A DNA stretch of 64,000 nt from an uncultured Candidatus Saccharibacteria bacterium (GTDB lineage Bacteria > Patescibacteriota > Minisyncoccia > JAHISW01 > Tagabacteraceae). A model generated the notes under the pieces. It ran no database searches. It was given only the letters and a program-made list of their open reading frames with translations, and was not told where the DNA came from. Below, in pieces: positions 1 to 64,000 of this stretch. The stretch is taken from positions 34,376 through 98,375 of the forward strand of contig CAZRMW010000001.1 in the NCBI GenBank assembly GCA_964601305.1, given 5' to 3'. Every line of letters begins with the position of its first letter. The first letter of the stretch is position 1. The position numbers were made by a program, and so were the translations under genes.

Positions 1-629
1 CCCTGCGTCAAGGGTTTTTCTTTTTTTCTAAACACTAAAAATTTAAAGCCTAAAAAGTTAAAAATTAAAGATATCGCCGTAGCACAAACTTTGGCAATAT
101 TAAGCCAGCGTTCTGGAGATAAATTAAATAGTGGATCTACACAAGTAGTAAGAAAAATTACTATCCCACTGTTTATAAAAATACCTATTATCACTACAAC
201 AACAAAAGTAAAAAAGTCGCTATAATCTACTTTTTGCCCAGGCTCTCTTTTGTGCGCAAACACCCAAAACTTATTCCAAAAATAACTATTAGTAGCAGCT
301 AGCGTAAATCCAGGAATATTTACTCCTCCAACCAAAACTCCTGTAGTAAGTCCGCTAAACATACTCAAAAGATTGAGCACTCCAAAATCTATAGATGTAT
401 TTAAAAAACCAACAACAACAAATTTAGCAAACTGATATATCACAGGTAGCCATTTACTAAGCACCTTCCCCAGCCATAAACCAAAAACCCACAAAACGGG
501 AATCACAAACGGAAGTCCGTATACAACAATCCCGTCTTCTATACTCATGTTTTTTAAAGATGGCAAAAGAAAAACGCCTGTTATAAAACCTGCAATTATT
601 GCCACCTTGTAGTCTTTTTTATTACTCAT
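1..629 (-). CDS. GtrA-family membrane protein (polysaccharide-synthesis flippase-associated), 5' complete, runs off window start
   Basis: Reverse-strand translation from ATG at 629: MSNKKDYKVAIIAGF...VVVGFLNTSIDFGVLNLL...NSYFWNKFWVF, the typical GtrA hydrophobic signature. Not in ORF track because it leaves the window. Confidence 0.55.
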   Translation of the reverse strand, partial: MSNKKDYKVAIIAGFITGVFLLPSLKNMSIEDGIVVYGLPFVIPVLWVFGLWLGKVLSKWLPVIYQFAKFVVVGFLNTSIDFGVLNLLSMFSGLTTGVLVGGVNIPGFTLAATNSYFWNKFWVFAHKREPGQKVDYSDFFTFVVVVIIGIFINSGIVIFLTTCVDPLFNLSPERWLNIAKVCATAISLIFNFLGFKFLVFRKKEKPLTQ

Positions 630-716
630 ACCACCTAAGTATAGCAAAATTTTTCAAAATTTAATATAATTATTAACAGATAAAAACAAAATGTTTTTTG
701 AAAAGGAGGTGCTTCC

Positions 717-1355
717 ATGTATTGGGGTCTATCGTTTAATGATATTGCAGTGTGTTGGGTTATACTTATTGCATTTGCATATACAACGTTCCTTCTCAGT
801 ATGTGGCAGATGAGGCAAGAAAGAGCTTCTTTTAAAAAAATAAAAAAGACAAGAAAAATTCCTTTGAAAGAAATTGAGAAACTTTTTACAGTGACAAGAA
901 AAGAAAAAAAAGACATAGAAAGTGTTGTGTGGGGTTGGGTAAATATTTTTAATCCTACACAAAAAGAGCTTGAAAAAATTATAAATTTTCTAAATATCCG
1001 CATTTACGATAATTATATAAAAGCTACCGAGGCAGACCAACTAGTTGATGATCAACTTAAAAAAGCTGCGACTGTGTTTAAGGAAAGATTAGATATTGCT
1101 GAAGAAAAGAAAAAAGATGCTCTGGAAAAAATAAAAGCTGACTATGAAGCTGCCATAAAAAAAGCTGGTGCAGACAGGGCGCTAGCTACAAAAAGAACCT
1201 TTAGAAACCGAGATTTAAGAATAGATCGAGCAAACGAATTTATAACCCGCACCAAAAAAGAAGTTCGTAATCTGCAGAAAAATACCCGTGCGCACACAAA
1301 ATCAAAAATCATTCTCAAAAAAGCAAAACAAATAATTCTTACAGAAACCTCCTAA
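717..1355 (+). CDS. hypothetical protein, N-terminal TM helix plus lysine-rich coiled-coil region
   Basis: 212-aa ORF; near-perfect SD AAAGGAGGTG 6 nt upstream of ATG 717; terminator hairpin follows. Confidence 0.5.
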   Translation: MYWGLSFNDIAVCWVILIAFAYTTFLLSMWQMRQERASFKKIKKTRKIPLKEIEKLFTVTRKEKKDIESVVWGWVNIFNPTQKELEKIINFLNIRIYDNYIKATEADQLVDDQLKKAATVFKERLDIAEEKKKDALEKIKADYEAAIKKAGADRALATKRTFRNRDLRIDRANEFITRTKKEVRNLQKNTRAHTKSKIILKKAKQIILTETS

Positions 1356-1361
1356 AAATAC

Positions 1362-1396
1362 AAAAAGCCCTCGGTTTTACCGATGGGCTTTTATTG
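1362..1396. terminator. bidirectional rho-independent terminator hairpin
   Basis: AAAAAGCCCTCGGTtttACCGATGGGCTTTTATT: GC stem flanked by an A-run and a T-run, between convergent genes. Confidence 0.55.
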
Positions 1397-1969
1397 TTTT
1401 GTCATTTTTGTTGAGTCCATATTTTCCAAAAGATGCCTTATTTCTTCAGGGCTATTTTTATCTACACCCACAATTCCTTTTTGTAAATTTATCTCGGCAT
1501 TTCTCCTCTCCATAGCTTTGTCTGCTATTTCTCTTTTTATAAAAACCGGGCACTCTTTTTTGGAATCTAAAGAAGTCTTCATAGCCAAAACAACGGCATC
1601 TCCAGCTTCTACCCCAAAAATCATCGTTTTTTTTCTAAAAAACAAGAAACGATTTTTTTGTTTAATATATACAAGCGCTCCTAGAGGACCTGATTCTTGA
1701 TTCATCTCTACAATTTCTATTTTTTCTATGCTCATATTTGTTTTCTTCAGAAAATTAAATAAAAATCGATGACAAAACGGAACCTCTGGAGGATCGTCAG
1801 ACATTTCGCTTGCTATAAAATCAAAAGCTTTATTTGAAATGGGTATGGCAAGCGACATACCCTCTGGTAAAATGTCTACAAAAAGTAAAACTATATTAAG
1901 TTCAGGAGGAACAACAAGTTTGTTTGCTTTCAAAAAATCTATTCCGTACATTTTACCTCCTTTTTTCAA
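1391..1969 (-). CDS. hypothetical protein
   Basis: 192-aa ORF, no recognisable motif; co-oriented with the 2047..2397 ORF. Confidence 0.4.
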   Translation of the reverse strand: MKKGGKMYGIDFLKANKLVVPPELNIVLLFVDILPEGMSLAIPISNKAFDFIASEMSDDPPEVPFCHRFLFNFLKKTNMSIEKIEIVEMNQESGPLGALVYIKQKNRFLFFRKKTMIFGVEAGDAVVLAMKTSLDSKKECPVFIKREIADKAMERRNAEINLQKGIVGVDKNSPEEIRHLLENMDSTKMTKQ

Positions 1970-2046
1970 ATTTACTCGCCTTAGGAGAGAATTTTGTATC
2001 TATTCCAACTCCAAATATTTTCTACACCAATATTTACGCAAATTTT

Positions 2047-2397
2047 TTATAAATCCAAAAGAGTTGGTGTTGGAAAGTTTATTACAAAATCTTCAAAGGG
2101 AAGTTCTACTCCCTCCAAAACTCCAACACGAGACTTTATACTAAAAGACCTTCTTACAGTCCCTTTTAATTTAACAACCACTACATCCCCTTCAGCAAGA
2201 CCGCCAAAAAGATCGTCGTTTCTGTCGGTTAAACATAAATATTTAGGAGAGTCAATTGCTCTCAGTAATATTTTACAAACCAAATGAAAACTTCCCGAAA
2301 CCTCTATTGGTCTCACAAAAATATTCACTACTCTCCATCGTCCCTTCAAAAACCTTACGAATTCTTCTTTATTTATTGTTCTTTCCTTGTTTCCCAT
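2047..2397 (-). CDS. hypothetical protein
   Basis: 116-aa ORF immediately upstream of 1391..1969 on the same strand. Confidence 0.35.
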   Translation of the reverse strand: MGNKERTINKEEFVRFLKGRWRVVNIFVRPIEVSGSFHLVCKILLRAIDSPKYLCLTDRNDDLFGGLAEGDVVVVKLKGTVRRSFSIKSRVGVLEGVELPFEDFVINFPTPTLLDL

Positions 2398-2649
2398 GTA
2401 TCGTCTCCCTTCTGTTAGAAACAGATAAATTTCAAGCTTCAGGTTAATTTATTTCTCCTCACAAACTAACATTCACCTCTAGTTATGTCAACAAAACATA
2501 ATATATCTTCGGCTATAGCATTAAATATATTATGTTTTTAAATTTGCTTTGTTGAACTAGTTTTGCTATTCTTTTCTCTAGACTAAAGTAAATTTTAAAA
2601 ACAATTTAAAAGCCCTAACCCTTTCAGGTCAGGCAAGGAGGGTCTAAAA

Positions 2650-2973
2650 TTGGAAAATCTTTATACCACAAACCCTGGAGATCATTTAGTAATTAATGTA
2701 ATCAGTATTGGGACATTTATTGGAGAAGTTGTACAAACAAGTCCATTGATAGTAAAAGCTGAAGAAACAGGTCCTCTTTCAAATATGAGAAAAGGAGCAG
2801 AATTTAAAGTTCTTGCAAATCTTTCTTCTAAAATTCAAGACCCTGTTCAATCCAAAATACTTTTAGAAAAAGCAAAGAAAGATGGCAAACCCTATTATTC
2901 TAGTCTTTGGAGCCTCGGAGTTTTCACTGGTGTTTTTGAAGAAATACTGTTTATCCCGAAGTTTGAAAAATAA
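2650..2973 (+). CDS. hypothetical protein (TTG start)
   Basis: 107-aa ORF; SD AAGGAGGG 8-9 nt upstream of TTG at 2650; followed by a palindromic terminator. Confidence 0.35.
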   Translation: MENLYTTNPGDHLVINVISIGTFIGEVVQTSPLIVKAEETGPLSNMRKGAEFKVLANLSSKIQDPVQSKILLEKAKKDGKPYYSSLWSLGVFTGVFEEILFIPKFEK

Positions 2974-2992
2974 AGTGCCCAAAAAATTTACA

Positions 2993-3030
2993 ACACTCCA
3001 ACATTCTCAAGAATGTTGGAGTGTTTTTTT
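2993..3030. terminator. 32-bp palindrome ACACTCCAACATTCT..AGAATGTTGGAGTGT plus T-run; member of a repeated palindrome family (see 7401..7434)
   Basis: Perfect inverted repeat between convergent genes, followed by TTTTTTT. Confidence 0.6.
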
Positions 3031-3042
3031 ATGCAAAATAAG

Positions 3043-6000
3043 CTAAAACAACCCCTCCGGCGATGTGGTAGCTGTGTTTTCTATCCATTCAATAAGAGTT
3101 GCGGTGATAGCCGAAAGACCATCTCCAAGTACGCCGAGTAAATTGTTTTCAAAAGTAACATTACTTAAACTCGTCGTAGAATTTTCTACTACAACAGCTG
3201 CCTTCGTACCCCACGGCCCACTGTAGTTATGCTCTTCAAATCTCGCATTTTCTATACTCACATTTTCAGAATTTACAGCACGAATCCCATGAGGATAATT
3301 ATTTTTAAATAAAGCATTTGCTATCTGCGCTGTAGACCCTTCTAGCAAAATACCCGCTTTGTCTCTTCCTCCAGACATTACGCTCCCCGCATACTTCATA
3401 GTAAATCCACTTGCCACAAGAGATCCAGTTTCGGAAATATTTATCCCAGCAAACTGCCCAGCTTGAGGCATCGTAGATGTTTCATCGTTGTTAGAATCCC
3501 CACTTATCTCATCGTCATAAATACTTGTAAAAATTATGTCACTCGGATTCTGTCCATCTATTACAAAATTTCCGTTTACATTTAATGTTTTCTCTCCACC
3601 CTTTATTACCACTCCGTTTTCAATAGTTAATTGCGAAGATTCTACTACCGTCGGAGTCTCATATCCATTTAAATAATAAGGTATATCATTTGATTTTAAA
3701 GTTTTTGTTGAATTAGTATTAGTTAAATTTCCCCAAATATTAATGGAGTTGGGATTGTTATTTGACCCACTGTTTCCAGAAAAACTTCCCAGCTCTCCCG
3801 AGGAATAAATTGCACCTCCAGAATTAGAAGTAAAAGTATTGTTATTTGCGATTGTATTTGAATTGCTTAAATAAAGTCCTCTTAAATTTTCTAAAAAAGT
3901 ATTATTGTTTATTGTCGGCTCTCCATTTTCTGTGTATACACCATCAGCCTCATTGCCCTCAAAAACAGAGTTTGCAATTTGCGAATTAGAATTTTTTAAT
4001 CTCAAACCATAAACTTTTGAATATTTAAAACTGGAATTAGATACAGATATTTCTGGCCCCCAAGAGACAAGCAATGATTTATCAAAAGAGTTGTTATAAT
4101 ATTTTCCACCATAGCTAAAATTAGTATATTCAAAAATAGATCCATTTTCTGCATTTTCGTTTATGCAAATACCAAACCAATCTCCAGGATTAGGATTTTC
4201 TTGAGCACTCGTAAAAGCTATTGGCTCACTCTCTGTGCCTTGTGCCAAGATTTTTCCCAGAATATTAAACCCCGAATCTCCATTAAACTTAATTTCAACT
4301 CCAGGCTCTACGGTTAATAAAACTCCACTTTCAACAACTGCGTTTATATTGTCCACCAACACTGGATTGTTTAGTCTTCTTATTGTTAAATTTCTATCTA
4401 TATTTTTATTTATAGTTAGTATGCTATTTACACTATTTGCAAATTTCGGAGTACCTTTGTTTCCTAAAAAATCATTGTTTGTGTACCAGTTTTCTGTATC
4501 GTATCTTTCCATTGTATATTTATCTGTATCTCCTGCAGGCCACGCCCCCTCTGGTGTACTATCTATTGTTGTAGTAGCTGTCGAAGTAGCTTGCACCAAA
4601 ACTAATCTCTCTCCACTATTACTAAGCCCATTTCCAAAAGACCCTATATAATCTGCTTCCACATCTGGCACTGAGGTATCGTCCGTTCTTTCTATCAAAT
4701 AATACTCGCCCGACCCAAGAGTACCTGACAAATTTATATATGGTCCGTTGTCTGTTTCTGAAAAAAGTACCCAGCCATCCAAATCTATTCCGTTTTCTGT
4801 ATTATTAAAAAGTTCTATCCATTCATCGTAAGCCGAGTTGTCCGTACCCGCCCATGCGATTTCGTTTATTAAAATCGAATGCTCTGCAAAAACTTCTTCA
4901 GGTGTTTCAGGTGTCGTGCTTGCTGTTTCTGGTGTAGTCGTAGCAACTTCTGAAGTTGAATCTTCCTCTGGAAGTTCAACCTCGCTAATTGAGTCGTCTT
5001 CTATAACAGGCGCCTCCTGAGGATTGTTTGGGGAAGAAACACTTTTTGTTGCAACAACTATCGAGGTCGAACCTCTATAGCGAGGTTCAACCTCACTAAT
5101 TAAGTTGTTGTCTTTTGTGTCCGCCATTGTTTCCACAACTGCAAAAACAGCAGAAACCGCAGTATATTCTTTTTCCTGTTTTTGTGTAGCCCTTTGATTT
5201 GCTTGTTTTTCATCTTTTTCAAAGGTTGAATCTTTATCTTGAAAATTTAGCTTTGAAGTTGTACTTCCTTCAGGAAGTCCAACTTCGTTAATTAAATCAT
5301 TCGTTTGATCTTTTTTTTCTTTGTCAAAAACATCTTTAATTTTGTTGCCAACATTTTTTATTGCTCCCCAAAACCTTGAGCCACTACCCGGTAAAAAATC
5401 TTCTGCAATTGTTATGAGCGCTGTTTTAGGCACAGGCGGTTTTTCTAGTAACGATTCGTCGTTTCGAGCCTTCTCTACTTCTTGAAAGAATAAATTAATT
5501 GCCCCTGCCACGGATATGACTGCCTCACGAGATAAACGGTTCCAGTAGCCCTGGAGGATCGGTTTGTAATCTTCATTGTCGTCCTCCAACTCATACTCTG
5601 CCAACTTCTTTTCACCGTCTTTGTCCCATACCTCCTTTGTTCTTGCCAATTTAAAATAACTTCCATCTTTATCAACACCAAAGCCATATTCATCTCCATC
5701 TATTATTTCTGGCTTATTATACCTTTCATAGCCCTCGCCATTTGCAGTATCTTTACTTAAAAAATAATTATTAGAATAATTTGCTAAATAATCAAAATAT
5801 TCTTCTATGCTCTCAAGAGAAGCTGGCTCATAACTATTTAAGCTATCCGCAATTTTAAAATTTTCTATATTAAATTGTTTTGAAAAATTTTCAAGGGGGC
5901 TATCTCCAGGGTGTGGGTCATTTCTGGTGTGTTCTGGCACGGCCATATCTTCTAGTAAATGCAGAGTAAATCCAAGAGTATAAAACGCGTCTTTTTCATT

Positions 6001-6444
6001 TCCCTTTACGTACTCATAAATTGCTTTTTTCCATGCTTTGTTTCCTTTTGGCATATGAGTATTCATTTGTAGGCCTTGGCTTGTAGCCCACTGCTTTGCT
6101 GTGTTAAGTCCCCTATCCCCAAAAAGGCCTTCGTTGTAAACTGGATCATAAAAATGGTGCATCCATCTTGGTGGAGTGTCTTCGTCTATGGCCCCTTCTA
6201 TTATCCACTCTTTTTGTTTGTCTGTAATACTTCTCTCAAAATTAATATTATAAAAATTTATAGCTTCGTTTGTAAGTGCTGGATGAGTAGTTTTATCGTC
6301 CCAACTAAAAACAGTCTGAGCCCCAAAGCCCAAACTGCTTAAGTAAAACACAAATATTAAAATAAAATTTATTTTTCTGTTCATCCCACTAGAAATTTTC
6401 TTTTTCATGTTTTTAATTTTTTTATTTCTATTAGAGTAATTCAT
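3043..6444 (-). CDS. large secreted multidomain protein: signal peptide, Zn-dependent phospholipase C / S1-P1 nuclease-like domain, lamin-tail domain, right-handed beta-helix repeats
   Basis: N-terminal basic/hydrophobic signal peptide. WDDKTTHPALTNEAI, HHFYDPV and LHLLEDMAVPEHT match the Zn-PLC signature (W-x-x-E/D-x-H, HFYDP, LH-x-x-D). INEIAWAGTDNSAYDEWIELFN is a lamin-tail-domain signature. N-rich repeats (NNNTFLENLRGLYLSNSNTIANNNTFTSNSGG) are pectate-lyase-like beta-helix. Confidence 0.8.
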   Translation of the reverse strand: MNYSNRNKKIKNMKKKISSGMNRKINFILIFVFYLSSLGFGAQTVFSWDDKTTHPALTNEAINFYNINFERSITDKQKEWIIEGAIDEDTPPRWMHHFYDPVYNEGLFGDRGLNTAKQWATSQGLQMNTHMPKGNKAWKKAIYEYVKGNEKDAFYTLGFTLHLLEDMAVPEHTRNDPHPGDSPLENFSKQFNIENFKIADSLNSYEPASLESIEEYFDYLANYSNNYFLSKDTANGEGYERYNKPEIIDGDEYGFGVDKDGSYFKLARTKEVWDKDGEKKLAEYELEDDNEDYKPILQGYWNRLSREAVISVAGAINLFFQEVEKARNDESLLEKPPVPKTALITIAEDFLPGSGSRFWGAIKNVGNKIKDVFDKEKKDQTNDLINEVGLPEGSTTSKLNFQDKDSTFEKDEKQANQRATQKQEKEYTAVSAVFAVVETMADTKDNNLISEVEPRYRGSTSIVVATKSVSSPNNPQEAPVIEDDSISEVELPEEDSTSEVATTTPETASTTPETPEEVFAEHSILINEIAWAGTDNSAYDEWIELFNNTENGIDLDGWVLFSETDNGPYINLSGTLGSGEYYLIERTDDTSVPDVEADYIGSFGNGLSNSGERLVLVQATSTATTTIDSTPEGAWPAGDTDKYTMERYDTENWYTNNDFLGNKGTPKFANSVNSILTINKNIDRNLTIRRLNNPVLVDNINAVVESGVLLTVEPGVEIKFNGDSGFNILGKILAQGTESEPIAFTSAQENPNPGDWFGICINENAENGSIFEYTNFSYGGKYYNNSFDKSLLVSWGPEISVSNSSFKYSKVYGLRLKNSNSQIANSVFEGNEADGVYTENGEPTINNNTFLENLRGLYLSNSNTIANNNTFTSNSGGAIYSSGELGSFSGNSGSNNNPNSINIWGNLTNTNSTKTLKSNDIPYYLNGYETPTVVESSQLTIENGVVIKGGEKTLNVNGNFVIDGQNPSDIIFTSIYDDEISGDSNNDETSTMPQAGQFAGINISETGSLVASGFTMKYAGSVMSGGRDKAGILLEGSTAQIANALFKNNYPHGIRAVNSENVSIENARFEEHNYSGPWGTKAAVVVENSTTSLSNVTFENNLLGVLGDGLSAITATLIEWIENTATTSPEGLF

Positions 6445-6468
6445 TTTTAATTTCTAACGGGACAGGTT

Positions 6469-6948
6469 TTAAATTTCTTCTATTTTCCAATTACCTGATG
6501 GGTAAAGAATAAAATCGACAGCGATCGGTTTATAAAATGAAAAATAGTCATCAATTACATTAGGTTCTTTGTTTGTTCTCAACACTTCATTCAATAACCC
6601 TAATAGATCAGGTAATTTTTTTGCTTTATTTAAATATTCCTTCCACTCCTCCTGCTTCTCAATTACAAAATACTTACTCGCCCGCTCAAAGTCCCCCTCC
6701 TCAACAGCGCTTATAAACATTTCCAAAGTTTCCTGTGGTGTTTTCCCTCCTATTTTATCTGCTTCCATTGCTTCCTGTTTTTCTTTTGCCTCCCTATCCA
6801 TTTGTTCTACAAAATCCTTCATATCCTTTCTCATTTTCCATACATCATACCTAACCAATCCAACTTCCAAAACAACAATCAAAGTCAAAATTATCGCAAT
6901 TGCCCAAAAAATTTTATGTGTTTTTGTTTTTATAAATATATCTTTCAT
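6469..6948 (-). CDS. hypothetical membrane-anchored protein
   Basis: 159 aa, single N-terminal TM; SD GGAGG upstream; probably co-transcribed with 3043..6444. Confidence 0.45.
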   Translation of the reverse strand: MKDIFIKTKTHKIFWAIAIILTLIVVLEVGLVRYDVWKMRKDMKDFVEQMDREAKEKQEAMEADKIGGKTPQETLEMFISAVEEGDFERASKYFVIEKQEEWKEYLNKAKKLPDLLGLLNEVLRTNKEPNVIDDYFSFYKPIAVDFILYPSGNWKIEEI

Positions 6949-7096
6949 AAATCTTGTCCGCCTCCGGCGGATTAATTAATAAAAACCTAGCAAGTATTAA
7001 CACAGTATGTCAACACCCGTCACTAATAATTTTATATTTCAATGTTCTAACCATTCCTCACACCCCACACAAAACATTCTAACATTCTATAGAATA

Positions 7097-7375
7097 TTAG
7101 AATGTTTTTATAAACTTCACAAATTTTTTACCATAAGGAGAAAGAAAATGCTCCACAGACCTACCTTTGTATTTTTTGTTTACAAGTCCAGCGAGCGTCA
7201 AACGCCTAGAATGCTGAGAGGCTGTTTTCATATGGCAATTAAGTTCATCTGAAATTTGATCTACCGTGATCCCTTCATTTTTATGAACCAAAAGCAATAT
7301 ATCAATCCTCCAATGATTAGCAGCGCCTTTAAAATGTCTTTCTAGTTGTTTTGATGTTTTTACTCTATTTTTCAT
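7097..7375 (-). CDS. winged-HTH transcriptional regulator (ArsR/SmtB-like)
   Basis: 92 aa; HTH segment ITVDQISDELNCHMKTASQHSRRLTLAGLV; flanked on both sides by related palindromes. Confidence 0.6.
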   Translation of the reverse strand: MKNRVKTSKQLERHFKGAANHWRIDILLLVHKNEGITVDQISDELNCHMKTASQHSRRLTLAGLVNKKYKGRSVEHFLSPYGKKFVKFIKTF

Positions 7376-7400
7376 GTTTTCATCCTACCACATCATATAA

Positions 7401-7434
7401 AATACTCCAACATTCTATAGAATGTTGGAGTATT
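7401..7434. promoter_or_regulatory. perfect 34-bp palindrome AATACTCCAACATTCTA|TAGAATGTTGGAGTATT, 26 nt upstream of the ArsR-like gene (candidate operator and/or terminator of the upstream gene)
   Basis: Perfect inverted repeat; near-identical to 2993..3024, with a degenerate nested copy at 7074..7106 overlapping the regulator stop codon. Confidence 0.45.
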
Positions 7435-7500
7435 TTAATTTGTTTAATCTGCGAAAAACAAAAAGCCGGTGGTAAAACCACCGACCCTATAATATATTTT

Positions 7501-8148
7501 TTAAAGTAAATTTGCCTTTCTCATCCACCAAAATTTGTTTTTATTGAAGTTCTCTGCCTCAAGATTATAAAACCCCATAGCAACATCCATCTCGTCGTCT
7601 ATAACATCTTTCTGAAAAGAAGGTACCCGATCGGTATCTACAAGTTTTTTTAAACTCAAATATTCCCACTTGTTATGTTTGCATTGGTTTTTAGAATCTT
7701 TTAAATTTTCTATTCTTCCTTCTATTTTCCAAGAAAAAACTCCTAAAAACTCCCACCATTCTTTTTTATTTTTTACTATCAAGTAGCCACACCACACTCC
7801 TAAAAAGTTCCAAAAAACATCTGAAATACTCACCATATTGTCAATTGTAACCTCTTTCAGAAAAGAAGTTATTATCATAAGAACAACGCCCATCAAAACA
7901 GAGATTTTCAATCCATAGCTAAATCTTTTAAATAAAATAAAGAAAAAAGTTACTCCCAAAAAACAAGTCAAAAAATGGACTACAAAATTTAATGACTTTA
8001 ATAAGTATAAATCTTCTTTTGAAAAAGATATGTTTAAAATCCAGTCTTTAAAAACAAAAAAAGAAACAACGACTAAAAATACTCCACAAAAAAGAAAAAT
8101 TATTAACTCATTCAAACTTCTCTCGTTTTCTATTTCTTCCATTTTCAA
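7501..8148 (-). CDS. polytopic membrane protein, unknown function
   Basis: 215 aa with about 4 hydrophobic helices and a cytoplasmic C-terminal tail. Confidence 0.45.
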   Translation of the reverse strand: MKMEEIENERSLNELIIFLFCGVFLVVVSFFVFKDWILNISFSKEDLYLLKSLNFVVHFLTCFLGVTFFFILFKRFSYGLKISVLMGVVLMIITSFLKEVTIDNMVSISDVFWNFLGVWCGYLIVKNKKEWWEFLGVFSWKIEGRIENLKDSKNQCKHNKWEYLSLKKLVDTDRVPSFQKDVIDDEMDVAMGFYNLEAENFNKNKFWWMRKANLL

Positions 8149-8160
8149 AGACCTTTTTTG

Positions 8161-8346
8161 TTATGGTGTTCCTGGGTGAGTTTTTTTAAATTCCAAATAT
8201 CCTTGAAAACCCAAATCTTCTATCATTCTTCTTCTTATTTTCCTTTTAGAATCCCAAACAAAATACCACATAACTAGACCGGCTCCTACCAAACAAAATA
8301 AAAATTCAAAAATTTGACCCAAAATACTTTCTGTTCCTGTGACCAT
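8161..8346 (-). CDS. small membrane protein
   Basis: 61 aa, one TM helix. Confidence 0.3.
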   Translation of the reverse strand: MVTGTESILGQIFEFLFCLVGAGLVMWYFVWDSKRKIRRRMIEDLGFQGYLEFKKTHPGTP

Positions 8347-8431
8347 ATATTCTCCTTTTTTTTCAAGCTACTAGAATCTAAACAAAAAATAGCACACAAT
8401 ATGCTATTTGTCTACGAAAAAAATTTTACAT

Positions 8432-9184
8432 CTATTTCTCGTACTCTCTACGGGTATTCCACCAAGCACAGTGTTCGCAATCTTTTCCAGAAGCCGGCAT
8501 CTCGCCACTCTCCAAGCATTTTTTGATTTCAAAAAGTTTTGGCTCCACCCAAGAGTCGTTGCCCTCATAAGGAATAAGCACTACATCAAATTCTATTTTT
8601 TTATCAAAAGATTTTTCGTCAGCCCGGCCCGTGCAATATACAAAATAACTAGTATCTGAAACTTTTAGCCCATTTTGCCTAAGAAGCCATTGGTACACTT
8701 CCATTTGTTTTTTGTAGCCCTCGTGCCATTTACCAGCAAGCTCTTTTACAGGCTCCGCCTTCGCGGTTGCTTTGTAGTCTACTACTATATACTCCCCGTT
8801 TTCATTTATCCAAAGGTCGTCTATGGCCCCAGACACAGTAAGCCCCGTAGGTTCATGCTTATACTCTACCCCTTCAAAGTTTTCTCGCCATGTATTTATT
8901 TTTTCGTGCTGTGCTGGTTTTACCTTGAGCTCGTATTCTTTCTGAAGTGGGTGCTGTGTGTTTTCTGCTCTATGAATATCAAACTCTTGTTTAAGCTGAT
9001 AGTCCACTGCACTATTTAAAAGAAAGGCTGGCAACGGCACTCTTTTTGTGCCAAGTTTATTGTCTATATAGAAACAGCGTGGGCACCCACAAAACAAGTC
9101 GATTTTAGATCGACTAAGCCTCCACTTGTCTCCACCGTAATTCCACATGGCACTTCTTTTAGAGTTGTATCCGTAATTTGTCAT
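8432..9184 (-). CDS. PD-(D/E)xK nuclease, Cas4/RecB-like (DUF83-type) with Cys clusters
   Basis: Motifs IDDLWINENGEYIVVDYKAT (D...E-x-K) and QMEVYQWLL (QxxxY), with N-terminal CGCPRC and C-terminal CEHCAW cysteines as in Cas4 Fe-S nucleases; no cas genes or CRISPR array nearby. Confidence 0.6.
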   Translation of the reverse strand: MTNYGYNSKRSAMWNYGGDKWRLSRSKIDLFCGCPRCFYIDNKLGTKRVPLPAFLLNSAVDYQLKQEFDIHRAENTQHPLQKEYELKVKPAQHEKINTWRENFEGVEYKHEPTGLTVSGAIDDLWINENGEYIVVDYKATAKAEPVKELAGKWHEGYKKQMEVYQWLLRQNGLKVSDTSYFVYCTGRADEKSFDKKIEFDVVLIPYEGNDSWVEPKLFEIKKCLESGEMPASGKDCEHCAWWNTRREYEK

Positions 9185-9211
9185 GAAGGCATTATAGCAT
9201 AAAAAGTACTT

Positions 9212-9415
9212 TTACCCTCGTTTTCTAGGCACAATTAGAATAGCGATGAAATAAGCAAGTATTCCTGGTAAAAACCCTGAAAGAGCCATTAAAAACAATA
9301 CAACAACTCTCAAGACTGTAGGATCTATATCAAAATACTCTCCTAATCCCCCGAGTATACCCGCAAAAACTCTGTTATCCTCACTTCTATAAAGTTTTTT
9401 ATTTCTTACTGTCAT
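9212..9415 (-). CDS. PspC-domain protein
   Basis: RSEDNRVFAGILGGLGEYFDIDPTVLRVVVL matches the PspC motif, followed by a TM helix. Confidence 0.7.
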   Translation of the reverse strand: MTVRNKKLYRSEDNRVFAGILGGLGEYFDIDPTVLRVVVLFLMALSGFLPGILAYFIAILIVPRKRG

Positions 9416-9438
9416 ATATATAGTATATAATAAAACAT

Positions 9439-10647
9439 ATGAGTTTTCTATCTTCTACAAAATATTTTGACGGGAAAATTTCTCACGGCTTTGTGTCTCT
9501 TTATACAAGCAAAACCATCACAATGATATCTGGGGGTCTTTTGGGATTGTTCCTGCCGATATTTATTTACAACCTTTTAGGACAAAACTTTCAAAAGACG
9601 ATGTTGTTCTATGGAGCTGGCTATTTTTTATATGCAATTTCTTTGTTTTTGTTTGTAAGATTTTTAAATAAATTTGGTTTTAGAAGAGCTCTTCGAGCAA
9701 GCACATTTTTGGGTGCTCTCTATTTCACATTTTTTTATTTTATAGACGAAACTAACTATTCTTATTTTCTTCCTGCTATAATTGTTGTTATAACCTTATA
9801 TAGACTCAGTTATTGGCTCCCTTACCAGGTAGATTTTGCAAAATTTACAAGCAAAAAAAACAGAGGCAAGCAAATAAGCGCAATGAAAGCAACAAGAGAA
9901 GCTATTGGAATTTTTATCCCCCTGATTGCTGGGTTGGTAATAAAAAACTTTGGCTTTGACATACTTTTTATAGTAGCAATAATTCTTTATTTAGTTTCTT
10001 ATATCCCCTACCTTACTATTCCTCGCACAAAAGAAAGATATATGTGGAACTATAAACAAACTTTAGAAAATTTAATTTCTAAAAAAAACAGAAAACAACT
10101 TATAGCCTTTATGTCCGACGGTGCAGAAACTGCCATCTCTGCAATAGTTTGGCCTATTTTTATATTTCAAGTTTTAAAGGGTGATTTCCTAAAACTTGGT
10201 GCTCTTTCAACTTTAATAATTGCTGTTACCATGTTTTTGCAACTTATGATAGGAAAAAAATTAGACAAAACTGGTCACAAAAATAAAATACTAAAATTTG
10301 GGAGTATGTTTTCCTCTATAAGTTGGGTCATAAAAATATTTGTAGTTTCGGCTTTTCATGTTTTTGTTATTGGCGCATTTCACAACATAATGAGAATATT
10401 TACGCGAATTCCTTTCGATTCTCTTACATACGAAATAGCGGCCGACGAAGGCCACTATGTAGATGAGTTTACTGTACTTCACGAAATAGCAGTATCTACA
10501 GGCAGAGTGCTAATGGTAATTTTTGCAATAATTATCTCCTTATTTTACCCAATTCAATATGTGTTTATCATTGCTGCAGTTTCAGCTATTTTCCTAAATC
10601 TTCTTCGCCCTCATCTTGCTGATGAGTCTTTAAGTACTTCTGTCTAA
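9439..10647 (+). CDS. polytopic membrane transporter (MFS-like)
   Basis: 402 aa, about 10-12 TM helices; 3' end overlaps the convergent 10586..13027 gene. Confidence 0.5.
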   Translation: MSFLSSTKYFDGKISHGFVSLYTSKTITMISGGLLGLFLPIFIYNLLGQNFQKTMLFYGAGYFLYAISLFLFVRFLNKFGFRRALRASTFLGALYFTFFYFIDETNYSYFLPAIIVVITLYRLSYWLPYQVDFAKFTSKKNRGKQISAMKATREAIGIFIPLIAGLVIKNFGFDILFIVAIILYLVSYIPYLTIPRTKERYMWNYKQTLENLISKKNRKQLIAFMSDGAETAISAIVWPIFIFQVLKGDFLKLGALSTLIIAVTMFLQLMIGKKLDKTGHKNKILKFGSMFSSISWVIKIFVVSAFHVFVIGAFHNIMRIFTRIPFDSLTYEIAADEGHYVDEFTVLHEIAVSTGRVLMVIFAIIISLFYPIQYVFIIAAVSAIFLNLLRPHLADESLSTSV

Positions 10648-13027
10648 TCTCTGACTCCACTTCGCTGGCTGGTCTACCATATTTTATAGCTGACAATTCT
10701 TTCACCTTGCTTGCCACCTGAGAACTAGTTTCTTCAGGAGGAATTGTTTGTATATTAAAAGGCTTTGTAGATTCGCCACCAACTAAAAGTTTTAGATACG
10801 CATTGTAGTTTGGTATGTTTGTTAAGTCTTCTCTTTCAAAAACCGGCTCAAACATTTTTGCTAAAAATTCTGCATCTTCTTCTCCCACTCTAAATACAGC
10901 AAGTGATCCAACGTTTCCAAAAACAGCTTTTTTTATTTCTTCGTCTAGCTGGCCAATAAATTGGTGTGCAATAGTAAGATCTAGTCGATACTTTCTTGCT
11001 TCAGACAAAATCATAGCAATAGAGTTTGTGGTAATATTTTGAAATTCGTCTATGTAGAAGTAAAAATCTTTTCTTGTGCTTTCTGGTATATCTACGCGCG
11101 ACATTGCTGCCATAAAAATTTTGCCCACAAGAAGCATACCCAAAAGATTTGCGTTTAATTCTCCAAGTCGGCCTTTGGATAGGTTTATTAGTAAAATTTT
11201 ACCATCATCCATTATTTCTCTGAAGTTGAGCGATGTGTTTTCTTGCGCTAAAATTGGCCTCATTATTTCGTTGCTTAAAAATGTATCGAATTTGCTGGTG
11301 ATATAAGGAACAATATTTGCAAGAGCTGCTTCTCCGCCAGCTTTCCCCGCAGTTTCTTTCCAAAAATTATTTACTACCGGATTGTTACTTTTTGAAAGTT
11401 TTAGTTCACGATAATCTTCATCTGTTAACACTCTGGAAATTTCTAAAAGTGTGTTACCGCTCTCTGGATCTTCCATCACAAGGAGTGTGGCGTTTCTAAA
11501 ATATTGCTCAAACATAGGGCCACCCGCCACAGACATATCGTAAAGTTTATCAAAAATCTCTAAAAGTTCGTTTACTATAAAAGTTTTCTGCTCCGGATTC
11601 TTTTTGTCGTACTCAAGCATATTTAATCCAAAAGGTCTTCTTGTGTCTGCAGGATTGAAATATACTACATCTTCCCATCTTTCTTCAGGAATTTGACCTA
11701 AAACATCTTCGAGGTCAGAACCGTGTGGATCTATAAAACACACGCCATGCCCTGCTTTTATATCTTGAAGAACCATATTTTTAAGAAGGGCAGACTTACC
11801 AGTACCAGTCTGACCAATTGTATAAAAATGCCTTCGCCTATCGTCTTCTGAAAAATGTATGTCTGTTTCTTTTCCTCTGAAGAAATTTTTTCCAAGTACA
11901 ACGCCTTTTTGTTGTAAACTTACAGGAGGCTCTGTATTTCTTGTTTTTGAAAGTTTTACTTTTGGAGCAGAAAGACCATAGGAAGGAAAATGAAAAATAC
12001 TTGTAAGCTCTTCTGTGTTTAAATGAAGAGATTCTTTTTCATTAAACAATCTAAAAGAAAAATTATGGAAAAAGTTTTTTAACACAGATCCCTTTAAATC
12101 GTTTGCAACAAAAGCATTGCCCATTACAGAAGAATATTGAGAAAAAGCGCTTTTAACTTGGTTTAAAATACTTTGTGATCGTTCTGTAGTTTGTGAAGAA
12201 ACAACTAGCCGAATATTTGCCCTCATTATTGGCTTCGCAATTTTTTTATTTAAAAAACTTAAAATTTCTGTATTTGCTTCTCTTTCCATAGAAGAAAGCG
12301 CAGACACACCATCTTTGTTTGAATGAATAGTACCCCCCGTGGCCACTTTAAGAAACGAATGTTGCAAACTTTCCCCACCTTTTAAAGCAGATTTTACTGG
12401 CTCTCCAGAATTAATGAGGTTAATAGATTTTTGTACACTTTTTTTAAAATTTGTTTCTTGGGGATCTATTATTATTTGAAGAGAGGCTCCTTCTTTATCT
12501 CTTTCTAAATCAGAAAAAGTGTTCACTACCACTTCAAGTGGGCTTGTTTCTAATTCTTCGTATGTTTTTATTGGCAACACATCGCTAGTTTTTAGTTTTA
12601 GTGTGGCCCCTGCGTTTGGCGCGCCATATTTAAAAATATTATAATCCGCTTTTTCTTCGCGAATTTCTGCTGTTGGGAAAACGGCACGGACTTGATTTTG
12701 AAAAACAGAAATTTTGTCTCTCGGTACAGCCACATAAAAATTAATCTCATTTTCTGTAGACGGAGAAACTATTTCTAGAGAAAAATAAGAACCTAAGTTT
12801 AGCATTCCCATATAAAACTGTTCCATTTTAGAAACAAGCTCTTTGAAAGGCTTTTCTTCTTTTTGGCTTCTTGGGAAACTGACTTCGTACAAAGAAAGAT
12901 CGAGCGCATGCCTTAGATCAGAATCTCTTTTTTGCCTCAAAACAAAAAACAAAAGAAGTCCTATTAAAATAAAAAATAGAGGAAGTATAACAAAAGGACT
13001 AAACAAAAGATCTAATGATTTTGACAT
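10586..13027 (-). CDS. VirD4/TraG/TraD-like type IV coupling-protein-family ATPase with N-terminal TM anchor and about 400-aa unknown N-domain
   Basis: Walker A IGQTGTGKS followed by CFIDPHGSD; C-terminal ARKYRLDLTIAHQFIGQL...VFGNVGSLAVFRV matches the TraG-D_C (TraM-recognition) region; TM helix near the N-terminus. Confidence 0.7.
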   Translation of the reverse strand: MSKSLDLLFSPFVILPLFFILIGLLLFFVLRQKRDSDLRHALDLSLYEVSFPRSQKEEKPFKELVSKMEQFYMGMLNLGSYFSLEIVSPSTENEINFYVAVPRDKISVFQNQVRAVFPTAEIREEKADYNIFKYGAPNAGATLKLKTSDVLPIKTYEELETSPLEVVVNTFSDLERDKEGASLQIIIDPQETNFKKSVQKSINLINSGEPVKSALKGGESLQHSFLKVATGGTIHSNKDGVSALSSMEREANTEILSFLNKKIAKPIMRANIRLVVSSQTTERSQSILNQVKSAFSQYSSVMGNAFVANDLKGSVLKNFFHNFSFRLFNEKESLHLNTEELTSIFHFPSYGLSAPKVKLSKTRNTEPPVSLQQKGVVLGKNFFRGKETDIHFSEDDRRRHFYTIGQTGTGKSALLKNMVLQDIKAGHGVCFIDPHGSDLEDVLGQIPEERWEDVVYFNPADTRRPFGLNMLEYDKKNPEQKTFIVNELLEIFDKLYDMSVAGGPMFEQYFRNATLLVMEDPESGNTLLEISRVLTDEDYRELKLSKSNNPVVNNFWKETAGKAGGEAALANIVPYITSKFDTFLSNEIMRPILAQENTSLNFREIMDDGKILLINLSKGRLGELNANLLGMLLVGKIFMAAMSRVDIPESTRKDFYFYIDEFQNITTNSIAMILSEARKYRLDLTIAHQFIGQLDEEIKKAVFGNVGSLAVFRVGEEDAEFLAKMFEPVFEREDLTNIPNYNAYLKLLVGGESTKPFNIQTIPPEETSSQVASKVKELSAIKYGRPASEVESEIRQKYLKTHQQDEGEEDLGK

Positions 13028-13393
13028 TTACTTTATTTGTTGAGTGGAAAATTCCTGAACCAAGCGATCGTGAAAAGCATCGTCTATTGCAGGATCTAAG
13101 TTCTTAGAAACTTTTGCAGCATTTACGATTCCCTTCTGTTCTGCAAACTTAAAAAGATTATCTACCGCTTTTTGCACTTCTCCTTGAGCAGGGTCTATTA
13201 TCGCCTTTTCTACACTTTTCAAATCTTCCCCCGAAATCAAATTTTCTTTAGAATAAATTTGTTCTGGCTTAAGCTGAACGTGCTCGCCTACTATTTCTCG
13301 AGTCTGCTCTGGACTGCTTTCAACTTTTTCCCTAAGACCTTGCCACTCCTGTTGCGGACTAATTTTCTGTTCAAATTGTTGTTCATTTGTCAT
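13028..13393 (-). CDS. hypothetical acidic protein, translationally coupled to the VirD4-like ATPase gene
   Basis: 121-aa ORF; its stop abuts the start of 10586..13027 (13028/13027). Confidence 0.45.
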   Translation of the reverse strand: MTNEQQFEQKISPQQEWQGLREKVESSPEQTREIVGEHVQLKPEQIYSKENLISGEDLKSVEKAIIDPAQGEVQKAVDNLFKFAEQKGIVNAAKVSKNLDPAIDDAFHDRLVQEFSTQQIK

Positions 13394-13440
13394 AAGCTTA
13401 TTATATCACAAATTCAAACACTTTTGGTATATCTACACCA

Positions 13441-13467
13441 AAATAACGGAGTTGAACTCCGTTATTT
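13441..13467. terminator. palindromic hairpin AAATAACGGAGTTGAACTCCGTTATTT (repeated at 17431..17458)
   Basis: Perfect inverted repeat plus T-run downstream of the 13477..14673 gene; second copy 4 kb away. Confidence 0.5.
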
Positions 13468-13476
13468 TCTGTTATT

Positions 13477-14673
13477 TTATTTTCTACCTCTCTTAAACGC
13501 TTTTATAAAGACATCTTCTATTATATCAAAATCTTCTATCCCCAAAGAAACTCTCAAGAGATACGGATCTATTCCTATTCTCTTCTTTTTTATTTCAGAG
13601 ACTTGCGCGTGTGTCATGTAAAAAGGGTTACAAAACATAGTATCTGTGCACCCTAAGCTTACAGCAAAAGCAATACCGCTTTTTATCAAAGAATTTACAA
13701 ATTTTTCCAAGTCTACACTTTTATTGTTTAAAACAAAAGATACGACACCCCCAAAAGCAAAATCTTCAGAAACATGCAGGCTTCCAACACAAGAAGGATT
13801 CCTTACTCTCAAAGCTTCAACCATAGAATACTCAGCCTCTTCTGAAAAAGGTAGGTTTAATCTTCCTGGATAAAAAACTTTTTCTACTTCTCCTGTTTTT
13901 ACTTTTTTTTCTATAAAATTTGCAAACAAAAGTGCGTTTATACCATGCCTTTCCATTCGTAAATTAAAAGTCTCAAGCCCTCTCATTAATAAAGTGCAGT
14001 AATCTGGAGACAAAATTCCACCCAAAGCAGTTCTCATTTCTCTTATTTTTTCGAAATACCCCTCATCATTTGTAGCAACAATCCCAGCCAACAAATCACC
14101 ATGCCCGTTTAAATACTTTGACGCACTTTCAACAACAATATCTATGCCGTGTAATATCGGTATCTGAAAGAAAGGTGTAGCAAAAGTATTGTCTATTATA
14201 CTTATGCTCCCTGTTTTTTTTGACACTTTGGCAATACCAGATAAATTAACCATCTCAAGGCAAGGATTATTTGGACTTTCTGTAAAAACAAATTTAGGAG
14301 TATTTGTATGAATTGCCCTTTCAAATTCTTTCACACCTCGTCTTAAAACTGTTGTTCCAAGGTTGGGTAAATTTTCTGAAAAGAATTTATCTGAACCACC
14401 ATACAAAACATCTCCTACCAAACAAACATCTCCAGTTCTAGAAAAAGCTAAAATCGTAGATATAATAGCAGCCATACCTGAAGAAAAAACCAAAGCATAT
14501 TTTGCACCCTCAAGTTCTGCTATCTTTTTCTCTGCTTCAACAAAACTTGGGTTATTCACTCTTGTGTAGGCAAATCCCTCTTTTTCCCCAAAAAAAACAT
14601 CTCTAGCTTCTTTTAAAGAACTAAAGCCAAAAGCACTTGTTCTAGAAATATCGGGCCTGTGATTTTTATTCAT
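13477..14673 (-). CDS. Cys/Met-metabolism PLP-dependent enzyme (cystathionine gamma-synthase / methionine gamma-lyase family)
   Basis: 398 aa; VVESASKYLNGHGDLLAGIV matches the S-x-T/S-K-y-x-x-G-H PLP-lysine motif of this family. Confidence 0.75.
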   Translation of the reverse strand: MNKNHRPDISRTSAFGFSSLKEARDVFFGEKEGFAYTRVNNPSFVEAEKKIAELEGAKYALVFSSGMAAIISTILAFSRTGDVCLVGDVLYGGSDKFFSENLPNLGTTVLRRGVKEFERAIHTNTPKFVFTESPNNPCLEMVNLSGIAKVSKKTGSISIIDNTFATPFFQIPILHGIDIVVESASKYLNGHGDLLAGIVATNDEGYFEKIREMRTALGGILSPDYCTLLMRGLETFNLRMERHGINALLFANFIEKKVKTGEVEKVFYPGRLNLPFSEEAEYSMVEALRVRNPSCVGSLHVSEDFAFGGVVSFVLNNKSVDLEKFVNSLIKSGIAFAVSLGCTDTMFCNPFYMTHAQVSEIKKKRIGIDPYLLRVSLGIEDFDIIEDVFIKAFKRGRK

Positions 14674-14733
14674 CTTTTCCTCCTATTTAGTTATCAAGGT
14701 TTATATAGATATGTTATAATAAATAACATAAAA

Positions 14734-16575
14734 ATGGTAGAGAAAGTATCAAAACAAATCGCAGTTATTATGCTTGGAACAATGTTTCTACTATTGTTTT
14801 TTTCCGCATGGGGAGATTCTGCCACAATGGACGAATTGGCGCACATCCCTGCTGGATACTCATATCTTTCAGAGCAAGACTTTCGTATAAACCCTGAGCA
14901 CCCCCCACTTATAAAAGATTTGTCTGCTATTCCATTAATGTTTCTAAATCTCAATTTTCCTACTGACGATCCATCATGGACAGTGGCTATAAACGGACAG
15001 TGGGACTTGGGGCGAATATTTATTTACGAATCTGGCAACGATGCAGACCAAATAATATTTTGGTCTCGCCTACCAATAATGCTTTTAGCAATCCTGTTTG
15101 GATGGATGTTTTTCAAATGGATACGCGGACTTTATGGCGACAAAGTTGCACTTCTTGCTCTTTTCTTTTTTGTATCTTCACCTACATTTTTAGCGCATTC
15201 TAGATATGTTACCACGGACTTGGCTGCAGCATTTGGATTTTTCATTGGATTAGCCTCGTTTATAAATTTTATCCGGAGAGATACAAAAAAAGATTTGATC
15301 ATTGCTGGAATAGCTTTTGGGGTAGCTCAACTATTAAAATTTTCTTTAGTAATACTTGTTCCTATATATATTATTTTGGGCATACTTTGGGTTTTCCTAA
15401 AAAATTATGAAAATTTTGCTTTTGGCAAATTCATAAAAGAATCTCTTGTAATAGGTGGGAAAATAATTCTTATTGGATTAATTGGGTTAGCAATAGTGTG
15501 GCCTACATATGTATACCACACTTGGAATTATCCCATGGAAAGACAAGTTTCGGATATGTCTCATATCTTAAACACTTTTAGAGTTAAAATAATTTCCAAT
15601 TCTGTAATATGGATGGCGAGCATGCCAAGCCTCCGCGCACTTGGAGAGTACTTATTTGGTATTTTGATGGTTATGCAAAGAGCAGCAGGAGGAAATAATG
15701 TCTTTCTTCTTGGAGAAGTTGCAAACAAAGGTTGGCCAATTTATTTTCCTCTTCTTTATTTACTAAAAGAACATTTAGCTTTAAATATTCTGGCTTTAAT
15801 TTCTATGCTATTTGGCCTAAACAACATCAGAAAAAGCAAGGATAAAAATTTAAAAACTTTTTTTGCATGGCTAAAAGATAATTTTGCTCTCACTACTAGT
15901 TTTATTTTTATTGCTATTTATTGGGCTCAAGCAATTACTAGTCCGCTAAATATTGGAGTACGGCATGTGCTACCAACTTTTCCATTTATTTATTTATTAA
16001 TATCCAGACAAACCATACGCTGGGTGAAAGGTTATTCCTTGGAAACTCCTTCAGATTTTTTGGGCGCACTAAAAAGTTTTTACAGAAACTATTTAAGGCC
16101 ACTTAAAAGGGGTCTTTGTTTGATATTGCTTTTGTCGTGGATGGCTATAGCTACGCTCATTACATATCCACACTATCTTTCTTATTACAACGAGCTTGGT
16201 GGTGGCACCTGGAATGGATACAAAATAGCCGTAGACTCAAACTACGATTGGGGGCAAGACTTGAAAAGACTTGTAGCTTTTTTTGAAACTGTTCCTGAAA
16301 GTGAAAAACAAAATGGAATAGCTATAGATTATTTTGGAGGTGGAAATCCCCACTATTATTTTGGAGACCAAGCAAAGATTTGGCACTCAAATACAGGTAG
16401 TCCTATAGACCATGGAATTACTTGGTTTGCAGTATCTGCTACATTTTTTCAAGAATCTCGAGCAGTGCCAGTAAAAGGTTTTATTCGTTTACCCGAAGAT
16501 ACATTTAGCTGGCTAGGAGACAAAAAACCCGTCGCCCGCGCAGGCACTTCTATATTTATATACAAATTTGAGTAA
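14734..16575 (+). CDS. GT-C fold glycosyltransferase, PMT/ArnT-like (GT39/GT83 family)
   Basis: ATMDELAH (DE motif of PMT/ArnT) in the first periplasmic loop, more than 10 TM helices, C-terminal soluble domain. ATG 14734 preferred over GTG 14659 (track start), which overlaps the upstream gene. Confidence 0.65.
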   Translation: MVEKVSKQIAVIMLGTMFLLLFFSAWGDSATMDELAHIPAGYSYLSEQDFRINPEHPPLIKDLSAIPLMFLNLNFPTDDPSWTVAINGQWDLGRIFIYESGNDADQIIFWSRLPIMLLAILFGWMFFKWIRGLYGDKVALLALFFFVSSPTFLAHSRYVTTDLAAAFGFFIGLASFINFIRRDTKKDLIIAGIAFGVAQLLKFSLVILVPIYIILGILWVFLKNYENFAFGKFIKESLVIGGKIILIGLIGLAIVWPTYVYHTWNYPMERQVSDMSHILNTFRVKIISNSVIWMASMPSLRALGEYLFGILMVMQRAAGGNNVFLLGEVANKGWPIYFPLLYLLKEHLALNILALISMLFGLNNIRKSKDKNLKTFFAWLKDNFALTTSFIFIAIYWAQAITSPLNIGVRHVLPTFPFIYLLISRQTIRWVKGYSLETPSDFLGALKSFYRNYLRPLKRGLCLILLLSWMAIATLITYPHYLSYYNELGGGTWNGYKIAVDSNYDWGQDLKRLVAFFETVPESEKQNGIAIDYFGGGNPHYYFGDQAKIWHSNTGSPIDHGITWFAVSATFFQESRAVPVKGFIRLPEDTFSWLGDKKPVARAGTSIFIYKFE

Positions 16576-16582
16576 TATTCGC

Positions 16583-16661
16583 CTAATATGGTGAAAATCA
16601 CCCGAGATTTCACCATATTAAACAAAAAATCGCCAGTTGAGCTTAGCCCAACTGGCGATTT
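16583..16661. repeat. conserved 54-nt hairpin repeat (ATATGGTGAAAATCACC..GAGATTTCACCATAT) followed by terminator hairpin; second copy at 17468..17548
   Basis: 54-nt stretch almost identical at both loci; each lies 3' of a small-membrane-protein gene, followed by a GC hairpin plus T-run. Confidence 0.5.
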
Positions 16662-16665
16662 AATT

Positions 16666-17034
16666 TTATTGTATTTTTCTCCTGTAAAGAATGGAAAAAA
16701 AGATTGAATAACCGAAGAACACCCCAGACATAACCCAAGCAAACAAAAATCCAATACTATCTACGGGTCGAGGAAAAATAAAGCCCAAAAAAAGAAACAC
16801 AATACCAACCACTAAGGTATACGACGCCTGCCAAAACCAATCGTCAAGTTTTGCTTTTTTGTCCTCATTCAAATCACCTACTCTTATTTCTCTAAACTTA
16901 AACTTGTCTTCCACAGCACCCTCCTTTTGTGTTTTTATTAAAATTTCAATTCCCATGCTATAGTAAAGCATCTGTCCCCTTTTCCCACACATCACACAGA
17001 CAGGGCCTGTGCATATAAGTAAACAAGTATACAA
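16666..17034 (-). CDS. small membrane protein (possibly the C-terminal half of a frameshifted gene with 16958..17275)
   Basis: 122-aa ORF with 2-3 TM helices; overlaps 16958..17275 by 77 nt in another frame; Cys-rich N-terminus CTGPVCVMCG. Confidence 0.4.
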   Translation of the reverse strand: MYTCLLICTGPVCVMCGKRGQMLYYSMGIEILIKTQKEGAVEDKFKFREIRVGDLNEDKKAKLDDWFWQASYTLVVGIVFLFLGFIFPRPVDSIGFLFAWVMSGVFFGYSIFFSILYRRKIQ

Positions 17035-17275
17035 GCGAAAGAAAAAATGGAATAAAAGTAAAAATCAAAAAAAATGAACTATAACTATTAAAAAATAAGA
17101 AAAAAAGATCTACTAACAAAAAAATAAAACCAATAAAAAAAGAAAAAACTCCATTTGTTAATGCACTTAAATATTGGGTATCAATTTGCCTTATTTTTTC
17201 ATCTTTCAAATAATCAAAACTAAATTCTTTGAAAGAAAAATTTTTTCTTGCTTTTAACAATTTTTGGTAAAACAC
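16958..17275 (-). CDS. small membrane protein, paralog of 17556..17906
   Basis: N-terminus KLLKARKNFSFKEFSFDYLKDEKI resembles KILKYNKFRDFGLEDFNKEEAGI of 17556..17906; conserved upstream promoter repeat. Confidence 0.4.
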   Translation of the reverse strand: MFYQKLLKARKNFSFKEFSFDYLKDEKIRQIDTQYLSALTNGVFSFFIGFIFLLVDLFFLFFNSYSSFFLIFTFIPFFLSLVYLFTYMHRPCLCDVWEKGTDALL

Positions 17276-17320
17276 AATGAACCTCCTTAGTTGTTAGTTT
17301 ATTTTTATTTTTCAAAATAC

Positions 17321-17395
17321 ACTTCCCTTTTTGTAGTTTTCTCTAAATTTTATACCACAAATTGTTTTTCAACACAATGGTAACCTATCTAGTGC
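17321..17395 (-). promoter_or_regulatory. conserved promoter repeat (minus strand: -35 TTGTGT, 17-nt spacer, TGG-TATAAAAT extended -10)
   Basis: About 70-nt repeat nearly identical to 17922..17998, containing TATACCACAAATT on the plus strand (reverse complement AATTTGTGGTATAAAAT). Confidence 0.45.
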
Positions 17396-17430
17396 TATAG
17401 CAGATGTCGTGTTCCATTTTTAAAATAACA

Positions 17431-17548
17431 AAATAACGGAGTTCAACTCCGTTATTTTAAATATTAGCTAATATGGTGAAAATCACCAGAGATTTCACCA
17501 TATTAAACAAAAAACCGCCAGGCCTTTTCAGGTTCTGGTGGTTTAAAT
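17431..17548. repeat. composite of three hairpins: AAATAACGGAGTTCAACTCCGTTATTT palindrome, conserved 54-nt ATATGGTGAAA hairpin, and terminator
   Basis: Repeat copies of 13441..13467 and 16583..16636; T-runs on both strands. Confidence 0.45.
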
Positions 17549-17555
17549 TTATCTG

Positions 17556-17906
17556 TTATTTTTTCTTGGGGCAAAAATGACAAGTTTCTGCACCTCTTTT
17601 TACTTCCCCTTCGCAAGTAGTACATATCTTTACTTTTTTGTTTTGATCTTTGACTGTATACCTCAAATAACATCCTACAAAAAAAAGAAAAATCGAGAAA
17701 ACAAGATTGGTGATACTTATCGCCCATATTACCCGCATACTAAAATCTTGTAGGAATAAAAATCCACTTCCCACACATACATACAAATACACAGCCACGA
17801 GAATTCGAAATATGCCAGCCTCTTCTTTGTTAAAATCTTCAAGCCCAAAATCCCTGAATTTATTATATTTCAAAATCTTCTTTCCTATTAATTCTGGCAT
17901 TAGCAT
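17556..17906 (-). CDS. small membrane protein with C-terminal Zn-ribbon (CTTCEGEV...CHFC)
   Basis: 116 aa, 2 TM helices, four C-terminal Cys in CxxC...CxxC arrangement. Confidence 0.5.
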   Translation of the reverse strand: MLMPELIGKKILKYNKFRDFGLEDFNKEEAGIFRILVAVYLYVCVGSGFLFLQDFSMRVIWAISITNLVFSIFLFFVGCYLRYTVKDQNKKVKICTTCEGEVKRGAETCHFCPKKK

Positions 17907-17921
17907 AGTACCCCCTTTTTC

Positions 17922-17998
17922 CCAATTTTTTGTATTTTTAAATTCTCTAAATTTTATACCACAAATTATTTTGAATTACAATGGTAACCTATCCACTG
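17922..17998 (-). promoter_or_regulatory. conserved promoter repeat (minus strand: TTGTAA, 17 nt, TGG-TATAAAAT)
   Basis: Sigma70-like -35/-10 with extended -10; duplicate of 17321..17395. Confidence 0.45.
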
Positions 17999-18099
17999 CT
18001 ATCGCTTTAAATAGGTTCCATTTTCTATCCTCTCAATTTCTCACGCTTGTCCGCCTTTGGAGGAATCGTAGTATTTAGAGAGAATAGAAAAAATTAAAT

Positions 18100-18141
18100 A
18101 ATCACACAACTGTGGCTATAACTTGAGTTGTGTGATTTTTG
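18100..18141. terminator. hairpin AATCACACAACT...AGTTGTGTGATT plus T-run
   Basis: 12-bp perfect stem downstream of capA. Confidence 0.5.
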
Positions 18142-18179
18142 TTAAAATCAGCGAGACTAGCGAGGTTCAACCTCACTAG

Positions 18180-19199
18180 TTAATTTGTTAACTCCGGCTG
18201 ATAAAACTTATTTAATTTTGTTTTTAATTGTTTTACTGCAACTATTTCATTGTCTAACAAATACACCTTTAAAACTAATCCCCGCATAGTCTCCTCTGAA
18301 AAATTTTGATCGAAGATAAAATTACCCAAACTATACGCTATCACCCCTCCATTATAACTTTCTATTTCTTGCACAACATGCGGATGGTGCCCTACTACTA
18401 TCTTCGCCCCATTATCTATTGCTGTCCTAGCTAAATATTTTTGTCTTTCATTAGATTTGTTTTTATATTCCTCACCAAAATGAAAAGACACAACAAGAAC
18501 ATCTACACCTCTACTTGCACGCTTTATAATATCTTCAAAATTATTTTTTATAGATAAAATTCCTGAACTATCAGCACCCGCCAAAAACCAATCCGCCCCT
18601 ACATCAGAAAACCCAACAAAACCAATTTTAACTCCGTCTCTTTCTAATATTTTTACAGCACTAGCATCTTCAAAATCCATCCCTCCTCCAACAGGCAAGA
18701 TCCCTTTGTTTTTTAACCTAAAAATATTTTCCTCAAACGCTTCCTTCCCCCAATCTGCAATATGGTTATTAGCAACAGACAGCACATCGAACCCAGCTTC
18801 ATAAAGTACATTGAGCACATCCGGATTAAACTTAAAAGAATAGACACTTCCAACATCTTTACCCGCAAGAGAAATTGGTCCCTCTAGATTTCCAAAAGCA
18901 ATGTCGGCCTCTTTTAAAAAATCAACATTGTTAAAAAGAAAAGAAAAATCACCATTAAAATTTTTAGATATTGACTCTTCTACTCCCCTGCTAAGCATAA
19001 TATCACCAACAAAAACAAGTTCCACACTTTTTGTGTTTTTAAGAGTAGCGGTATTGTTTTTGTTTGAAAAATAAAAAAACGAAGACGAACCAGACACCCT
19101 ATTAAAATCACCTAAAAAATAAAAAACACTCATTGGAACAAAAAAACCCAACAACAACACAAAAGCCCCCCAAACTATTTCTTTATTTTTTATTTCCAT
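18180..19199 (-). CDS. CapA-family metallophosphoesterase (poly-gamma-glutamate/capsule biosynthesis-type)
   Basis: VGDIMLSRGV, LSVANNHIADWG and GHHPHVVQ metallophosphatase motifs typical of CapA/PGA_cap; N-terminal TM. Confidence 0.8.
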   Translation of the reverse strand: MEIKNKEIVWGAFVLLLGFFVPMSVFYFLGDFNRVSGSSSFFYFSNKNNTATLKNTKSVELVFVGDIMLSRGVEESISKNFNGDFSFLFNNVDFLKEADIAFGNLEGPISLAGKDVGSVYSFKFNPDVLNVLYEAGFDVLSVANNHIADWGKEAFEENIFRLKNKGILPVGGGMDFEDASAVKILERDGVKIGFVGFSDVGADWFLAGADSSGILSIKNNFEDIIKRASRGVDVLVVSFHFGEEYKNKSNERQKYLARTAIDNGAKIVVGHHPHVVQEIESYNGGVIAYSLGNFIFDQNFSEETMRGLVLKVYLLDNEIVAVKQLKTKLNKFYQPELTN

Positions 19200-19975
19200 T
19201 TAAAAAATACTTTTTTACCGAACCTTAAATCTATGTACTCAAAATCTTTAGAGTTTTTTTCAGACAACTCTTCCCAAAACAAACTAAAATTATTAAACAA
19301 ATAATCCACGTCGTCTTTTATATTTATGGTGATATACCATCCTTCCTCTAAATAAAACTTGCAAACATTATTGTCTTCTAAATAAATTTCTTTTATAGAA
19401 AAACTATCTTCTAGCTTATTTTTAAATTCTAAAATTTTATTAAAATCTTCTTCATTCATTATAAATTTTCCCTTGCTTATTTCACTGCTTCTTTTATCCA
19501 TAAATTTTATTAAAACACCAGAAGAAAAAATAGGAGCTCTTTCATAAGCAAGCCCGCTTTTGTCCACAAAAAAACAATCCTCATCACAAAAAACTGCCAC
19601 AGGCTCTCTTTCTTTTGCAAAAATTAAAATACTAGACAACGAGGTTCTTTCTATTTCTAGTGTTTCAATGTTCGTAAATTTTGAAAGCAAACCATCTTTT
19701 ACTTCCTCCACTTGAAAAGAAAAGATTCTATTTTTAGGCACTACACCAAAAAATTTGCTAGATAAAATTCTATCTATTTCATACCCCAAAATCTCTTTTT
19801 GTTTTGAAGAGGAAGTTTCTATGGCAACATCTTTGATCTTCAAATCTTCTATAAAAAAGAGTGACCAGAAGATACCAACAGCAACAAAAATCAAAACAAC
19901 AAAAAAAAGAATCCAGCGCAAAAAAGCCCTTTTTCTTTTTTTATGCCTTACAGACGAAAGAATGTTTTTAGGCAT
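19190..19975 (-). CDS. FtsQ/DivIB-like cell-division protein (TM plus POTRA-like)
   Basis: Basic cytoplasmic N-terminus, single TM, then IKDVAIETSS...: POTRA-like start; overlaps capA start by 10 nt. Confidence 0.5.
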   Translation of the reverse strand: MPKNILSSVRHKKRKRAFLRWILFFVVLIFVAVGIFWSLFFIEDLKIKDVAIETSSSKQKEILGYEIDRILSSKFFGVVPKNRIFSFQVEEVKDGLLSKFTNIETLEIERTSLSSILIFAKEREPVAVFCDEDCFFVDKSGLAYERAPIFSSGVLIKFMDKRSSEISKGKFIMNEEDFNKILEFKNKLEDSFSIKEIYLEDNNVCKFYLEEGWYITINIKDDVDYLFNNFSLFWEELSEKNSKDFEYIDLRFGKKVFFKWK

Positions 19976-21236
19976 TTGAAATTGTTTCTTTTCCTAAATA
20001 TTTTTGCAAAGCTTCGGGTATTTTTATAGAGCCGTCTTGCTGTTGATTGTTTTCTAATAACGAAATCAAAATTCTCGGAGTTGCTATTACCGTATTATTT
20101 AAAGAGTGAGCAAAAAAAATCTTTCCATCTTTTGTTTTGTATCTTGTGTTTAGTCGTCTTGTTTGAAAATCATGAAAATAAGAAGAAGAGTGAGTTTCGC
20201 CATATGCTTTTTTGCTGGGTATCCAACCTTCTATATCGTATTTTTTTACCTGGCCTTGCCCTAAGTCTCCACCACAATTTACAACAACCCTAAAAGGTAT
20301 GCCGAGTTTTCTCATAAATTTTTCTGAATTGTTAGTAATTTCTTCATGCCATTTTACAGACTCTTGGTGATCGGCTTTGCACAAAATTACTTGCTCTACT
20401 TTCATAAACTCGTGAAGTCTATATAGTCCCTTTGTGTCTTTTCCGTGGCTTCCTGCTTCTCTTCTAAAACACGGTGAAAATGCTACGTATTTTTTTGGCA
20501 ACTCTTCTTCCTTCAAAATTTCATCAGCATGATACCCCATCATTGGCACTTCTGCTGTGCCAGCCAAAAACAATTCGTCCTGAGTTTGGTAAATTTCGTC
20601 TTTGCCGTGCGGTAGCCAGCCTGTTCCCTTAAAACTATCTTCACGCGTCATAGATGGTGCTAAAAACGGCACAAATCCTTCTTCAACCATATGCTCAAAA
20701 GCCAGTTGCCAAACAGCAAGCGCCAAAAGCGCCCCTTCGTTTTTTAAAAAATAACCGCGAAATCCAGACACCTTTGTTCCTCTTTCAAAATCCACTAAAT
20801 CCAAATCTTTCATAAGTTCCATATGATCTTTTGGTTCAAAATTGAAAACTGGAAGCTCTCCCCATTTTCTTATTTCTTTATTATCTGCGTCTGTTTCCCC
20901 TTCTGGCACAGATGGATCCGGAATGTTTGGCACATTTAGCATCATAGCTTTCCACTTTTCCATAACATCTTTCAATTCTTTTTCTATTTGAGCAAGCCTG
21001 TCTTTTAAAACTTTCATCTCGTTTATAAGTCTTTGCCTTTCGTCTTCGTCTTTTGTTTTAGAAATTTTGTCTGTAGATTCGTTTTGCTCAGCCCTAAGCT
21101 TTTCAGTATCTTGAATAAGCCTTCGGCGAATATCGTCTAGTTCTAAGAGTTTATTTACATCAAAATCGATGTGCTTTTTTATAGCAGCATCTTTAATTAA
21201 GGTCTTGTGTTCTCTAATAAATTTAATATCTAACAT
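19968..21236 (-). CDS. serS: seryl-tRNA synthetase
   Basis: N-terminal coiled coil, class II motifs (FRREAGSHGKDTKGLYRLHEF, GETHSSS). Start placed at MLDIKFIREH (21236): the 16 upstream codons of the track ORF lie inside a repeat element. Confidence 0.9.
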   Translation of the reverse strand: MLDIKFIREHKTLIKDAAIKKHIDFDVNKLLELDDIRRRLIQDTEKLRAEQNESTDKISKTKDEDERQRLINEMKVLKDRLAQIEKELKDVMEKWKAMMLNVPNIPDPSVPEGETDADNKEIRKWGELPVFNFEPKDHMELMKDLDLVDFERGTKVSGFRGYFLKNEGALLALAVWQLAFEHMVEEGFVPFLAPSMTREDSFKGTGWLPHGKDEIYQTQDELFLAGTAEVPMMGYHADEILKEEELPKKYVAFSPCFRREAGSHGKDTKGLYRLHEFMKVEQVILCKADHQESVKWHEEITNNSEKFMRKLGIPFRVVVNCGGDLGQGQVKKYDIEGWIPSKKAYGETHSSSYFHDFQTRRLNTRYKTKDGKIFFAHSLNNTVIATPRILISLLENNQQQDGSIKIPEALQKYLGKETISNA

Positions 21237-21263
21237 TAGCTTTATATTACCAAAACCCCCACT

Positions 21264-21301
21264 TTTTGCAAAATAAAAAGCCACCCTGTCGCTAGAGCGG
21301 C
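21264..21301. repeat. 40-bp direct repeat TTTTTGCAAAATAAAAAGCCACCCTGTCGCYAGAGYGGC (second copy 22342..22381), terminator-like
   Basis: About 38/40 identical copies flanking a 1.1-kb segment containing one gene. Confidence 0.55.
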
Positions 21302-21336
21302 TTTTTAAATACTAAGTACGCAGAAAGTATGATTGT

Positions 21337-22002
21337 CTACTTTAAATTTAAGTATTTTTTATATACGCCAGCAAGATGGTCCTCTCCGCTCCAACCTACT
21401 TTGTTTTTCCATTCTTCTGTCCACCCAGAATCGTACACCCCATGTACTACATTTTCAAAATATTCTTTGAATGCATAAAGATTTAAAGCACAACCAAAAA
21501 CATCACCCAAAGGATATCCAAGAAATATACCCATAGCTAAGTGGAATTCTTCACCACTTCTTGCACCTTTAGCTATCTTAAAAAATTCTTCCAAAATTTT
21601 CTGAGAGAAACCAATTGCTAAAGAAACCAAACCGTCCATTGTTCTTTTTTCTTTTGTCTTAATGCTCATTTTTCTCAGAAATTCTCTCTGGTAAAGAGTA
21701 GAACTAGAAGAAGAAAAATACGTAATTGGTTTACAATAAGCCACGGCAAGTGCAGATTGATAAGGCAAAATTGTTTTTTCCCATTCCAAATCTACACTAT
21801 CACTTATTATTTCTTTGTCTTTTTTACCAATCTGTCTTGTGTTAGGACAATTTTTGTTAACATAATCAAATAAACCATCAATACTTTCCCAGCTCAAATA
21901 ATCTAGAGTAATTAAGTTTTTTTGTTTTTGCGATAGTTGTTCAAAATATTCCGTGGGTTTTATGCCAAAGTTCCATGGCTGATTTTCAGAAAATCTTATC
22001 AT
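21337..22002 (-). CDS. hypothetical protein
   Basis: 221-aa ORF with no recognisable motif; bracketed by the 40-bp direct repeats. Confidence 0.45.
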   Translation of the reverse strand: MIRFSENQPWNFGIKPTEYFEQLSQKQKNLITLDYLSWESIDGLFDYVNKNCPNTRQIGKKDKEIISDSVDLEWEKTILPYQSALAVAYCKPITYFSSSSSTLYQREFLRKMSIKTKEKRTMDGLVSLAIGFSQKILEEFFKIAKGARSGEEFHLAMGIFLGYPLGDVFGCALNLYAFKEYFENVVHGVYDSGWTEEWKNKVGWSGEDHLAGVYKKYLNLK

Positions 22003-22399
22003 TTTTCATTCCTTTTTGTGTTGTTATGTTGTGAAAGTCCGAATAGCTTCCATAAAAAAACTACCATTAAAATATATATTTTGTCAAATTACTGTACTAG
22101 AAGGGTACATAAATAACACTTATCGCTACACCGAAGACCGTCTTCGATGTAAATTACATAGACACCATTTCTTTTATTTTCATCAAATCAGCCACAGACC
22201 AACTTTTTAAAAATTTTTCATACTCTCTTTTGCTTTTAAATTGATCTAAAATAATATCTGTTCCAGAAAGTATCCAATCTTCATAATCTTTGTATAGAAA
22301 ATGTTTGATTCTACATCGACATCGGGTGTCGACGCAAGTGGTTTTTGCAAAATAAAAAGCCACCCTGTCGCCAGAGTGGCCATATAAACCAAAAACTTA

Positions 22400-23110
22400 C
22401 TATATACACATTCCTGCAAATCTTATGGATATATAGTTTGCGGTTTCGGCTAAAAGCATCGTTAGATATCTTTGAACAAAAACGGCATTCATCTCGAAAA
22501 AAACTTTTTTAGGATTTAAATCAAGACAATAAAAATACAAACAATATCTATCGCCTTCTTTTCTCACCAAACAATAAAGCATTGGGACAGAATTTTCTTC
22601 AAAAATGTTTTCCCCTATTCCCATACTTTTTAAATTCATACAAAACAAAGCCTCTTCTTCCCCAAAAAGAATTGGTTTAAAACCGAGTTTATAAAAAAAA
22701 TCCCCTGTTTTCAAAATAGATTCTTCAAAAATCTGACCGAAAAAATGATAAGCGAGACGCACATTGCCATCCAAAAGAATTTGAAGTTTTTTAGAATAAA
22801 TCAAGTTTAAATCATCTGTTACTGTTCGAAGAATGTTTGGAGATTCTTCCATACTTCTTCCAAGCAAAAATAATGCAATTTCTGTACCTGTGTTAGCAAG
22901 GTTTCTCTTGATTCTTGCTGTCATCCAAAAACCTTCTTCAGGCAACAAAAATATGTGTCCGGTTCTAATTTTAAAAATTTCTTCCATCCGCTCACCCACA
23001 TATCCTTTTGAGGAACCTGCAGTACCAGCTATCACAGACATCGGCATCCTATATACAAAACCTTCTTCTACCTCTTCTGCTCCCTTCAAATTAATCGGCT
23101 CCAACATCAT
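22400..23110 (-). CDS. hypothetical protein
   Basis: 236-aa ORF, no recognisable motif. Confidence 0.45.
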   Translation of the reverse strand: MMLEPINLKGAEEVEEGFVYRMPMSVIAGTAGSSKGYVGERMEEIFKIRTGHIFLLPEEGFWMTARIKRNLANTGTEIALFLLGRSMEESPNILRTVTDDLNLIYSKKLQILLDGNVRLAYHFFGQIFEESILKTGDFFYKLGFKPILFGEEEALFCMNLKSMGIGENIFEENSVPMLYCLVRKEGDRYCLYFYCLDLNPKKVFFEMNAVFVQRYLTMLLAETANYISIRFAGMCI

Positions 23111-23211
23111 TTCAACTCCTTTTTGCCCCGCTCAGCAGGTGTGTTTCGGGTTTATTTCAATGTTCTTAACTTTACATTTTTTAACACATAAAACAAATTA
23201 AGGCAAGGGCT

Positions 23212-24324
23212 TTGACAAAAGTTTTTAGTTGCATACAATATAATGCAATGTCTACTGAACATATTTTTGCAAATGCACTAAACCAATCTCTTCAAATTGG
23301 CCCTGCCAGCCTTAATAAAATAAAAAAATATTTTGGAAGTTTTGAAAATGGCTGGAAAGCTCCAATAAGTACACTACTAAAAATTACAGAACTAAAAAAA
23401 CTAGACGAATTTAGAGGAGAAATAGACCCAGAGAAAGAAATGGAAATTTTAGAAAAAGAGGGAGTGCAAGTTTTATTAAAAGAAGATTTACCAAAAAATC
23501 TGCAAGAAATTTTTACCCCTCCAGAAGTGCTATATATAAAAGGTAGCTTGCCTGCTTCGCCGGCAGGCGGGCCAAAAGAAACACTCCCCCACCTAGCTGT
23601 GGTTGGTCCTAGAAAATTTTCTTCTTATGGTAAAGAGGCTTGCGAAAAAATAGTTAGTGAGCTAAAAGACTATAGCGCAGTAATAGTAAGTGGGCTCGCG
23701 CTGGGTATAGATACTATTGCACACAAAACAGCCTTAGAAAACAACATGCAAACCATTGCAGTTTTGGGTAGCGGCTTTAATGATAATGTTTTATTCCCAC
23801 AACAAAACAAAAAACTAGCAAACAAAATTATAGAAAACGGAGGTTGTCTAATTTCAGAGTATCCTCTAGATATGAGGGCTGCGCCCTACACATTTCCGCA
23901 AAGAAATAGAATAGCCGCAGGGCTTTGTGAGGGCACACTTGTTGTAGAAGCACCACAAAAAAGTGGGGCTCTTATTACCGCAAATTTGGCACTAGAAAAC
24001 AACCGAGAAGTTTTTGCTATCCCAGGAGGAATTTTTCAAGCAAACTCTAAGGGCACAAATAATTTAATAAAACAAGGCGCCACGCCTATTACAAATGCAG
24101 AAGATATATTAAATTCTCTGGGGGTTGAATTAAAAATAAAAAGTGATAGTATCGATTTATCTCAAGAGGAAAAAGAAATTATTTCTTTAATTTATGAACC
24201 GCTTGCTCGAGATGAACTTATAAGAAACTCCAAAATGCCACCTCAGGAAATTAATCCACTCTTAATTCAAATGGAAATAAAAGGTATTATAAAAGAGATT
24301 GATGGCAAAATTTACCCCGCCTAA
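23212..24324 (+). CDS. dprA: DNA processing protein A (DprA/Smf), Rossmann domain plus C-terminal wHTH-like
   Basis: LAVVGPRKFSSYGKEA...VSGLALGIDTIAHKTAL...EYPLDMRAAPYTFPQRNRIAAGL...EAPQKSGALITA: canonical DprA motifs. TTG start at 23212 (alternative ATG 23248); conserved dprA-topA adjacency. Confidence 0.85.
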   Translation: MTKVFSCIQYNAMSTEHIFANALNQSLQIGPASLNKIKKYFGSFENGWKAPISTLLKITELKKLDEFRGEIDPEKEMEILEKEGVQVLLKEDLPKNLQEIFTPPEVLYIKGSLPASPAGGPKETLPHLAVVGPRKFSSYGKEACEKIVSELKDYSAVIVSGLALGIDTIAHKTALENNMQTIAVLGSGFNDNVLFPQQNKKLANKIIENGGCLISEYPLDMRAAPYTFPQRNRIAAGLCEGTLVVEAPQKSGALITANLALENNREVFAIPGGIFQANSKGTNNLIKQGATPITNAEDILNSLGVELKIKSDSIDLSQEEKEIISLIYEPLARDELIRNSKMPPQEINPLLIQMEIKGIIKEIDGKIYPA

Positions 24325-24330
24325 AAATTT

Positions 24331-26391
24331 ATGACAAAATTAGTTATCGTAGAGTCTCCCACCAAAGCAAAAACTATTACTCGCTTTTTAGGGAAAGAAT
24401 ACAAAATAGAATCAAGCTACGGACATATGAGGGATCTTCCAAAAGGAGATCTGGGTGTTGATGTAGAAAAAAATTTCAAACCAAGATATGTAATCCCAAA
24501 AAAAGCACAGAAAAATGTAAACGCATTAAAAAAGATAGCCGGCAAGGCAGATTCAATTATACTTGCCACCGATGAAGACCGCGAAGGAGAAGCTATTGCC
24601 TGGCACCTAATGCACGCCTTAGATATTAAAAAAAACAAAATTCCTACAGAAAGAATTGCTTTTCATGAAATTACTAAAACAGCTATAGACGAGGCTCTCA
24701 AAAATCCTCGAGAAATAGATTTAGATCTTGTAGATGCACAGCAAGCTCGAAGAATTTTAGACAGGCTTGTGGGCTACAAACTCTCCCCTTTCCTTTGGAA
24801 AAAACTTATGCGAGGTCTTTCTGCTGGACGTGTTCAGTCTGTGGCGCTCAGGCTCATAATAGATCGCGAGGAAGAAATAAGAAAATTCATCCCCCAAGAC
24901 TATTGGTCTATACATTCTATTATAGATTCTTCAAAAGGAAGTTTCTCTGCAGATCTTTTTAAAATAAAAGGTAAATCTATACCAAAGCCAGGAATAACAG
25001 AAAAAAGTGAAGTTGAAAAAATAATAAAAGAAGCTAAGGAAAACGATTGGAAAATAGAGAGTATAGAAAAAAAAGAAAGAGAGCAACAACCCAAGCCACC
25101 ATTTAAAACAAGTACCCTACAGCAAGACGCTTGGCAAAAACTACACTTTTCGGCCAAAAAAACTATGGTTGTAGCCCAACAACTCTATGAAGGAATAAAG
25201 CTAGAAAAAGGAAGAACTGGACTTATAACATATATGAGAACAGACTCTTTTAACATATCTCCTATTGCTCTTTCTTCGGCAAAAGATTATTTAAAAAATA
25301 ATTTAGGAGACAAATACACACTAAAAACTCCGAGGGTCTTTAAAACAAAAAAGAAAGGGGCTCAAGAAGCACACGAAGCAATTCGTCCTGCGGACCCCAA
25401 AATAGAGCCAAATACGATAAAAAACAACCTTACAAACGATCAATACAAGCTATACAACTTAATTTGGTCTAGGTTTATGGCAACACAAATGCCAAATGCA
25501 ATTTTTGATAAAACAACTATTGATATAAAAACCGGGGATTATTTATTTAGAGCAAAAGGGTCTACGCTAAAGTTTGATGGTTTTTTAAAGATATACCAAT
25601 TAAATATCGAGGAAAAAATACTCCCCTCTCTTTCGGAAAGCGATGATATTACTTTAAAAGAAATAAAGTTCGAAGCACATCAAACTCAGCCACCCCCTAG
25701 ATATGGAGATGCATCTTTGGTGAAAGCTTTGGAACAATACGAAATCGGTCGCCCTTCTACTTACGCTCAAATAATCTCTACAATAGAAGCTAGAAACTAT
25801 GTTGAAAAAAATGAAGCCAAAAAATTTGTCCCTACTGAAATAGGAGAAAAAGTAAACAAACTTTTAGTTGAACATTTTCCAAACATAGTTGACACTAATT
25901 TTACAGCCAAACTTGAAGAAGAACTGGACGAAATTGCAGAAGGAAAAACAAAATACATTCCTGTTGTAAAAAACTTCTACGAACCCTTCGCAAAAAACTT
26001 AGAAGAAAAATACGAAACAGTTGAAAAAGAAGATCTTACAGAAGAAACGGACGAAGTTTGTGAAAAATGTGGCAAACAAATGCTCATTAAACACGGAAGG
26101 TTTGGTAAATTTATGGCTTGCTCTGGATTTCCAGATTGTAAAACTACGAAGTCTCTTTCTGCAAAAGAACTAAATATTAAATGCCCTTTATGTTCAAAGG
26201 GAGATGTTATTGAAAGAAGAACAAAACGTAAACGACTATTTTATGGTTGTTCCGGCTGGCCAACTTGTGATTTTGCTACTTGGCAATTGCCAACCGGCAA
26301 GCTGTGCCCAGAATGCAAAAAACCACTCGTGAAGCTCAAGAGTGGCATTAAATGCTCAAACAAAGAGTGTGATTATAAAGAAGAGAAATAA
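24331..26391 (+). CDS. topA: DNA topoisomerase I with C-terminal Zn-ribbons
   Basis: TOPRIM N-terminus (LVIVESPTKAKTI, DEDREGEAIAWH) and active-site region (YMRTDS); C-terminal CEKCG...C and CPLC...C ribbons. Confidence 0.9.
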   Translation: MTKLVIVESPTKAKTITRFLGKEYKIESSYGHMRDLPKGDLGVDVEKNFKPRYVIPKKAQKNVNALKKIAGKADSIILATDEDREGEAIAWHLMHALDIKKNKIPTERIAFHEITKTAIDEALKNPREIDLDLVDAQQARRILDRLVGYKLSPFLWKKLMRGLSAGRVQSVALRLIIDREEEIRKFIPQDYWSIHSIIDSSKGSFSADLFKIKGKSIPKPGITEKSEVEKIIKEAKENDWKIESIEKKEREQQPKPPFKTSTLQQDAWQKLHFSAKKTMVVAQQLYEGIKLEKGRTGLITYMRTDSFNISPIALSSAKDYLKNNLGDKYTLKTPRVFKTKKKGAQEAHEAIRPADPKIEPNTIKNNLTNDQYKLYNLIWSRFMATQMPNAIFDKTTIDIKTGDYLFRAKGSTLKFDGFLKIYQLNIEEKILPSLSESDDITLKEIKFEAHQTQPPPRYGDASLVKALEQYEIGRPSTYAQIISTIEARNYVEKNEAKKFVPTEIGEKVNKLLVEHFPNIVDTNFTAKLEEELDEIAEGKTKYIPVVKNFYEPFAKNLEEKYETVEKEDLTEETDEVCEKCGKQMLIKHGRFGKFMACSGFPDCKTTKSLSAKELNIKCPLCSKGDVIERRTKRKRLFYGCSGWPTCDFATWQLPTGKLCPECKKPLVKLKSGIKCSNKECDYKEEK

Positions 26392-26501
26392 AATTCTAAT
26401 AATAAAATATCTAAAAATTTTTGTCGTCAACGTTTACATATTCCCGCGATAGCGGATATACGTTAACGTTAATATAAACTTTGTAAATATAACTAGGCAA
26501 A

Positions 26502-27611
26502 TTAAAGAGTAAATTTATCTAACCAGCTTTTCATACTAGATTCTTCTGTTCTAACAATTGTAGGAATATCATCTACTTTTTCTTCATTCTCTTTTATCTC
26601 GTCTCCCACCTTTTCCTTTTCTTGCTCTGGTTCTTGCTCGGAACTTAGACTGTCTTTTTCTTGAGGTTGAACCTCCTTTGGCGGTTCAACCTCGCTAATT
26701 GAATCCGTCGTCGTTAGAATCTCTTCAATCTCCCCTGTTTCTTGAGGCACAGTACCTTCAGCAACAACAGCAGCACCTACTTTCATTAAAAAGTTTTTTA
26801 GATCATCCTCAGAGAAAAACTCCATAGAAATTTTTTTAACAGGTCCCTTTTTCTCAACAGAAACTCTTGTTCCCAGAGCATCTGAAAGTTTTCTTTCCAA
26901 ATTGCCTGCTTCTGGATCTTCTCTTCTCTCCAACTTTATTTTAGCCTTAGTTTTATTTTTAAGAATTTCACGCGCGAGATGCTCTGTAGCCCTCACATTC
27001 ATTTTTCTAAAAATAATTTCTTTGTATAATTCTTTCTGATCATCTTCGTGCTTTATTAAACTTAAAAGTGGCCTCGTGTGCCCTTCTCTAATAAGCCCTG
27101 CTTTTAGCCCTTCTTGCATATCTTCCGGCAAGCTCAAAAGTCGAATAGTGTTTGAAACAAATTCTCTACTCTTACCTACTTTTAGGCCAACTTCATGATG
27201 GCGCATTTTAAAATTGTCCACCAATTGCTTAAAAGCTACAGCTCTTTCTATTGGACTTAAGTCTTCTCTTTGTATATTTTCTATTAAAGCAAGTTCTAAT
27301 TTTACTTGATCTGAAGGTTCTTCTCTAATAATTACTGGCACTTGAGTAAGCCCCGCAATTTGAGACGCACGCCACCTTCTTTCTCCTGCAATAATTTCAT
27401 ATTCTATTATAGTGCCTGTTGGCACTTCTTTTTCTCGACGGATAACTACAAGTGGCTGCAAAACGCCGTATTGCCGAATAGATTCTGAAAGCTCGTTTAG
27501 CTTGTCTTCATTAAAAATACTACGAGGCTGAAAAGTATTTGGCTTTATTTTGTCTACTTCAACAAAAAAAACCCCGCTTTCTTTTCTTATTCTTGGAAGT
27601 TCGTTGTTCAT
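26502..27611 (-). CDS. parB: ParB/Spo0J partition protein with acidic low-complexity C-terminal tail
   Basis: GERRWRASQIAGLTQVPVIIRE ParB box; start at MNNELP (27611); tail region contains an inserted palindromic element (TDSISEVEPPKEVQPQ). Confidence 0.85.
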   Translation of the reverse strand: MNNELPRIRKESGVFFVEVDKIKPNTFQPRSIFNEDKLNELSESIRQYGVLQPLVVIRREKEVPTGTIIEYEIIAGERRWRASQIAGLTQVPVIIREEPSDQVKLELALIENIQREDLSPIERAVAFKQLVDNFKMRHHEVGLKVGKSREFVSNTIRLLSLPEDMQEGLKAGLIREGHTRPLLSLIKHEDDQKELYKEIIFRKMNVRATEHLAREILKNKTKAKIKLERREDPEAGNLERKLSDALGTRVSVEKKGPVKKISMEFFSEDDLKNFLMKVGAAVVAEGTVPQETGEIEEILTTTDSISEVEPPKEVQPQEKDSLSSEQEPEQEKEKVGDEIKENEEKVDDIPTIVRTEESSMKSWLDKFTL

Positions 27612-27667
27612 TGATTTTATTATACAAAAATTGACCAAACGAGGCAAATTTTATATTATAAATTTAG

Positions 27668-27749
27668 GCCGTCGTGGCGGAACTGGCATACGCGCACGAC
27701 TCAAAATCGTGTGAGGCAACTCATGTGGGTTCGACTCCCACCGACGGCA
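27668..27749 (+). tRNA. tRNA-Leu (anticodon CAA)
   Basis: Acceptor GCCGTCG/CGACGGC, anticodon arm CACGA-CTCAAAA-TCGTG, long variable arm (type II), T-arm GTGGG-TTCGACT-CCCAC, discriminator A; no encoded CCA. Confidence 0.75.
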
Positions 27750-27756
27750 CAAAACT

Positions 27757-27789
27757 AAACGCCTCAGTGTACTGAGGCGTTTGATTTTT
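27757..27789. terminator. bidirectional terminator AAACGCCTCAGTgtACTGAGGCGTTT plus T-run
   Basis: 11-bp stem between tRNA-Leu (+) and the convergent aminotransferase gene (-). Confidence 0.55.
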
Positions 27790-27793
27790 ATCT

Positions 27794-29185
27794 TTATTTA
27801 TCTATTTCATTTAAAACATTTTCAAAAATTTGAATCTGTTCTTTTAGTTTTTTTGCCGATATAATAATCGGTGGGCAAAAACGAATTACTTTTTTACCAC
27901 ACGGAGCAAGAAGAAGCGAAAGGTTTTTTTGTTTTTTAGCTAAGTTTATTACTGCATTTCTCACACTCGTGTCAAAAAATTCCATGCCAATCATCAATCC
28001 TTTGCCACGAATTGCCCACACTGTGTCCGGATGTTTTGCTACTATTTTTCGAAGAAGTACAAGCGCGTATTCGCCCATTTTTTGCGCGTTTTTAGTTTCG
28101 TCCACTGCTTCTTCAATTACCTCTAAATTAGCATGCACTGCCGCAGCTGGAATGGGAGAAGCATGCATACTTCCCGAATGCATCCCCGGCTCCAAATAGT
28201 TAAATTTTTCTTTGTTTGCGACAACGGCAGATATAGGCAGACCTGCACCCAAAGATTTTGAGAGAAGAATCATATCCGGCTCTATACCAAAGTGCTCACA
28301 GCCAAACATTTTTCCTGTACGCCCAAGCCCAGTTTGAATTTCATCTGCAATTATATATATTCCCTTCTCTCTCAAATAATTTACAAGATACACCAACCCA
28401 TCTTTATCTGGCACATTTATACCCCCTTCCCCTTGAATTGGTTCAAAGAAAAAACCAATAAACGGTGGGTGGTGACGAAGATTTAAAAAATAATCAACCT
28501 CGTCTTTAATTTGTTTCTTGGTAATATTTCCAGTTGGTAAAGTTAATCTTGCAACGCTACAGCTAGACGAAGCTCCCCACAAATGCACTGCTTTTGAATT
28601 AGACAACATTTGCGCCTCTCCATGCCTGCCATGAAAAGCCTTTCTAAATGCAAAAAAAGAAAAATTAAACATGTCATTGTGTTTTATAGAAAGAATTTTT
28701 TGTTTCCGTAATTTTTCAAGCTCCTCTGTGCTACACAGACCCCTGCTTCTCAAGTAAGAAATCCTTTGGATTTTTGCCGATACATTAACCGCCAAAGATC
28801 CTGAAGCTTCAAACATAACAAGCTTTTCAAAAGGCATTATTCTGTCGGTCAATTTTATCAATTTTTTTGCAAGCTCCACACGAGAAATTGTTGCCCAACT
28901 TCTTTTATCTTCTTTTTTTCTTATTCTTACGCTGTATGGCCAATCTGCAGAAATTACAGAAGTTAAAGCATCTGTCATAGCTTTTAGATAATATCTAACT
29001 TTTTTATGACAAAGCCCAGTATTATTTAAAGAGATTTGCGAAGTAGCATCTGTAAAAAGATTACCCTCAATGTCTTGAAAAGAACTCCCTGCTCCCCCTA
29101 CAATTACCGGCCCCTTATCGTCTACTGTTGTTGGAAATAAATACTTTTTTTCTTCGTCCATATACTTCTGAGTTTTTGTTTTCAT
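27794..29185 (-). CDS. class-III (aspartate aminotransferase superfamily) PLP aminotransferase with extended N-terminal region
   Basis: IIADEIQTGLGRTGKMFGCEHFGIEPDMILLSKSLGAGLPISAV matches the class III aminotransferase PLP-lysine region; SD GGAG upstream. Confidence 0.7.
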   Translation of the reverse strand: MKTKTQKYMDEEKKYLFPTTVDDKGPVIVGGAGSSFQDIEGNLFTDATSQISLNNTGLCHKKVRYYLKAMTDALTSVISADWPYSVRIRKKEDKRSWATISRVELAKKLIKLTDRIMPFEKLVMFEASGSLAVNVSAKIQRISYLRSRGLCSTEELEKLRKQKILSIKHNDMFNFSFFAFRKAFHGRHGEAQMLSNSKAVHLWGASSSCSVARLTLPTGNITKKQIKDEVDYFLNLRHHPPFIGFFFEPIQGEGGINVPDKDGLVYLVNYLREKGIYIIADEIQTGLGRTGKMFGCEHFGIEPDMILLSKSLGAGLPISAVVANKEKFNYLEPGMHSGSMHASPIPAAAVHANLEVIEEAVDETKNAQKMGEYALVLLRKIVAKHPDTVWAIRGKGLMIGMEFFDTSVRNAVINLAKKQKNLSLLLAPCGKKVIRFCPPIIISAKKLKEQIQIFENVLNEIDK

Positions 29186-29204
29186 TTTTGTCTCCGCTTT
29201 TCAA

Positions 29205-29251
29205 GGTTTATTCTATACTTCTTGTACCACAAATAATGTTGTATTACAATG
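29205..29251 (-). promoter_or_regulatory. third copy of the conserved promoter motif (TACCACAAATAATGTTGTATTACAATG on plus strand), upstream of the aminotransferase gene
   Basis: Reverse complement gives TTGTAA - 17 nt - TGGTACAAG / TATAGAAT; shares the ATTATTTGTGGTA spacer with 17922..17998. Confidence 0.4.
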
Positions 29252-29311
29252 AAATCAGAAGCTTGAAAGCCACGCCGTAACCTACAGATGCAGTTGGGCA
29301 GGGAGGGAAAA

Positions 29312-29629
29312 ATGATAAGAAAAGAACTTTCAAAATTTGAAAAAACAATAGCAAATCTCTGTATTTGGAGCCTAAGAAAACATGATTTTTTAGTTTTTTG
29401 GGTAGGAACAATGTCTGGGTTCATAGGAAGTGCTTTAATTTTTCTGCTATTTATAGACAAAATGACTACAACAATTGGAATCTTAGGTATCAGTTTTTTG
29501 CTCTTGATCCTTTTTTTAATTCTCGCAAGATGGAAATATTTAAATAAAATAAAAGATTACCCCGAAGCAAAAGAAGCTTATGAGGCCATGTTGGAACTAA
29601 TAAAAAAAAGAGGATATATAAAAAAATAA
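29312..29629 (+). CDS. small membrane protein
   Basis: About 105 aa with 2 TM helices; start ambiguous (track 29288). Confidence 0.4.
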   Translation: MIRKELSKFEKTIANLCIWSLRKHDFLVFWVGTMSGFIGSALIFLLFIDKMTTTIGILGISFLLLILFLILARWKYLNKIKDYPEAKEAYEAMLELIKKRGYIKK

Positions 29630-29660
29630 AAAGCCCTTGCCTTATTGGCAAAGGGTTTTT
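29629..29660. terminator. terminator hairpin AAGCCCTTGCC-ttatt-GGCAAAGGG plus T-run
   Basis: GC stem plus TTTTT immediately after the stop of 29312..29629. Confidence 0.5.
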
Positions 29661-29674
29661 ATTATACAAATACA

Positions 29675-31750
29675 ATGAAATATTATATTTTTACATTTGG
29701 GTGTGGCGCCAACCACGCTGACAGTGAAAGAATCGCCAGAAAATTGAAAGCCCTCGGCCACAAAAAAGCAGTTTCTTCCAAAGAGGCTAGTTTAATAGTG
29801 CTCAATGCCTGCTCTGTTAGAAAATCTGCTATAGATAGAGTTTATGGCAAAGTAAAAAATCTAAAAAACAAGCAAATTATACTAGCAGGCTGTCTCCTTG
29901 ATTCAGATAGAAAAAAATTAGAAAAAAAAGTAAAAGCTATTTGGCATCCAGACGAATATTTCGATTTATCCCCCATAAACGAAACTTCTTTTCGTGCGCT
30001 TATACCAATCACAAAAGGTTGTAATAATTTTTGTTCGTACTGTGCTGTGCCCTACACACGAGGAAAAGAAAAATCTCGCCCAGCAAAAGACATAATCAAT
30101 GAAATTAAAGAATTAATAAAAAATAATTATAAAGAAATATGGCTGTTGGGACAAAATGTAAATAGCTATAAATCTGGGAAAACAAATTTTCCAAAACTTC
30201 TTCAGAAAATAAACAAGATTGAAGGTAATTTTTGGATAAAATTTACTTCCCCTCACCCAAAGGATTTCTCCAACGAATTAATACAAACTATAAAAAAATG
30301 TGAAAAGGTTACCAACTACATAAACCTGCCTGTTCAATCTGGGGACAATGAAATTTTGAAGAAAATGAATCGAAAATATACACGCCAGCACTACATTAAG
30401 CTTGTAAACAAAATTAAAAAAGCTATTCCAGATGTAGCAATTTCTACAGATACTATCGTAGGATTCCCTGGAGAAACACGCACTCAATTTAAAAACACTC
30501 TAGATTTGTACAAAAAAATTAAATTCGATATGGCTTTTATTTCACAATACTCCCCTCGCACAGGCACCGTATCCGCACGAACTATGAAAGACAACATAAA
30601 ACACATAAAAAAAGAAAAGCGCGACAAAGAGCTTACAAAAGTATTAGCCAAATATTCGCTCGAGAAAAATAAAAAATTAGTTGGGCAAACTATAAAAGTT
30701 TTAATTGACTCACAAAAAGACACTAATTTTTTTGGCCGCACAGAAGGCAACAAAATAGTTAAAATAAATAAAACTGATTCTATAAGTATAGGAAAATTTG
30801 TAGATATAAAAATAACAAAAGCTACCTCTTGGAAGCTGGAGGGAGAAATCGCTCCTACAAAAATTATAGTAGTTTTGGGCCCCACAAGCTCTGGAAAAAG
30901 CGACTTAGCTGTAGATATAGCTCTTCAATTCCCTTCTGAAATTATTTCTGCAGATTCTAGGCAAGTTTATAAACACATACCTATCGGTACAGGGGCTATA
31001 ACCAAAAAAGAAATGAAGGGTATTTCCCATCATTTGCTAGGTTTTGTAAATCCCAAAAAAACATATACTGCAATAGATTTTAAAAAAGATGCAGAAAAAG
31101 CTATAAAAGAAATTCTAAACAAAAACAAAATACCAATAATATGTGGTGGCACAGGGTTTTATATACAAACACTTTTAAGTGGCAATAATTTACCAAAAGT
31201 AAAACCAAACTGGCCTCTTAGAAAAAAAATGGAGAAAAAAACAGCAGGCCAACTTTTTAAACAACTTCAAAAGCTCGACCCCAAACGCGCTAAAAACATA
31301 GATTCAAAAAACAAGCGGCGTTTAATTCGTGCTATCGAGATTGCTATCAAATTAACGAAGTCGGACTTCGATAGTTCACTACCGAAATCCGACTTCAATA
31401 GTTGGGATGTGCTGTATTTAGGTATAGAAAGAAAAAGTGGTAATTTAGAAAAACTTATCAGAAAAAGAATTTTGGGACTTATAAAAAGAGGGCTTTTGGC
31501 AGAAGTAAAAAATTTAAGAAAGAAAAAAGTCTCCTGGAAAAGAATAGACGAACTAGGTTTTGAGTATAAATACCCAGCTCAATATATCCGCGAAGAAATA
31601 AATAAAGAAGAAATGGTAGAAAAAATACTTACAGGAAATAATAAGTACGCAAAAAGACAGATGACTTGGTTTTTAAAATATACCCCAAAGACAATTTGGG
31701 TAAAAAATTCTAAGGAAGCTATGAAATTATCTAAAAAATTTTTAGACTAA
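29675..31750 (+). CDS. miaB-miaA: fusion protein: MiaB-like radical-SAM methylthiotransferase (MTTase-N, radical SAM, TRAM) fused to MiaA tRNA dimethylallyltransferase
   Basis: Start MKYYIFTFGCGANHADSE (MTTase N-terminus Cys), LNACSVR, AGC, CNNFCSYCAVP radical SAM, TRAM region; then IIVVLGPTSSGKSDLAVDIAL (P-loop), ISADSRQVYKHIPIGT, HHLLGF = MiaA. Single continuous 692-aa ORF. Confidence 0.8.
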   Translation: MKYYIFTFGCGANHADSERIARKLKALGHKKAVSSKEASLIVLNACSVRKSAIDRVYGKVKNLKNKQIILAGCLLDSDRKKLEKKVKAIWHPDEYFDLSPINETSFRALIPITKGCNNFCSYCAVPYTRGKEKSRPAKDIINEIKELIKNNYKEIWLLGQNVNSYKSGKTNFPKLLQKINKIEGNFWIKFTSPHPKDFSNELIQTIKKCEKVTNYINLPVQSGDNEILKKMNRKYTRQHYIKLVNKIKKAIPDVAISTDTIVGFPGETRTQFKNTLDLYKKIKFDMAFISQYSPRTGTVSARTMKDNIKHIKKEKRDKELTKVLAKYSLEKNKKLVGQTIKVLIDSQKDTNFFGRTEGNKIVKINKTDSISIGKFVDIKITKATSWKLEGEIAPTKIIVVLGPTSSGKSDLAVDIALQFPSEIISADSRQVYKHIPIGTGAITKKEMKGISHHLLGFVNPKKTYTAIDFKKDAEKAIKEILNKNKIPIICGGTGFYIQTLLSGNNLPKVKPNWPLRKKMEKKTAGQLFKQLQKLDPKRAKNIDSKNKRRLIRAIEIAIKLTKSDFDSSLPKSDFNSWDVLYLGIERKSGNLEKLIRKRILGLIKRGLLAEVKNLRKKKVSWKRIDELGFEYKYPAQYIREEINKEEMVEKILTGNNKYAKRQMTWFLKYTPKTIWVKNSKEAMKLSKKFLD

Positions 31751-32877
31751 TTATAAACAGGTACACTATTTGCGATTTGATATGCTTCTATCTTCAGACT
31801 CTTTCCGTTGTTGTAGTAATTATTAAAATCACTCCCCTCTTTTGAGCCAATATTTACAATAGCATTTGATAAATTTTGCACTGCTTGATTAAACAAGTCT
31901 GCTGATTCTACTATATTATTTACCGTAGTCTGATAAGTATATGGAGTTCTATTTTCATACAAATCTGTAGCTCCTTCTTTAGCGTCGTTAAATAAATCTC
32001 TAGCACGGCTTACAAAAGTAAAAGCAGCGACATCGTTTGATTTGTCTATTTCAGAAATTGCAGAGTTTAAATGATCGTTTCCATCTTTTAGCATACCTAC
32101 ATATATTTGCATCTCGTTGCTTAGTTTTTCTAGTTTTTCCATTTCTGCTTGCCTCTCAAGCTCTTCTGCCCTCCTTTGCTCAGCTTCTATTTGTGCTTGA
32201 GTTTCGTTTATTTTGTTTTGAGATTGTTGCAATAAAGTTTGTGTAGACTGTAAGGCTTCTTCAGTTTGTTTTTTTTGTGAAGATGTTTGTTGGAGTGCAG
32301 ATTCTATTTGGGACTTAGACCTCTCTACCTGCTCCCTTTTTGTTTCTTCTTTTTTTATTGCCTGCCTTAAATTATTTATTTTATAAGAAACTTCTTCCTC
32401 AAAAGAACTAATTAAATCTTTCGACTGACCATACAAAAGCACTGCTTCCTCGTAAAACTTAAACTCTTCATTTAAAACTGCTTCGCTGTTTTTTAATAAA
32501 ACTTCAACACTAATCCAATCTTCTTTCTCTGCTGCTTCTTTTGCTCTTAAAAAATTCTCTTCGGCAATAAAAAGTTTTTTAACACTTTCTATTTTTATTT
32601 CAACCTCATTGTTTTCTGAATTTTTTTCTTTTAGTTTGTCGTAAAGGACGAGAGCTGCTGAATAATTACCACTAGAGGTTTCCTCTAATGCTTCTTCTGT
32701 AAGCTTTTTTTCTACATATCTATTAACTAAATTGTTAGCCAATGCCACTCCTGAAAACAAGCAAAACACGACAAAAGAAGCTAATAAAACTTTTTTGTTC
32801 ATTTTTAACTTTAAATTTGGCCTGAATCTAAGCTTTGAAGTTTTTTTTGTTTCTTTTGGTTTTATGTCGTCCATCAT
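31747..32877 (-). CDS. membrane-anchored coiled-coil protein
   Basis: 376 aa; N-terminal TM then long Q/E/K-rich coiled coil. Confidence 0.5.
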   Translation of the reverse strand: MMDDIKPKETKKTSKLRFRPNLKLKMNKKVLLASFVVFCLFSGVALANNLVNRYVEKKLTEEALEETSSGNYSAALVLYDKLKEKNSENNEVEIKIESVKKLFIAEENFLRAKEAAEKEDWISVEVLLKNSEAVLNEEFKFYEEAVLLYGQSKDLISSFEEEVSYKINNLRQAIKKEETKREQVERSKSQIESALQQTSSQKKQTEEALQSTQTLLQQSQNKINETQAQIEAEQRRAEELERQAEMEKLEKLSNEMQIYVGMLKDGNDHLNSAISEIDKSNDVAAFTFVSRARDLFNDAKEGATDLYENRTPYTYQTTVNNIVESADLFNQAVQNLSNAIVNIGSKEGSDFNNYYNNGKSLKIEAYQIANSVPVYN

Positions 32878-32936
32878 TACTTTTATTATAGCTTCCTAGC
32901 CACATTTAGGACAAGTAAAGTGTGTGAATAAACTTA

Positions 32937-33407
32937 CTACATCACAGAAAATTTTTTATTTTTCAAATCAACTAGATGTAGGCCAAACAAATTTGTATTT
33001 AATTTTTTAAATCCAAGTTTTTGATACAAAATATTAGCCCCCTTTCTTTCAGAACTAGAGCCACTTGTTAAATATACGGATCTCACTTTTCTTTTTTTTG
33101 CTTCTTTCAACAATACTTTCATAAGTTTTTTACCAATTCCCTGGTGTCGATAATCTTTGTCAACAAATACGTCATCTATCATTGCTTTCTTGCAAACATA
33201 TATTTCCACAAAATGTATAGAAGCTGTGCCTACAATTTTCTCTTCATCAAAAGCTCCAAAAGAAATAAAATCTCCGTCCAAAATTCTCTTGATATCTATC
33301 TCTGACAAGCTCTTAGCATTTTTAGTAAGTTGCTTCATCAAGCTATTTAAAGACTTAATAAACTCTTCGTTTATATCTTTCTTTTTTATTTGTCTTATTT
33401 TTACCAT
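32937..33407 (-). CDS. GNAT-family N-acetyltransferase
   Basis: RHQGIGKKLMKVLLKEAKKRK (acetyl-CoA binding R/Q-x-x-G-x-G/A motif) and YLTSG...NILYQKLGF. Confidence 0.7.
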   Translation of the reverse strand: MVKIRQIKKKDINEEFIKSLNSLMKQLTKNAKSLSEIDIKRILDGDFISFGAFDEEKIVGTASIHFVEIYVCKKAMIDDVFVDKDYRHQGIGKKLMKVLLKEAKKRKVRSVYLTSGSSSERKGANILYQKLGFKKLNTNLFGLHLVDLKNKKFSVM

Positions 33408-33467
33408 ATAAAATATAGTGAACTAAATACTAAGTTTATTTCATGATACTCTAAAAAACCTGTGTTT

Positions 33468-33647
33468 TTACTTCTTCCAGTCTTCTAAAATTATTCTGCT
33501 TCCAACTTTTCGGACTTTTATTTTTTGTCTTTCTCGCCATTTCAACTCACGCACAATTTCAATAGGTAAAGTTAGCCCCATACTTCGTCCCCCACCCATT
33601 CTTGTTAATTTCCTCAAATTTTTCTCTTTTAATTTTCGTCTTGCCAT
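33468..33647 (-). CDS. AbrB/MazE/SpoVT-fold small DNA-binding protein (59 aa; not in ORF track)
   Basis: MARRKLKEKNLRKLTRMGGGRSMGLTLPIEIVRELKWRERQKIKVRKVGSRIILEDWKK: swapped-hairpin pattern (G-x-x-x-T-L/I-P-x-E-I-R-x-x-L); 60 nt upstream of the GNAT gene. Confidence 0.5.
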   Translation of the reverse strand: MARRKLKEKNLRKLTRMGGGRSMGLTLPIEIVRELKWRERQKIKVRKVGSRIILEDWKK

Positions 33648-33668
33648 ATTTTGAGTATATCATACCTG

Positions 33669-33748
33669 CTACTGAATTAAATACTGAATTAATTCAGTAG
33701 CAAGAAAAAAGTACAAAACACCGCGACCGCTACATTTTGTACTTTTTT
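33669..33748. terminator. two consecutive hairpins (CTACTGAATTAA..TTAATTCAGTAG; AAAAAAGTACAAAA..TTTTGTACTTTTTT)
   Basis: Perfect stems with A/T runs downstream of tRNA-Trp / element A on the minus strand. Confidence 0.5.
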
Positions 33749-33876
33749 ATTTCGAGCACGGGATGAGGGAATCGGTCACAAATCACTAAGTATATTTCTT
33801 CGCTACGCTCGAAATCTACAAAGTGTTCGCGACCCCGCCTCCTTCACTTCGTTCAGTCCGGCATTCGATTCCCTCC
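33747..33876. repeat. partial duplicate of the tRNA-Trp 3' end (TTTCGAGCACGGGATGAGGGAATCGG) fused to a GC-rich about 100-nt element bounded by inverted T-arm-like repeats
   Basis: 25-nt identity with the 3' end plus trailer of tRNA-Trp 190 bp away, in direct orientation; junction GG|TCACAAATC; element ends GGCATTCGATTCCCTCC (inverse of GAGGGAATCG). Confidence 0.45.
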
Positions 33877-33933
33877 TTTTTCTGAACTTACAAAACAAAA
33901 AACATGGCATTTAGCCATCTTTTTTGTTTCGAG

Positions 33934-34004
33934 CACGGGATGAGGGAATCGAACCCCCGACCGCGGTTTTGGAGACCGCTATTATACCACTTAACTAATC
34001 CCGC
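33934..34004 (-). tRNA. tRNA-Trp (anticodon CCA)
   Basis: Acceptor GCGGGAT/ATCCCGT (G1-U72), anticodon arm GCGGT-CTCCAAA-ACCGC, T-arm GGGGG-TTCGATT-CCCTC, discriminator G. Confidence 0.65.
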
Positions 34005-34074
34005 TTTTGTTTTTCTGGTTATACTGATAGTATAACAGAAGATAAAAATTTTCTACAGAAAAGGATCTTTAAAA

Positions 34075-34422
34075 ATGAACGAAAAAAATTTTGAAAGATA
34101 TTGTCCAAAATGCAACAAAAAAGCTGAAAAGTGCAATCAATCCATTTTTAGAGTAATTAGCTGGTTCAGCACAGTAAAAAGAATTGATATAATCTATTTT
34201 CTTTGCAGTAATTGTCGATTAGTTTATATAGACAAAAGTATTGTTTTAAAAATTATAAGTGATTTTAGAAGATCTTTGAGAAAAGACCAGAGAAAGAAAC
34301 TTTCCCACCTAGAGACGTACCAGAGAATTTTAAAAACACTAGAAAAAGATATTTCAGAATTTAGAGTAAATCGTCTTGGATATAGAAAAGTAGATCGTTT
34401 CAACAAAAAGCCTAGCAAATGA
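34075..34422 (+). CDS. hypothetical Cys-rich (Zn-ribbon-like) basic protein
   Basis: 115-aa ORF with CPKC...C and CSNC; opposite strand to its neighbours. Confidence 0.3.
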   Translation: MNEKNFERYCPKCNKKAEKCNQSIFRVISWFSTVKRIDIIYFLCSNCRLVYIDKSIVLKIISDFRRSLRKDQRKKLSHLETYQRILKTLEKDISEFRVNRLGYRKVDRFNKKPSK

Positions 34423-34435
34423 TTGCCAGGGCTTT

Positions 34436-34597
34436 TTATTTTTTTTTGCCTTCTTTGTGTGGCGTACGCTTCTTACACCACTTGCAAAACTTACTGAACT
34501 CTATTTTACGCTCAACTTTTTTCTTGTTTTTGCGGGTCCAGTAATTGATTCTTTTACATTCTCCGCAAAGTAGTTTAATTAGTTTGTCTTGGCTCAT
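34436..34597 (-). CDS. rpmG: 50S ribosomal protein L33 (Zn-ribbon type); missed by ORF track (53 aa)
   Basis: MSQDKLIKLLCGECKRINYWTRKNKKKVERKIEFSKFCKWCKKRTPHKEGKKK: C-x-x-C...NY-x-T-x-KNKK...C-x-x-C...H-K-E pattern of L33. Confidence 0.8.
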   Translation of the reverse strand: MSQDKLIKLLCGECKRINYWTRKNKKKVERKIEFSKFCKWCKKRTPHKEGKKK

Positions 34598-34633
34598 AGG
34601 GAATAATATATATCAAGACAGCCAAAAAAGCAA

Positions 34634-34856
34634 CGGTGGGGAGGGATTCGGTCACAAGTCTGCCTGTATAGAGGGATTCGGCCGCTCTCGTGGATCTCGT
34701 TTCGTGCTACGCACTCGCTGCGATCTCACTCCCTCGGCCCCCACTCGGGCTGTCGTCCGCCCAAGGCGGACTCGCTTCACCAGCCCTCGGTTCGAATCCT
34801 TCCTCACTGCAAAACAGTAAAGCCTCAATGCTTCGCATTGAGACTAAACTGTTTTG
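34634..34856 (-). other. GC-rich structured element B (about 220 nt) between tRNA-Tyr and rpmG, beginning with a partial duplicate of the tRNA-Tyr 3' end; homologous to element A
   Basis: GGGGAGGGATTCGG|TCACAAGTC shares the junction motif with 33762..33785; internal GC-rich stems (GTCCGCCCAAGGCGGAC); ends with sense T-arm-like GGTTCGAATCC; GC content far above its surroundings. Confidence 0.4.
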
Positions 34857-34941
34857 TGCATGGGGAGGGATTCGAACCCCCGTAGTCCGTTAGGACGACA
34901 GTTTTACAGACTGTTGCATTTAGCCACTCTGCCACCCATGC
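34857..34941 (-). tRNA. tRNA-Tyr (anticodon GUA), long variable arm
   Basis: Acceptor GCATGGG/CCCATGC, anticodon arm ACAGT-CTGTAAA-ACTGT, variable arm GTCC-TAAC-GGAC, T-arm GGGGG-TTCGAAT-CCCTC, discriminator A. Confidence 0.75.
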
Positions 34942-34944
34942 AAA

Positions 34945-37608
34945 TTACGCTACTTTCACTTTATTTTTAGTTCTCTTTTTGGGTTTCTTTTTAGAAACAC
35001 CCTCTACTGCCAGCTCGTTATTCTTTACTTTTACACTCACCAAATCGCCTTTAGATATATTATCAGAAATAATTAGTTCGGCAACTGTATTTAAAATTTT
35101 GTTTTGAATTAGTCGCTTCAAAGGTCTCGCTCCATATTGTGGACTAAAACCTTGTTGCGCCAAAAGAAACAAAGCATCGTTTGATATTTTAAATCCAATA
35201 TCTTTCACCTTTAGTCTGTCTACAACTTCTTCTATTTGAATTTTAACAATTTCTTTCAAGTCGCCTGTTGTAAGTCTGTTGAAAATAACCACCTCGTCTA
35301 GTCTGTTTATAAATTCCGGTCTAAAACGAGTCTCTAATGCTCTATTAATTTTTTCCTTCAGAGATTGTTCTTGAGCTTTTTGTGTTGAACCAGTAGAAAA
35401 ACCGATTTGAGAAATTTTTCTCACATATTCAGAGCCTACATTTGATGTCATTATAAGAATTGTGTTTTTGAAGTTTACATGCCTCCCTTTTGCATCTGTA
35501 AGTCGTCCATTGTCTAAAATCTGAAGCATTATATTAAACACCTCTGGATGAGCTTTTTCTATTTCGTCAAAAAGAACTACAGAGTATGGCCTATGCCTAA
35601 TTGTCTCGGTAAGTTGTCCGCCCTCTTCATGCCCTACATAGCCCGGAGGAGAACCCATCATTTTAGAAACCGCGTGCTTCTCCATATATTCAGACATATC
35701 CACTCTAATAAGCGCCTTTTCGTCGTTGAACATAAATTTGGCAAGAGTTTTTGCTAACTCCGTTTTACCAATACCTGTTTGCCCCAAAAACATAAATGAA
35801 CCAATAGGTTTTTCCATATCTGAAATACCAGCTCTCGATCTACGTATAGCTTGAGCAATCTTTTTAATTGCCTCGTCTTGCCCTATTACTTTCTTTCTTA
35901 GAGTCTCTTCAATCTTAAGTAGTTTTTTAGCTTCAGTCTCAAGCATTTTATTTACAGGAATACCTGTCCACCTAGAAACAACATCAGCTATTTCTTCTTC
36001 TGTAATCTCTTCTTTAAGAACTTTTCTTGAAATCTGTAATTTCTTAAGTCTTGTTTCTTGTTTTCTAAGCTCTTCTTCAGCTTCTGGAATATTGCCATAG
36101 CGAATCTCTGCAACTCTAGTAAGATTACCCCTCCTCTCCTCATTGTCGGCCTCAAGACGCATTGTTTCTAATTCGCTTTTTAGTTGTCTTATTTGCAAAA
36201 TTGTTTCTTTTTCGTTTTTCCACTTAAGCTCTGTTGAAGAAACCTGTTCTTTTAGGTCATCTATTTCTTTGTTTATTTTTTTAATTTTTGTTTTGGCTTT
36301 GCTGTCGCTTTTTAAAGCTTCTTTTTCAATTTCCAAATTTCTTATTTTTTTATAAGTAATTTCTAAATCTTTAGGCATACTATCTAGCTCCAATCTAAGA
36401 GCAGATGAAGATTCGTCTATCAAATCTATCGCTTTATCCGGCAAAAACCTATCTGTGATATACCTACTTGAAAGATGTACCGCAGATTTTATAGCAGGGT
36501 CAGTAATACGAACACCATGGTGAAGTTCGTACTTTTCTTTTATGCCTCTTAAAATTGCTATTGTATCTTCTTGAGAAGGCTCTTCTACATAAATCGGCTG
36601 AAATCTTCTCGTAAGCGCTGGATCTTTTTCTATGTATTTTTGGTATTCTTTTAATGTAGTAGCTCCAACAGCTCGAAGCTCCCCTCTTGCCAAAGCTGGT
36701 TTTAACAAATTAGAAGCATCTATGGCGCCCTCTGCTCCACCTGCACCAATAATAGTGTGAAGCTCGTCTATAAAAAGAATCACTTTGCCTTTTGCTCTTT
36801 CTATTTCTCTCATCAACATTTTAAGCCTGTCTTCAAATTCTCCACGATATTTTGTGCCTGCTACTAAAGACCCAATATCTAAAGATATTACTTCTTTGTC
36901 TTTTAAAGAATCTGGCACCTCGCCTTGGGCAATTCTTTGACTAAGACCTTCTACTACAGCTGTTTTCCCGACTCCGGCCTCACCAATAAGCACTGGGTTA
37001 TTTTTTGTTCTTCTAGATAAAATTTGCATTATTCGCCTTATTTCTTCCTCCCTGCCTATTACTGGATCTAGTTTGTCTTCCCTCGCCATTTTAGTAAGAT
37101 TTCTGGAATATTTTTCTAAAATCTTGAGCTTGCTTTTTTCTGTGGCATCATGAACTTTTTGATCACCGCTAATATTTTTTAAAACATTTAAAATACTTTC
37201 TTTCTCTACACGATGCTTTAGTAAAATTTCTTTCGCTTTAGACTGAACTTCTGAAAGACCCAAAAGCAAATGCTCTGTTGATATAAAATTATTTCCAACA
37301 GTTTTTGCCACTTTGAAAGACGCTTCAATAACCCTACCTAAATCTGGGGTAAGGTATACTTGCTGAATAGGCATCACCACTCCTCCTCCACTTGATTCGT
37401 CAAGTTCGTCTAGTATAGAATCTGTTAGAAAATTAATGTCTATTTCTAATTTATCAAAAATTGAAAACACTACGCTATCATCCTGAAGCACTAGTGCAGC
37501 TAAAAGATGAAGCGTGTCGATCTGAGTTTGACCCCGCTCCATAGCTAGTTCATGTGCTCTTCTAATTGCTTCTTGAGCTTTCGCTGTAAAATTCGAAAAT
37601 GGTAACAT
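34945..37608 (-). CDS. clpB: ClpB disaggregase (two AAA+ modules plus middle coiled coil)
   Basis: N-domain, NBD1 Walker A GEAGVGKT, long M-domain coiled coil, NBD2 [12 protein letters not shown]; 887 aa. Confidence 0.9.
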
Positions 37609-37620
37609 AACGCTATTACT

Positions 37621-38883
37621 CTACAAGTTTTTTGGTCTTTCGTCAAGTTTTATGGCTACATTCACCTCCTCTCCGTCTCGTAAAATTTTAATAGGAATTT
37701 CTTGCCCAACACGAGAATTATTTATAAGTTCACTCAAAATATTGTCTTTATTTAATTTTTTTCCATTAAACTCTAAAACAATATCTCCTTCTTTTAATCC
37801 TGCTTTTTCTGCTGGACTATCCTTCATTATAGCTGATTGTCCGTCCATCCCTCTTTCTAAAACTACTCCTTCTCCCTCCTCAACCAAATTGTATCTAACT
37901 CCCAAATAAGCAAAACGAACTTCTCCAAACTCTCTCACATCTGCCAAATTTTTCTTAGTTATATTTATAGGCAATGCAAAACCAACATTTTCTGCTTCTT
38001 GAGCTACTGCAGTATTTATGCCAACAACTTGCCCGTTTAAATTCAAAAGTGGCCCACCAGAGTTTCCATGATTTATAGCTGAATCGGTTTGGATAATTTT
38101 TTGCAGTGGCACAATTTCCCCAGTAGAACTTTGGGCTGCAATCTCTCTGTTTAATCCTGATATTATTCCAACAGAAACAGAATTTTGAAACTTTCCCAAA
38201 GTATTTCCAATAGCAACTACTGTTTGACCAGCTTTTATTTTATCTGAATTTGCAAAAGGGATATAATTAAATTTTTTATCTTTGTCTTCTTCAGGCCTGT
38301 CTGCCGGCGAGGCAGGCAAAACAACTTTTAGTATCGCTATATCTTGATATTGATCTCTGGCTAAAACATCTACAGAAAGTTTATCTCCATTTTTTAATAT
38401 AATTGAATACCTTGCGTCTTTATCAGCTACCACATGTTTGTTTGTTAATAAATATCCGTCGTTTGAAACAAAAAACCCAGTGGCAGTAGATACTTCTACG
38501 GCTTCTGTGCCATTTTGCCTATATTGTGGTACTTGTATTTCTGGAAAAAAACTATACGGATTTATGAAATATTTTTCTATTACTGGAATGTCTTTTGTGG
38601 CTACAACACTAACAACTGCAGGGGAGTATTTTTCTACCAAATTCACCACCAAGTCTTCCTGACTAACAGCGCTCAAAACATTTGCTTGTCCAATATTAAC
38701 ATTACCAGTACTACCAGGGGAAACAGTTTCTATCGTTTTTTCTATAACCTTACTTACAGTTTGAGTAATCGGAGAAGGAGCCTGTGTAACTAAAGTAGCA
38801 GTAACTATGCCTGTAAAAACAGAGGTTACAAAGGTAACTAAAAGAACCAATAATATAAATTGTGGTCTTGTAAGATCTTCCAT
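37621..38883 (-). CDS. HtrA/DegP-family serine protease with C-terminal PDZ, N-terminal TM anchor
   Basis: GNSGGPLLNLNGQVVGINTA (catalytic Ser), TNKHVV (His region), PDZ segment GLKEGDIVLEFNG. Confidence 0.85.
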   Translation of the reverse strand: MEDLTRPQFILLVLLVTFVTSVFTGIVTATLVTQAPSPITQTVSKVIEKTIETVSPGSTGNVNIGQANVLSAVSQEDLVVNLVEKYSPAVVSVVATKDIPVIEKYFINPYSFFPEIQVPQYRQNGTEAVEVSTATGFFVSNDGYLLTNKHVVADKDARYSIILKNGDKLSVDVLARDQYQDIAILKVVLPASPADRPEEDKDKKFNYIPFANSDKIKAGQTVVAIGNTLGKFQNSVSVGIISGLNREIAAQSSTGEIVPLQKIIQTDSAINHGNSGGPLLNLNGQVVGINTAVAQEAENVGFALPINITKKNLADVREFGEVRFAYLGVRYNLVEEGEGVVLERGMDGQSAIMKDSPAEKAGLKEGDIVLEFNGKKLNKDNILSELINNSRVGQEIPIKILRDGEEVNVAIKLDERPKNL

Positions 38884-38892
38884 GTGTTTTAA

Positions 38893-39336
38893 TTATACCT
38901 CTTTTTCTTCTTTTTTTAAATTCTCTATTACTTTTTTGAAAGCCTGATCAGCTAAAACAGAACAATGTACTTTTATTGCCGGAAGTCCGCCCAGTTCTTT
39001 TATAATATCTTGGGGTGTAATTTTTAGCGCTTCGTCTATCGTTTTCCCCTTAACCATTTCTGAAAAAACGGAAGTAGAAGCAATGGCCGTAGCACACCCA
39101 AAAGTCCGCCATTTTAAATCTTTTATTTTAGATTGCTTGCCCTGCCCGGCGGGGTCCAGTTTCACCCACATTTTCATTACATCACCACAAGCTGGAGAGC
39201 CAACTTCTCCCACAGCATCAAACTCCCCTTCTTTAGGGTCTTTGAGTAAAACATTTTTAGGATTGAAAAAATGATCTTTTACCTTGTCAGAATAAAACCA
39301 TTCTTGATCTTCTTTTTTTATATCTGCTTTTGTCAT
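38893..39336 (-). CDS. NifU/IscU-type Fe-S cluster scaffold
   Basis: SPACGDVM, TFGCATAIAS conserved cysteines; start at MTKADIKK (39336). Confidence 0.8.
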   Translation of the reverse strand: MTKADIKKEDQEWFYSDKVKDHFFNPKNVLLKDPKEGEFDAVGEVGSPACGDVMKMWVKLDPAGQGKQSKIKDLKWRTFGCATAIASTSVFSEMVKGKTIDEALKITPQDIIKELGGLPAIKVHCSVLADQAFKKVIENLKKEEKEV

Positions 39337-39507
39337 TTTATTTATGTTTATTAATTCAAAAAACAATATTAAATTTTAAAAATTTATCGCAGGCTGAGCG
39401 GGCATGGTTTTTTCTGAAAGAAAAAGAGCGAAGCCGAGATATAAGCAAATTTTTCACGCTGGGAAAAATATTGCGTTTTTTAAAATTTAGATATTGGTTT
39501 TTAGAAA

Positions 39508-40725
39508 TTATCTCACAGAAGAAATTCCTTTTAATTTTAAAATAATATCTGGCAAAATTTTTAATACATAGTCTACTTCTTTTTTTGTAGTCTCTTTGCC
39601 CATCGTAAATCTAAGCGAACCATGAGCATATTCATGTCCCATACCAATCGCACGTATCACGTGTGAAGGCTCCAAACTATCCGAAGTACACGCCGAGCCC
39701 GTAGAGCAAGCCACGCCCTTAGCATCAAGATATAGCACCATTGCTTCTCCCTCCACACCACGTACAGATATATTTACATTATTAGGAAGCCTATCTTCTC
39801 TTGAACCATTTAAAACACTGTTTGGTATCGTTTTTAATAATTTATCTATAAAATAATCCCTAATTCCAATAAGTCTTTTTGATTCTTTTTCTTTATTTTT
39901 TTGAACTAATTCAAGCGCTTCTCCAAAACCCACAATTCCAGATACATTTTCCGTACCAGACCTTAAGCCCATTTCTTGCCCACCGCCTACGACCATCGGA
40001 TCTATTTTAATTCCTCTTTTTTTATAGAGCATTCCTACACCCTTTGGCCCATATATTTTAGAACCATTTAAAGTCATTAAGTCTACACCCAATTTCAAAA
40101 CATTTAGATCCAAATAAGCCGGTGCTTGCACAGCATCTGTATGTATCAGTGGAGTTTGCAGGTTGTAGGTTGTAGGTTGTAGGCTTTTTTTGAAATTTCT
40201 GATTATTTTTGCGATTTCACGAATTGGCTGTATAGCACCAATTTCATTGTTTGCATACATTATAGAAACCAAAACAGTCTCTTTTCTTAAAGATTCCTTT
40301 AATTGTTTCAAATCTACAATGCCATTTTTATCTACATTTAAATAAGTAATTTCCCAGCCACTTTTTTCTAATCTTTCACAAGCATGAAGCACAGCGTGAT
40401 GCTCTATTTTTGACGTAATAATATGCTTGACACCCTCTCTGTTGGAAGTCGGACTTCCAACAGAATTGGCTATGCCGAAAATTGCTAAATTATCACTCTC
40501 TGTGCCACCGCCAGTAAAAATAATCTCGTCTGAATGGGCGTTTATTGTCTGTGCCACTTTTAATCTAGCCTCCGAAATTGCTTTTTTGGCTTCCCTGCCT
40601 TCTTCATAAATAGAAGATGGATTGCCAAAAACATCGCTAAAAAACGACTCCATTGCTTTTTTAACTTTTGGATCTAAATATGTGGTAGCTGAATGATCTA
40701 AATATATCCTTTTATCTTTATTCAT
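39508..40725 (-). CDS. iscS: cysteine desulfurase (class V aminotransferase, IscS/NifS)
   Basis: YLDHSATT, LNGSKIYGPKGVGMLY (PLP-Lys), SGSACTS (catalytic Cys loop); start at MNKDKRIY (40725). The upstream 33 codons of the track ORF are a repeat element. Confidence 0.85.
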   Translation of the reverse strand: MNKDKRIYLDHSATTYLDPKVKKAMESFFSDVFGNPSSIYEEGREAKKAISEARLKVAQTINAHSDEIIFTGGGTESDNLAIFGIANSVGSPTSNREGVKHIITSKIEHHAVLHACERLEKSGWEITYLNVDKNGIVDLKQLKESLRKETVLVSIMYANNEIGAIQPIREIAKIIRNFKKSLQPTTYNLQTPLIHTDAVQAPAYLDLNVLKLGVDLMTLNGSKIYGPKGVGMLYKKRGIKIDPMVVGGGQEMGLRSGTENVSGIVGFGEALELVQKNKEKESKRLIGIRDYFIDKLLKTIPNSVLNGSREDRLPNNVNISVRGVEGEAMVLYLDAKGVACSTGSACTSDSLEPSHVIRAIGMGHEYAHGSLRFTMGKETTKKEVDYVLKILPDIILKLKGISSVR

Positions 40726-40761
40726 AAAAAAATTATACGATTTTTTTGCATTATTGGCAAA

Positions 40762-40790
40762 CAAAAAAGCCCTGTGCAAGCAGAGCTTTT
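40762..40790. terminator. hairpin AAAAAAGC-cctgtgcaagcag-AGCTTTTT
   Basis: A/T-flanked stem between iscS start region and the end of the thioredoxin-fold gene. Confidence 0.35.
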
Positions 40791-40816
40791 TGAGTAAGTT
40801 TGAGCGAGGTCCAACC

Positions 40817-41410
40817 TCACTCATTTAAAATTTTGTCGATTAGAGCGGCCGTTTTATCGACAGTTTTAACCGGATTATTATAAAAATTATACCGCACAAC
40901 CCCCTTTTTGTCGACAATGACAAGGTGGGGCCAACCTCCTAACCCATACGAAGCTGTCGCCTTTATAACTCCAGACCCATGTTGTTTTTTGCTAACAATC
41001 AAGACCGTCGATAAAAAAGGTCCAAACTTTGTCTTAAACCCTTCAAACTCTTGAGGGTTTTTTGATGTCCACGGCACGCCCACAACTTTCACATCCTCGC
41101 GCGACTCATACTTTTCCGCCAGTTTATTCAGAACTTTGACCTGCTCACGGCAGAGAGGCGCACCAGGTCACCAGAAAGCCAAAACAGTAACACTCCCTTT
41201 AGAAAACTCGGAGAATTTCACATTGTCTCCGGTATCAATATTGGTTGCCGTAAAATCCGGCGCCATTTTGTCCACTGCGGAATTTGTTTCAACAACAACC
41301 ACCGGAGTGTCCTCTTCCACGGAAGTATTGAAGGCACCTGCTGTGCCAACAAAAAGAAGTGAGAAAATCGCCATCGCCAGAATCGTTAGAGTTAAAAGTC
41401 TCGTTTTCAT
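40817..41410 (-). pseudogene. disrupted thioredoxin-fold (TlpA/AhpC-TSA-like) secreted protein gene, GC-rich
   Basis: N-terminal part (signal peptide ...APDFTATNIDTGDNVKFSEFSKGSVTVLAFW) stops at an in-frame TGA exactly where the redox motif is expected (FW-TGA-PGAPLCREQ). C-terminal part (VKVVGVPW...GWPHLVIVDKKGVV) is in another ORF. GC content clearly above its neighbours. Confidence 0.5.
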
Positions 41411-41470
41411 CGCTCTTCTCCTTGTATTGTTTAGGTTTTGTAAAATAAATCTCTATCCCTAGATAAGCAT

Positions 41471-42121
41471 TTAAAAATACTCTTGTAAATAGCACTTTCT
41501 ATGAACATCCAAAATACCATTTTTCTTTATTGCTTCGTAATGTTTTTTTGTACCATATCCTTTGTGGCAGTCGAAACAATATTCTGGATAAATTTTGTGT
41601 AGTTTTTTCATTTTTCTATCTCTTTTTACTTTCGCCATTATTGAAGCAGCAGAAATAATAGAAATTTTTTCATCTCCCTTTATAACTGTTTTTTGATTAT
41701 AATGTTTCGGCGCCTTTAACCCTCCGTCTAATAAAACTAAACAATTTTGCGTCGACATCGGGTGTCGATGTAGATGTAGTTTTCGCAAAGCGTGATTTAA
41801 TGCTAGTTTTGTAGCTTTTTGTATACCAATTTTGTCTATAACTTTTGGACCCACCATTGCCACGCTATAGCTAAAATTATTTTTTATTATTTCAAACCAA
41901 TCTTCTCTTTTTTTTTCAGAAAGCTTTTTAGAGTCTTTTATACCTTTCAAAAATTGAAAATTGAGTTTTGAAAATTTATTGAAAATTGAAAATTGAAAAT
42001 TAGAAATTGTTGTTGCAACAGCAGCAACTGCCACCGGTCCGGCCAGTGGCCCTCTCCCCGCCTCGTCTATTCCAACAATAATGCATTCTTTTTTATCCTT
42101 CATATTCTTCATTAACTTCAT
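41471..42121 (-). CDS. rnhB: ribonuclease HII
   Basis: GIDEAGRGPLAGPV, DSKKLS, ASIMAK motifs; contains two apparent in-frame DNA-repeat insertions. Confidence 0.85.
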   Translation of the reverse strand: MKLMKNMKDKKECIIVGIDEAGRGPLAGPVAVAAVATTISNFQFSIFNKFSKLNFQFLKGIKDSKKLSEKKREDWFEIIKNNFSYSVAMVGPKVIDKIGIQKATKLALNHALRKLHLHRHPMSTQNCLVLLDGGLKAPKHYNQKTVIKGDEKISIISAASIMAKVKRDRKMKKLHKIYPEYCFDCHKGYGTKKHYEAIKKNGILDVHRKCYLQEYF

Positions 42122-42262
42122 ATTACCATTTTAGATAAATTATCCAAAAATCATCGACCGCATAAAATTGGATAGTTTTTAAAAACAAAAACATCATACA
42201 TCCTTGGCGATAGCACTAGATATATGATGTTTAAGATAGACAAAACAAAACAGAAAAAAGCA

Positions 42263-42308
42263 GAGCCCTCGTAAGAGGGCTCTTTTTGTTTTGTTCCGCT
42301 GGAGCGGA
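42263..42308. terminator. two GC hairpins (AGAGCCCTCgtaaGAGGGCTCT with A/T flanks; GTTCCGCTGGAGCGGAAC)
   Basis: Perfect stems immediately 3' of the GC-rich minus-strand gene. Confidence 0.5.
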
Positions 42309-42315
42309 ACAGTGA

Positions 42316-42696
42316 TCAACATCCGTTGCGTGCAACCGGTCGGTAGACGGCGATATTCCGCAGAGATCCGATGGCGTCCATGTAAGACCAATGCCGGGAT
42401 CTGACGATGTCGTATAAATTGAGTTTACGGGTGGCGCTGGCAATGTTCATCCGGAACTTTCCATTATAGTAGATGACGGCAGTGGCCAGCAGAGCAAGGG
42501 TGAAGATGGCAGCCGCGACGACCACGATCAGTGGCAGCGCCGGTCCGAAGGTTATGGTGGTAAGACTCGAAAAACTTTTCAGCATGGTGCCGATGACGCC
42601 GACGCTCGCAGTGGCCGATGCCGTCATCGCCGTGATGGTAACTCCAACTACGAGGGCAACAATGAGCCCTATGAGAAATACGGCAAATCTGTTCAT
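42316..42696 (-). CDS. GC-rich small membrane protein (2-3 TM), likely horizontally acquired
   Basis: 126-aa ORF; Ala/Val/Thr-rich TM helices; region 42190..42720 much GC-richer than the flanks. Confidence 0.5.
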   Translation of the reverse strand: MNRFAVFLIGLIVALVVGVTITAMTASATASVGVIGTMLKSFSSLTTITFGPALPLIVVVAAAIFTLALLATAVIYYNGKFRMNIASATRKLNLYDIVRSRHWSYMDAIGSLRNIAVYRPVARNGC

Positions 42697-42847
42697 AACA
42701 TCCTCCTTTTGTGCCTATTTAAAGGCTTTTTGTGGGAAAATCCCGTTTCAAACTTATATTTGGTTTTTAAACCTGATATTTAGTATACTCTTATACAAAA
42801 CATTGTCAACCCCGTCATTCGACGAGGCGAAGCCTCTTTGTGGATAA

Positions 42848-44608
42848 TTATTTGAGCTTCTCTATCTCTTTGCTAAGATATTTCTTCATTTTTACTACAG
42901 TGCTTTTCAACCCTTTTAGAGAATTATTTATCATTTCTTTGTCTTCAGATTTAAATTTTTGTTTTTTCAAACTCTTTTCTAAATCTTCCATATCGTTTTC
43001 CATAAGTTTGCTCAGTTTTTTTATATCTCTTCCAACAATTATTTTATATGCGCTCCTTTTCTCTTTTTCAGAAACATAATACCAAGCCACAAAAGATCCA
43101 ACAGAAGAAAAAATTAAAACTAAAATAATAACTATCTCAAACCACCCGAAATCCACAACACCCAAAGAAATTATTGTTTTTGCTGTAATTTTAAAAGATA
43201 TTGGCTCTGTATTGTAGCTTACGCCACCCCTATCGTCTCTTGATGAAATCAAAAACTTATATTCTCCCCCCTGAAACGGCTCTTCTATTACAACTTCCCA
43301 ATTGCCAACCTTATTGCTCTCTGAAAAAGTAGTAAAAATTATCTGATCATCTTTTAAAATCTTTACATCCACAAACCCATTTGGAACAGCCTTTCCAGAA
43401 GCAAACAAAAACTCGCCTCCAGAAACTTTTTTTGTTATAAAATCTACTACCGGTTTTTCAAGAGGAATTATTTCAAACTTAATGTCATCTTCCACGCTGT
43501 TTCCTGCCTTATCGAAAACACGCACCACTAAATCGTGCTCCCCTGGAGATTGAGGAGGCAACAACAAAAACTCATCTGTAGATTCTACCGCCTCTTTTCC
43601 ATCAATAAAAATCAAAGCGTGAGAATAACCAGAAAGACTATCTTGTGTTTTAAACTCTATCTCGGGGACAGGATTGTCGCTAACAAACGAACTGATTTGC
43701 GTTTCAAAAGGGAGAGGTGAAGTTGTGTCTATGGCAATTTTATAATGAGTCACCTCTCCCCAACCTTTATTGTTTTTAAATTGTACATGTACATAGTGTA
43801 TTCCTTCACTCAAAACTCCTATATTTTTACCTGTAAAAAGTTCTTCTTCGGAAGTGGTAGGCTCTGACGACACTTTTGCGTTTACCTCTACTGCAACTTT
43901 TATTACATCTTCAGGAACATCCCACAAAACTATTGTATTTCCTTGGTGGTTGTACCATTTCCCATGCTCAGGATAAAAAGGAACTCTAACAACCGGAGCC
44001 TCGGGCGCATCTACTGCTTTTACAGCTACTCGTTCAACTCTTTGCGGAAGCTCTTCTTTTTCAACCTCTTGCGGAACAAAAGGGATTTCAGCTTCTATAG
44101 TTTTTGCGCCAATTTTTATTTTTGTGCCTGCCATTTCAGAAAGCACATTTGTGCCTTTTCCATCGTTTGCAGTAACCACAGATTCATCAAAAGAAATGTT
44201 TGCAACACCAGTACCAACAACCTTGAAGTTTATTCTAACAATTTGAAGTGCCCCACCAGAGACACCCTTTGCAGTGCCCCCGATAAAACTTACTCGCCCC
44301 AGCTCATTGTTTATTTCTGGTTCGTCTATCCAAAAATTAAAAACAGAACTATTTTTATCTGTACTAACAACCTCTAAAATATTGTTCGAAAAATTTACTG
44401 TAGACTGAACCGCATTTATAAAAACATCGCTTGTATCTACTTTTACATCTACAGAAAATTCCTGTCCACGCGCAAAAGTCTTCCCTTCTGGAAGCAAATA
44501 AAGAGTAGATGCATTAGCAGAAGGCGCAAACGCCAGAATAAAGAATAAAGAATAAAGAATAAAGTTGCTTAACTTTAAAATATTCATAATTCGTGATTCA
44601 TAATTCAT
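42848..44608 (-). CDS. type-I membrane-anchored surface protein with N-terminal cohesin-like domain and Ig-like middle region
   Basis: Signal peptide; GQEFSVDVKVDTSDVFINAVQSTVNFSNNILEVVS...VRINFKVVGTGVANISF resembles cohesin; C-terminal TM plus basic tail; N-terminus paralogous to 58607..59602. Confidence 0.55.
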   Translation of the reverse strand: MNYESRIMNILKLSNFILYSLFFILAFAPSANASTLYLLPEGKTFARGQEFSVDVKVDTSDVFINAVQSTVNFSNNILEVVSTDKNSSVFNFWIDEPEINNELGRVSFIGGTAKGVSGGALQIVRINFKVVGTGVANISFDESVVTANDGKGTNVLSEMAGTKIKIGAKTIEAEIPFVPQEVEKEELPQRVERVAVKAVDAPEAPVVRVPFYPEHGKWYNHQGNTIVLWDVPEDVIKVAVEVNAKVSSEPTTSEEELFTGKNIGVLSEGIHYVHVQFKNNKGWGEVTHYKIAIDTTSPLPFETQISSFVSDNPVPEIEFKTQDSLSGYSHALIFIDGKEAVESTDEFLLLPPQSPGEHDLVVRVFDKAGNSVEDDIKFEIIPLEKPVVDFITKKVSGGEFLFASGKAVPNGFVDVKILKDDQIIFTTFSESNKVGNWEVVIEEPFQGGEYKFLISSRDDRGGVSYNTEPISFKITAKTIISLGVVDFGWFEIVIILVLIFSSVGSFVAWYYVSEKEKRSAYKIIVGRDIKKLSKLMENDMEDLEKSLKKQKFKSEDKEMINNSLKGLKSTVVKMKKYLSKEIEKLK

Positions 44609-44626
44609 AATTCTTTTGTATTAAAA

Positions 44627-46099
44627 TTAAATTTTTATGTTTTTTAAAAATATACTAAAATCTATAATATCTATTTTACCATTACCGTCTAAATCTATTT
44701 CTCTTCTAAGCGATTTTTCTTTAGACCCCCATCTAAACAAAAACATACTCCAATCTACAACATTTATAGAATTGTCTTTGTTAAAATCTGCTTTAGGAAA
44801 ACTTAGAGACGACACTCTAAAAGAACGCGGAAAAGAAAAACCACTATCTTTTCCTTCTTTGTTTGTTTGACCAACACGAACTTGAAAATCCCCTGCCCCC
44901 AAATTGCTTGGATTTAAAATAAATTCATAATAACCATTATTATTAGCTTTTGTTTCTTCTTTTATTATATCACCTACCTCTATTTTTACTGCACTTCCTG
45001 CTGTGGAATACCCAAATATTTTTATATTTTTGTCTAGTGTAAAAATACCGTTACCAAAATTTATTGTTGGTGGGAAAAGGATATCTCTAGCTACTAAACT
45101 TTTTTCAGAATTAAAATCTACATTAAATGACATTGACCCAGTTTTTTGTCCCATTTTATCTATAGCCCTAATACTAAAAAAGTATCTGCCTGTAAGAAAA
45201 GCTGTGTAAGATATATTAAACTCTCCGCTACTTGATATATTGTATGTACTAAGTGGTACATTTCTATATACATCGCTAACATCATCTCTAAATAAAACCT
45301 CCACTTCGCTTCTTGGAAAAGCTTTGCCAGAAAAAAGAACTCTTGTGGGAGCCACCCCTCCACCCGTAGGAGTAGATATGCTTGGTTGCCCACCAGATCC
45401 ATTTGTGACTGTAGTAGCCTCACTTGGCACATTAGATAAACTTGAAGTGTTTGGAACTTCGTCGGATACTTTAATAGCAAAGTAATAAGTAGTATTTGCA
45501 CTAAGCCCGGAAACTGTCATACTCTCAGAGCTTCCCGCCACACTTGGTGTGGGCTCTCCTGTGACCTGTGTTGCATTATTAAAATCTGTGTCGTTTGTGA
45601 TGTTTGAGGTTGAATAACGAACATCGTAAGTTGTGGTAGTTCCCGAACCAGCGTCATCGCCTGGTGCTGTCCACGAGAGATTTATGGAAGTTTGGGTAGC
45701 CCCTAAAGCGGTTAAATTATTCACCGCCGACGGTGCTGTAGTATCAGAAGGCGGAGTTGTATATGTAAAACCACCAACTAAAGTTCCCGATTTACCATCT
45801 GATGTACGAGTATAAACAACATCCTGTGCCCCAGCTGTGCCACTAGGAGTTGTCGCTGTCATCTCTGTGCTACTTACAATAATAAGATTTGTTACTGACC
45901 CCCCACCAATAGTCAGCGTTCCTGCTGCAAAACCTGTCCCACCGATAGTTACATCGATCCCTCCCGCCGTTGAACCAGAAGTGGGAGAAATAGAATTAAC
46001 ACTTGGTGCTGGTGCAGCAAAGACACTCCCTGTACTTAAAAAATAGAGGAATAAAAAAACTACTAAAAATTTTAATGAGTGCCCACAAAAATATCTCAT
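44627..46099 (-). CDS. secreted protein with IPT/TIG, fibronectin-III-like and C-terminal dockerin-like domains
   Basis: Signal peptide; GGIDVTIGGTGF (IPT); TSINLSWTAPGDDAGSGTTTTYDVRY (FN3); DFNKDNSINVVDWSMF...DLDGNGKIDIIDFSIF (paired dockerin Ca-binding repeats). Confidence 0.6.
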   Translation of the reverse strand: MRYFCGHSLKFLVVFLFLYFLSTGSVFAAPAPSVNSISPTSGSTAGGIDVTIGGTGFAAGTLTIGGGSVTNLIIVSSTEMTATTPSGTAGAQDVVYTRTSDGKSGTLVGGFTYTTPPSDTTAPSAVNNLTALGATQTSINLSWTAPGDDAGSGTTTTYDVRYSTSNITNDTDFNNATQVTGEPTPSVAGSSESMTVSGLSANTTYYFAIKVSDEVPNTSSLSNVPSEATTVTNGSGGQPSISTPTGGGVAPTRVLFSGKAFPRSEVEVLFRDDVSDVYRNVPLSTYNISSSGEFNISYTAFLTGRYFFSIRAIDKMGQKTGSMSFNVDFNSEKSLVARDILFPPTINFGNGIFTLDKNIKIFGYSTAGSAVKIEVGDIIKEETKANNNGYYEFILNPSNLGAGDFQVRVGQTNKEGKDSGFSFPRSFRVSSLSFPKADFNKDNSINVVDWSMFLFRWGSKEKSLRREIDLDGNGKIDIIDFSIFLKNIKI

Positions 46100-46109
46100 T
46101 TAAACAAAT

Positions 46110-46601
46110 TTATTTTTTCCTTTTTTTCTTTTTTGGTTTAACTTCTTTTTTTGTCTCTTCTTCAGATTCTTTTTCTTCTGCCATTCCCTCTATTTTTTCT
46201 GGCGCTCCACTGTTGCCAGGCCTGCTTTCGTCTCCAAAAAAATCTTTTACTTTATCTACGATTTCAGACACAGCATGTTGAGATTTTACTATGTAGTCGT
46301 GTGCGCCAAGCCTCAACCCCTTTTTAATATCATCGTCACTCCCAAGCATTGTGAGAATCATCACAGGAATTTTTTTGGTATTTGGATCTTTTTTAATATC
46401 TTTAAGTACATCAAACCCGTGTAGCTCTGGCAAAATAAGATCAAGTAAAACTAAATCTGGTTTTTTAGATTGCACCAATTTCAGGCCTTTTTCACCATCA
46501 TAAGCTTGATCCACTCCATAATTAGCTTCTTTTAGCTCTTCTTTTATGACTTTTGACAACACTTTGTCGTCTTCTATTAAAACTATTTTTGTTTTCTCCA
46601 T
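46110..46601 (-). CDS. stand-alone response-regulator receiver domain with Lys-rich tail
   Basis: KIVLIEDD...LLDLILP...(phospho-acceptor D)...KIPVMILT...GAHDYIVK: CheY-like REC motifs. Confidence 0.75.
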   Translation of the reverse strand: MEKTKIVLIEDDKVLSKVIKEELKEANYGVDQAYDGEKGLKLVQSKKPDLVLLDLILPELHGFDVLKDIKKDPNTKKIPVMILTMLGSDDDIKKGLRLGAHDYIVKSQHAVSEIVDKVKDFFGDESRPGNSGAPEKIEGMAEEKESEEETKKEVKPKKKKRKK

Positions 46602-46662
46602 TTTATTTATGTCGTTTAACTAATATTATTATTCTAACAAAAAAAATGCTTATTCTCTAGTT

Positions 46663-48603
46663 TTACGCCAAACCCTTTTCACCCCCTACTTTTTTAGATT
46701 TTAACGGAAGTTCGACAAAAAAAGTAGAACCCTTTCCTTCCTCTGATTCAAACCATATTTTACCTCCCAAAAGATTTACTGCCTGTTTTACAATATAAAG
46801 CCCCAACCCTGTACCGTCTGTTTTTACTGTTATTGCATTATCTCCCCTAATAAATTTTCCAAAAATAGTTGATTGATTTTCTTTAGGAATACCAATACCA
46901 GTATCTGCTACTTTAAAGAGGAACTTTTCCCCTTTCTGTTCCAAATATACTTTCACTTCTCCACCAGCGGGAGTATATTCTATAGCATTTGAAATTATAG
47001 ATTGAGTAATATTTCTTATAGCATTTCTATCTGCGCTTATCTCTAGGCTTTTAGGATGCTTCTCAAAAGTCATTTTTATATTCTTTTTTTCACATATTGG
47101 TGTACACTCTAAAAAATAACTCTCTAAATAACTCACCAAATCAATTTTTTCTGGATTTATAGAAATCCTCCCCTCTTCTATTCTAGAAACATTCAATAGG
47201 TCATTTACAAGCAGGGTGAGTCTGTTTGTTGAAAGACGGATGTCTTCCATATACCCCCTGTCTTTTTTGGGAAGTTTTGATTTTTTAAGCATTCTTTCTG
47301 CCACCCACTGAATACCCGTAAGAGGTGTTCTCAATTGGTGAGAGGCTACAGAAACAAACTCACTTTTCATTTTTTCTATTTCTTTTTCCTTTGTAATATC
47401 TCTTTCAATACCAACAAAAAATACAACTTCATTTTTAGTATTTAAAACAGGTGAAATACTTGCATAAGCAGTATACTCTTGGCCATTTTTTCTTTTGTTT
47501 TTTATTTCTCCTTCAAAAACTTTCTTTTTTTTCTTAACTTCATTCCACATTTTTTCATAAAACTCCTGCCCCATTAGTCCCCCCCAATTTTCCTTTGTGC
47601 CTACTTTTTTTCCTAATATTTCTTTTGAAGAAAACCCAGTAATTTTCTTTACTGCTTTGTTAGCATAGATAACTGACCCATCAATATCAGTTATTACTAT
47701 ATGATCTGAAGCATTATCAACAGCCAATTTAAACTTTATTAAATCATTAGCTAATTTCCCTGATTTTTTTCTTTCCTCGTCTACGTCCTCTAGAACATTT
47801 AAAACTGCTTTCTGTTGACCTTCCAGGTCTTTTTGTTTTTTTCTTATTTCACTTGTTTGCTCTTTGACCCTTTTGTTTATTTCACTTCTGCTTTTTTTTA
47901 TGGCAACCACTGCCTTATCAAAAGATCTAGAAAGATCTCCTATTTCATTTTTCTCTTCTGTATCAACTTTATAATCAAGATTACCTTTTTCTATAACACT
48001 AATCCCCTCTTGAAATTTTCTAATAGGTTTTAAAACAACTCTAATAACAAGCCAAACACCAACCGCTACAATCAAAAGAAAAGAAAAGATAGACAAAACA
48101 AAAACTACAACCAACATTCTCCCTAAATTACCGACTTCGTTGCTTTTATCACTGCTTAAACCAGAGGCACCTAACGCTATTTTTTGTGATAAGAGAAGTA
48201 TTTGGCTGGTTAATCTATTTTCCAATTCAATATTTAAAGTGCCTCCATTTTTATGTAAAGCGAGAATTTTTTCAAAAATAACACCCATGTCTTTGTGCTT
48301 TTTACGCAACGATCTTGTCAATTCAACTTTTTCAAAATCTTCAAAAACTTCTTTTTCTAGAAGAATTAAAATGTTTTTATGTTTAGTTTTCCATTGTTGT
48401 TCAGCCCGCTTTTCCTGATAAAGTAAAAAATCTCCAAGGACAATATCTAAATCAAAAACTTCTTTAAATATTTCATCTGCAACCCTCCCTTTCGCAACTT
48501 CTCTTATTAGTTTGTTTGTCATTAAAAAAAGTATCGCACTAATCACCAAAGTTAAAACAATTGTAATTATGGTGAAAGTTTTTAATATTTTTTTTATTGT
48601 CAT
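46663..48603 (-). CDS. sensor histidine kinase (TM, HAMP, PAS, HisKA, HATPase)
   Basis: H-box FVSVASHQLRTPLTGI; N-box/G-boxes ISNAIEYTP, DTGIGIP, GTGLGLYIVK. Confidence 0.85.
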   Translation of the reverse strand: MTIKKILKTFTIITIVLTLVISAILFLMTNKLIREVAKGRVADEIFKEVFDLDIVLGDFLLYQEKRAEQQWKTKHKNILILLEKEVFEDFEKVELTRSLRKKHKDMGVIFEKILALHKNGGTLNIELENRLTSQILLLSQKIALGASGLSSDKSNEVGNLGRMLVVVFVLSIFSFLLIVAVGVWLVIRVVLKPIRKFQEGISVIEKGNLDYKVDTEEKNEIGDLSRSFDKAVVAIKKSRSEINKRVKEQTSEIRKKQKDLEGQQKAVLNVLEDVDEERKKSGKLANDLIKFKLAVDNASDHIVITDIDGSVIYANKAVKKITGFSSKEILGKKVGTKENWGGLMGQEFYEKMWNEVKKKKKVFEGEIKNKRKNGQEYTAYASISPVLNTKNEVVFFVGIERDITKEKEIEKMKSEFVSVASHQLRTPLTGIQWVAERMLKKSKLPKKDRGYMEDIRLSTNRLTLLVNDLLNVSRIEEGRISINPEKIDLVSYLESYFLECTPICEKKNIKMTFEKHPKSLEISADRNAIRNITQSIISNAIEYTPAGGEVKVYLEQKGEKFLFKVADTGIGIPKENQSTIFGKFIRGDNAITVKTDGTGLGLYIVKQAVNLLGGKIWFESEEGKGSTFFVELPLKSKKVGGEKGLA

Positions 48604-49611
48604 TTATCTTATTATACTAATTGCTTTTGGCTTAACATTTTCTAGAGCTTCAAAATAAATATAATCCAAATAATTTGGAACCTGCACACTTTCGGTTAGG
48701 TTGTTTTTAATAGCCCACCTTGCCTCGTCCTCTAAAGTGAGGATTAAAGACTGTTCAAGAGAAATCTCAAACTCAAAATCATCCCAAAGAGAAGCTATAG
48801 AATCTTCGTCTAGTATTAGTCTTTTTGCAACTATATTTTGTGATTCTTTTTTGTTATTTTTTATAAATTCAGTGGCTTCGTCTATAGCTTTCATAAATTT
48901 TTTGAGAATTTCAGTATTTCTCTTTGCAAAATCTTTCATGACCATAAAATTAAATGTTTCCATATAAACATCAGAGCTTGGTAACCTAATAGCATCACCT
49001 TCAGACAACTTCTGGGTATTATAAGCGTGCGGCTCCCAAATAACGACAGCGTCAACTTCCCCTTTGTTTAAAGATTTCGGTAAATCTGCCGGACTAATAT
49101 CAAGCACTTCTACATCAGAATCCAACATACCCCTTAAGACCAAAAAAGAGGATAGAAAAAATTGCCCCGTAGTACTCGCTGGTGTGCCTATTTTTTTTCC
49201 TTTTAAATCTAATGCGCTACTTATTCCTTTATCTTTTCGCGCAATTACTTTTACATCTTCATAAGAATGAACAAATGTAGAAAATATATAAAAATCTTGC
49301 CTATCAAAACTATTAAACATTATAGGAGTTGGAGCGACAGTTGATATGTCAACTCCACCTTCTAGCATATTAACAAAACTTAAACGCCCTGATTCAAATT
49401 CTTTTATTGCCACATCTAGTCCGTGTTTTAGAAAATATCCCTTATTTTCGGCTATCCACACTGCTGATGGTAAAATACTAGATTCAACACCCAAAACTAT
49501 TTTTTGAGGTGGCTCTATATGTTTTTTGGAAGTACTCAAATAAAAATAATAAAAAATAGCTCCAAATAAAAAACCTAATACAATTATGCTTGCTATTATT
49601 TTTTTAGCCAT
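48604..49611 (-). CDS. periplasmic solute-binding protein, NMT1/SsuA/TauA-like
   Basis: N-terminal anchor; KIVLGVESSILPSAVWIAENKGYF...GGVDISTVAPTP family pattern; adjacent to the HK. Confidence 0.6.
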   Translation of the reverse strand: MAKKIIASIIVLGFLFGAIFYYFYLSTSKKHIEPPQKIVLGVESSILPSAVWIAENKGYFLKHGLDVAIKEFESGRLSFVNMLEGGVDISTVAPTPIMFNSFDRQDFYIFSTFVHSYEDVKVIARKDKGISSALDLKGKKIGTPASTTGQFFLSSFLVLRGMLDSDVEVLDISPADLPKSLNKGEVDAVVIWEPHAYNTQKLSEGDAIRLPSSDVYMETFNFMVMKDFAKRNTEILKKFMKAIDEATEFIKNNKKESQNIVAKRLILDEDSIASLWDDFEFEISLEQSLILTLEDEARWAIKNNLTESVQVPNYLDYIYFEALENVKPKAISIIR

Positions 49612-50449
49612 TTTGTTTTTTTTGTCCGCCTTTAGCAGAAATTTGTTTTTTAAGCTCTATCATTTTAAGCTCCCTGCCTACCATTAATTTATTAACTCGT
49701 TCTAATTGCTCCATTTTTTGTTTTAACTTTGTTTCTGCTAATTTTCTATCTGTAATATCTCTACCTTCTGGTATTAAATAAATAATTTCTCCTTTTTTGT
49801 TTTTTGCTGGATTTATTGAAAAGTCAATATAGTGCAAAACGCCTTTTTTGTCTTTGTGCGTAGCTTCAAAACGAACAAACTCTCCTTTTGCAGATTTTTT
49901 TACACCTTCTTTAACTTCATTTTGTAATTTTTTTGAGTGAGTCCACCATGGAAGCATCCAAAAATATTTACCAATTAGTTCAGACTCTCCCTTTTCCACC
50001 ATTGAAAAAGCTGCCTTGTTGGCAAACAAAAGTTTTCCCTCAAGCGAAAGAATGCCTATTAGCTGAAAACTTTGATCTAAAATAGCCCTTAATTCTTCCT
50101 TGCTTTTCCTCAAAGCTTTTTCTTTGTTTTTTTCTTCTGTTGTGTCCCAAAAAACACCTAATACCCCCTCTGCTTTTCCGTTTTTGCCTAAGACTGGTGT
50201 TTTTATGGTGTGCACCCACGACTTTTTACCATCAACAACATAATCTTCTTCTATATCCTCCGTGTTCTTAGATTTCATAATTCTCTTGTCGTCATCGCAA
50301 TATTTATCAGCCAACTTTTTAGGATAAAGATCATAGTCAGATTTGCCTACCATGTCTTTAGAGTTCAACTTAAAATCTTTGGCGTAATTTTCATTACACC
50401 AAACATAAATACAATTTTTATCTTTTTGAAAAATTTTCTTGACTGACAT
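49604..50449 (-). CDS. PAS-domain signalling protein (two PAS-like modules plus C-terminal coiled coil)
   Basis: PAS-like cores around WVHTIKTPVLGKNGKAEGVLGVFWDTTE and VRFEATHKDKKGVLHYIDFSINPAKNKKGEIIYLIPEGRDITDRK. Confidence 0.55.
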   Translation of the reverse strand: MSVKKIFQKDKNCIYVWCNENYAKDFKLNSKDMVGKSDYDLYPKKLADKYCDDDKRIMKSKNTEDIEEDYVVDGKKSWVHTIKTPVLGKNGKAEGVLGVFWDTTEEKNKEKALRKSKEELRAILDQSFQLIGILSLEGKLLFANKAAFSMVEKGESELIGKYFWMLPWWTHSKKLQNEVKEGVKKSAKGEFVRFEATHKDKKGVLHYIDFSINPAKNKKGEIIYLIPEGRDITDRKLAETKLKQKMEQLERVNKLMVGRELKMIELKKQISAKGGQKKQNG

Positions 50450-50477
50450 AAAAATACACCTTTATTATACCAAAAAA

Positions 50478-51524
50478 TCAGGAAAGAAAATAATTATCAA
50501 CAGCAAATTTAAACTGCTGGACAAACAACTCTTTGAAAAATCTTAAATTATTTTGTTCATAAAACAAAATCATTGCTTTTTTATAATCTCCCTCATCTAC
50601 ACTTCTAAAAGATAAGGGGCAAATATTGTAAGCTAAAAGAATAGCATCTCCCAAAAGCCGACTTGTTCTTTTGTTCCCATCCTCAAATGGTTGTATGTAA
50701 GAAACCATTAGGATCAAAACCAATGCCTTCTCAAACGGATTTTTTGAAGAATTAATCAATTTAATTGTTTTCTCTACAACTTCTTCTATCTGATATTTGT
50801 TGTCTAACGGCCTATATCTTGTTCCAATAATACCAACTGGCAATTCTCTTATTCCTTGCTTAATACCCAAGTCTTCTACAATCAACTTTTGTATATTTTC
50901 AATTTTTCTTAAGTTTATCTTTTTAAAATCTTCCTTGTTTTCTATAATGTAGTCCAATGCTTTCTTGTGATTTAAAATCATAATGGCTTCTTCTTTCTTG
51001 TGCCCCTCAGCTTCTTTGTTTTCTTTAATTAAAATTTCTGTATCAAGCAAAGAGTAAGTGTTTCCTTCAATTTGTGAAGATTTCCAACTCAATTCAATAG
51101 ACAATCTCTCAAACTCTTTTTTCAAAATTGTGTCTGACAATTTTTTTATTCTTCCTCTATAATCATTATTTAGTTTCTCTAATTCTTCGCTTTCTTTTTT
51201 TGAAAACAAATTTTTTAGGTTTTTAAATATATCAAAATTGAAACGCCTAAAAAGAATATCTCTTTCATCTGGTGAAATATCAAAATACTTTTCTGTATCT
51301 ATATATTGCAATAATTCGTTTGTGGCACTATCAAAGTAGCGAACACTCCTTCCACGACCTTCTTTTTTTATTAAATTCTCACCAAGAAGCTCTTCTAAAT
51401 CCCTCACCACGGTAATACGCGAAACGTCATCAAGATACTCCACAATTTGTTTATTGCTTGTGCCATTATTACTCTTGATAAAATCTAGAATTTTTAATTG
51501 TCGCTCTTCTAATTGTTTCATCAT
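50478..51524 (-). CDS. Fic-family protein with N-terminal winged HTH
   Basis: Fic motif HPFEDGNKRTSRLL (HPFx[DE]GNGR); N-terminal HTH LKILDFIKSNNGTSNKQIVEYL. Confidence 0.8.
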   Translation of the reverse strand: MMKQLEERQLKILDFIKSNNGTSNKQIVEYLDDVSRITVVRDLEELLGENLIKKEGRGRSVRYFDSATNELLQYIDTEKYFDISPDERDILFRRFNFDIFKNLKNLFSKKESEELEKLNNDYRGRIKKLSDTILKKEFERLSIELSWKSSQIEGNTYSLLDTEILIKENKEAEGHKKEEAIMILNHKKALDYIIENKEDFKKINLRKIENIQKLIVEDLGIKQGIRELPVGIIGTRYRPLDNKYQIEEVVEKTIKLINSSKNPFEKALVLILMVSYIQPFEDGNKRTSRLLGDAILLAYNICPLSFRSVDEGDYKKAMILFYEQNNLRFFKELFVQQFKFAVDNYFLS

Positions 51525-51653
51525 AATACCCTTAATTGTATCATTTTAAGCCAAAAAATGAAACAATTAGAAGCTATTCACCTAAAACTCGCCTGGTTTT
51601 AGGTGAATAGCCCTAAATATACCTCAAAATACTATCTAAAAAAACTAAGTGTT

Positions 51654-52145
51654 TTACGTTCTTCTTTTTAAAAGCATTAAATTGGTTATTACTAATCCAG
51701 CTACGAACAAAACAACTCCAAGAAGTACGAAAAAGTATAATTTCAATTGCGCGCTTTTGCCTCCTACTACTTGAAAACTTGCAGAAACCTCCTCCATTAA
51801 GTCTTCATAGTCGCTAATTTTTACATTTATAATATGTAGCCCGCCCTTAGCTATTTCTGGAATTACAATGTAGTCCATAAAAGATGCTTGAGTTTCTATG
51901 GCTTTTAAAAATTTTGCTTGAGCAATAATTTCTCCATCTTTGGTTAGAATTTCATAATTTAATCTTAAATCTTTTCTTCGAGGATTTTCCGGATATTTAA
52001 TTTCTAATTCAAAATAAAATCTCTCACCAGCCACAACATCTGTATATTTTTCTGGCACATGCACCTGAATACTTAAAGCATGCGCAGAAGAAGCCACACC
52101 AAACAAAAACGATACCACTAAAATTGTTTTTATTATTCTACCCAT
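51654..52145 (-). CDS. secreted/membrane-anchored hypothetical protein
   Basis: Signal peptide and C-terminal TM. Confidence 0.4.
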   Translation of the reverse strand: MGRIIKTILVVSFLFGVASSAHALSIQVHVPEKYTDVVAGERFYFELEIKYPENPRRKDLRLNYEILTKDGEIIAQAKFLKAIETQASFMDYIVIPEIAKGGLHIINVKISDYEDLMEEVSASFQVVGGKSAQLKLYFFVLLGVVLFVAGLVITNLMLLKRRT

Positions 52146-52632
52146 TACCTTTATTATCTATTTTTTTAGGAGAAGTATCAATCAAGAAACTAACAATAAA
52201 GAAATAATATAAAATAGTCGCTCCAAAAACTGATATTATGTTTAAAAAATCAAAATAATCACCAAAAAATAAATTTAAGCCTGACTCAAACAAAATTATA
52301 CCAATTACAAAAATAGGGATTCCAAAAAACAATTTTTTATTTATAAAACTCCAAACCCTGATAGAATTTACAATAAAAAGAAGGAGTTGCCCTGTATTCA
52401 TTAGCATTAAAATATTCATAATTATTCCACGCTCTATCCCAACAAAAACTCTATAGTTATCGAGTACGACAAAAATGGTAATAGAAACAGTTAAAATCAA
52501 GTACAAAAACAGTCCTTTTTTAAACTTATCTTTTCTTCGGAAATATTCTCCCACCAAAACACCTACCAAAATAACCAAAAGGATATATTGAACAAAATAA
52601 TTCGTCAAAGCTAGAATCTTAATTATCTCCAT
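52138..52632 (-). CDS. polytopic small membrane protein
   Basis: 164 aa, 4-5 TM helices; overlapping-operon arrangement. Confidence 0.4.
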   Translation of the reverse strand: MEIIKILALTNYFVQYILLVILVGVLVGEYFRRKDKFKKGLFLYLILTVSITIFVVLDNYRVFVGIERGIIMNILMLMNTGQLLLFIVNSIRVWSFINKKLFFGIPIFVIGIILFESGLNLFFGDYFDFLNIISVFGATILYYFFIVSFLIDTSPKKIDNKGNG

Positions 52633-52876
52633 AGTGTTTCAAATTTAAAAATATCCAAAGAAATAATATTGCCCACCCAAACTCAACAATAAACCATATT
52701 TTTTGATCAAAAAAATCATAAAAACCAAGCCCAGTATTTAAACAAAGCAAAACCCCTGAAACAAAAAATGGTAATATTAAAACTATTTTTCTTTTTGTTA
52801 ACATTAGATTTGTAGACAACCACAAAAGAAAAACTGCAACAATCAAAGGTGGAGTCAAAAATAATACATTTATCAT
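52619..52876 (-). CDS. small membrane protein
   Basis: 85 aa, 2-3 TM helices. Confidence 0.3.
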   Translation of the reverse strand: MINVLFLTPPLIVAVFLLWLSTNLMLTKRKIVLILPFFVSGVLLCLNTGLGFYDFFDQKIWFIVEFGWAILFLWIFLNLKHYGDN

Positions 52877-52885
52877 AATATCGTT

Positions 52886-54733
52886 TTATTTTAAAGCGTT
52901 TTTAAACCCTAAAAATACAAACACGAGGCCAACAAGGCCAGTAACAACTCCTGGCACCCAATAAACATCTAGAATGGCGCCGTGAACAAAAATATACACC
53001 CCCAAGAAAAACCACACGAGCCTATCTATAATTAAAAATATCGAACCAATTATAACAAAATTTCTAGAAGCCCGTTTTTTCAATTTAAAACCATACCCAA
53101 AAAGAACAAATAAAATTACTGTAGTTAGTAAAATAGAAATATTGTTGTAAAAAATAGTACTAATTTTTGCTTCTCCAAAAGGCATCGACAAAAAGAAATA
53201 GCTTGTTGTAAAAACTAAAGCAAATAGAAAATAATATCTTAGTTTTAAATTAGCAAGAAATTTCTTTGTTTTAGGATATTTTTTAATTTTTGTTTTTCTA
53301 ATTTTTTTATTAAAAAAGACCCCAACAAACATTCCTAAAACAGTAATGACCAAAACACCAATCAAAGAAATAATAATTTTCCCTTTTAAAAATTTCTTTA
53401 ATGGATCGTCTATCGCCTCCTTTTTTTCAATTTCTGTAATTAAGCACCAGCTTGGATCTAAAATAATTTCATGAATACCAACAACCTCGTCCCCCTTGTA
53501 ATTTAAAAATTCACCTGTTGGATCGTGTCCAATACGTTTTTTGCTTTCAGACATACCAAAACATCTTTCTGTATTTTCACTCTCAATTACTTGAATCATA
53601 ATATCAAAATTCTCCAATCTTAACGGACTTATTAACAATAAACTTTTATTAACAAGATAACTTTCTTTAGTTTCACTAAAACTGTCTTTATCTTCGGCTA
53701 CAATTTCAAAAATTTTTTTCATTTGGTTTACTATGGCAACGTAACCCAAAAATTTATCTTTGTTGTAAATAGGAGCCATAATAGAAAATTTTGGGAAAAT
53801 GTATCCATAGCTTCCAATAAAAGGGCCGTAAAAAGAAATCTCCTTACTTTTTTTGACATCAAAATAATTTTTTGAAAGTCCATGACCCAAATTAACTTCC
53901 CACCCTAAATTCTCTCCAAAAGGCCCGTGTTCATCAGTCATATAAGAAACATATCCATCTTTAGAAATTAAAAGAATGTTGTGGTAATCTTTCTTTTTAC
54001 TAAAATTTTCTAAATATTCCGATTTCTCTTTAATTTTTTTATAATCATCAACATAAGCAGTAACAGAAATACCTAATTCAAAATCATCTGCTGTTTTTAC
54101 AGAAAGAGGAATAAACTTGCCATATTTTTTTCTTACTTTTTTCGATAACTCCTTCCATCTATAAAAACCTTGATTGGCTTCTTTCGTTTTTTTTACTTCT
54201 TCTATATATCCTATAAGTTCAGGAAAATATTTTTCAATATTCACCCCAATAATAGAACTATATTTATGAAAATAAATAGCAAAGTCATTAATATCGTATA
54301 TTGCACTATATCCATCTTTACCCACTGGCTGTACAGCAATTTTTTGAAATTCACTACTCTCTTGCAAATCTTCCAAAGACATCTTTGGGTGCATTTTAAG
54401 GTAATTCTCAACTTCTTTTGTGATAATCCTCGATTTTTCTTTAACATCTTTTTCAATTATAGCTTTCTCAAAAGTTAAGTTTTTCTTCAATAATTTTTTT
54501 ACTTCGTCTGATTTCTGTAGTATTTCAAGGTCATTTTTCATTTCAGATAAATAATTTTCAATCTTTTTTGTTTTTTCTTCAGAAATTTCAAGCAACATAT
54601 TGTGTGCTTCCAAAGTCAGCCTATTCTTTTCCTCTTTATATTGAAAAAACAAAAACAAGCCCGCAACACACAGACCTATCGCAAAAAACACTGCAATATT
54701 TTTTATTTTTTTATATATGTTTCTGTCTGTCAT
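52886..54733 (-). CDS. membrane protein with large extracytoplasmic (sensor/Cache-like) domain and C-terminal 5-TM module
   Basis: N-terminal TM, about 430-aa extracellular region, then 5 hydrophobic helices. Confidence 0.45.
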   Translation of the reverse strand: MTDRNIYKKIKNIAVFFAIGLCVAGLFLFFQYKEEKNRLTLEAHNMLLEISEEKTKKIENYLSEMKNDLEILQKSDEVKKLLKKNLTFEKAIIEKDVKEKSRIITKEVENYLKMHPKMSLEDLQESSEFQKIAVQPVGKDGYSAIYDINDFAIYFHKYSSIIGVNIEKYFPELIGYIEEVKKTKEANQGFYRWKELSKKVRKKYGKFIPLSVKTADDFELGISVTAYVDDYKKIKEKSEYLENFSKKKDYHNILLISKDGYVSYMTDEHGPFGENLGWEVNLGHGLSKNYFDVKKSKEISFYGPFIGSYGYIFPKFSIMAPIYNKDKFLGYVAIVNQMKKIFEIVAEDKDSFSETKESYLVNKSLLLISPLRLENFDIMIQVIESENTERCFGMSESKKRIGHDPTGEFLNYKGDEVVGIHEIILDPSWCLITEIEKKEAIDDPLKKFLKGKIIISLIGVLVITVLGMFVGVFFNKKIRKTKIKKYPKTKKFLANLKLRYYFLFALVFTTSYFFLSMPFGEAKISTIFYNNISILLTTVILFVLFGYGFKLKKRASRNFVIIGSIFLIIDRLVWFFLGVYIFVHGAILDVYWVPGVVTGLVGLVFVFLGFKNALK

Positions 54734-55839
54734 TTATCTTTTGTCAGATCCTTCCACAAATCTTCTTGTAATTTTCTGATGTTTTCAGGTTGATCATAGT
54801 CAGAATAATACTCAAGCCGTTTCATTGTATTCTTGTCGATATTAGCAAATTCTTTATACACACTGTCTTGCTCAAGCATTCTTTTTGATTTTAAGTTAGG
54901 ACTCATATAATTATATTTGGCAGCTAATTTAGCGCCGACACCAGCATCGAGAATATAATTTATAAACATCTCTGCTGTGTATTTCGATTTCGTTCCTTTC
55001 GGAATAACCATATTATCTGCCCAAATAGCTCCGCCTTCTTTAGGAATGATATATTTAATGCCAGGATTCTTCTCAACAATCTCATGTGCATGTCCACTCA
55101 TAAAAATAGCAAGCCATATATCTTCTGAGATTATTTTTTCTTGAATATCTACAAACCCATAAAAATCCCAATTCATATCATGGAAATTAATAAAATTTTC
55201 AATAGTTTGTATGTCCCGACGTGTCATTGGAACAATTGGACTTCCAATATATTTTGATATCGGACCAAAAAAATCTTCAGGAGTTTTAAAAAATCCAATT
55301 TTATCCTCATAATCTAACTTCCACAAGACATCCCAACTATCTGTGTTTTTGGGGACATATTTTGTATTAACAAAAAGCCCTGTTGTACCAGAAAGATACG
55401 GAAAAGAATATTTGTTTTTTAAATCATAATGCTTATTTAAAAATTGAGGATCAAGATTTCCGCGGTTTGGAATATTTTTTTTGTTTAACTTTAAAAACAA
55501 ATTCTCTTTTAGCATTTTTTTTAAATACGCATCACTCAAAATAAGTAGATCGAACTTTTTTTTCGTTTCGTTTTCTTTAATTTTTTTATGCATTTCACTA
55601 GCATCATAATATTCGTACAGATTTACTTTAACGCCATATTTTTTTTCAAAACCATCCAAAATATCTTGAGAAATATAATGTTCCCAATTGTAAATATCTA
55701 GTTCGTGAGCAAGTGTTTCTTCTGTCTTTGACAACCCCAACAAGAGCCAAACCGCTACACCACACACAACAAGTACGATTATTATTAAAAATAATATTAA
55801 TTTTTTATTTTTTTTATTCATCCCATGGATATTCTTCAA
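54730..55839 (-). CDS. membrane-anchored solute-binding protein, PotD/PotF-like (polyamine-type)
   Basis: N-terminal TM anchor; overall SBP type-2 pattern (..LYEYYDASEM..FDLLILSDAY..GAIWADNMVIPKG..). Confidence 0.5.
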   Translation of the reverse strand: MKNIHGMNKKNKKLILFLIIIVLVVCGVAVWLLLGLSKTEETLAHELDIYNWEHYISQDILDGFEKKYGVKVNLYEYYDASEMHKKIKENETKKKFDLLILSDAYLKKMLKENLFLKLNKKNIPNRGNLDPQFLNKHYDLKNKYSFPYLSGTTGLFVNTKYVPKNTDSWDVLWKLDYEDKIGFFKTPEDFFGPISKYIGSPIVPMTRRDIQTIENFINFHDMNWDFYGFVDIQEKIISEDIWLAIFMSGHAHEIVEKNPGIKYIIPKEGGAIWADNMVIPKGTKSKYTAEMFINYILDAGVGAKLAAKYNYMSPNLKSKRMLEQDSVYKEFANIDKNTMKRLEYYSDYDQPENIRKLQEDLWKDLTKDK

Positions 55840-56884
55840 TCACCATTGAATTAATCAAAATAGTGCTCGAAATATCTTCCTTTTCAATGTCTAGTTTTTT
55901 TAACCTAGCTAAATTAATCATCGGTACTTTTTTGTCGGTTGGCTTAAATTTAAAACTTGATGGTCTTTTGCCCTTAATTAAAATTTCATAACCAAGCTCT
56001 GCTGCATCAGCACCCATCCCTTGGTTAGAAATCATTACTCCGCAAGTTTGCCCCGTAGTAATTACAGTCACCCAAAGACCAAGATCTGGCAAATTACTAT
56101 TTTCGGCAATCCATTTTCCAAAAATTTTATTACCAACATTGTTCCCTCTCCTATCGACAAATCTTGATAATGGTGTAAACACAAAAGCATCTGTTTTATC
56201 TTGATAATACAAGACCTTATTTTGAAAATCTTCATAAAATTCTTGTTTTTCTATTGCAATTACTTCCATACCAAAAGTTTTACTTCTCTCGCTTATTCTT
56301 TCCATTACACCATCCCACTGTTTGGTCGGCTCTGCAAAAACAACCAGTTTTTTTACATAAGGAAATAATTGCTGTAAAAGCTCTAAAGACTCATCCACAA
56401 ACTCTCTTTCTAAAACTCCTGCAACATTTTTTGCTTTGTCGTAATTATAAACCTCTGGCTCTCTATTTACCCCTGTGAAAACAACTGGAATATCCGAATT
56501 AAGATAATACGATTCTATCACATATTCTTGCGCAGTATCGTCTGTGGCAAAAATCAAATCTGGTTGCCATTTGTCTATCATTTGTTTGGCTAGTTCTGCC
56601 TGTTCTAATTTCCACTCCTCTTTTTCGTTTCTTACGGTGTCCATGTCTAGTCGCATTGTTTCAATTTCTATCCCCTCCTTTTTCCAAAATCCCAAAAAGC
56701 CTTCCAAATACCCCTCAACTACCATTGGGGGGGCAACGGAATGGTAACTGTTTAACAAAAAAATCTTAATCGGTTCCTCCCCTCTAAATTTGTATGGGCT
56801 ACGAAAAATATAGTAAGAAGAAATTAAGACAACCATCATTAAAACTACACCCCCTAAATAAATTAACTTTTTTTTATCTTTCAT
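55814..56884 (-). CDS. membrane-anchored periplasmic-binding-protein type I (ABC_sub_bind-like) protein
   Basis: N-terminal TM; IKIFLLNSYHS...DLIFATDDTA...VVFTGV pattern of sugar-binding-fold PBPs. Confidence 0.45.
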   Translation of the reverse strand: MKDKKKLIYLGGVVLMMVVLISSYYIFRSPYKFRGEEPIKIFLLNSYHSVAPPMVVEGYLEGFLGFWKKEGIEIETMRLDMDTVRNEKEEWKLEQAELAKQMIDKWQPDLIFATDDTAQEYVIESYYLNSDIPVVFTGVNREPEVYNYDKAKNVAGVLEREFVDESLELLQQLFPYVKKLVVFAEPTKQWDGVMERISERSKTFGMEVIAIEKQEFYEDFQNKVLYYQDKTDAFVFTPLSRFVDRRGNNVGNKIFGKWIAENSNLPDLGLWVTVITTGQTCGVMISNQGMGADAAELGYEILIKGKRPSSFKFKPTDKKVPMINLARLKKLDIEKEDISSTILINSMVIEEYPWDE

Positions 56885-56885
56885 A

Positions 56886-58019
56886 TTATTTACATTTTTT
56901 AGAAATTAATAAACATATCAAACCAATTATAGAAAAAATAACAAACAGACAAAATACAAAAAACAATAAAAATCTTTTCTCCAAATTACCAATGGTTTTA
57001 CTAATATAATTATCCTCAGAAACATTCACTAAAACCCAATAAAAATCTTTTTCTGGGCTTTTGCCAAAAACTTTCTCAAAACCTCTGTAAATTTCAAAAC
57101 TTCCTTCCGAAGGATGTATGTGTCTATAAGTAAATATTGAGTTTTTATCTCTCAATTGCCTTTTTTGGTAGTCAAACAATATTTTTTCAGAAATATCTGG
57201 ATAATCATCTAAAAAATTGTCGCCACTACCTGTAAGATTTCCAAACTCCTTTGACTCATCAGGGTGTGTGATATAATAACCATCTTGGTTGACTAAAAAA
57301 GTTAACTCTCCACCCCCTTGGAAAGATCTAATATCTTCTAAAAAATAATCAGCATAAACATTTGCTACCATAATCCCAGCACGCTTGTTGTTTTTATCAA
57401 AAACGGTAGTTGCATACGTTAAAATAGGAATGTAATCCACAAATTCTTGAGTGCCACGATTTTCAAGCTCGCCATCTTTTGTACTTAAATCTATTTCAGA
57501 TATAAGAACTTCTCCTTCCTCTAATTTTATAGCTTCACCAAAATAGTACTGTCCCCTTCTGTTTTGGAGTTCGTTTTTTGTAATTATTTTATATTGACCA
57601 TTTAGTTTGAGGGTAGCCGTACGACTAATCTCAACTTTAACCACCTCATCACCATACTCATCAACATAAAACAGTTGATAATATGCAGGGTTCTCTTTTA
57701 TAAATCTTAGAAGATCAGATTCTAATTCTTTTTCAAAAGATTTCTTTTCTTGAACTTTTGTTTCTCTTATCAGATTGTTCAAACTAGAAAGTCCACTCAA
57801 AAATAAAATATCGTTTGCCGCTGTTCCCGGAAAACTGTTTATTTCAACAAAAAGAGTCTCTATGCGTCGGCTAATCGTGTCTACAGCATTAGCTGTGTAG
57901 TTTTTTGAGTTTTCTTTTAAATTGAAATAGTCTCTTGCAGCCAATAAACACAAAAAAGACAAAAGAATTAGGCAAATTAAACCTGCAACAAATTTTTTAT
58001 TGAGTAATCTGGTTAGCAT
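56886..58019 (-). CDS. bitopic membrane protein with extracytoplasmic sensor-like domain
   Basis: N-terminal and C-terminal TM helices flanking about 300-aa domain. Confidence 0.4.
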   Translation of the reverse strand: MLTRLLNKKFVAGLICLILLSFLCLLAARDYFNLKENSKNYTANAVDTISRRIETLFVEINSFPGTAANDILFLSGLSSLNNLIRETKVQEKKSFEKELESDLLRFIKENPAYYQLFYVDEYGDEVVKVEISRTATLKLNGQYKIITKNELQNRRGQYYFGEAIKLEEGEVLISEIDLSTKDGELENRGTQEFVDYIPILTYATTVFDKNNKRAGIMVANVYADYFLEDIRSFQGGGELTFLVNQDGYYITHPDESKEFGNLTGSGDNFLDDYPDISEKILFDYQKRQLRDKNSIFTYRHIHPSEGSFEIYRGFEKVFGKSPEKDFYWVLVNVSEDNYISKTIGNLEKRFLLFFVFCLFVIFSIIGLICLLISKKCK

Positions 58020-58626
58020 AATTTTTTGTCTCTTTGCTTAAATAAAGATACCCTCCAACAATAGACACTAACAATATCCCCAAAACCAACCAGACATAAA
58101 CTATTTTGTTTTTTGAAATTTCAAAATCTTGCCTAAACTCATCTAAAACATCTACATTGTACAAAGTTTGTAATTCAAGAGTATATTTTCCAGACGGAAA
58201 TTTTAAGTTATTAAAATTTTTAGTAAAAACCCTCTCGGTTTCCACCACTAAATAATCTTGTTCCATATGGATTTCTTTTCCAGAACTATCCAAAATACTA
58301 AATAATAAATTCACTGGTGTTGGCTCTGTACCAAAACTTGTAAATATAACTCTGACCGACAAATCCTCGATACTATCAACTGTCTTGTCGTCAGTTTCAA
58401 AATTAATGTCAAATAAATATTTGGTTGAGTCTTTTTTTTCTAAAGCAATTTCCACACGACCTTCTTCTGTTTTACGCTTTTTTACAATTTCGATGCCCCC
58501 ATTGTCGTGTTTTATATTTGGATAAAAACCTATCACTAGCAAAATAGACACAAAAGACACTAGTAGCAATGGCAACGAAAAAACAAAAAACTTTTTTAAC
58601 ACATTCTCACTTTTTCTTCGTTCCAT
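57997..58626 (-). CDS. surface protein carrying the conserved 'LFDIN...TLYNV' module plus C-terminal TM anchor
   Basis: Module shared with 58607..59602 and 60424..61614. Confidence 0.5.
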   Translation of the reverse strand: MERRKSENVLKKFFVFSLPLLLVSFVSILLVIGFYPNIKHDNGGIEIVKKRKTEEGRVEIALEKKDSTKYLFDINFETDDKTVDSIEDLSVRVIFTSFGTEPTPVNLLFSILDSSGKEIHMEQDYLVVETERVFTKNFNNLKFPSGKYTLELQTLYNVDVLDEFRQDFEISKNKIVYVWLVLGILLVSIVGGYLYLSKETKNYANQITQ

Positions 58627-59602
58627 TGTTTCTTTTTATGTTCCAAAAGTACAAACTCGCAACGACTATAAAAATCAAAACAAGCAAAACATAGACATAC
58701 CAAGTTTCTACTATTTTCCTCTTCTCAATAATTTCAAAACTAACCTTAAACTCGTCTTCTACATTCACATTGTAAAGTGTTTTTACAACAAGCGTATATC
58801 TACCTAACGGCAAATCAAGATCCTTAAACCTTTCTATCAAAACTCCTTCGGTTTCTACCACTATTTGATCCTTTTGGCTATGAACTATTTCTCCGGTTTT
58901 ATTTACAATATTAAATGTTAAATCAACGGGAGTTGGCACTCTTCCAAAACTTATAAATATTACTCTCGAAATCAAATCTTTTATGTTAGTTATTGATACT
59001 TTGTCTATTTCAAGATTGATATCAAAAAGTTGTTCTGGTATTTCTTCTGTCTCTGTCTCTGCAGTTTCTGCTGGAGCTTCAGCCCTCACAACAGGCACTA
59101 TTGTAACATAAGTTTGTACAGATTTTTTATCATAAACATTGTTATTTTGGATATCCAAAACAAAAGTACTGCCATCTACTTCTATAATTCCTTCTCCAGT
59201 TTTTTTAGCTCTAAAAGTAGCCGTGCCAAAAGCAGTGCCAGAAGAAACGCCCCTTGGGTAGCCCCCCGTTTTTATTAAAATCCCTTCATTATTATTTATA
59301 AGATCATATCCTGGTTGTTTTAAAGAGACCCAACTATCATTCATTTTGAAAGAGTTGACTTCTAAAAGATCTGGCGGGTAATTTAACTCTATTTTTGTCG
59401 TATAGTTGTTCACTCCAGCTGGGTTTATGCCGACCATAAGCTCAAATTGCTCTCCTTCAACAACATTTATATTTACTGGACTTAAAAAAACAGAAGTATC
59501 GGCTAATACGTCTGGAATTAAGAACAAAGTATAAAGAATTAAGCAGACAACAACAAAAGACGTCCGCAAAAAAACATTCTTAATTCGTGATTCATAAATC
59601 AT
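58607..59602 (-). CDS. cohesin-like domain protein with conserved C-terminal module and TM anchor
   Basis: N-terminus MIYESRIKN paralogous to 42848..44608; cohesin-like GEQFELMVGINPAGVNNYTTKIELNYPPDLLEV; C-terminal IPEQLFDINLEID module. Confidence 0.5.
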   Translation of the reverse strand: MIYESRIKNVFLRTSFVVVCLILYTLFLIPDVLADTSVFLSPVNINVVEGEQFELMVGINPAGVNNYTTKIELNYPPDLLEVNSFKMNDSWVSLKQPGYDLINNNEGILIKTGGYPRGVSSGTAFGTATFRAKKTGEGIIEVDGSTFVLDIQNNNVYDKKSVQTYVTIVPVVRAEAPAETAETETEEIPEQLFDINLEIDKVSITNIKDLISRVIFISFGRVPTPVDLTFNIVNKTGEIVHSQKDQIVVETEGVLIERFKDLDLPLGRYTLVVKTLYNVNVEDEFKVSFEIIEKRKIVETWYVYVLLVLIFIVVASLYFWNIKRNNGTKKK

Positions 59603-59614
59603 AATTCTTTTTTA

Positions 59615-60094
59615 CTAATTTTGATTATTAACTACCACAGGCCCTACATTTACAATAATGTCTCTCTCTGGACTGTACAAAATTGCTTGTTGTTTTTGTA
59701 GATAAATTAACACCTTATCGCCATCAATTGAGCCATGATAAAACGGTTGCTCATTTATAAGTGTCTGTGCGTCTACGATAGTAGCCACACTAGGCAACTC
59801 GTTTTCTGGTAAAACAAAATGTTCTCTCACTTGTTTTACAACCTTTTCAATTTCCTCTTGTTGTTGTTTTTGTTTTTCTACTTCAATTTTTTCTGCAGAA
59901 GTTTCGGTGGCACCAGTAAAGGTAAGGTAAGCGCAAACAAAACCAAAAACAGCCAATATTAGCAGGAGAATAAAAACAACTTTTTTCTTTTTACCATTAG
60001 AATCAGGTTTTCCTGAAAATTGTTCTTGTAATTCTTGATCATTAAATTCCCTTAATTCTTCTATTTCTTTTTCTCCTTTTGTTTTTCTAGGCAT
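59615..60094 (-). CDS. membrane-anchored protein with 'QPFY...SPERDIIVNVGPV' domain
   Basis: Paralogous C-terminal domain to the middle region of 62218..62997. Confidence 0.45.
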   Translation of the reverse strand: MPRKTKGEKEIEELREFNDQELQEQFSGKPDSNGKKKKVVFILLLILAVFGFVCAYLTFTGATETSAEKIEVEKQKQQQEEIEKVVKQVREHFVLPENELPSVATIVDAQTLINEQPFYHGSIDGDKVLIYLQKQQAILYSPERDIIVNVGPVVVNNQN

Positions 60095-60423
60095 AATAAA
60101 AATACAGCTAAACCTTCTAATAATAAAAATTAGATAGATTTAACTGCGCAAAGTTATAAACTGTTCAATTGTTACCGTAATTATACACCGTTCACATCTA
60201 TTTGCAAACCATGCAAGAAGTATTTATTTAAAATCTTTTATAGCAATAGTCTTCCCTCTTGATTTTACTACCACCCTTTGTTTTTCTCTGAACTTTAATT
60301 TTTTGATAATCTCAATAGGCAAAGTTGCCGTCATACTACTACATTTTAACTTCCAGTACTCAGCTTTCAGACTTAACCAAATATTTTTGTCTGTCTACTG
60401 ACGGCTGGTAGCTGTTTACTTAT

Positions 60424-61614
60424 TTACGAATTTTCTTTTTGTTTTCTTCTTTTCGACAAGACAACAATAAATCTTGTAGCAACTACCAAAAGTGTTATAA
60501 ATATAATCCAAAACCAAATAGTCTTGAAAAACGACTTCTTTTCTTCTTTTATTTCAAAATCTTGCCTAAACTCATCAAATACACCTACATTATAAAGTGT
60601 GTACAGCACAAGTGTGTATTTGCCAACAGGAAGCTCTTCGGCCATCTCAAACGTTTTTCGTTTAATTGCTTCTGTTTCTACAATAATATCAACATCTTCT
60701 CCTTCGTCTCTGTACACCTCTTTCCCTTCTTCGTCCAAGATAACAAAAGTTAAATCTACAGGAGTTGGCACTCTTCCAAAACTAATAAATACAACTCTAG
60801 CAACTAAATCTTTTATGCTAGATATTGCAGAGTTGTCTATTTCTAAATTAATATCAAAAAGTTGTTCGGGAATTATTTCTTCTTTTTTACATCTTTTATC
60901 CAATTCTCCTCTTGTTGCCTCGTCTAAAAAACCTTCTCCTGCCCCAAGATATTTCTCTTGAAATTTAATAATCGCTTCCTTGGTGGCATTTCCAAAACTC
61001 CCCGTAACATTTTTTGTAAACACTCCCTCATCCTCTAAACACAATTGAAGATATGCGACATCTTTGTTTCTATTTCCCTCTATTAACTCCTGATTAAAAG
61101 AATGCTCTATTGGAACAGATTTGGGAATTTTAAACGGATACCACGCTTCTTTGGCGCGACTAAGTATATTTTTTGGATTAGCTTCATAGCTAAGAGTTAA
61201 TATTTTATCAAACCACTCAACATTCACTGTTTTGTCGGTCAGTGTTTCAAATGAAATAGAAAATAATTCTCCTGTACCAGAAAACCCTTTTGGAACACCA
61301 CCAACGAAAGAAATAGTATTACCAACGATTTTGGGCTCTTCAACCCACAGGTTCAAAATAGAATTATCTTTTGAAACTGAAACAACCTTCAAGTCTTTAG
61401 CAGGAAATCTAATAGACCCCTCCACAACACTAACTTTTCTCCCTCTCGTGTCCACCATGGCACGTGCTTCTATTCGTTGCCCTGCACTATAAGTTTCACT
61501 TCTTCCGGGTATTTCTGCGGGAGAAATATATAAATCAGCTCGAGCAAAAACTAGAAATGGGAAAAACCCTAGAAGTACTAAAAACAAATATTTGATTTTA
61601 TTAAATTTTTTCAT
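60424..61614 (-). CDS. cohesin-like plus peptidoglycan-binding-like domain protein with conserved C-terminal module and TM anchor
   Basis: Signal peptide; cohesin-like ...NSILNLWVEEPKIVGNTISFVGGVPKGFSGTGELFSISF; PG_binding_1-like VTGSFGNATKEAIIKFQEKYLGAGEGFLDEATRGEL; C-terminal IPEQLFDINLEID...TLYNVGVFDEFRQDFEI plus TM. Confidence 0.5.
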   Translation of the reverse strand: MKKFNKIKYLFLVLLGFFPFLVFARADLYISPAEIPGRSETYSAGQRIEARAMVDTRGRKVSVVEGSIRFPAKDLKVVSVSKDNSILNLWVEEPKIVGNTISFVGGVPKGFSGTGELFSISFETLTDKTVNVEWFDKILTLSYEANPKNILSRAKEAWYPFKIPKSVPIEHSFNQELIEGNRNKDVAYLQLCLEDEGVFTKNVTGSFGNATKEAIIKFQEKYLGAGEGFLDEATRGELDKRCKKEEIIPEQLFDINLEIDNSAISSIKDLVARVVFISFGRVPTPVDLTFVILDEEGKEVYRDEGEDVDIIVETEAIKRKTFEMAEELPVGKYTLVLYTLYNVGVFDEFRQDFEIKEEKKSFFKTIWFWIIFITLLVVATRFIVVLSKRRKQKENS

Positions 61615-61634
61615 AATATTATTTAAATTTTAAC

Positions 61635-61671
61635 CAGCCTGCCCCGTGAGAATCAAAGATTCTTTTACGGG
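61635..61671. terminator. hairpin CAGCCTGCCCCGT..ATTCTTTT..ACGGGG overlapping the stop codon of 61665..62231; homologous copy inside the CDS at 63164..63199
   Basis: CCCCGT/ACGGGG stem; same AGCCTGCCCCGT...ATTCTTCGGGG unit occurs in-frame in the 63006.. gene. Confidence 0.45.
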
Positions 61672-62231
61672 GTCCACTCAAACACCAATACTGCAAAATC
61701 AAAAGCATCGACTACACCATCTTTGTTTATATCAACACAAGATTGAAGAGGTTTTTCTACCTTCCAATAAAAAATAAGTGTTGCAAAATCAAAAGCATCT
61801 ACATCTCCGTCAAGATTAAAATCTGCTCCATTACACTCACTTACAACACCTGCTCCTCCACCTATTATTCCACCTCCGCCCCCCCTAACAGCCGTAGCCG
61901 TTTCTTCTGCGACTGCTGTTGCCGCTGTTGCTGTAATATCGGCTATAACTTCCCCTACACCGCCTTCGTTGTTAAAGTTAGTACTGGAACTTTCCCCAGC
62001 AAGCGCCTCACCAAAAGACCCAATCATCAGATAATTACTGGATGTTGCACTCGCAACACCCCCACTATTAAAACTTGATCCTCTTATACGAAAATTTGAA
62101 CTACTTACAGTTTCTGCGCACACATGTCCATATACAAAAAAACCTCCGAAAACAGATATGCACAAAATAATAAATATATTTTTTCGCATAATTTTCACAT
62201 TCATACATATATAAAACCTATTCCTTTCCAA
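61665..62231 (-). CDS. secreted Gly/Ala-rich protein with C-terminal dockerin-like domain
   Basis: Signal peptide; ADFNLDGDVDAFDFATLIFYW...DINKDGVVDAFDFAVLVFEW = two dockerin Ca-binding repeats. Confidence 0.55.
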   Translation of the reverse strand: MERNRFYICMNVKIMRKNIFIILCISVFGGFFVYGHVCAETVSSSNFRIRGSSFNSGGVASATSSNYLMIGSFGEALAGESSSTNFNNEGGVGEVIADITATAATAVAEETATAVRGGGGGIIGGGAGVVSECNGADFNLDGDVDAFDFATLIFYWKVEKPLQSCVDINKDGVVDAFDFAVLVFEWTP

Positions 62232-62997
62232 TAATTATCACTGCGTCGGCATTGCTTGTTGCTTCCCCTTCCGGCAAGATATCTGTAGAAGAAATATTTA
62301 ATTCTTTTTCCAATCCTTCAATATCTTCTCCTGTTAAGGTTAAATTTATTAACAATGTTTCTTCATGTTCCTGCAAAGAGGCATCGGATGTATTTAAAAT
62401 TCTATAGCTACCTATAGCTTGCAAAGTATTGGCCAAGCTGTTGGCAGCCCCATTTACACCAGATCCATTTCTAATATCTAAACTTATTTTCTTTTCTTCC
62501 TTGACCAACTCACTTTGTGAGTTTAGGTTTTTTTCTTTTTGAATTGGTTTTGGTGCTTGGGATATTTGTTGGTTGTTTTGCTGTTCGTTTTGCTCATAAA
62601 CAGGGCCAACATTAACCAAAATATCCCTTTCTGGGCTGTATATAATTGCTTTATCTTTATAAATTAAAACTTTGTCTCCATTTATAGCTCCACTAAAAAA
62701 AGGTTGTTGTACCACAAGAGTTTCTGCATTTTGAACAGTCGCTAAATTTGGTTCCTCGTTGGGTAAAATGATAAACTTAGAAACCTGCTTTTTTGTTTCT
62801 TCAACCTCTTCCAGGTACAATTCTTTTTGAATTTCTGGATTAGAGAGAAGCGCTACTTGTTTTTTTGCTTCACGATAGTCTGCAAAAATCCATACAAAAC
62901 CACTTGCAAAAATTATAAATAAAGCAAACTTAAATATCCCTTTCACGCCTACTTGTCTAATTAATAATTTTGTTATATTTAAAACTTGCTTGTTCAT
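62218..62997 (-). CDS. membrane-anchored protein with QPFF...SPERDILVNVGPV domain and C-terminal LytR_C-like domain
   Basis: ISLDIRNGSGVNGAANSLANTLQAIGSYRILNTSDAS resembles LytR_C; N-terminal TM. Confidence 0.45.
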   Translation of the reverse strand: MNKQVLNITKLLIRQVGVKGIFKFALFIIFASGFVWIFADYREAKKQVALLSNPEIQKELYLEEVEETKKQVSKFIILPNEEPNLATVQNAETLVVQQPFFSGAINGDKVLIYKDKAIIYSPERDILVNVGPVYEQNEQQNNQQISQAPKPIQKEKNLNSQSELVKEEKKISLDIRNGSGVNGAANSLANTLQAIGSYRILNTSDASLQEHEETLLINLTLTGEDIEGLEKELNISSTDILPEGEATSNADAVIIIGKE

Positions 62998-63005
62998 AAT
63001 TTAAT

Positions 63006-64000
63006 TTATATTGTTTCTGGAGTTGTTGTAGAAACTGGTTCCTCAACAACATGCTCTTCGTATTCGCAACTTAGATCATCTTCTGTTGCGCTTTCATCGT
63101 GATTTAAGGCATCTGGATCCATACAGCCCAAAATCAGCTCGGGTTCTTGCTCCTGAATTAATTCAGCCTGCCCCGTTAAATCCGTAGGATTCTTCGGGGT
63201 ATTTAATTCAGTAGCAGTAGTCGTGGAGGTCGTTCCTTCAATTAACGAAGTTGGACTTCCCACATCCTGCGGTGTGTGAACTCCAACTTCAACAATTCTT
63301 GTTGTTGTCCCTACATTCCCCGCTTGATCTTCAGCAATAAAAGTAATTACATAAGTAGTTGTGCTAGAAGTATCTAAGCTTAATTCGTTCGGATACATCT
63401 CTTCTCCACCATCAATGCTTACTTTATACCCAAGGTTGTCGTTTACATTGTCTGTTACTGTTGCCCCCATATCGCTATATGTGCTACCTACTTCTATTTT
63501 TGCAGGGTTATTTCCAAGGAGAATTATGATTGGAGACTCAACGTCAACACTGTCTGTATTTTCATTGATTATTGATTCATTAGATATTGATTGATCATTG
63601 ATTGTTGAAGATTGATCATTTTTAAGCATTCCCTTCAACTCTGCCAATTCCTCTTTATTCAAACAAACTTCTCCACCCTCTTCCCCAATACATATTTCTT
63701 CTCTAGCCAAAATTCTATTAGCTACAAAAGCTCCGTTTAATTCTTGATTTGTTATAAATTCTTCCACTGATCCACCAAGAGAAAGCGAGTTTAATTCATT
63801 TTGAAGAACTTCTATCATCTCCTGTTGCTCTTTTATAGCCTCTAAGTTAAGGGCTGTTAATTTTTGATAATCTATCATCTTATATCCTTGCATATCCTCA
63901 TAAACCAATTCTGGGAAAAGCACTTCCACTTCCTGGGCAATCAAACCTGTTTGGCGACCATCCCCTAAAAATTCTGTGTGAGAATTTGTTTTATCCCATT
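63006..64000 (-). CDS. surface protein (5' end outside window) containing a phage tail-fibre/endosialidase-type intramolecular chaperone (peptidase S74-like) segment followed by a DUF5011/Ig-like domain
   Basis: GLIAQEVEVLFPELVYEDMQGYKMIDYQKLTALNLEAIKEQQEMIEVLQNEL matches the S74 chaperone helices; PIIILLGNNPAKIEVGSTYSDMGATVTDNVNDNLGYKV...AEDQAGNVGTTTRIVEV is DUF5011-like. The reading frame stays open upstream of the track's start to the window edge. Confidence 0.5.
   Translation of the reverse strand, partial: WDKTNSHTEFLGDGRQTGLIAQEVEVLFPELVYEDMQGYKMIDYQKLTALNLEAIKEQQEMIEVLQNELNSLSLGGSVEEFITNQELNGAFVANRILAREEICIGEEGGEVCLNKEELAELKGMLKNDQSSTINDQSISNESIINENTDSVDVESPIIILLGNNPAKIEVGSTYSDMGATVTDNVNDNLGYKVSIDGGEEMYPNELSLDTSSTTTYVITFIAEDQAGNVGTTTRIVEVGVHTPQDVGSPTSLIEGTTSTTTATELNTPKNPTDLTGQAELIQEQEPELILGCMDPDALNHDESATEDDLSCEYEEHVVEEPVSTTTPETI

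Follow-up and report, generated by a model that had tools for sequence, protein, structure and literature searches.

A candidate cohesin-dockerin surface tether with a variable head in Saccharibacteria and other Patescibacteria

Described single-cohesin systems and the A/B gene pair

A dockerin is defined by two segments in tandem, of about 22 residues, each one made of a 12-residue EF-hand-like Ca loop followed by a helix, and the loop displays Asp or Asn at positions 1, 3, 5, 9 and 12 (PMC12484212). The proteins OlpA, OlpC and SdbA from Clostridium thermocellum carry one cohesin per anchor and hold a dockerin protein at the cell surface. These single-cohesin anchoring proteins are the closest in logic to the gene pair described here, which comes from a stretch of 64,000 nucleotides of an uncultured Candidatus Saccharibacteria bacterium (the window) and encodes an anchor protein with a predicted cohesin (A) and a putative secreted dockerin protein (B; Table 1). 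Single-cohesin anchoring proteins (3ul4, 4dh2 and 2b59) are found among the PDB matches of A, with which they have in common a type-I-like all-beta cohesin fold, and a two-repeat Ca-loop dockerin at the C-terminus of the partner is common to the cellulosome single-cohesin systems and to B. In contrast to OlpA, OlpC and SdbA, A is anchored by a transmembrane (TM) helix, followed by a conserved hairpin in the cytoplasm, instead of by SLH repeats, the cargo contains neither an enzyme nor a CBM3, no multi-cohesin scaffoldin accompanies the pair, the two genes are included in a kinase/response-regulator cassette and the bacterium is a CPR member that does not degrade cellulose.

The original prediction proposed a cellulosome-style surface scaffold. 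The surface assembly is retained, in agreement with the gene order reported below, whereas the cellulosome reading was rejected for three reasons. Neither a carbohydrate-active enzyme nor another catalytic Pfam domain was found in B, in the second dockerin protein of the window (E) or in 14 scanned relatives of B, where the domains recognized are limited to TIG, fn3, BNR, CBM96, Kelch or Big modules. The three anchor proteins of the window (A, C and D) contain one cohesin each, so that none of them is a multi-cohesin scaffoldin. Finally, no SLH domain and no LPXTG/sortase anchor were found, the anchor being a C-terminal TM helix.

Cohesin-dockerin modules likewise occur outside plant cell-wall degradation in Archaeoglobus fulgidus (2xdh), where the pair is functional (PMC12484212), and in Clostridium perfringens (2jh2, 2vo8 and 2w1n). 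These four structures occupy ranks 5, 19, 31 and 37 among the top fold matches of the A cohesin. The modules of these two organisms represent isolated single-organism cases or toxin/glycosidase complexes, whereas A and B form a conserved two-gene module that recurs across hundreds of species and is accompanied by a dedicated stalk in the membrane and by genes of a two-component system.

Concerning the CPR bacteria, the envelope protein SEML1_0315 of the Saccharibacteria Southlakia epibionticum is essential, rich in Ig domains and endowed with a dockerin, and its gene is located directly downstream of those of the PAS histidine kinase SEML1_0318 and the receiver-only regulator SEML1_0317 (PMC10633639). 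This gene order is the one observed in the window, and SEML1_0315 is likened to B by context and domain description alone; the gene table of the same paper displays no A-like gene after it and no cohesin partner is reported there. The Pam pili (PamA/B/C/D/E/T/R) are CPR-specific, Sec-exported, Ig-fold appendages with accessory proteins anchored by a C-terminal TM segment; they are assembled by donor-strand exchange and described with no mention of cohesin or dockerin (bioRxiv 10.64898/2026.03.03.709456). A and B resemble them in these CPR-specific, Sec-exported, Ig-fold and C-terminal TM traits, and E partially matches PamT, but neither A nor B matches a Pam family in NCBIfam. A literature search of incomplete coverage returned no description of a cohesin/dockerin gene pair in CPR, Patescibacteria, Parcubacteria or Saccharibacteria.

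We infer that A and B bind each other and are probably the two halves of a non-covalent cohesin-dockerin surface tether with a variable head.

Table 1. Features of the A/B locus and of the other cohesin and dockerin genes, numbered from the first letter of the window; domain and topology assignments are predictions.
Feature	Position	Strand	Basis
Sensor histidine kinase: TM, HAMP/PAS, HisKA, HATPase; first cassette gene	46663..48603	minus	NCBIfam
Receiver-only response regulator, 163 aa, Lys/Glu-rich tail	46110..46601	minus	receiver match, residues 4-122
Protein B, 490 aa, secreted: variable head, Ig-like pair, dockerin	44627..46099	minus	ORF; Pfam
B IPT/TIG domain, residues 32-106, variable head	45782..46006	minus	Pfam PF01833, E 4.2e-10
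B fibronectin type III (fn3), residues 124-211, variable head	45467..45730	minus	Pfam PF00041, E 1.1e-11
B two beta-rich (Ig-like) domains, residues ~248-430, just before dockerin	44810..45358	minus	sequence conservation
B dockerin, residues 434-490, two Ca-binding loop + helix repeats (D438-D449, D469-D480)	44630..44800	minus	Pfam
Protein A, 586 aa	42848..44608	minus	ORF; database protein P0152 identical
A cohesin-fold beta-sandwich, membrane-distal, residues 34-172	44093..44509	minus	AF2, Foldseek, family profile
A stalk: three Ig-like beta-sandwich domains, residues ~185-480	43169..44056	minus	AF2 secondary structure and pLDDT
A single TM helix, residues 489-512	43073..43144	minus	hydrophobic run WFEIVIILVLIFSSVGSFVAWYYV; AF2 helix from 489
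A cytoplasmic helical hairpin, residues 513-586, motifs AY..I..RD..K and KMKKYL	42851..43072	minus	AF2
Protein C, 331 aa: signal peptide, cohesin-like domain, small beta domain, C-terminal TM	58607..59602	minus	Pfam, BLASTP
C cohesin-like domain, residues ~37-169	59096..59494	minus	Pfam Cohesin 1.1e-4; BLASTP to A 3e-5
Protein D, 396 aa: signal peptide, cohesin-like domain, PG_binding_1, small beta domain, C-terminal TM	60424..61614	minus	BLASTP, Pfam
D cohesin-like domain, residues ~26-165	61120..61539	minus	BLASTP to A 6e-16
Protein E, 188 aa: signal peptide, Ser/Gly-rich N-terminal segment, Gly/Ala linker, dockerin	61665..62231	minus	Pfam
E dockerin, residues 136-188	61668..61826	minus	Pfam Dockerin_1, 2.1e-10, 41 bits

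Anatomy of the anchor A and of the dockerin protein B

The open reading frames announced for A and B are real. The peptide VFINAVQSTVNFSNNILEVVS corresponds to residues 62-82 of A, and DFNKDNSINVVDW and DLDGNGKIDIIDF correspond to residues 438-450 and 469-481 of B. On the basis of its sequence and AF2 model (pLDDT 85.5 for the full-length protein), A is a predicted exported type-I membrane protein composed of a tip cohesin on a flexible linker, a stalk of three Ig domains and one TM helix. The signal peptide and the C-terminal anchor attributed to it from the start are visible in the sequence, as a hydrophobic leader ending at ANA/ST and as the TM run, and both are helical in the model (residues 3-26 for the leader). 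The helices of the C-terminal end comprise residues 489-549 and 554-585, and in the hairpin five residues (Y521, R527, D528, K573 and Y577) vary little or not at all among 27 full-length relatives. The linker between cohesin and stalk (residues 168-183) is disordered according to pLDDT, and the stalk contains a Pfam Big_13 match (residues 405-474, 7.5e-10). Searched against the PDB, the full-length model recovered only generic tandem-Ig arrays and nothing for the cytoplasmic hairpin.

The cohesin assignment is divided between the methods. A displays no match to Pfam Cohesin (PF00963) at E<=1, either as the whole protein or as the isolated domain, and single-sequence searches of Pfam, NCBIfam and the PDB gave no cohesin match, so that the assignment called for family profiles and a structure model. 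With the family, PF00963 is matched by 23 of 40 aligned members (best 8.9e-13), and the A-family profile recovers about 20 cohesins from the PDB (best 5e-6). The isolated domain is modelled as an all-beta cohesin-type sandwich of 11 strands with no helix (AF2, pLDDT 96.1). Foldseek places only cohesins among its best 50 PDB matches, with E-values down to 3.7e-9 and TM-scores from 0.57 to 0.76, at 10-22% identity. In A itself, the suggested cohesin-like segment is upheld by the family profile and the structure search and not by Pfam.

This low identity and the lack of a Pfam match would also fit a cohesin fold that serves as a ligand-binding, glycan-binding or self-associating tip, the dockerin of B being then a Ca-stabilised module directed to another target (glycan, S-layer). 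Moreover, the most conserved motif of the A family, A[NS]DG[KR]GTN[VI]L, is not mapped to the canonical dockerin-binding face, and in the Southlakia study glycans of the host are put forward, speculatively, as the target of envelope proteins with a dockerin (PMC10633639). We consider this reading very unlikely, as all of the 50 best matches are cohesins, many of them solved with dockerins, and the strict co-occurrence of A with a dockerin-ending neighbour is what a receptor-ligand pair predicts.

Judged from its sequence, B is a putative secreted protein with a signal peptide. Its C-terminus is a dockerin with two EF-hand-like repeats, and a conserved pair of Ig-like domains stands just before this dockerin. 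The two loops, DFNKDNSINVVD and DLDGNGKIDIID, each belong to a Ca-loop/helix segment. In 28 aligned tails, both loops always carry Asp at positions 1 and 12, and nearly always N/D at positions 3 and 5, so the expected Ca-binding pattern is present. The score of the whole protein with Dockerin_1 (PF00404) is 22.3 bits, 0.6 under the cut-off of 22.9, and that of the isolated tail is 27.4 bits (E 4e-6), above this cut-off. All 28 aligned tails match PF00404 (best 2e-13), and the B-family dockerin profile recovers dockerins as its best PDB matches (1e-7). Together with the TIG and fn3 domains (the latter also matching the fn3 of chitinase A1 in the PDB, 1.9e-4), these results agree with the IPT/FN3/dockerin protein described originally.

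The conserved part of B is its C-terminal end, which is also present in loci L001 and L003, and phmmer matched B with 68 of 72 upstream ORFs. The region equivalent to the Ig-like pair matches Big_13 or Big_6 in relatives. An Ig-like module placed before a dockerin recalls the X-module-dockerin dyads, a resemblance only. On the other hand, the heads vary in length and domain type across species (191-2331 aa), with fn3 arrays, TIG arrays, BNR, CBM96 or Kelch (Pfam).

Gene order, additional cohesins and dockerins, and the two-component cassette

Three features were absent from the original prediction, among them the conserved cytoplasmic tail of A described above. Of the other two, the first is that A belongs to a highly conserved full-length family across Patescibacteria. 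More than 245 full-length relatives display 40-58% identity, and relatives are encoded in at least 329 Patescibacteria species representatives (GTDB) and in 488 metagenome stretches. For the cohesin domain alone, an exhaustive HMMER search at E<=0.001 recovered 10,252 representatives and a word-index search 3 proteins. Most of the family members measure about 580 aa and contain one cohesin. At 99 of 107 non-redundant A loci (93%), a co-oriented ORF with a C-terminal dockerin stands just upstream, and four of the eight exceptions keep a dockerin ORF followed by a separate cohesin ORF. This order is maintained across divergent genomes (30-58% identity) while the other surroundings vary.

A census of every ORF of the window with the family profiles detected exactly three cohesins (A, C and D) and two dockerins (B and E), including the second dockerin protein and the two further anchored cohesin-like proteins of the original prediction. 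The Pfam Cohesin score of C is 22.9 bits, just below the cut-off of 24.1. The cohesin profile recovers D with 3.6e-36, D itself being part of the seed alignment, and the PG_binding_1 domain of D is recognized by Pfam with 1.3e-6. C and D have in common the small beta domain (51% identity), and C matches the C-terminal half of D with 8e-38 in BLASTP. The gene of E is located directly upstream of that of D on the same strand; its dockerin is recovered by the family profile with 1.8e-18 and shares 29% identity with that of B. A homologue search with E found E itself only.

With three cohesins for two dockerins, the choice of partner is not set by adjacency alone. A and B might therefore not be cognate and might belong to a promiscuous or differently wired network of cohesins (A, C and D) and dockerins (B, E and further ones in the genome), their adjacency being mere co-regulation of envelope proteins. 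A natural protein with cohesin and dockerin in a single chain (P0002) indicates that other wirings occur, and covariation (MI-APC on 96 non-redundant pairs with other domains as controls, of limited depth and confounded by subfamilies) gives no specific signal between the A cohesin and the B dockerin, with a top z of 5.4 against 6.1-6.4 for the other inter-domain blocks. We nevertheless judge this explanation unlikely. The dockerin-to-cohesin order is kept at 93% of the loci in divergent genomes with variable surroundings, the dockerin and the Ig-like pair are the conserved part of an otherwise variable B, and the order is repeated by E and D with a dockerin that is only 29% identical.

Residues 20-92 of E match the PamT model NF058579 with 38.8 bits. 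E falls short of PamT, whose cut-off is 240 bits, and only positions 5-77 of 241 are covered. This match, the importance of CPR pili for host contact (bioRxiv 10.64898/2026.03.03.709456) and the best PDB match of the full-length A model, a tandem-Ig S-layer protein with a TM-score of just 0.15, are consistent with A and B being subunits of a larger envelope structure (S-layer-like lattice, filament or pilus base) instead of an adhesin display. Such a structure is highly improbable, because the PamT match falls far below the cut-off and concerns E rather than A or B, no other Pam family was detected in the neighbouring ORFs scanned, and the length and domain type of the B heads vary in a way not expected from a lattice subunit.

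The second feature is that B and A form the distal part of a conserved and tightly spaced cassette, with gaps of 61 nt between kinase and regulator, 10 nt between regulator and B and 18 nt between B and A. The kinase contains HisKA and HATPase domains and matches PnpS/WalK/PhoR-like models over its core (2.8e-70, NCBIfam). The response regulator displays the receiver residues (DD at 11-12, D in LVLLDL, T in ILTML and K in YIVK), and only its receiver part matches models, with no DNA-binding or other output domain. Among 39 related loci with enough flank, the B-like gene has a response regulator (median 131 aa) as its immediate upstream neighbour in 36, and a histidine kinase comes directly before this regulator in 33. 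The complete order kinase, response regulator, B and A is also found in L001, L003, L004 and L005 (precomputed Pfam annotation). No terminator-like site was found on the minus strand from 42848 to 48603. A promoter scan was at chance (33 found, 28.7±5.7 expected) and no promoter is therefore claimed.

The cassette genes would be co-transcribed, and the assembly could be controlled by the two-component system or report to it; the regulator lacks a DNA-binding domain, which leaves simple control of the operon at the level of transcription without an explanation. It is conceivable, though doubtful, that A is a transmembrane signalling adhesin. The module would then sense contact, or be activated from inside out, in the manner of an integrin; it would be restricted to Patescibacteria and might be essential for episymbiosis. 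Engagement of the B head on the A cohesin would be transmitted through the single TM helix to the cytoplasmic hairpin, and the partners of this hairpin would be the receiver-only (CheY-like) response regulators encoded alongside, together with their kinase.

Proposed tether and its significance

In the cohesin-dockerin tether that we favour, the dockerin of B would bind the cohesin of A in a Ca2+-dependent manner, and the variable N-terminal head (TIG and fn3 in the window) would be held at the outer end of the A stalk. This head may bind or adhere to a partner cell or a polymer, with no enzymes involved, and the attachment to a host cell suggested originally is plausible. The arrangement looks like a 1:1 tether displaying a variable adhesin-like protein, and the second pair formed by E and D, with the lone cohesin anchor C, could provide several orthogonal tethers per cell.

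Two small recombinant domains would suffice to examine the proposed contact in vitro, and protein-assembly engineering may profit from a large family of cohesin-dockerin pairs that are divergent and might be orthogonal. The occurrence of the same gene pair in hundreds of related species suggests that it is probably a conserved means of fixing a binding protein of variable type on the surface of the cell, the head of B being a natural candidate for the specificity determinant. The module adjoins a sensor kinase and receiver-only response regulators and is in this sense wired to signalling genes. It suggests a testable answer to how most Patescibacteria beyond the few cultured Saccharibacteria hold partner cells or surfaces. 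A possible counterpart, a dockerin protein with the same kinase-regulator context, is essential in the only genetically tractable CPR bacterium (PMC10633639), which is a hint that the module matters for growth on a host.

Folds and topology of proteins A and B

The anchored protein A and the secreted protein B are encoded by two minus-strand ORFs separated by 18 nt, and every peptide quoted in the original prediction was located in the translations. Protein A alone gives no match to the Pfam model Cohesin even at E<=1; its sole significant Pfam match is Big_13 (7.5e-10, residues 405-474). Its N-terminal domain is homologous by BLASTP to those of D (6e-16) and C (3e-5), two other anchored proteins of the window, and C itself scores 22.9 bits with Pfam Cohesin (1.1e-4; cut-off 24.1). 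An exhaustive HMMER search with a profile of five sequences of this domain recovered 10,252 cluster representatives at E<=0.001, of which 4,814 remain at E<=1e-10. In an alignment of 40 members of the domain, 23 match PF00963 individually (best 8.9e-13), and the profile of this alignment matches about 20 solved cohesins (3l8q, 5e-6; 5g5d, 4e-5; 1g1k, 4e-4). The AlphaFold2 model obtained from the same alignment is an all-beta domain with a mean pLDDT of 96.1. With Foldseek, its top 50 matches in the PDB are all cohesins (E-values to 3.7e-9, TM-scores of 0.57-0.76). Among them are cohesins of types I, II and III, along with the non-cellulosomal Archaeoglobus structure 2xdh and cohesin-like modules of Clostridium perfringens. 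The homologues, the family profile, the AlphaFold2 model and Foldseek identify the N-terminal domain of A, as modelled, as a cohesin. The full-length AlphaFold2 model (pLDDT 85.5) has an order of elements that makes A a type-I membrane protein whose Ig-like stalk carries the cohesin at its distal tip.

Features of the cohesin and dockerin proteins and of the adjacent two-component genes
Feature	Position	Strand	Description
Protein A	42848..44608	-	586 aa ORF
A, leader helix	residues 3-26		full-length model
A, cohesin	residues 34-166		full-length model
A, disordered linker	residues 168-183		full-length model
A, three beta-sandwich domains	residues ~190-476		full-length model
A, helix with TM segment at its start	residues 489-549		full-length model
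A, second helix, making cytoplasmic hairpin	residues 554-585		full-length model
Protein B	44627..46099	-	490 aa ORF
B, TIG	residues 32-106		Pfam 4e-10
B, fn3	residues 124-211		Pfam 1e-11
B, Dockerin_1	residues 437-485		Pfam
Response regulator	46110..46601	-	cassette, precedes B then A
Kinase	46663..48603	-	cassette
Protein C	58607..59602	-	cohesin, small beta domain like that of D, TM; further downstream of D
Protein D	60424..61614	-	cohesin, PG_binding_1, small beta domain, TM helix
Protein E	61665..62231	-	signal peptide, then a short segment rich in Ser and Gly, a Gly/Ala linker and a dockerin (41 bits)

The Dockerin_1 model gives 22.3 bits on the whole of B, 0.6 bits under the cut-off, and 27.4 bits on the isolated tail. 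Within this tail, a loop-helix unit occurs twice, as DFNKDNSINVVD-WSMFLFRW and as DLDGNGKIDIID-FSIFLKNI. Across 28 aligned dockerin tails, loop positions 1 and 12 are always Asp in each of the two repeats, all 28 match PF00404, and the best PDB matches of the tail profile are dockerins (2y3n_B and 2vn6_B, 1e-7). The original prediction of a cohesin-like segment in A and of a calcium-loop dockerin in B therefore stands, because the structure search returns cohesins and the Asp/Asn pattern is present. Both helices carry D[WF]S[MI]FL and are nearly symmetric; from what is known of type-I dockerins (PMC12484212), this would permit a dual binding mode.

The relatives of B range in length from 191 (truncated) to 2331 aa, and their conserved part is the C-terminal Ig-like pair with the dockerin. 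The heads vary, with 1-6 fn3, 1-7 TIG, BNR-like, CBM96, Kelch, InlB-B-repeat-like and Big domains. No catalytic Pfam domain was found in B or in any of the 14 B-like proteins scanned.

Gene order and distribution of the A family

Five loci with precomputed annotation share the order kinase (dCache/PAS/HisKA/HATPase), receiver-only response regulator, B-like gene and A-like gene, often followed by a second response regulator. The annotation records fn3 in these B-like proteins and in some of them also a dockerin, and two loci (L001 and L003) encode the same C-terminal dockerin as B. With our own scripts, 165 fetched loci were analysed, of which 107 were non-redundant and testable for a dockerin neighbour, defined as a same-strand ORF ending at most 500 nt upstream of the A-like start with a dockerin at most 15 residues from its C-terminus. 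Such a neighbour is present in 99 of the 107 loci (93%), the dockerins being detected with family-built profiles and checked independently with Pfam PF00404 on the 28 tails. Four of the eight exceptions have a separate cohesin ORF of about 300 aa between the dockerin ORF and the rest of the A-like gene. This layout, seen in the metagenome loci L158, L160, L161 and L162, may reflect a split gene or an additional cohesin protein.

Where flanks are long (39 loci), the gene immediately 5' of B encodes a response regulator in 36 cases, and the gene immediately 5' of this regulator encodes a kinase in 33; the regulators have a median length of 131 aa, which indicates a receiver domain only. In the window, the gaps of the cassette are 61, 10 and 18 nt, and no terminator-like site was found on the minus strand along it before a strong hairpin at 42262..42283. 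The kinase and regulator flank, together with the cytoplasmic hairpin of A (42851..43072), suggests a so far undescribed sensory link. Since the regulator has no DNA-binding domain and the hairpin is conserved, a putative protein-protein signalling link between the two-component genes and A is possible. In loci L001 and L005, a dCache-HAMP protein and a hemerythrin are encoded just upstream.

A word-index search with full-length A recovered 245 proteins, mostly named "hypothetical" and in a few cases "cohesin domain-containing protein". The best 120 of them have 484-612 aa (mostly 550-612), identities of 39-58% and a query coverage of 75-100% (mostly 93-100%). Conservation spans the entire protein, and the hairpin residues Y521, R527, D528, K573 and Y577 show no or almost no variation in 27 relatives. 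The closest relatives all carry Patescibacteria/CPR labels (Pacebacteria, Nealsonbacteria, Magasanikbacteria and others). By pattern scan, relatives occur in at least 329 GTDB species-representative genomes and at least 488 metagenome stretches; a few of these records are titled Gammaproteobacteria or KSB1, which are submitters' labels on MAGs.

The representative search with the cohesin profile also recovered P0004 (2059 aa, extremely acidic, of haloarchaeon-like composition), P0006 and P0008, with 8-14 tandem cohesin-like repeats; the wider family therefore contains true multi-cohesin scaffoldins outside the cellulolytic clostridia. In P0002 (221 aa, JGI metagenome), a natural single chain, about 10 residues separate an A-type cohesin, 58% identical to that of A, from the dockerin behind it; the protein could self-polymerise head-to-tail or serve as an adaptor.

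The second set of proteins and other genes of the window

A second dockerin protein (E) and two further cohesin-like anchored proteins (C and D) had also been proposed, and all three are borne out by domain matches. No cohesin besides those of A, C and D and no dockerin besides those of B and E was found in the window. On the same strand, E comes immediately before D and repeats the dockerin-cohesin order of B and A. The E and B dockerins are 29% identical, as are the D and A cohesins, sequence values compatible with orthogonal pairs B-A and E-D. The word-index search found no relative of E except E itself.

At their C-termini, C and D carry a shared beta domain of some 110 aa and then a TM helix, with 51% identity between the two. 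By eye, a similar module is present in ORF F (57997..58626, weak Pfam DUF5625 match) and possibly in 51654..52145; these modules look like a small, membrane-proximal paralogous family. The ORFs 59615..60094 and 62218..62997, each just upstream of a cohesin or dockerin gene, encode paralogous small membrane proteins with the conserved segment ...LPNEEPNLATV...PFF.G.I.GDKVLIY...YSPERDI.VNVGPV, and a LytR_C domain is additionally present in the longer of the two.

The window (G+C about 33%) contains housekeeping genes for topoisomerase I, ClpB, HtrA and a MiaB-MiaA fusion; with these and the Patescibacteria/CPR labels of A's closest relatives, it most probably comes from a Patescibacteria chromosome. 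The MiaB-MiaA fusion is a single 701-aa ORF (29645..31750) of a MiaB-type radical-SAM methylthiotransferase (UPF0004, Radical_SAM, TRAM) and MiaA (IPP transferase), two consecutive steps of tRNA A37 modification within one protein. ORF 3043..6444 (1133 aa), a candidate for a secreted factor of lytic or adhesive action, combines right-handed beta-helix repeats with a lamin tail domain and a zinc phospholipase-C-like domain (weak match). A TraG/VirD4-like type IV coupling protein of 813 aa (10586..13027; TrwB_AAD_bind, TraG-D_C) is surrounded by otherwise chromosomal-looking DNA. The 348-aa translation of 50478..51524, an ORF just upstream of the cassette's PAS/SBP/kinase genes, contains the Fic-type motif QPFEDGNKRTSR. 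Membrane proteins and solute-binding-protein-like ORFs (PotD-like, 54730..55839; TrpX-like, 55814..56884) follow one another in 52886..58019; no ABC permease or ATPase genes adjoin this series, and its members may be sensor modules instead of transporters.

Known systems and proposed mode of action

The cellulosome-style surface scaffold of the original prediction is retained for its cohesin and dockerin domains; a cellulosome is ruled out for A and B, which come without multi-cohesin scaffoldin, enzymes or SLH. The A/B module would act in the manner of cellulosome producers' single-cohesin anchoring proteins and of non-cellulosomal cohesin-dockerin pairs. In the Saccharibacterium Southlakia epibionticum, the essential envelope protein SEML1_0315 has a dockerin domain and, per the gene table, its gene follows closely on those for a PAS histidine kinase and a receiver-only response regulator (PMC10633639). 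This matches the cassette of the window, compared by gene order alone, but no A-like gene follows SEML1_0315. Pam pili, recently described from CPR bacteria, assemble by donor-strand exchange, and cohesin and dockerin are not mentioned in their description (bioRxiv 10.64898/2026.03.03.709456). Only E matches the NCBIfam model of the pilus tip PamT, weakly and partially (residues 20-92, 38.8 bits for a cut-off of 240 bits). No description of the B-A module was found in the searchable literature.

We take the folds, topology and conserved gene order of A and B as shown, and regard these domain and synteny facts as almost certain. In the proposed mechanism, both proteins would be exported by Sec and A held in the membrane by its TM helix. 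The dockerin of B would bind the cohesin of A with Ca2+, as in characterised type-I pairs (PMC12484212), and the tip of the stalk would present the variable head of B as a binding module. By MI-APC covariation on only 96 pairs, cohesin×dockerin reaches a top z of 5.4; the control tail×dockerin lies below (3.2), and the controls cohesin×middle domain (6.3), middle×dockerin (6.1) and Ig3×tail (6.4) lie above. A and B probably bind each other as proposed; host attachment, the plausible function in the original prediction, is held with less confidence than this binding. We infer that A and B form a conserved, membrane-anchored one-to-one tether with a variable non-enzymatic head, associated with two-component genes and common among Patescibacteria.

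Follow-up and report, generated by a model that had tools for sequence, protein, structure and literature searches.

Fibres folded by a Peptidase_S74 chaperone domain were long regarded as a phage device; an experimental demonstration that bacteria carry them on their surface came only in 2024, from the predatory Bdellovibrio. Here we asked what such a domain is doing in a giant gene of a probable CPR bacterium, where it stands ahead of a long C-terminal extension. The gene lies at the edge of the window, the whole 64,000-nt stretch of DNA that was analysed. The initial annotation, made from the letters alone, had described it as a phage tail-fibre-type, S74-like segment embedded in a cellular surface protein.

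The gene and its S74 domain

The peptide quoted in the initial annotation was found in the minus-strand frame 63006-63998, which encodes 330 aa and a stop codon and is still open at the window end (Table 1). The open reading frame reaches at least 4.5 kb past position 64000. Three metagenome contigs (L019, L020 and L021) match the window at 100% over at least 5,773 nt and add 1,511 residues, bringing the fibre ORF to 1,841 aa with its 5' end still missing; L019 and P0178 both lack the 5' end and break off within the repeats. The segment in the window supplies the last 330 residues of a protein that exceeds 1,841 aa.

Taken alone, the window fragment scored 18.7 bits against Pfam Peptidase_S74 (PF13884), over profile positions 36-58 only and below the curated gathering score of 22 bits. 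The score is low because the domain is severed by the window end: its first 28 residues, catalytic Ser1484 and Lys1489 included (L019 numbering, as throughout), fall just past it. Once the upstream sequence was joined, the L019 gene matched the profile over its full length (positions 1-58 of 58) at 58.7 bits (E = 7e-16), and the S74-like identity proposed from the fragment was thereby confirmed above the cut-off. Further support for the S74 assignment, the ICA/CIMCD fold included, is provided by a family HMM, whose positions 29-93 align to fragment aa 1-65 (6.4e-23), by PDB sequence matches to 6F45 (phage S16 gp37 IMC, 9.7e-7) and 7DC3 (MyRF ICA), and by the fold of a homologue. Monomer AF2 models were made of the window fragment and of homologue P0005, and that of the fragment places a helix at aa 44-75 with a pLDDT of about 90. 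Even without the upstream sequence, the resemblance greatly exceeds what chance would give. Searching PHROG with the window fragment gave 24 families at E<=1 (best 9.6e-14), with every alignment at or near the C-terminal end of the profile; all 15 families at E<1e-4 are virion structural (14 tail or tail-fibre and one head-and-packaging virion protein). The first 75 aa of the fragment matched 17,017 proteins at E<=1e-3 among 1.84 billion cluster representatives.

The conserved cleavage serine, which the fragment itself does not reach, is there in L019 together with its partner lysine, in the motif TVT-S1484-DERL-K1489 (S-D-E-R-L-K, fitting S-D-x-x-x-K). Neither residue varies in an alignment of 14 sequences (A1), extension-bearing relatives among them. 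All 277 related S74 domains examined keep the dyad, and in 57 of them more than 100 aa follow the domain.

Table 1. Features at the 3' end of the fibre gene and beside it (window positions)
Feature	Position	Strand	Remarks
Giant fibre gene, 3' end	63006..64000	-	CDS in window 63009-63998; stop codon 63006-63008
Peptidase_S74 chaperone/protease domain, C-terminal two-thirds (GLIAQEVE strand + long terminal helix)	63804..63998	-	Pfam, PHROG, PDB, family HMM, AF2
Two-Cys beta-hairpin + helix (EICIGEEGGEVCLNKEELAELKGML)	63609..63698	-	Conserved in relatives; AF2
Bacterial surface Ig-like domain (PF16403, formerly DUF5011)	63285..63524	-	Pfam, AF2
Acidic Thr/Glu-rich C-terminal tail, predicted disordered	63009..63284	-	pLDDT, pI, hydropathy
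23-aa Cys-bracketed module GCMDPDALNHDESATEDDLSCEY in tail	63060..63128	-	Shared with P0072/P0073, P0064
58-nt imperfect inverted repeat inside CDS	63240..63297	.	Two copies of 13-nt palindrome
Co-oriented gene: TM segment + conserved ~100-aa domain + LytR_C	62218..62997	-	Starts 8 nt past fibre stop

The extension beyond S74

S74 is not at the extreme C-terminus of this gene: 265 aa follow the end of the domain model, where about 250 had been estimated. That the domain normally ends its protein, as the initial annotation had also stated, is true of the viral relatives: in 13 of 13, only 0-7 aa follow S74. Of the 150 nearest relatives/representatives, which are cellular, 92 end within 30 aa of S74 and 17 carry more than 100 aa. 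Because about one in nine of these nearest relatives extends this far, the C-terminal position of S74 is a phage rule and not a general one. The post-S74 extensions among relatives include Ig modules, T9SS sorting domains and a TM segment (in the bacterial relative P0188 a TM segment directly follows S74), and some relatives carry S74 in two or three tandem copies. A scan of genome contigs gave S74 relatives that are 32-56% identical (Saprospiraceae, Bacteroidales, Falkowbacteria), and viral contigs bear S74 domains 31-42% identical, in ORFs that reach ~1,900 aa. Fibres with S74 are common across cellular genomes, an observation with a bearing on the idea that the domain was captured from phage.

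The extension is predicted to run from a linker through a disulfide beta-hairpin with its helix and one Ig-like domain to an acidic disordered tail that holds the Cys-bracketed module. The hairpin-helix is the part of the post-S74 extension that CPR-type relatives conserve as a core; among the proteins retrieved, it is kept in L025, P0001, P0004, P0005, P0023, P0077, P0022, P0320, P0189, P0192 and P0202; Pfam has no family for it. AF2 models it as two strands (101-106/109-114) and a helix (115-130) at pLDDT 84-90, and the element recurs in the P0005 model. A DUF5011/Ig-like domain had been expected after the S74 segment, and PF16403 indeed matches fragment aa 159-238 at 39.8 bits (4.7e-10; gathering score 27), with a pLDDT of 95-98; the Ig-like domain of a homologue matches Ig/PKD/Rib modules. 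In the tail, pLDDT falls below 50 over aa 251-330 and the pI is 4.05. The highest 19-residue Kyte-Doolittle mean anywhere in the 265 aa is 0.72, and a scan of the extension for anchors found no TM segment, LPXTG, SLH, dockerin or other recognised anchor. The Cys-bracketed module occurs in six tandem copies in the sortase-family proteins P0072/P0073 and in one copy in P0064. CPR fibres in which S74 is not detectable (P0008, P0014 and P0064) also end in hairpin + Ig, which suggests that this module has a role in its own right once the fibre is mature. A Peptidase_G2-type autoproteolytic domain ahead of hairpin-Ig was considered for the S74-less proteins P0060, P0065, P0076 and P0008 and was unsupported by Pfam and PHROGs.

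The coding sequence of the extension had also been said to hold two palindromic-element insertions. Two copies of the 13-nt palindrome GARGTYSRACYTC are present at 63247-63259 and 63278-63290 (0 and 1 mismatch), the motif is over-represented in the window (14 occurrences vs 0.51 expected), and both copies pair into one hairpin (-27.3 kcal/mol, z = -5.2); the remark is thus partly borne out, the copies being candidate insertions. One copy lies in a non-conserved linker and the other reaches into the final strand of the Ig domain. The hairpin repeat (I21) is 96% complementary to 5273-5296.

The stalk and its cellular setting

An upstream fibre or beta-helix region was to be expected if the initial annotation was right, and the identical contigs supply it: about 1,480 aa of repetitive fibre with beta-helical capping-loop motifs stand ahead of S74. 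At least five super-repeats of 180-270 aa, each a stalk plus a knob insertion, were mapped by motif; Tandem Repeats Finder returned nothing on the gene, and BLAST self-comparison of the fibre returned the self match only. The "SERMRITSTGNVGIGTTSP" motif of these repeats matches solved structures of the mosaic adhesive trimers (MATs) of Bdellovibrio. Fibre aa 801-1000 matched 8OML (3.3e-7), 8OND (Bd2133, 4.9e-7), 8OJN (4.6e-3) and 8OL4 (0.02) in the PDB, and the MAT stalk motif of these four structures, ..FYT..SERMRIT.GNVGIGT.P...L, is found in this fibre too. The upstream fibre holds nine GNVGIG/RVGIGT motifs, and motifs of the GNVGIGTTSP type have their counterparts in the beta-helical capping-loop region of the solved MAT fibres and of MyRF. 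The V-G-(G/N)-x-x-x-P-x-x-x-L capping-loop motif described for MAT stalks (PMC10769870) is likewise present as a repeat. After the super-repeats come a LamG/ConA-like region (weak matches) and a short last stalk segment with a Cys pair directly before S74; the protein has three closely spaced Cys pairs, consistent with an extracytoplasmic location.

The placing of the segment in a cellular surface protein is borne out by its neighbours and by a complete homologue. The 47 large ORFs of the window include ClpB, topoisomerase I (TopA), MiaB/MiaA, sensor kinases, SBPs and cohesin/dockerin/LytR_C surface proteins; the window's 63 kb downstream of the fibre gene showed neither phage nor eCIS genes. 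A metagenome scan for the N-terminus had L025 as its sole find (complete, 1,321 aa; 41% identical). This protein begins with a signal sequence (basic N-terminus, 19-residue hydrophobic stretch and a site between ALA and AP), carries the same post-S74 linker followed by three Ig domains, and is encoded among housekeeping genes on both flanks (aaRS, ScpA/B, FtsW, MurG). N-terminal signal sequences are also found in P0192, P0202, P0009 and P0058, and it is from such homologues that we infer export and anchoring of the window's fibre. The conserved ~130-aa beta-rich domain that directly follows the signal peptide of MATs has itself no solved structure (PMC10769870), and the N-terminal 861 aa of L025 gave no PDB sequence match.

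The co-oriented gene beside the fibre has a paralogue in the window at 59615-60094, and the gene downstream of L025 is 56% identical to aa 6-134 of its product, which is a possible partner of the fibre. A universal partner gene beside such fibres was rejected: the TM/LytR_C neighbour is found again only beside the closest homologue, and the pair is not kept at the more distant L041/L042.

Overall, we consider it fairly probable that the gene encodes a trimeric fibre resembling phage tail fibres, exported through Sec by a low-GC bacterium that probably belongs to CPR/Patescibacteria, with stalk repeats related to those of Bdellovibrio MAT fibres. The CPR placement is based on how relatives are named and on the general character of the genome. 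Between the two alternatives of the initial annotation, a trimeric fibre-like surface appendage is a better description than a domain captured from phage.

Proposed maturation of the fibre, and its relatives

From N- to C-terminus, the protein would comprise a signal sequence (seen in homologues only), at least five stalk-knob super-repeats, the LamG/ConA-like region, the short Cys-pair stalk, S74 and the 265-aa extension. By analogy with the S74 family, we infer a scheme of trimerisation followed by cleavage. After export, three S74 domains would come together and seed the folding of the trimeric stalk from its C- to its N-terminal end, and the Ser-Lys dyad would then cleave the chain immediately before Ser1484; conservation of the dyad is indirect evidence for this cut. 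The cut would free a 358-aa fragment (39 kDa, pI 4) made of S74 and the extension, and would expose the distal end of the fibre, which may become its binding tip in attachment to another cell or surface, such as that of an episymbiont's host. In Bdellovibrio, the S74-terminated MAT Bd3182 self-cleaves at Ser782 of SDxxxK, and S782A blocks cleavage (PMC10769870). The S74 domain described here probably acts likewise, folding the stalk and then cutting off the C-terminal piece. Our best guess for the extension is a pro-piece: until the trimer forms, it would hold the unassembled C-terminus in solution or close to the envelope, and it would then be discarded or act separately. Full discard sits badly with the retention of a well-conserved Ig-like domain, present in three copies in L025.

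This conservation and multiplication of the Ig-like domain would also be expected if S74 did not cut at all and served as a permanent trimerisation knot, with the Ig-like domain and tail retained covalently as a distal ligand-binding tip. The hairpin + Ig ends of S74-less CPR fibres favour this reading too, as do the tandem relatives, which would be chopped up if each of their two or three S74 copies cut. We nevertheless think it unlikely, since a purely structural use should tolerate loss of the dyad in some lineages and the dyad is invariant in all 277 domains, the 57 internal ones included; all characterised S74 domains, that of MyRF, itself internal, among them, are reported to self-cleave (PMC10769870, PMC8326128). 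MyRF provides the model for a different arrangement, in which the extension tethers the precursor at the envelope and the cut made by S74 after trimerisation frees the fibre, to be kept by its N-terminal end or shed. MyRF itself has an internal S74 with an anchoring region behind it, sorting or anchoring signals do follow S74 elsewhere (TM in P0188; T9SS in Bacteroidota), and the tail shares its Cys-bracketed module with membrane-bound sortase-family proteins. Against this stand the lack of any recognised anchor in the scanned extension and a tail that is acidic and predicted to be disordered, and we give this arrangement still less weight than a non-cleaving S74.

A prophage, tailocin or eCIS origin, with the gene encoding the tail fibre of a virion or phage-tail-like particle, is highly improbable. 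The best PHROG matches are all to virion structural families, similar S74 domains occur on long ORFs of viral contigs, and eCIS carry S74 fibres (PMC12923769). However, the fibre gene lies among housekeeping and surface-protein genes, the 63 kb on its downstream side are free of phage and eCIS genes, L025 has a signal sequence and housekeeping genes on both sides, and the viral relatives all stop within a few residues of S74, unlike the gene in the window.

The preferred reading, an exported fibre whose S74 domain folds and then cuts it, finds its nearest counterpart in the MATs of Bdellovibrio bacteriovorus, in particular the S74 subgroup such as Bd3182. Both are chromosomal, phage-tail-fibre-like proteins of ~1,000 aa or more with an S74 domain bearing SDxxxK (the signal peptide here being known from homologues), and both the MAT host and the presumed host here are bacteria living on other bacteria. 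MATs are described (Caulton et al. 2024, PMC10769870) as having S74 or an adhesive tip at their end, whereas here the hairpin-helix, Ig-like domain and tail lie past S74, in another phylum (probably CPR), and the fibre is much larger and has a knob insertion in each repeat. The C-terminal chaperones of phage endosialidases and tail fibres (K1F endoNF 3GW6, T5 pb1, S16 gp37 6F45) belong to the same domain family and also follow a repetitive fibre, but they sit at the extreme C-terminus and have no export signal, in contrast to a cellular protein that is extended and, judging by its homologues, exported. MyRF is eukaryotic, with a DNA-binding domain upstream of its ICA (7DC3) and a TM anchor downstream, where the present protein would be an extracellular fibre and has no TM segment. 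Bacteroidota 'tail fiber domain-containing proteins' (P0046, P0197, P0259, P0280 and P0285) are cellular and, as here, S74 is not their last domain; their post-S74 part is a T9SS C-terminal sorting domain of ~75-100 aa, in place of the unannotated hairpin-helix and Ig-like domain.

Some of this was known: homologues already bear the annotation 'tail fiber domain-containing protein', and the locus keeps to the logic established for the family. Adhesins of this kind are known, and the variant with a long extension after S74 has been little described; at this locus, MAT-like stalk chemistry and a complete S74 domain come together in one giant secreted protein, from a probable CPR bacterium. CPR bacteria are thought to live attached to other cells, and their attachment machinery is largely unknown. 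A non-terminal S74 domain with a strictly conserved dyad raises a testable question, that of the fate and role of the piece that is cut off. As a speculative possibility, to which we give only slightly more weight than to a non-cleaving S74, CPR/Patescibacteria episymbionts may use chromosomal phage-type S74 fibres as host-recognition organelles, and the S74 cut may also release or unmask a trimeric hairpin-Ig module that acts alone as a tether, secreted factor or second adhesin. If true, the self-cleaving chaperone would be a maturation switch, as in MyRF, and not a disposable folding aid.

A complete S74 domain within a large, repetitive protein

The sole long reading frame of 63006-64000 lies on the minus strand and is open up to the window end, although its listed start is an internal TTG (63944). 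Translated as window:63006-63998:-, it encodes 330 residues, including the peptide quoted in the initial annotation, and a stop. Metagenome contigs L019, L020 and L021, retrieved by exact match to the neighbouring 259-aa protein, are identical to the window across at least 5,773 nt and encode identical fibre proteins; on L019, whose numbering we use, the ORF reaches 1,841 aa with the start codon still missing. The sole entry for the fibre protein itself in the 50%-cluster library is truncated (P0178).

On the 330 aa alone, Pfam Peptidase_S74 aligned over its final 23 profile positions only (18.7 bits; cut-off 22), because the domain is truncated by the window end. The L019 protein gave the significant match that the initial annotation had called for, 58.7 bits with E 7e-16, covering all 58 profile positions and residues 1484-1544. 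The domain start reads ...DTCDGTVT-SDERLKENVV..., and therefore the expected cleavage Ser (Ser1484) and its partner Lys1489 exist, 28 codons past the window end. An S74 family HMM (93 positions) found a single copy in the six-frame window translation, at its very end. PHROGs returned 24 families for the 330 aa at E<=1, tail-fibre or baseplate for most; 15 had E<1e-4 (14 tail and one head-and-packaging virion protein; best 9.6e-14), and all matches were at the C-terminal end of their profiles or close to it. NCBIfam gave no match to this fragment. Sequence matches in the PDB were the IMC domain of the phage S16 long tail fibre (6F45, 9.7e-7) and the ICA domain of myelin regulatory factor, MyRF (7DC3, 1.7e-3).

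The 1,480 aa preceding S74 are made up of five or more super-repeats, 183-268 aa long, with constant segments TATSTFAKGISIASSTPDVTSNALYNN..LYWNG, TATSTMPWWSQGALYASSTLTVAGNT and FDTNTLFVDASNNRVGIGTTSP and a variable insert ending with ..GNVGIGTTSPFTTLGISG; weak LamG/ConA-like matches fall at residues ~1187-1299, within the last 349-aa unit. Thr, Ser and Gly make up 35% of the protein, and its six Cys lie in three close pairs (1469/1478, 1614/1623, 1803/1822). The stalk motif ..FYT..SERMRITSTGNVGIGTTSP.. is homologous to solved trimeric fibres of Bdellovibrio, the mosaic adhesive trimers or MATs (8OML, 3.3e-7; 8OND, which is Bd2133, 4.9e-7; 8OJN, 4.6e-3; 8OL4, 0.02), and its last copy, directly before S74, aligns with the MyRF stalk motif GRVGINTDRPDEALVVHG. 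Caulton et al. (PMC10769870) identify it as the capping-loop motif that trimeric beta-helical MAT fibres share with MyRF. The super-repeats and motif matches therefore supply the upstream fibre region that had been looked for. The product fits best among MAT-like bacterial surface fibres chaperoned by S74, here with the domain in a non-terminal position. The observation of an S74-like segment in a cellular surface protein is confirmed, and its interpretation is supported.

The extension after S74 and its palindromes

After S74 come 265 aa in which a conserved hairpin-helix is followed by an Ig-like domain and then a disordered tail (see table). The proposed DUF5011/Ig-like domain was recovered in the 330 aa as Pfam Bact_surface_Ig-like (PF16403, formerly DUF5011; 4.7e-10). 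We found no TM segment in the extension and no LPXTG motif within the available 1,841 aa. The would-be cleavage product, Ser1484 to the end, is 358 aa and 39 kDa with a computed pI of 4.05. The tail carries a 23-aa module of pattern GC(T/M)DP(D/E)A(L/N)NY..(A).. DDxSC(E/Q)Y, without a Pfam family, which recurs as six tandem copies in the sortase-family proteins P0072 and P0073 and once in P0064.

Features of the fibre gene, its product and the window (pLDDT from an AF2 model of the window fragment; 71-row alignment, mean pLDDT 72)
Feature	Position	Strand	Detail
Terminal S74 helix, long	aa 44-75		pLDDT ~90
Linker between S74 helix and hairpin			low confidence
Two-Cys element EICIGEEGGEVCLNKEELAELKGML	hairpin aa 101-114, helix aa 115-130		beta-hairpin; pLDDT 84-90
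Ig-like sandwich	aa 157-238		pLDDT 95-98
Disordered tail	aa 251-330		pLDDT <50
Cys-bracketed module GCMDPDALNHDESATEDDLSCEY	63060-63128		23 aa, in fibre tail
Adjoining gene	62218-62997	minus	starts 8 nt past fibre gene stop
Fibre-gene palindromes	63247-63259, 63278-63290		copies of GARGTYSRACYTC
Fibre-gene hairpin	63240-63297		58 nt
Palindrome sites	4971-5286, 18162-18174, 26663-26693, 31357-31396, 40445-40457, 40806-40818, 63247-63290
Repeats and hairpins	13439-13468, 16583-16636, 17339-17521, 17943-18005

The two palindromic-element insertions of the initial annotation stand as two copies of a 13-nt palindrome; insertion itself is plausible for one arm only, since the hairpin that they form (-27.3 kcal/mol, z = -5.2) reaches from the last part of the Ig domain into the non-conserved tail. 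One hairpin arm is 96% complementary to the copy at 5273-5296. The window holds 14 copies against 0.51 expected, and the motif was not found in 37 unrelated loci. Copies are mostly paired, with 18-31 nt between, and frequently lengthened to GCGAGGTTSAACCTCGC plus TAATTRA. They lie inside unrelated genes (a 1,133-aa beta-helix protein, a MiaB-MiaA fusion, a class-V aminotransferase and ORF 26502-27647), one just past a stop codon. The occurrence of coding copies in both orientations and differing frames in several genes favours an element at the DNA or RNA level over a peptide motif, and the palindrome resembles small in-frame palindromic elements such as Rickettsia RPEs. Separately, ~16.6 to 18.2 kb lacks a large ORF but contains near-identical repeats (54 nt at 96% and 63 nt at 87%) as well as a hairpin, AAAATAACGGAGTTSAACTCCGTTATTTT, which is also found at 13440 and 17430.

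Relatives and genomic context

The closest S74 domains (65-70% identity) are in P0009, which has an N-terminal signal/anchor sequence and a classical end 15 aa after S74, and P0057, with an unlike extension of 247 aa. The order S74, helical linker, Cys hairpin and Ig-like domain recurs in P0001, P0004, P0005, P0022, P0023 and P0077; a longer two-Cys element (...ITIYD..TG.P.C...) replaces the short hairpin in P0011, P0061 and P0127, and P0143 runs from S74 to the Ig domain without one. Homologues are already known under the generic annotation 'tail fiber domain-containing protein', as for P0127 ('tail fiber domain-containing protein, partial [Candidatus Paceibacterota bacterium]'; this CPR phylum is currently named Minisyncoccota), and further relatives carry the names Parcubacteria or Falkowbacteria. 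Our literature search found no paper on such homologues in CPR bacteria.

Scanning metagenomes with the N-terminal repeats yielded a complete homologue of 1,321 aa, L025. Homologues carry an export signal; that of L025 is basic, then a 19-residue hydrophobic stretch and an ALA|AP site. It has the same stalk repeats, the S74 motif TTSDRRAKENI, a nearly identical linker (EELCIGDTGGEVCLNKKELTELK) and three PF16403 domains. It lies among genes for an aaRS, ScpA/B, a D-Ala-D-Ala carboxypeptidase, a GT4 glycosyltransferase, FtsW and MurG, and the window encodes ClpB, topoisomerase I, the MiaB-MiaA fusion, aminotransferases, sensor kinases, solute-binding proteins and surface proteins (cohesin/dockerin/PG-binding/LytR_C). 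The fibre gene is therefore cellular.

The gene downstream of L025 has 56% identity to the N-terminal part of the 62218-62997 protein. These two (L025 13099-13590) and window 59615-60094 are paralogous small membrane proteins sharing a ~100-aa domain (..LPNEEPNLATVQNAETL..QPFF....GDKVLIY...AIIYSPERDILVNVGPV) without a Pfam family; one of them carries a LytR_C fusion, and one directly follows the fibre gene in window and L025 alike. A surface-protein cluster at 57997-62231 has weak cohesin, dockerin and PG-binding matches, and DNA repeats (82-141 nt, 65-82% identity) in three of its ORFs (58118-58435, 58731-59048, 60551-60880) indicate a paralogous C-terminal domain. The 701-aa ORF at 29645-31750 joins MiaB-type (UPF0004, radical SAM, TRAM) and MiaA (IPP transferase) domains, thereby fusing two consecutive tRNA-A37 modification enzymes.

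Internal S74 domains and the fate of the extension

An unbiased search of 1.84 billion representatives with the 75 window residues of S74 gave 17,017 matches at E<=1e-3. Among the best 150, the distance from the S74 model end to the C-terminus was <=30 aa in 92, 31-100 aa in 41 and >100 aa in 17. Four classes of long extension were seen: the CPR-type linker and Cys hairpin with an acidic/Pro-rich tail, in which Ig may be present or absent (P0189, P0192, P0202, P0320); a T9SS C-terminal sorting domain, in proteins of Bacteroidota type (P0046, P0197, P0259, P0280, P0285); a TM segment (P0188); and a conserved ~310-aa domain (P0181, P0198, P0249). Ser and Lys occupy the catalytic columns in 277 of 277 S74 domains aligned from the first position, including 57 with >100 aa downstream, and are intact in each of the two or three tandem copies of P0127, P0025/P0001, P0181, P0188 and P0198.

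By analogy with endosialidase, T5 pb1, MyRF and Bd3182 (PMC10769870, PMC8326128), the S74 domains would trimerise, drive stalk folding and then cut before Ser1484, which would detach the extension along with the chaperone. That the dyad is strictly conserved even in internal copies speaks for cleavage, and we regard release of S74 and extension as moderately probable. The CPR fibres P0008, P0014 and P0064 have a GNVGIGTTTP stalk motif, and their C-termini carry the two-Cys element and Ig-like domain seen here; S74 was not detectable in them, and another ~200-aa domain (DVAEQYP...GRVPVKV...GVGMKAT...), unrecognised by Pfam and PHROGs, precedes the two-Cys element. Because the Ig module is conserved and also present on these S74-less fibres, the sequences argue that the extension is more than waste.

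A non-cleaving clamp with an Ig tip is rather unlikely, and a MyRF-like tether-release slightly less likely again; the latter has a bacterial parallel in P0188, where a TM segment immediately follows S74 as in MyRF. A fibre of a phage or eCIS particle is very improbable; the 13 matching IMG/VR loci align in the S74 part only (31-42% identity), with the ORF ending 0-7 aa past S74 in all 13.

If cleavage and release do occur, the role of the cleaved-off module becomes a testable question, and should every copy cut in the tandem-S74 relatives, those proteins would be processed into several pieces. The fibre is a candidate attachment organelle for a CPR bacterium.
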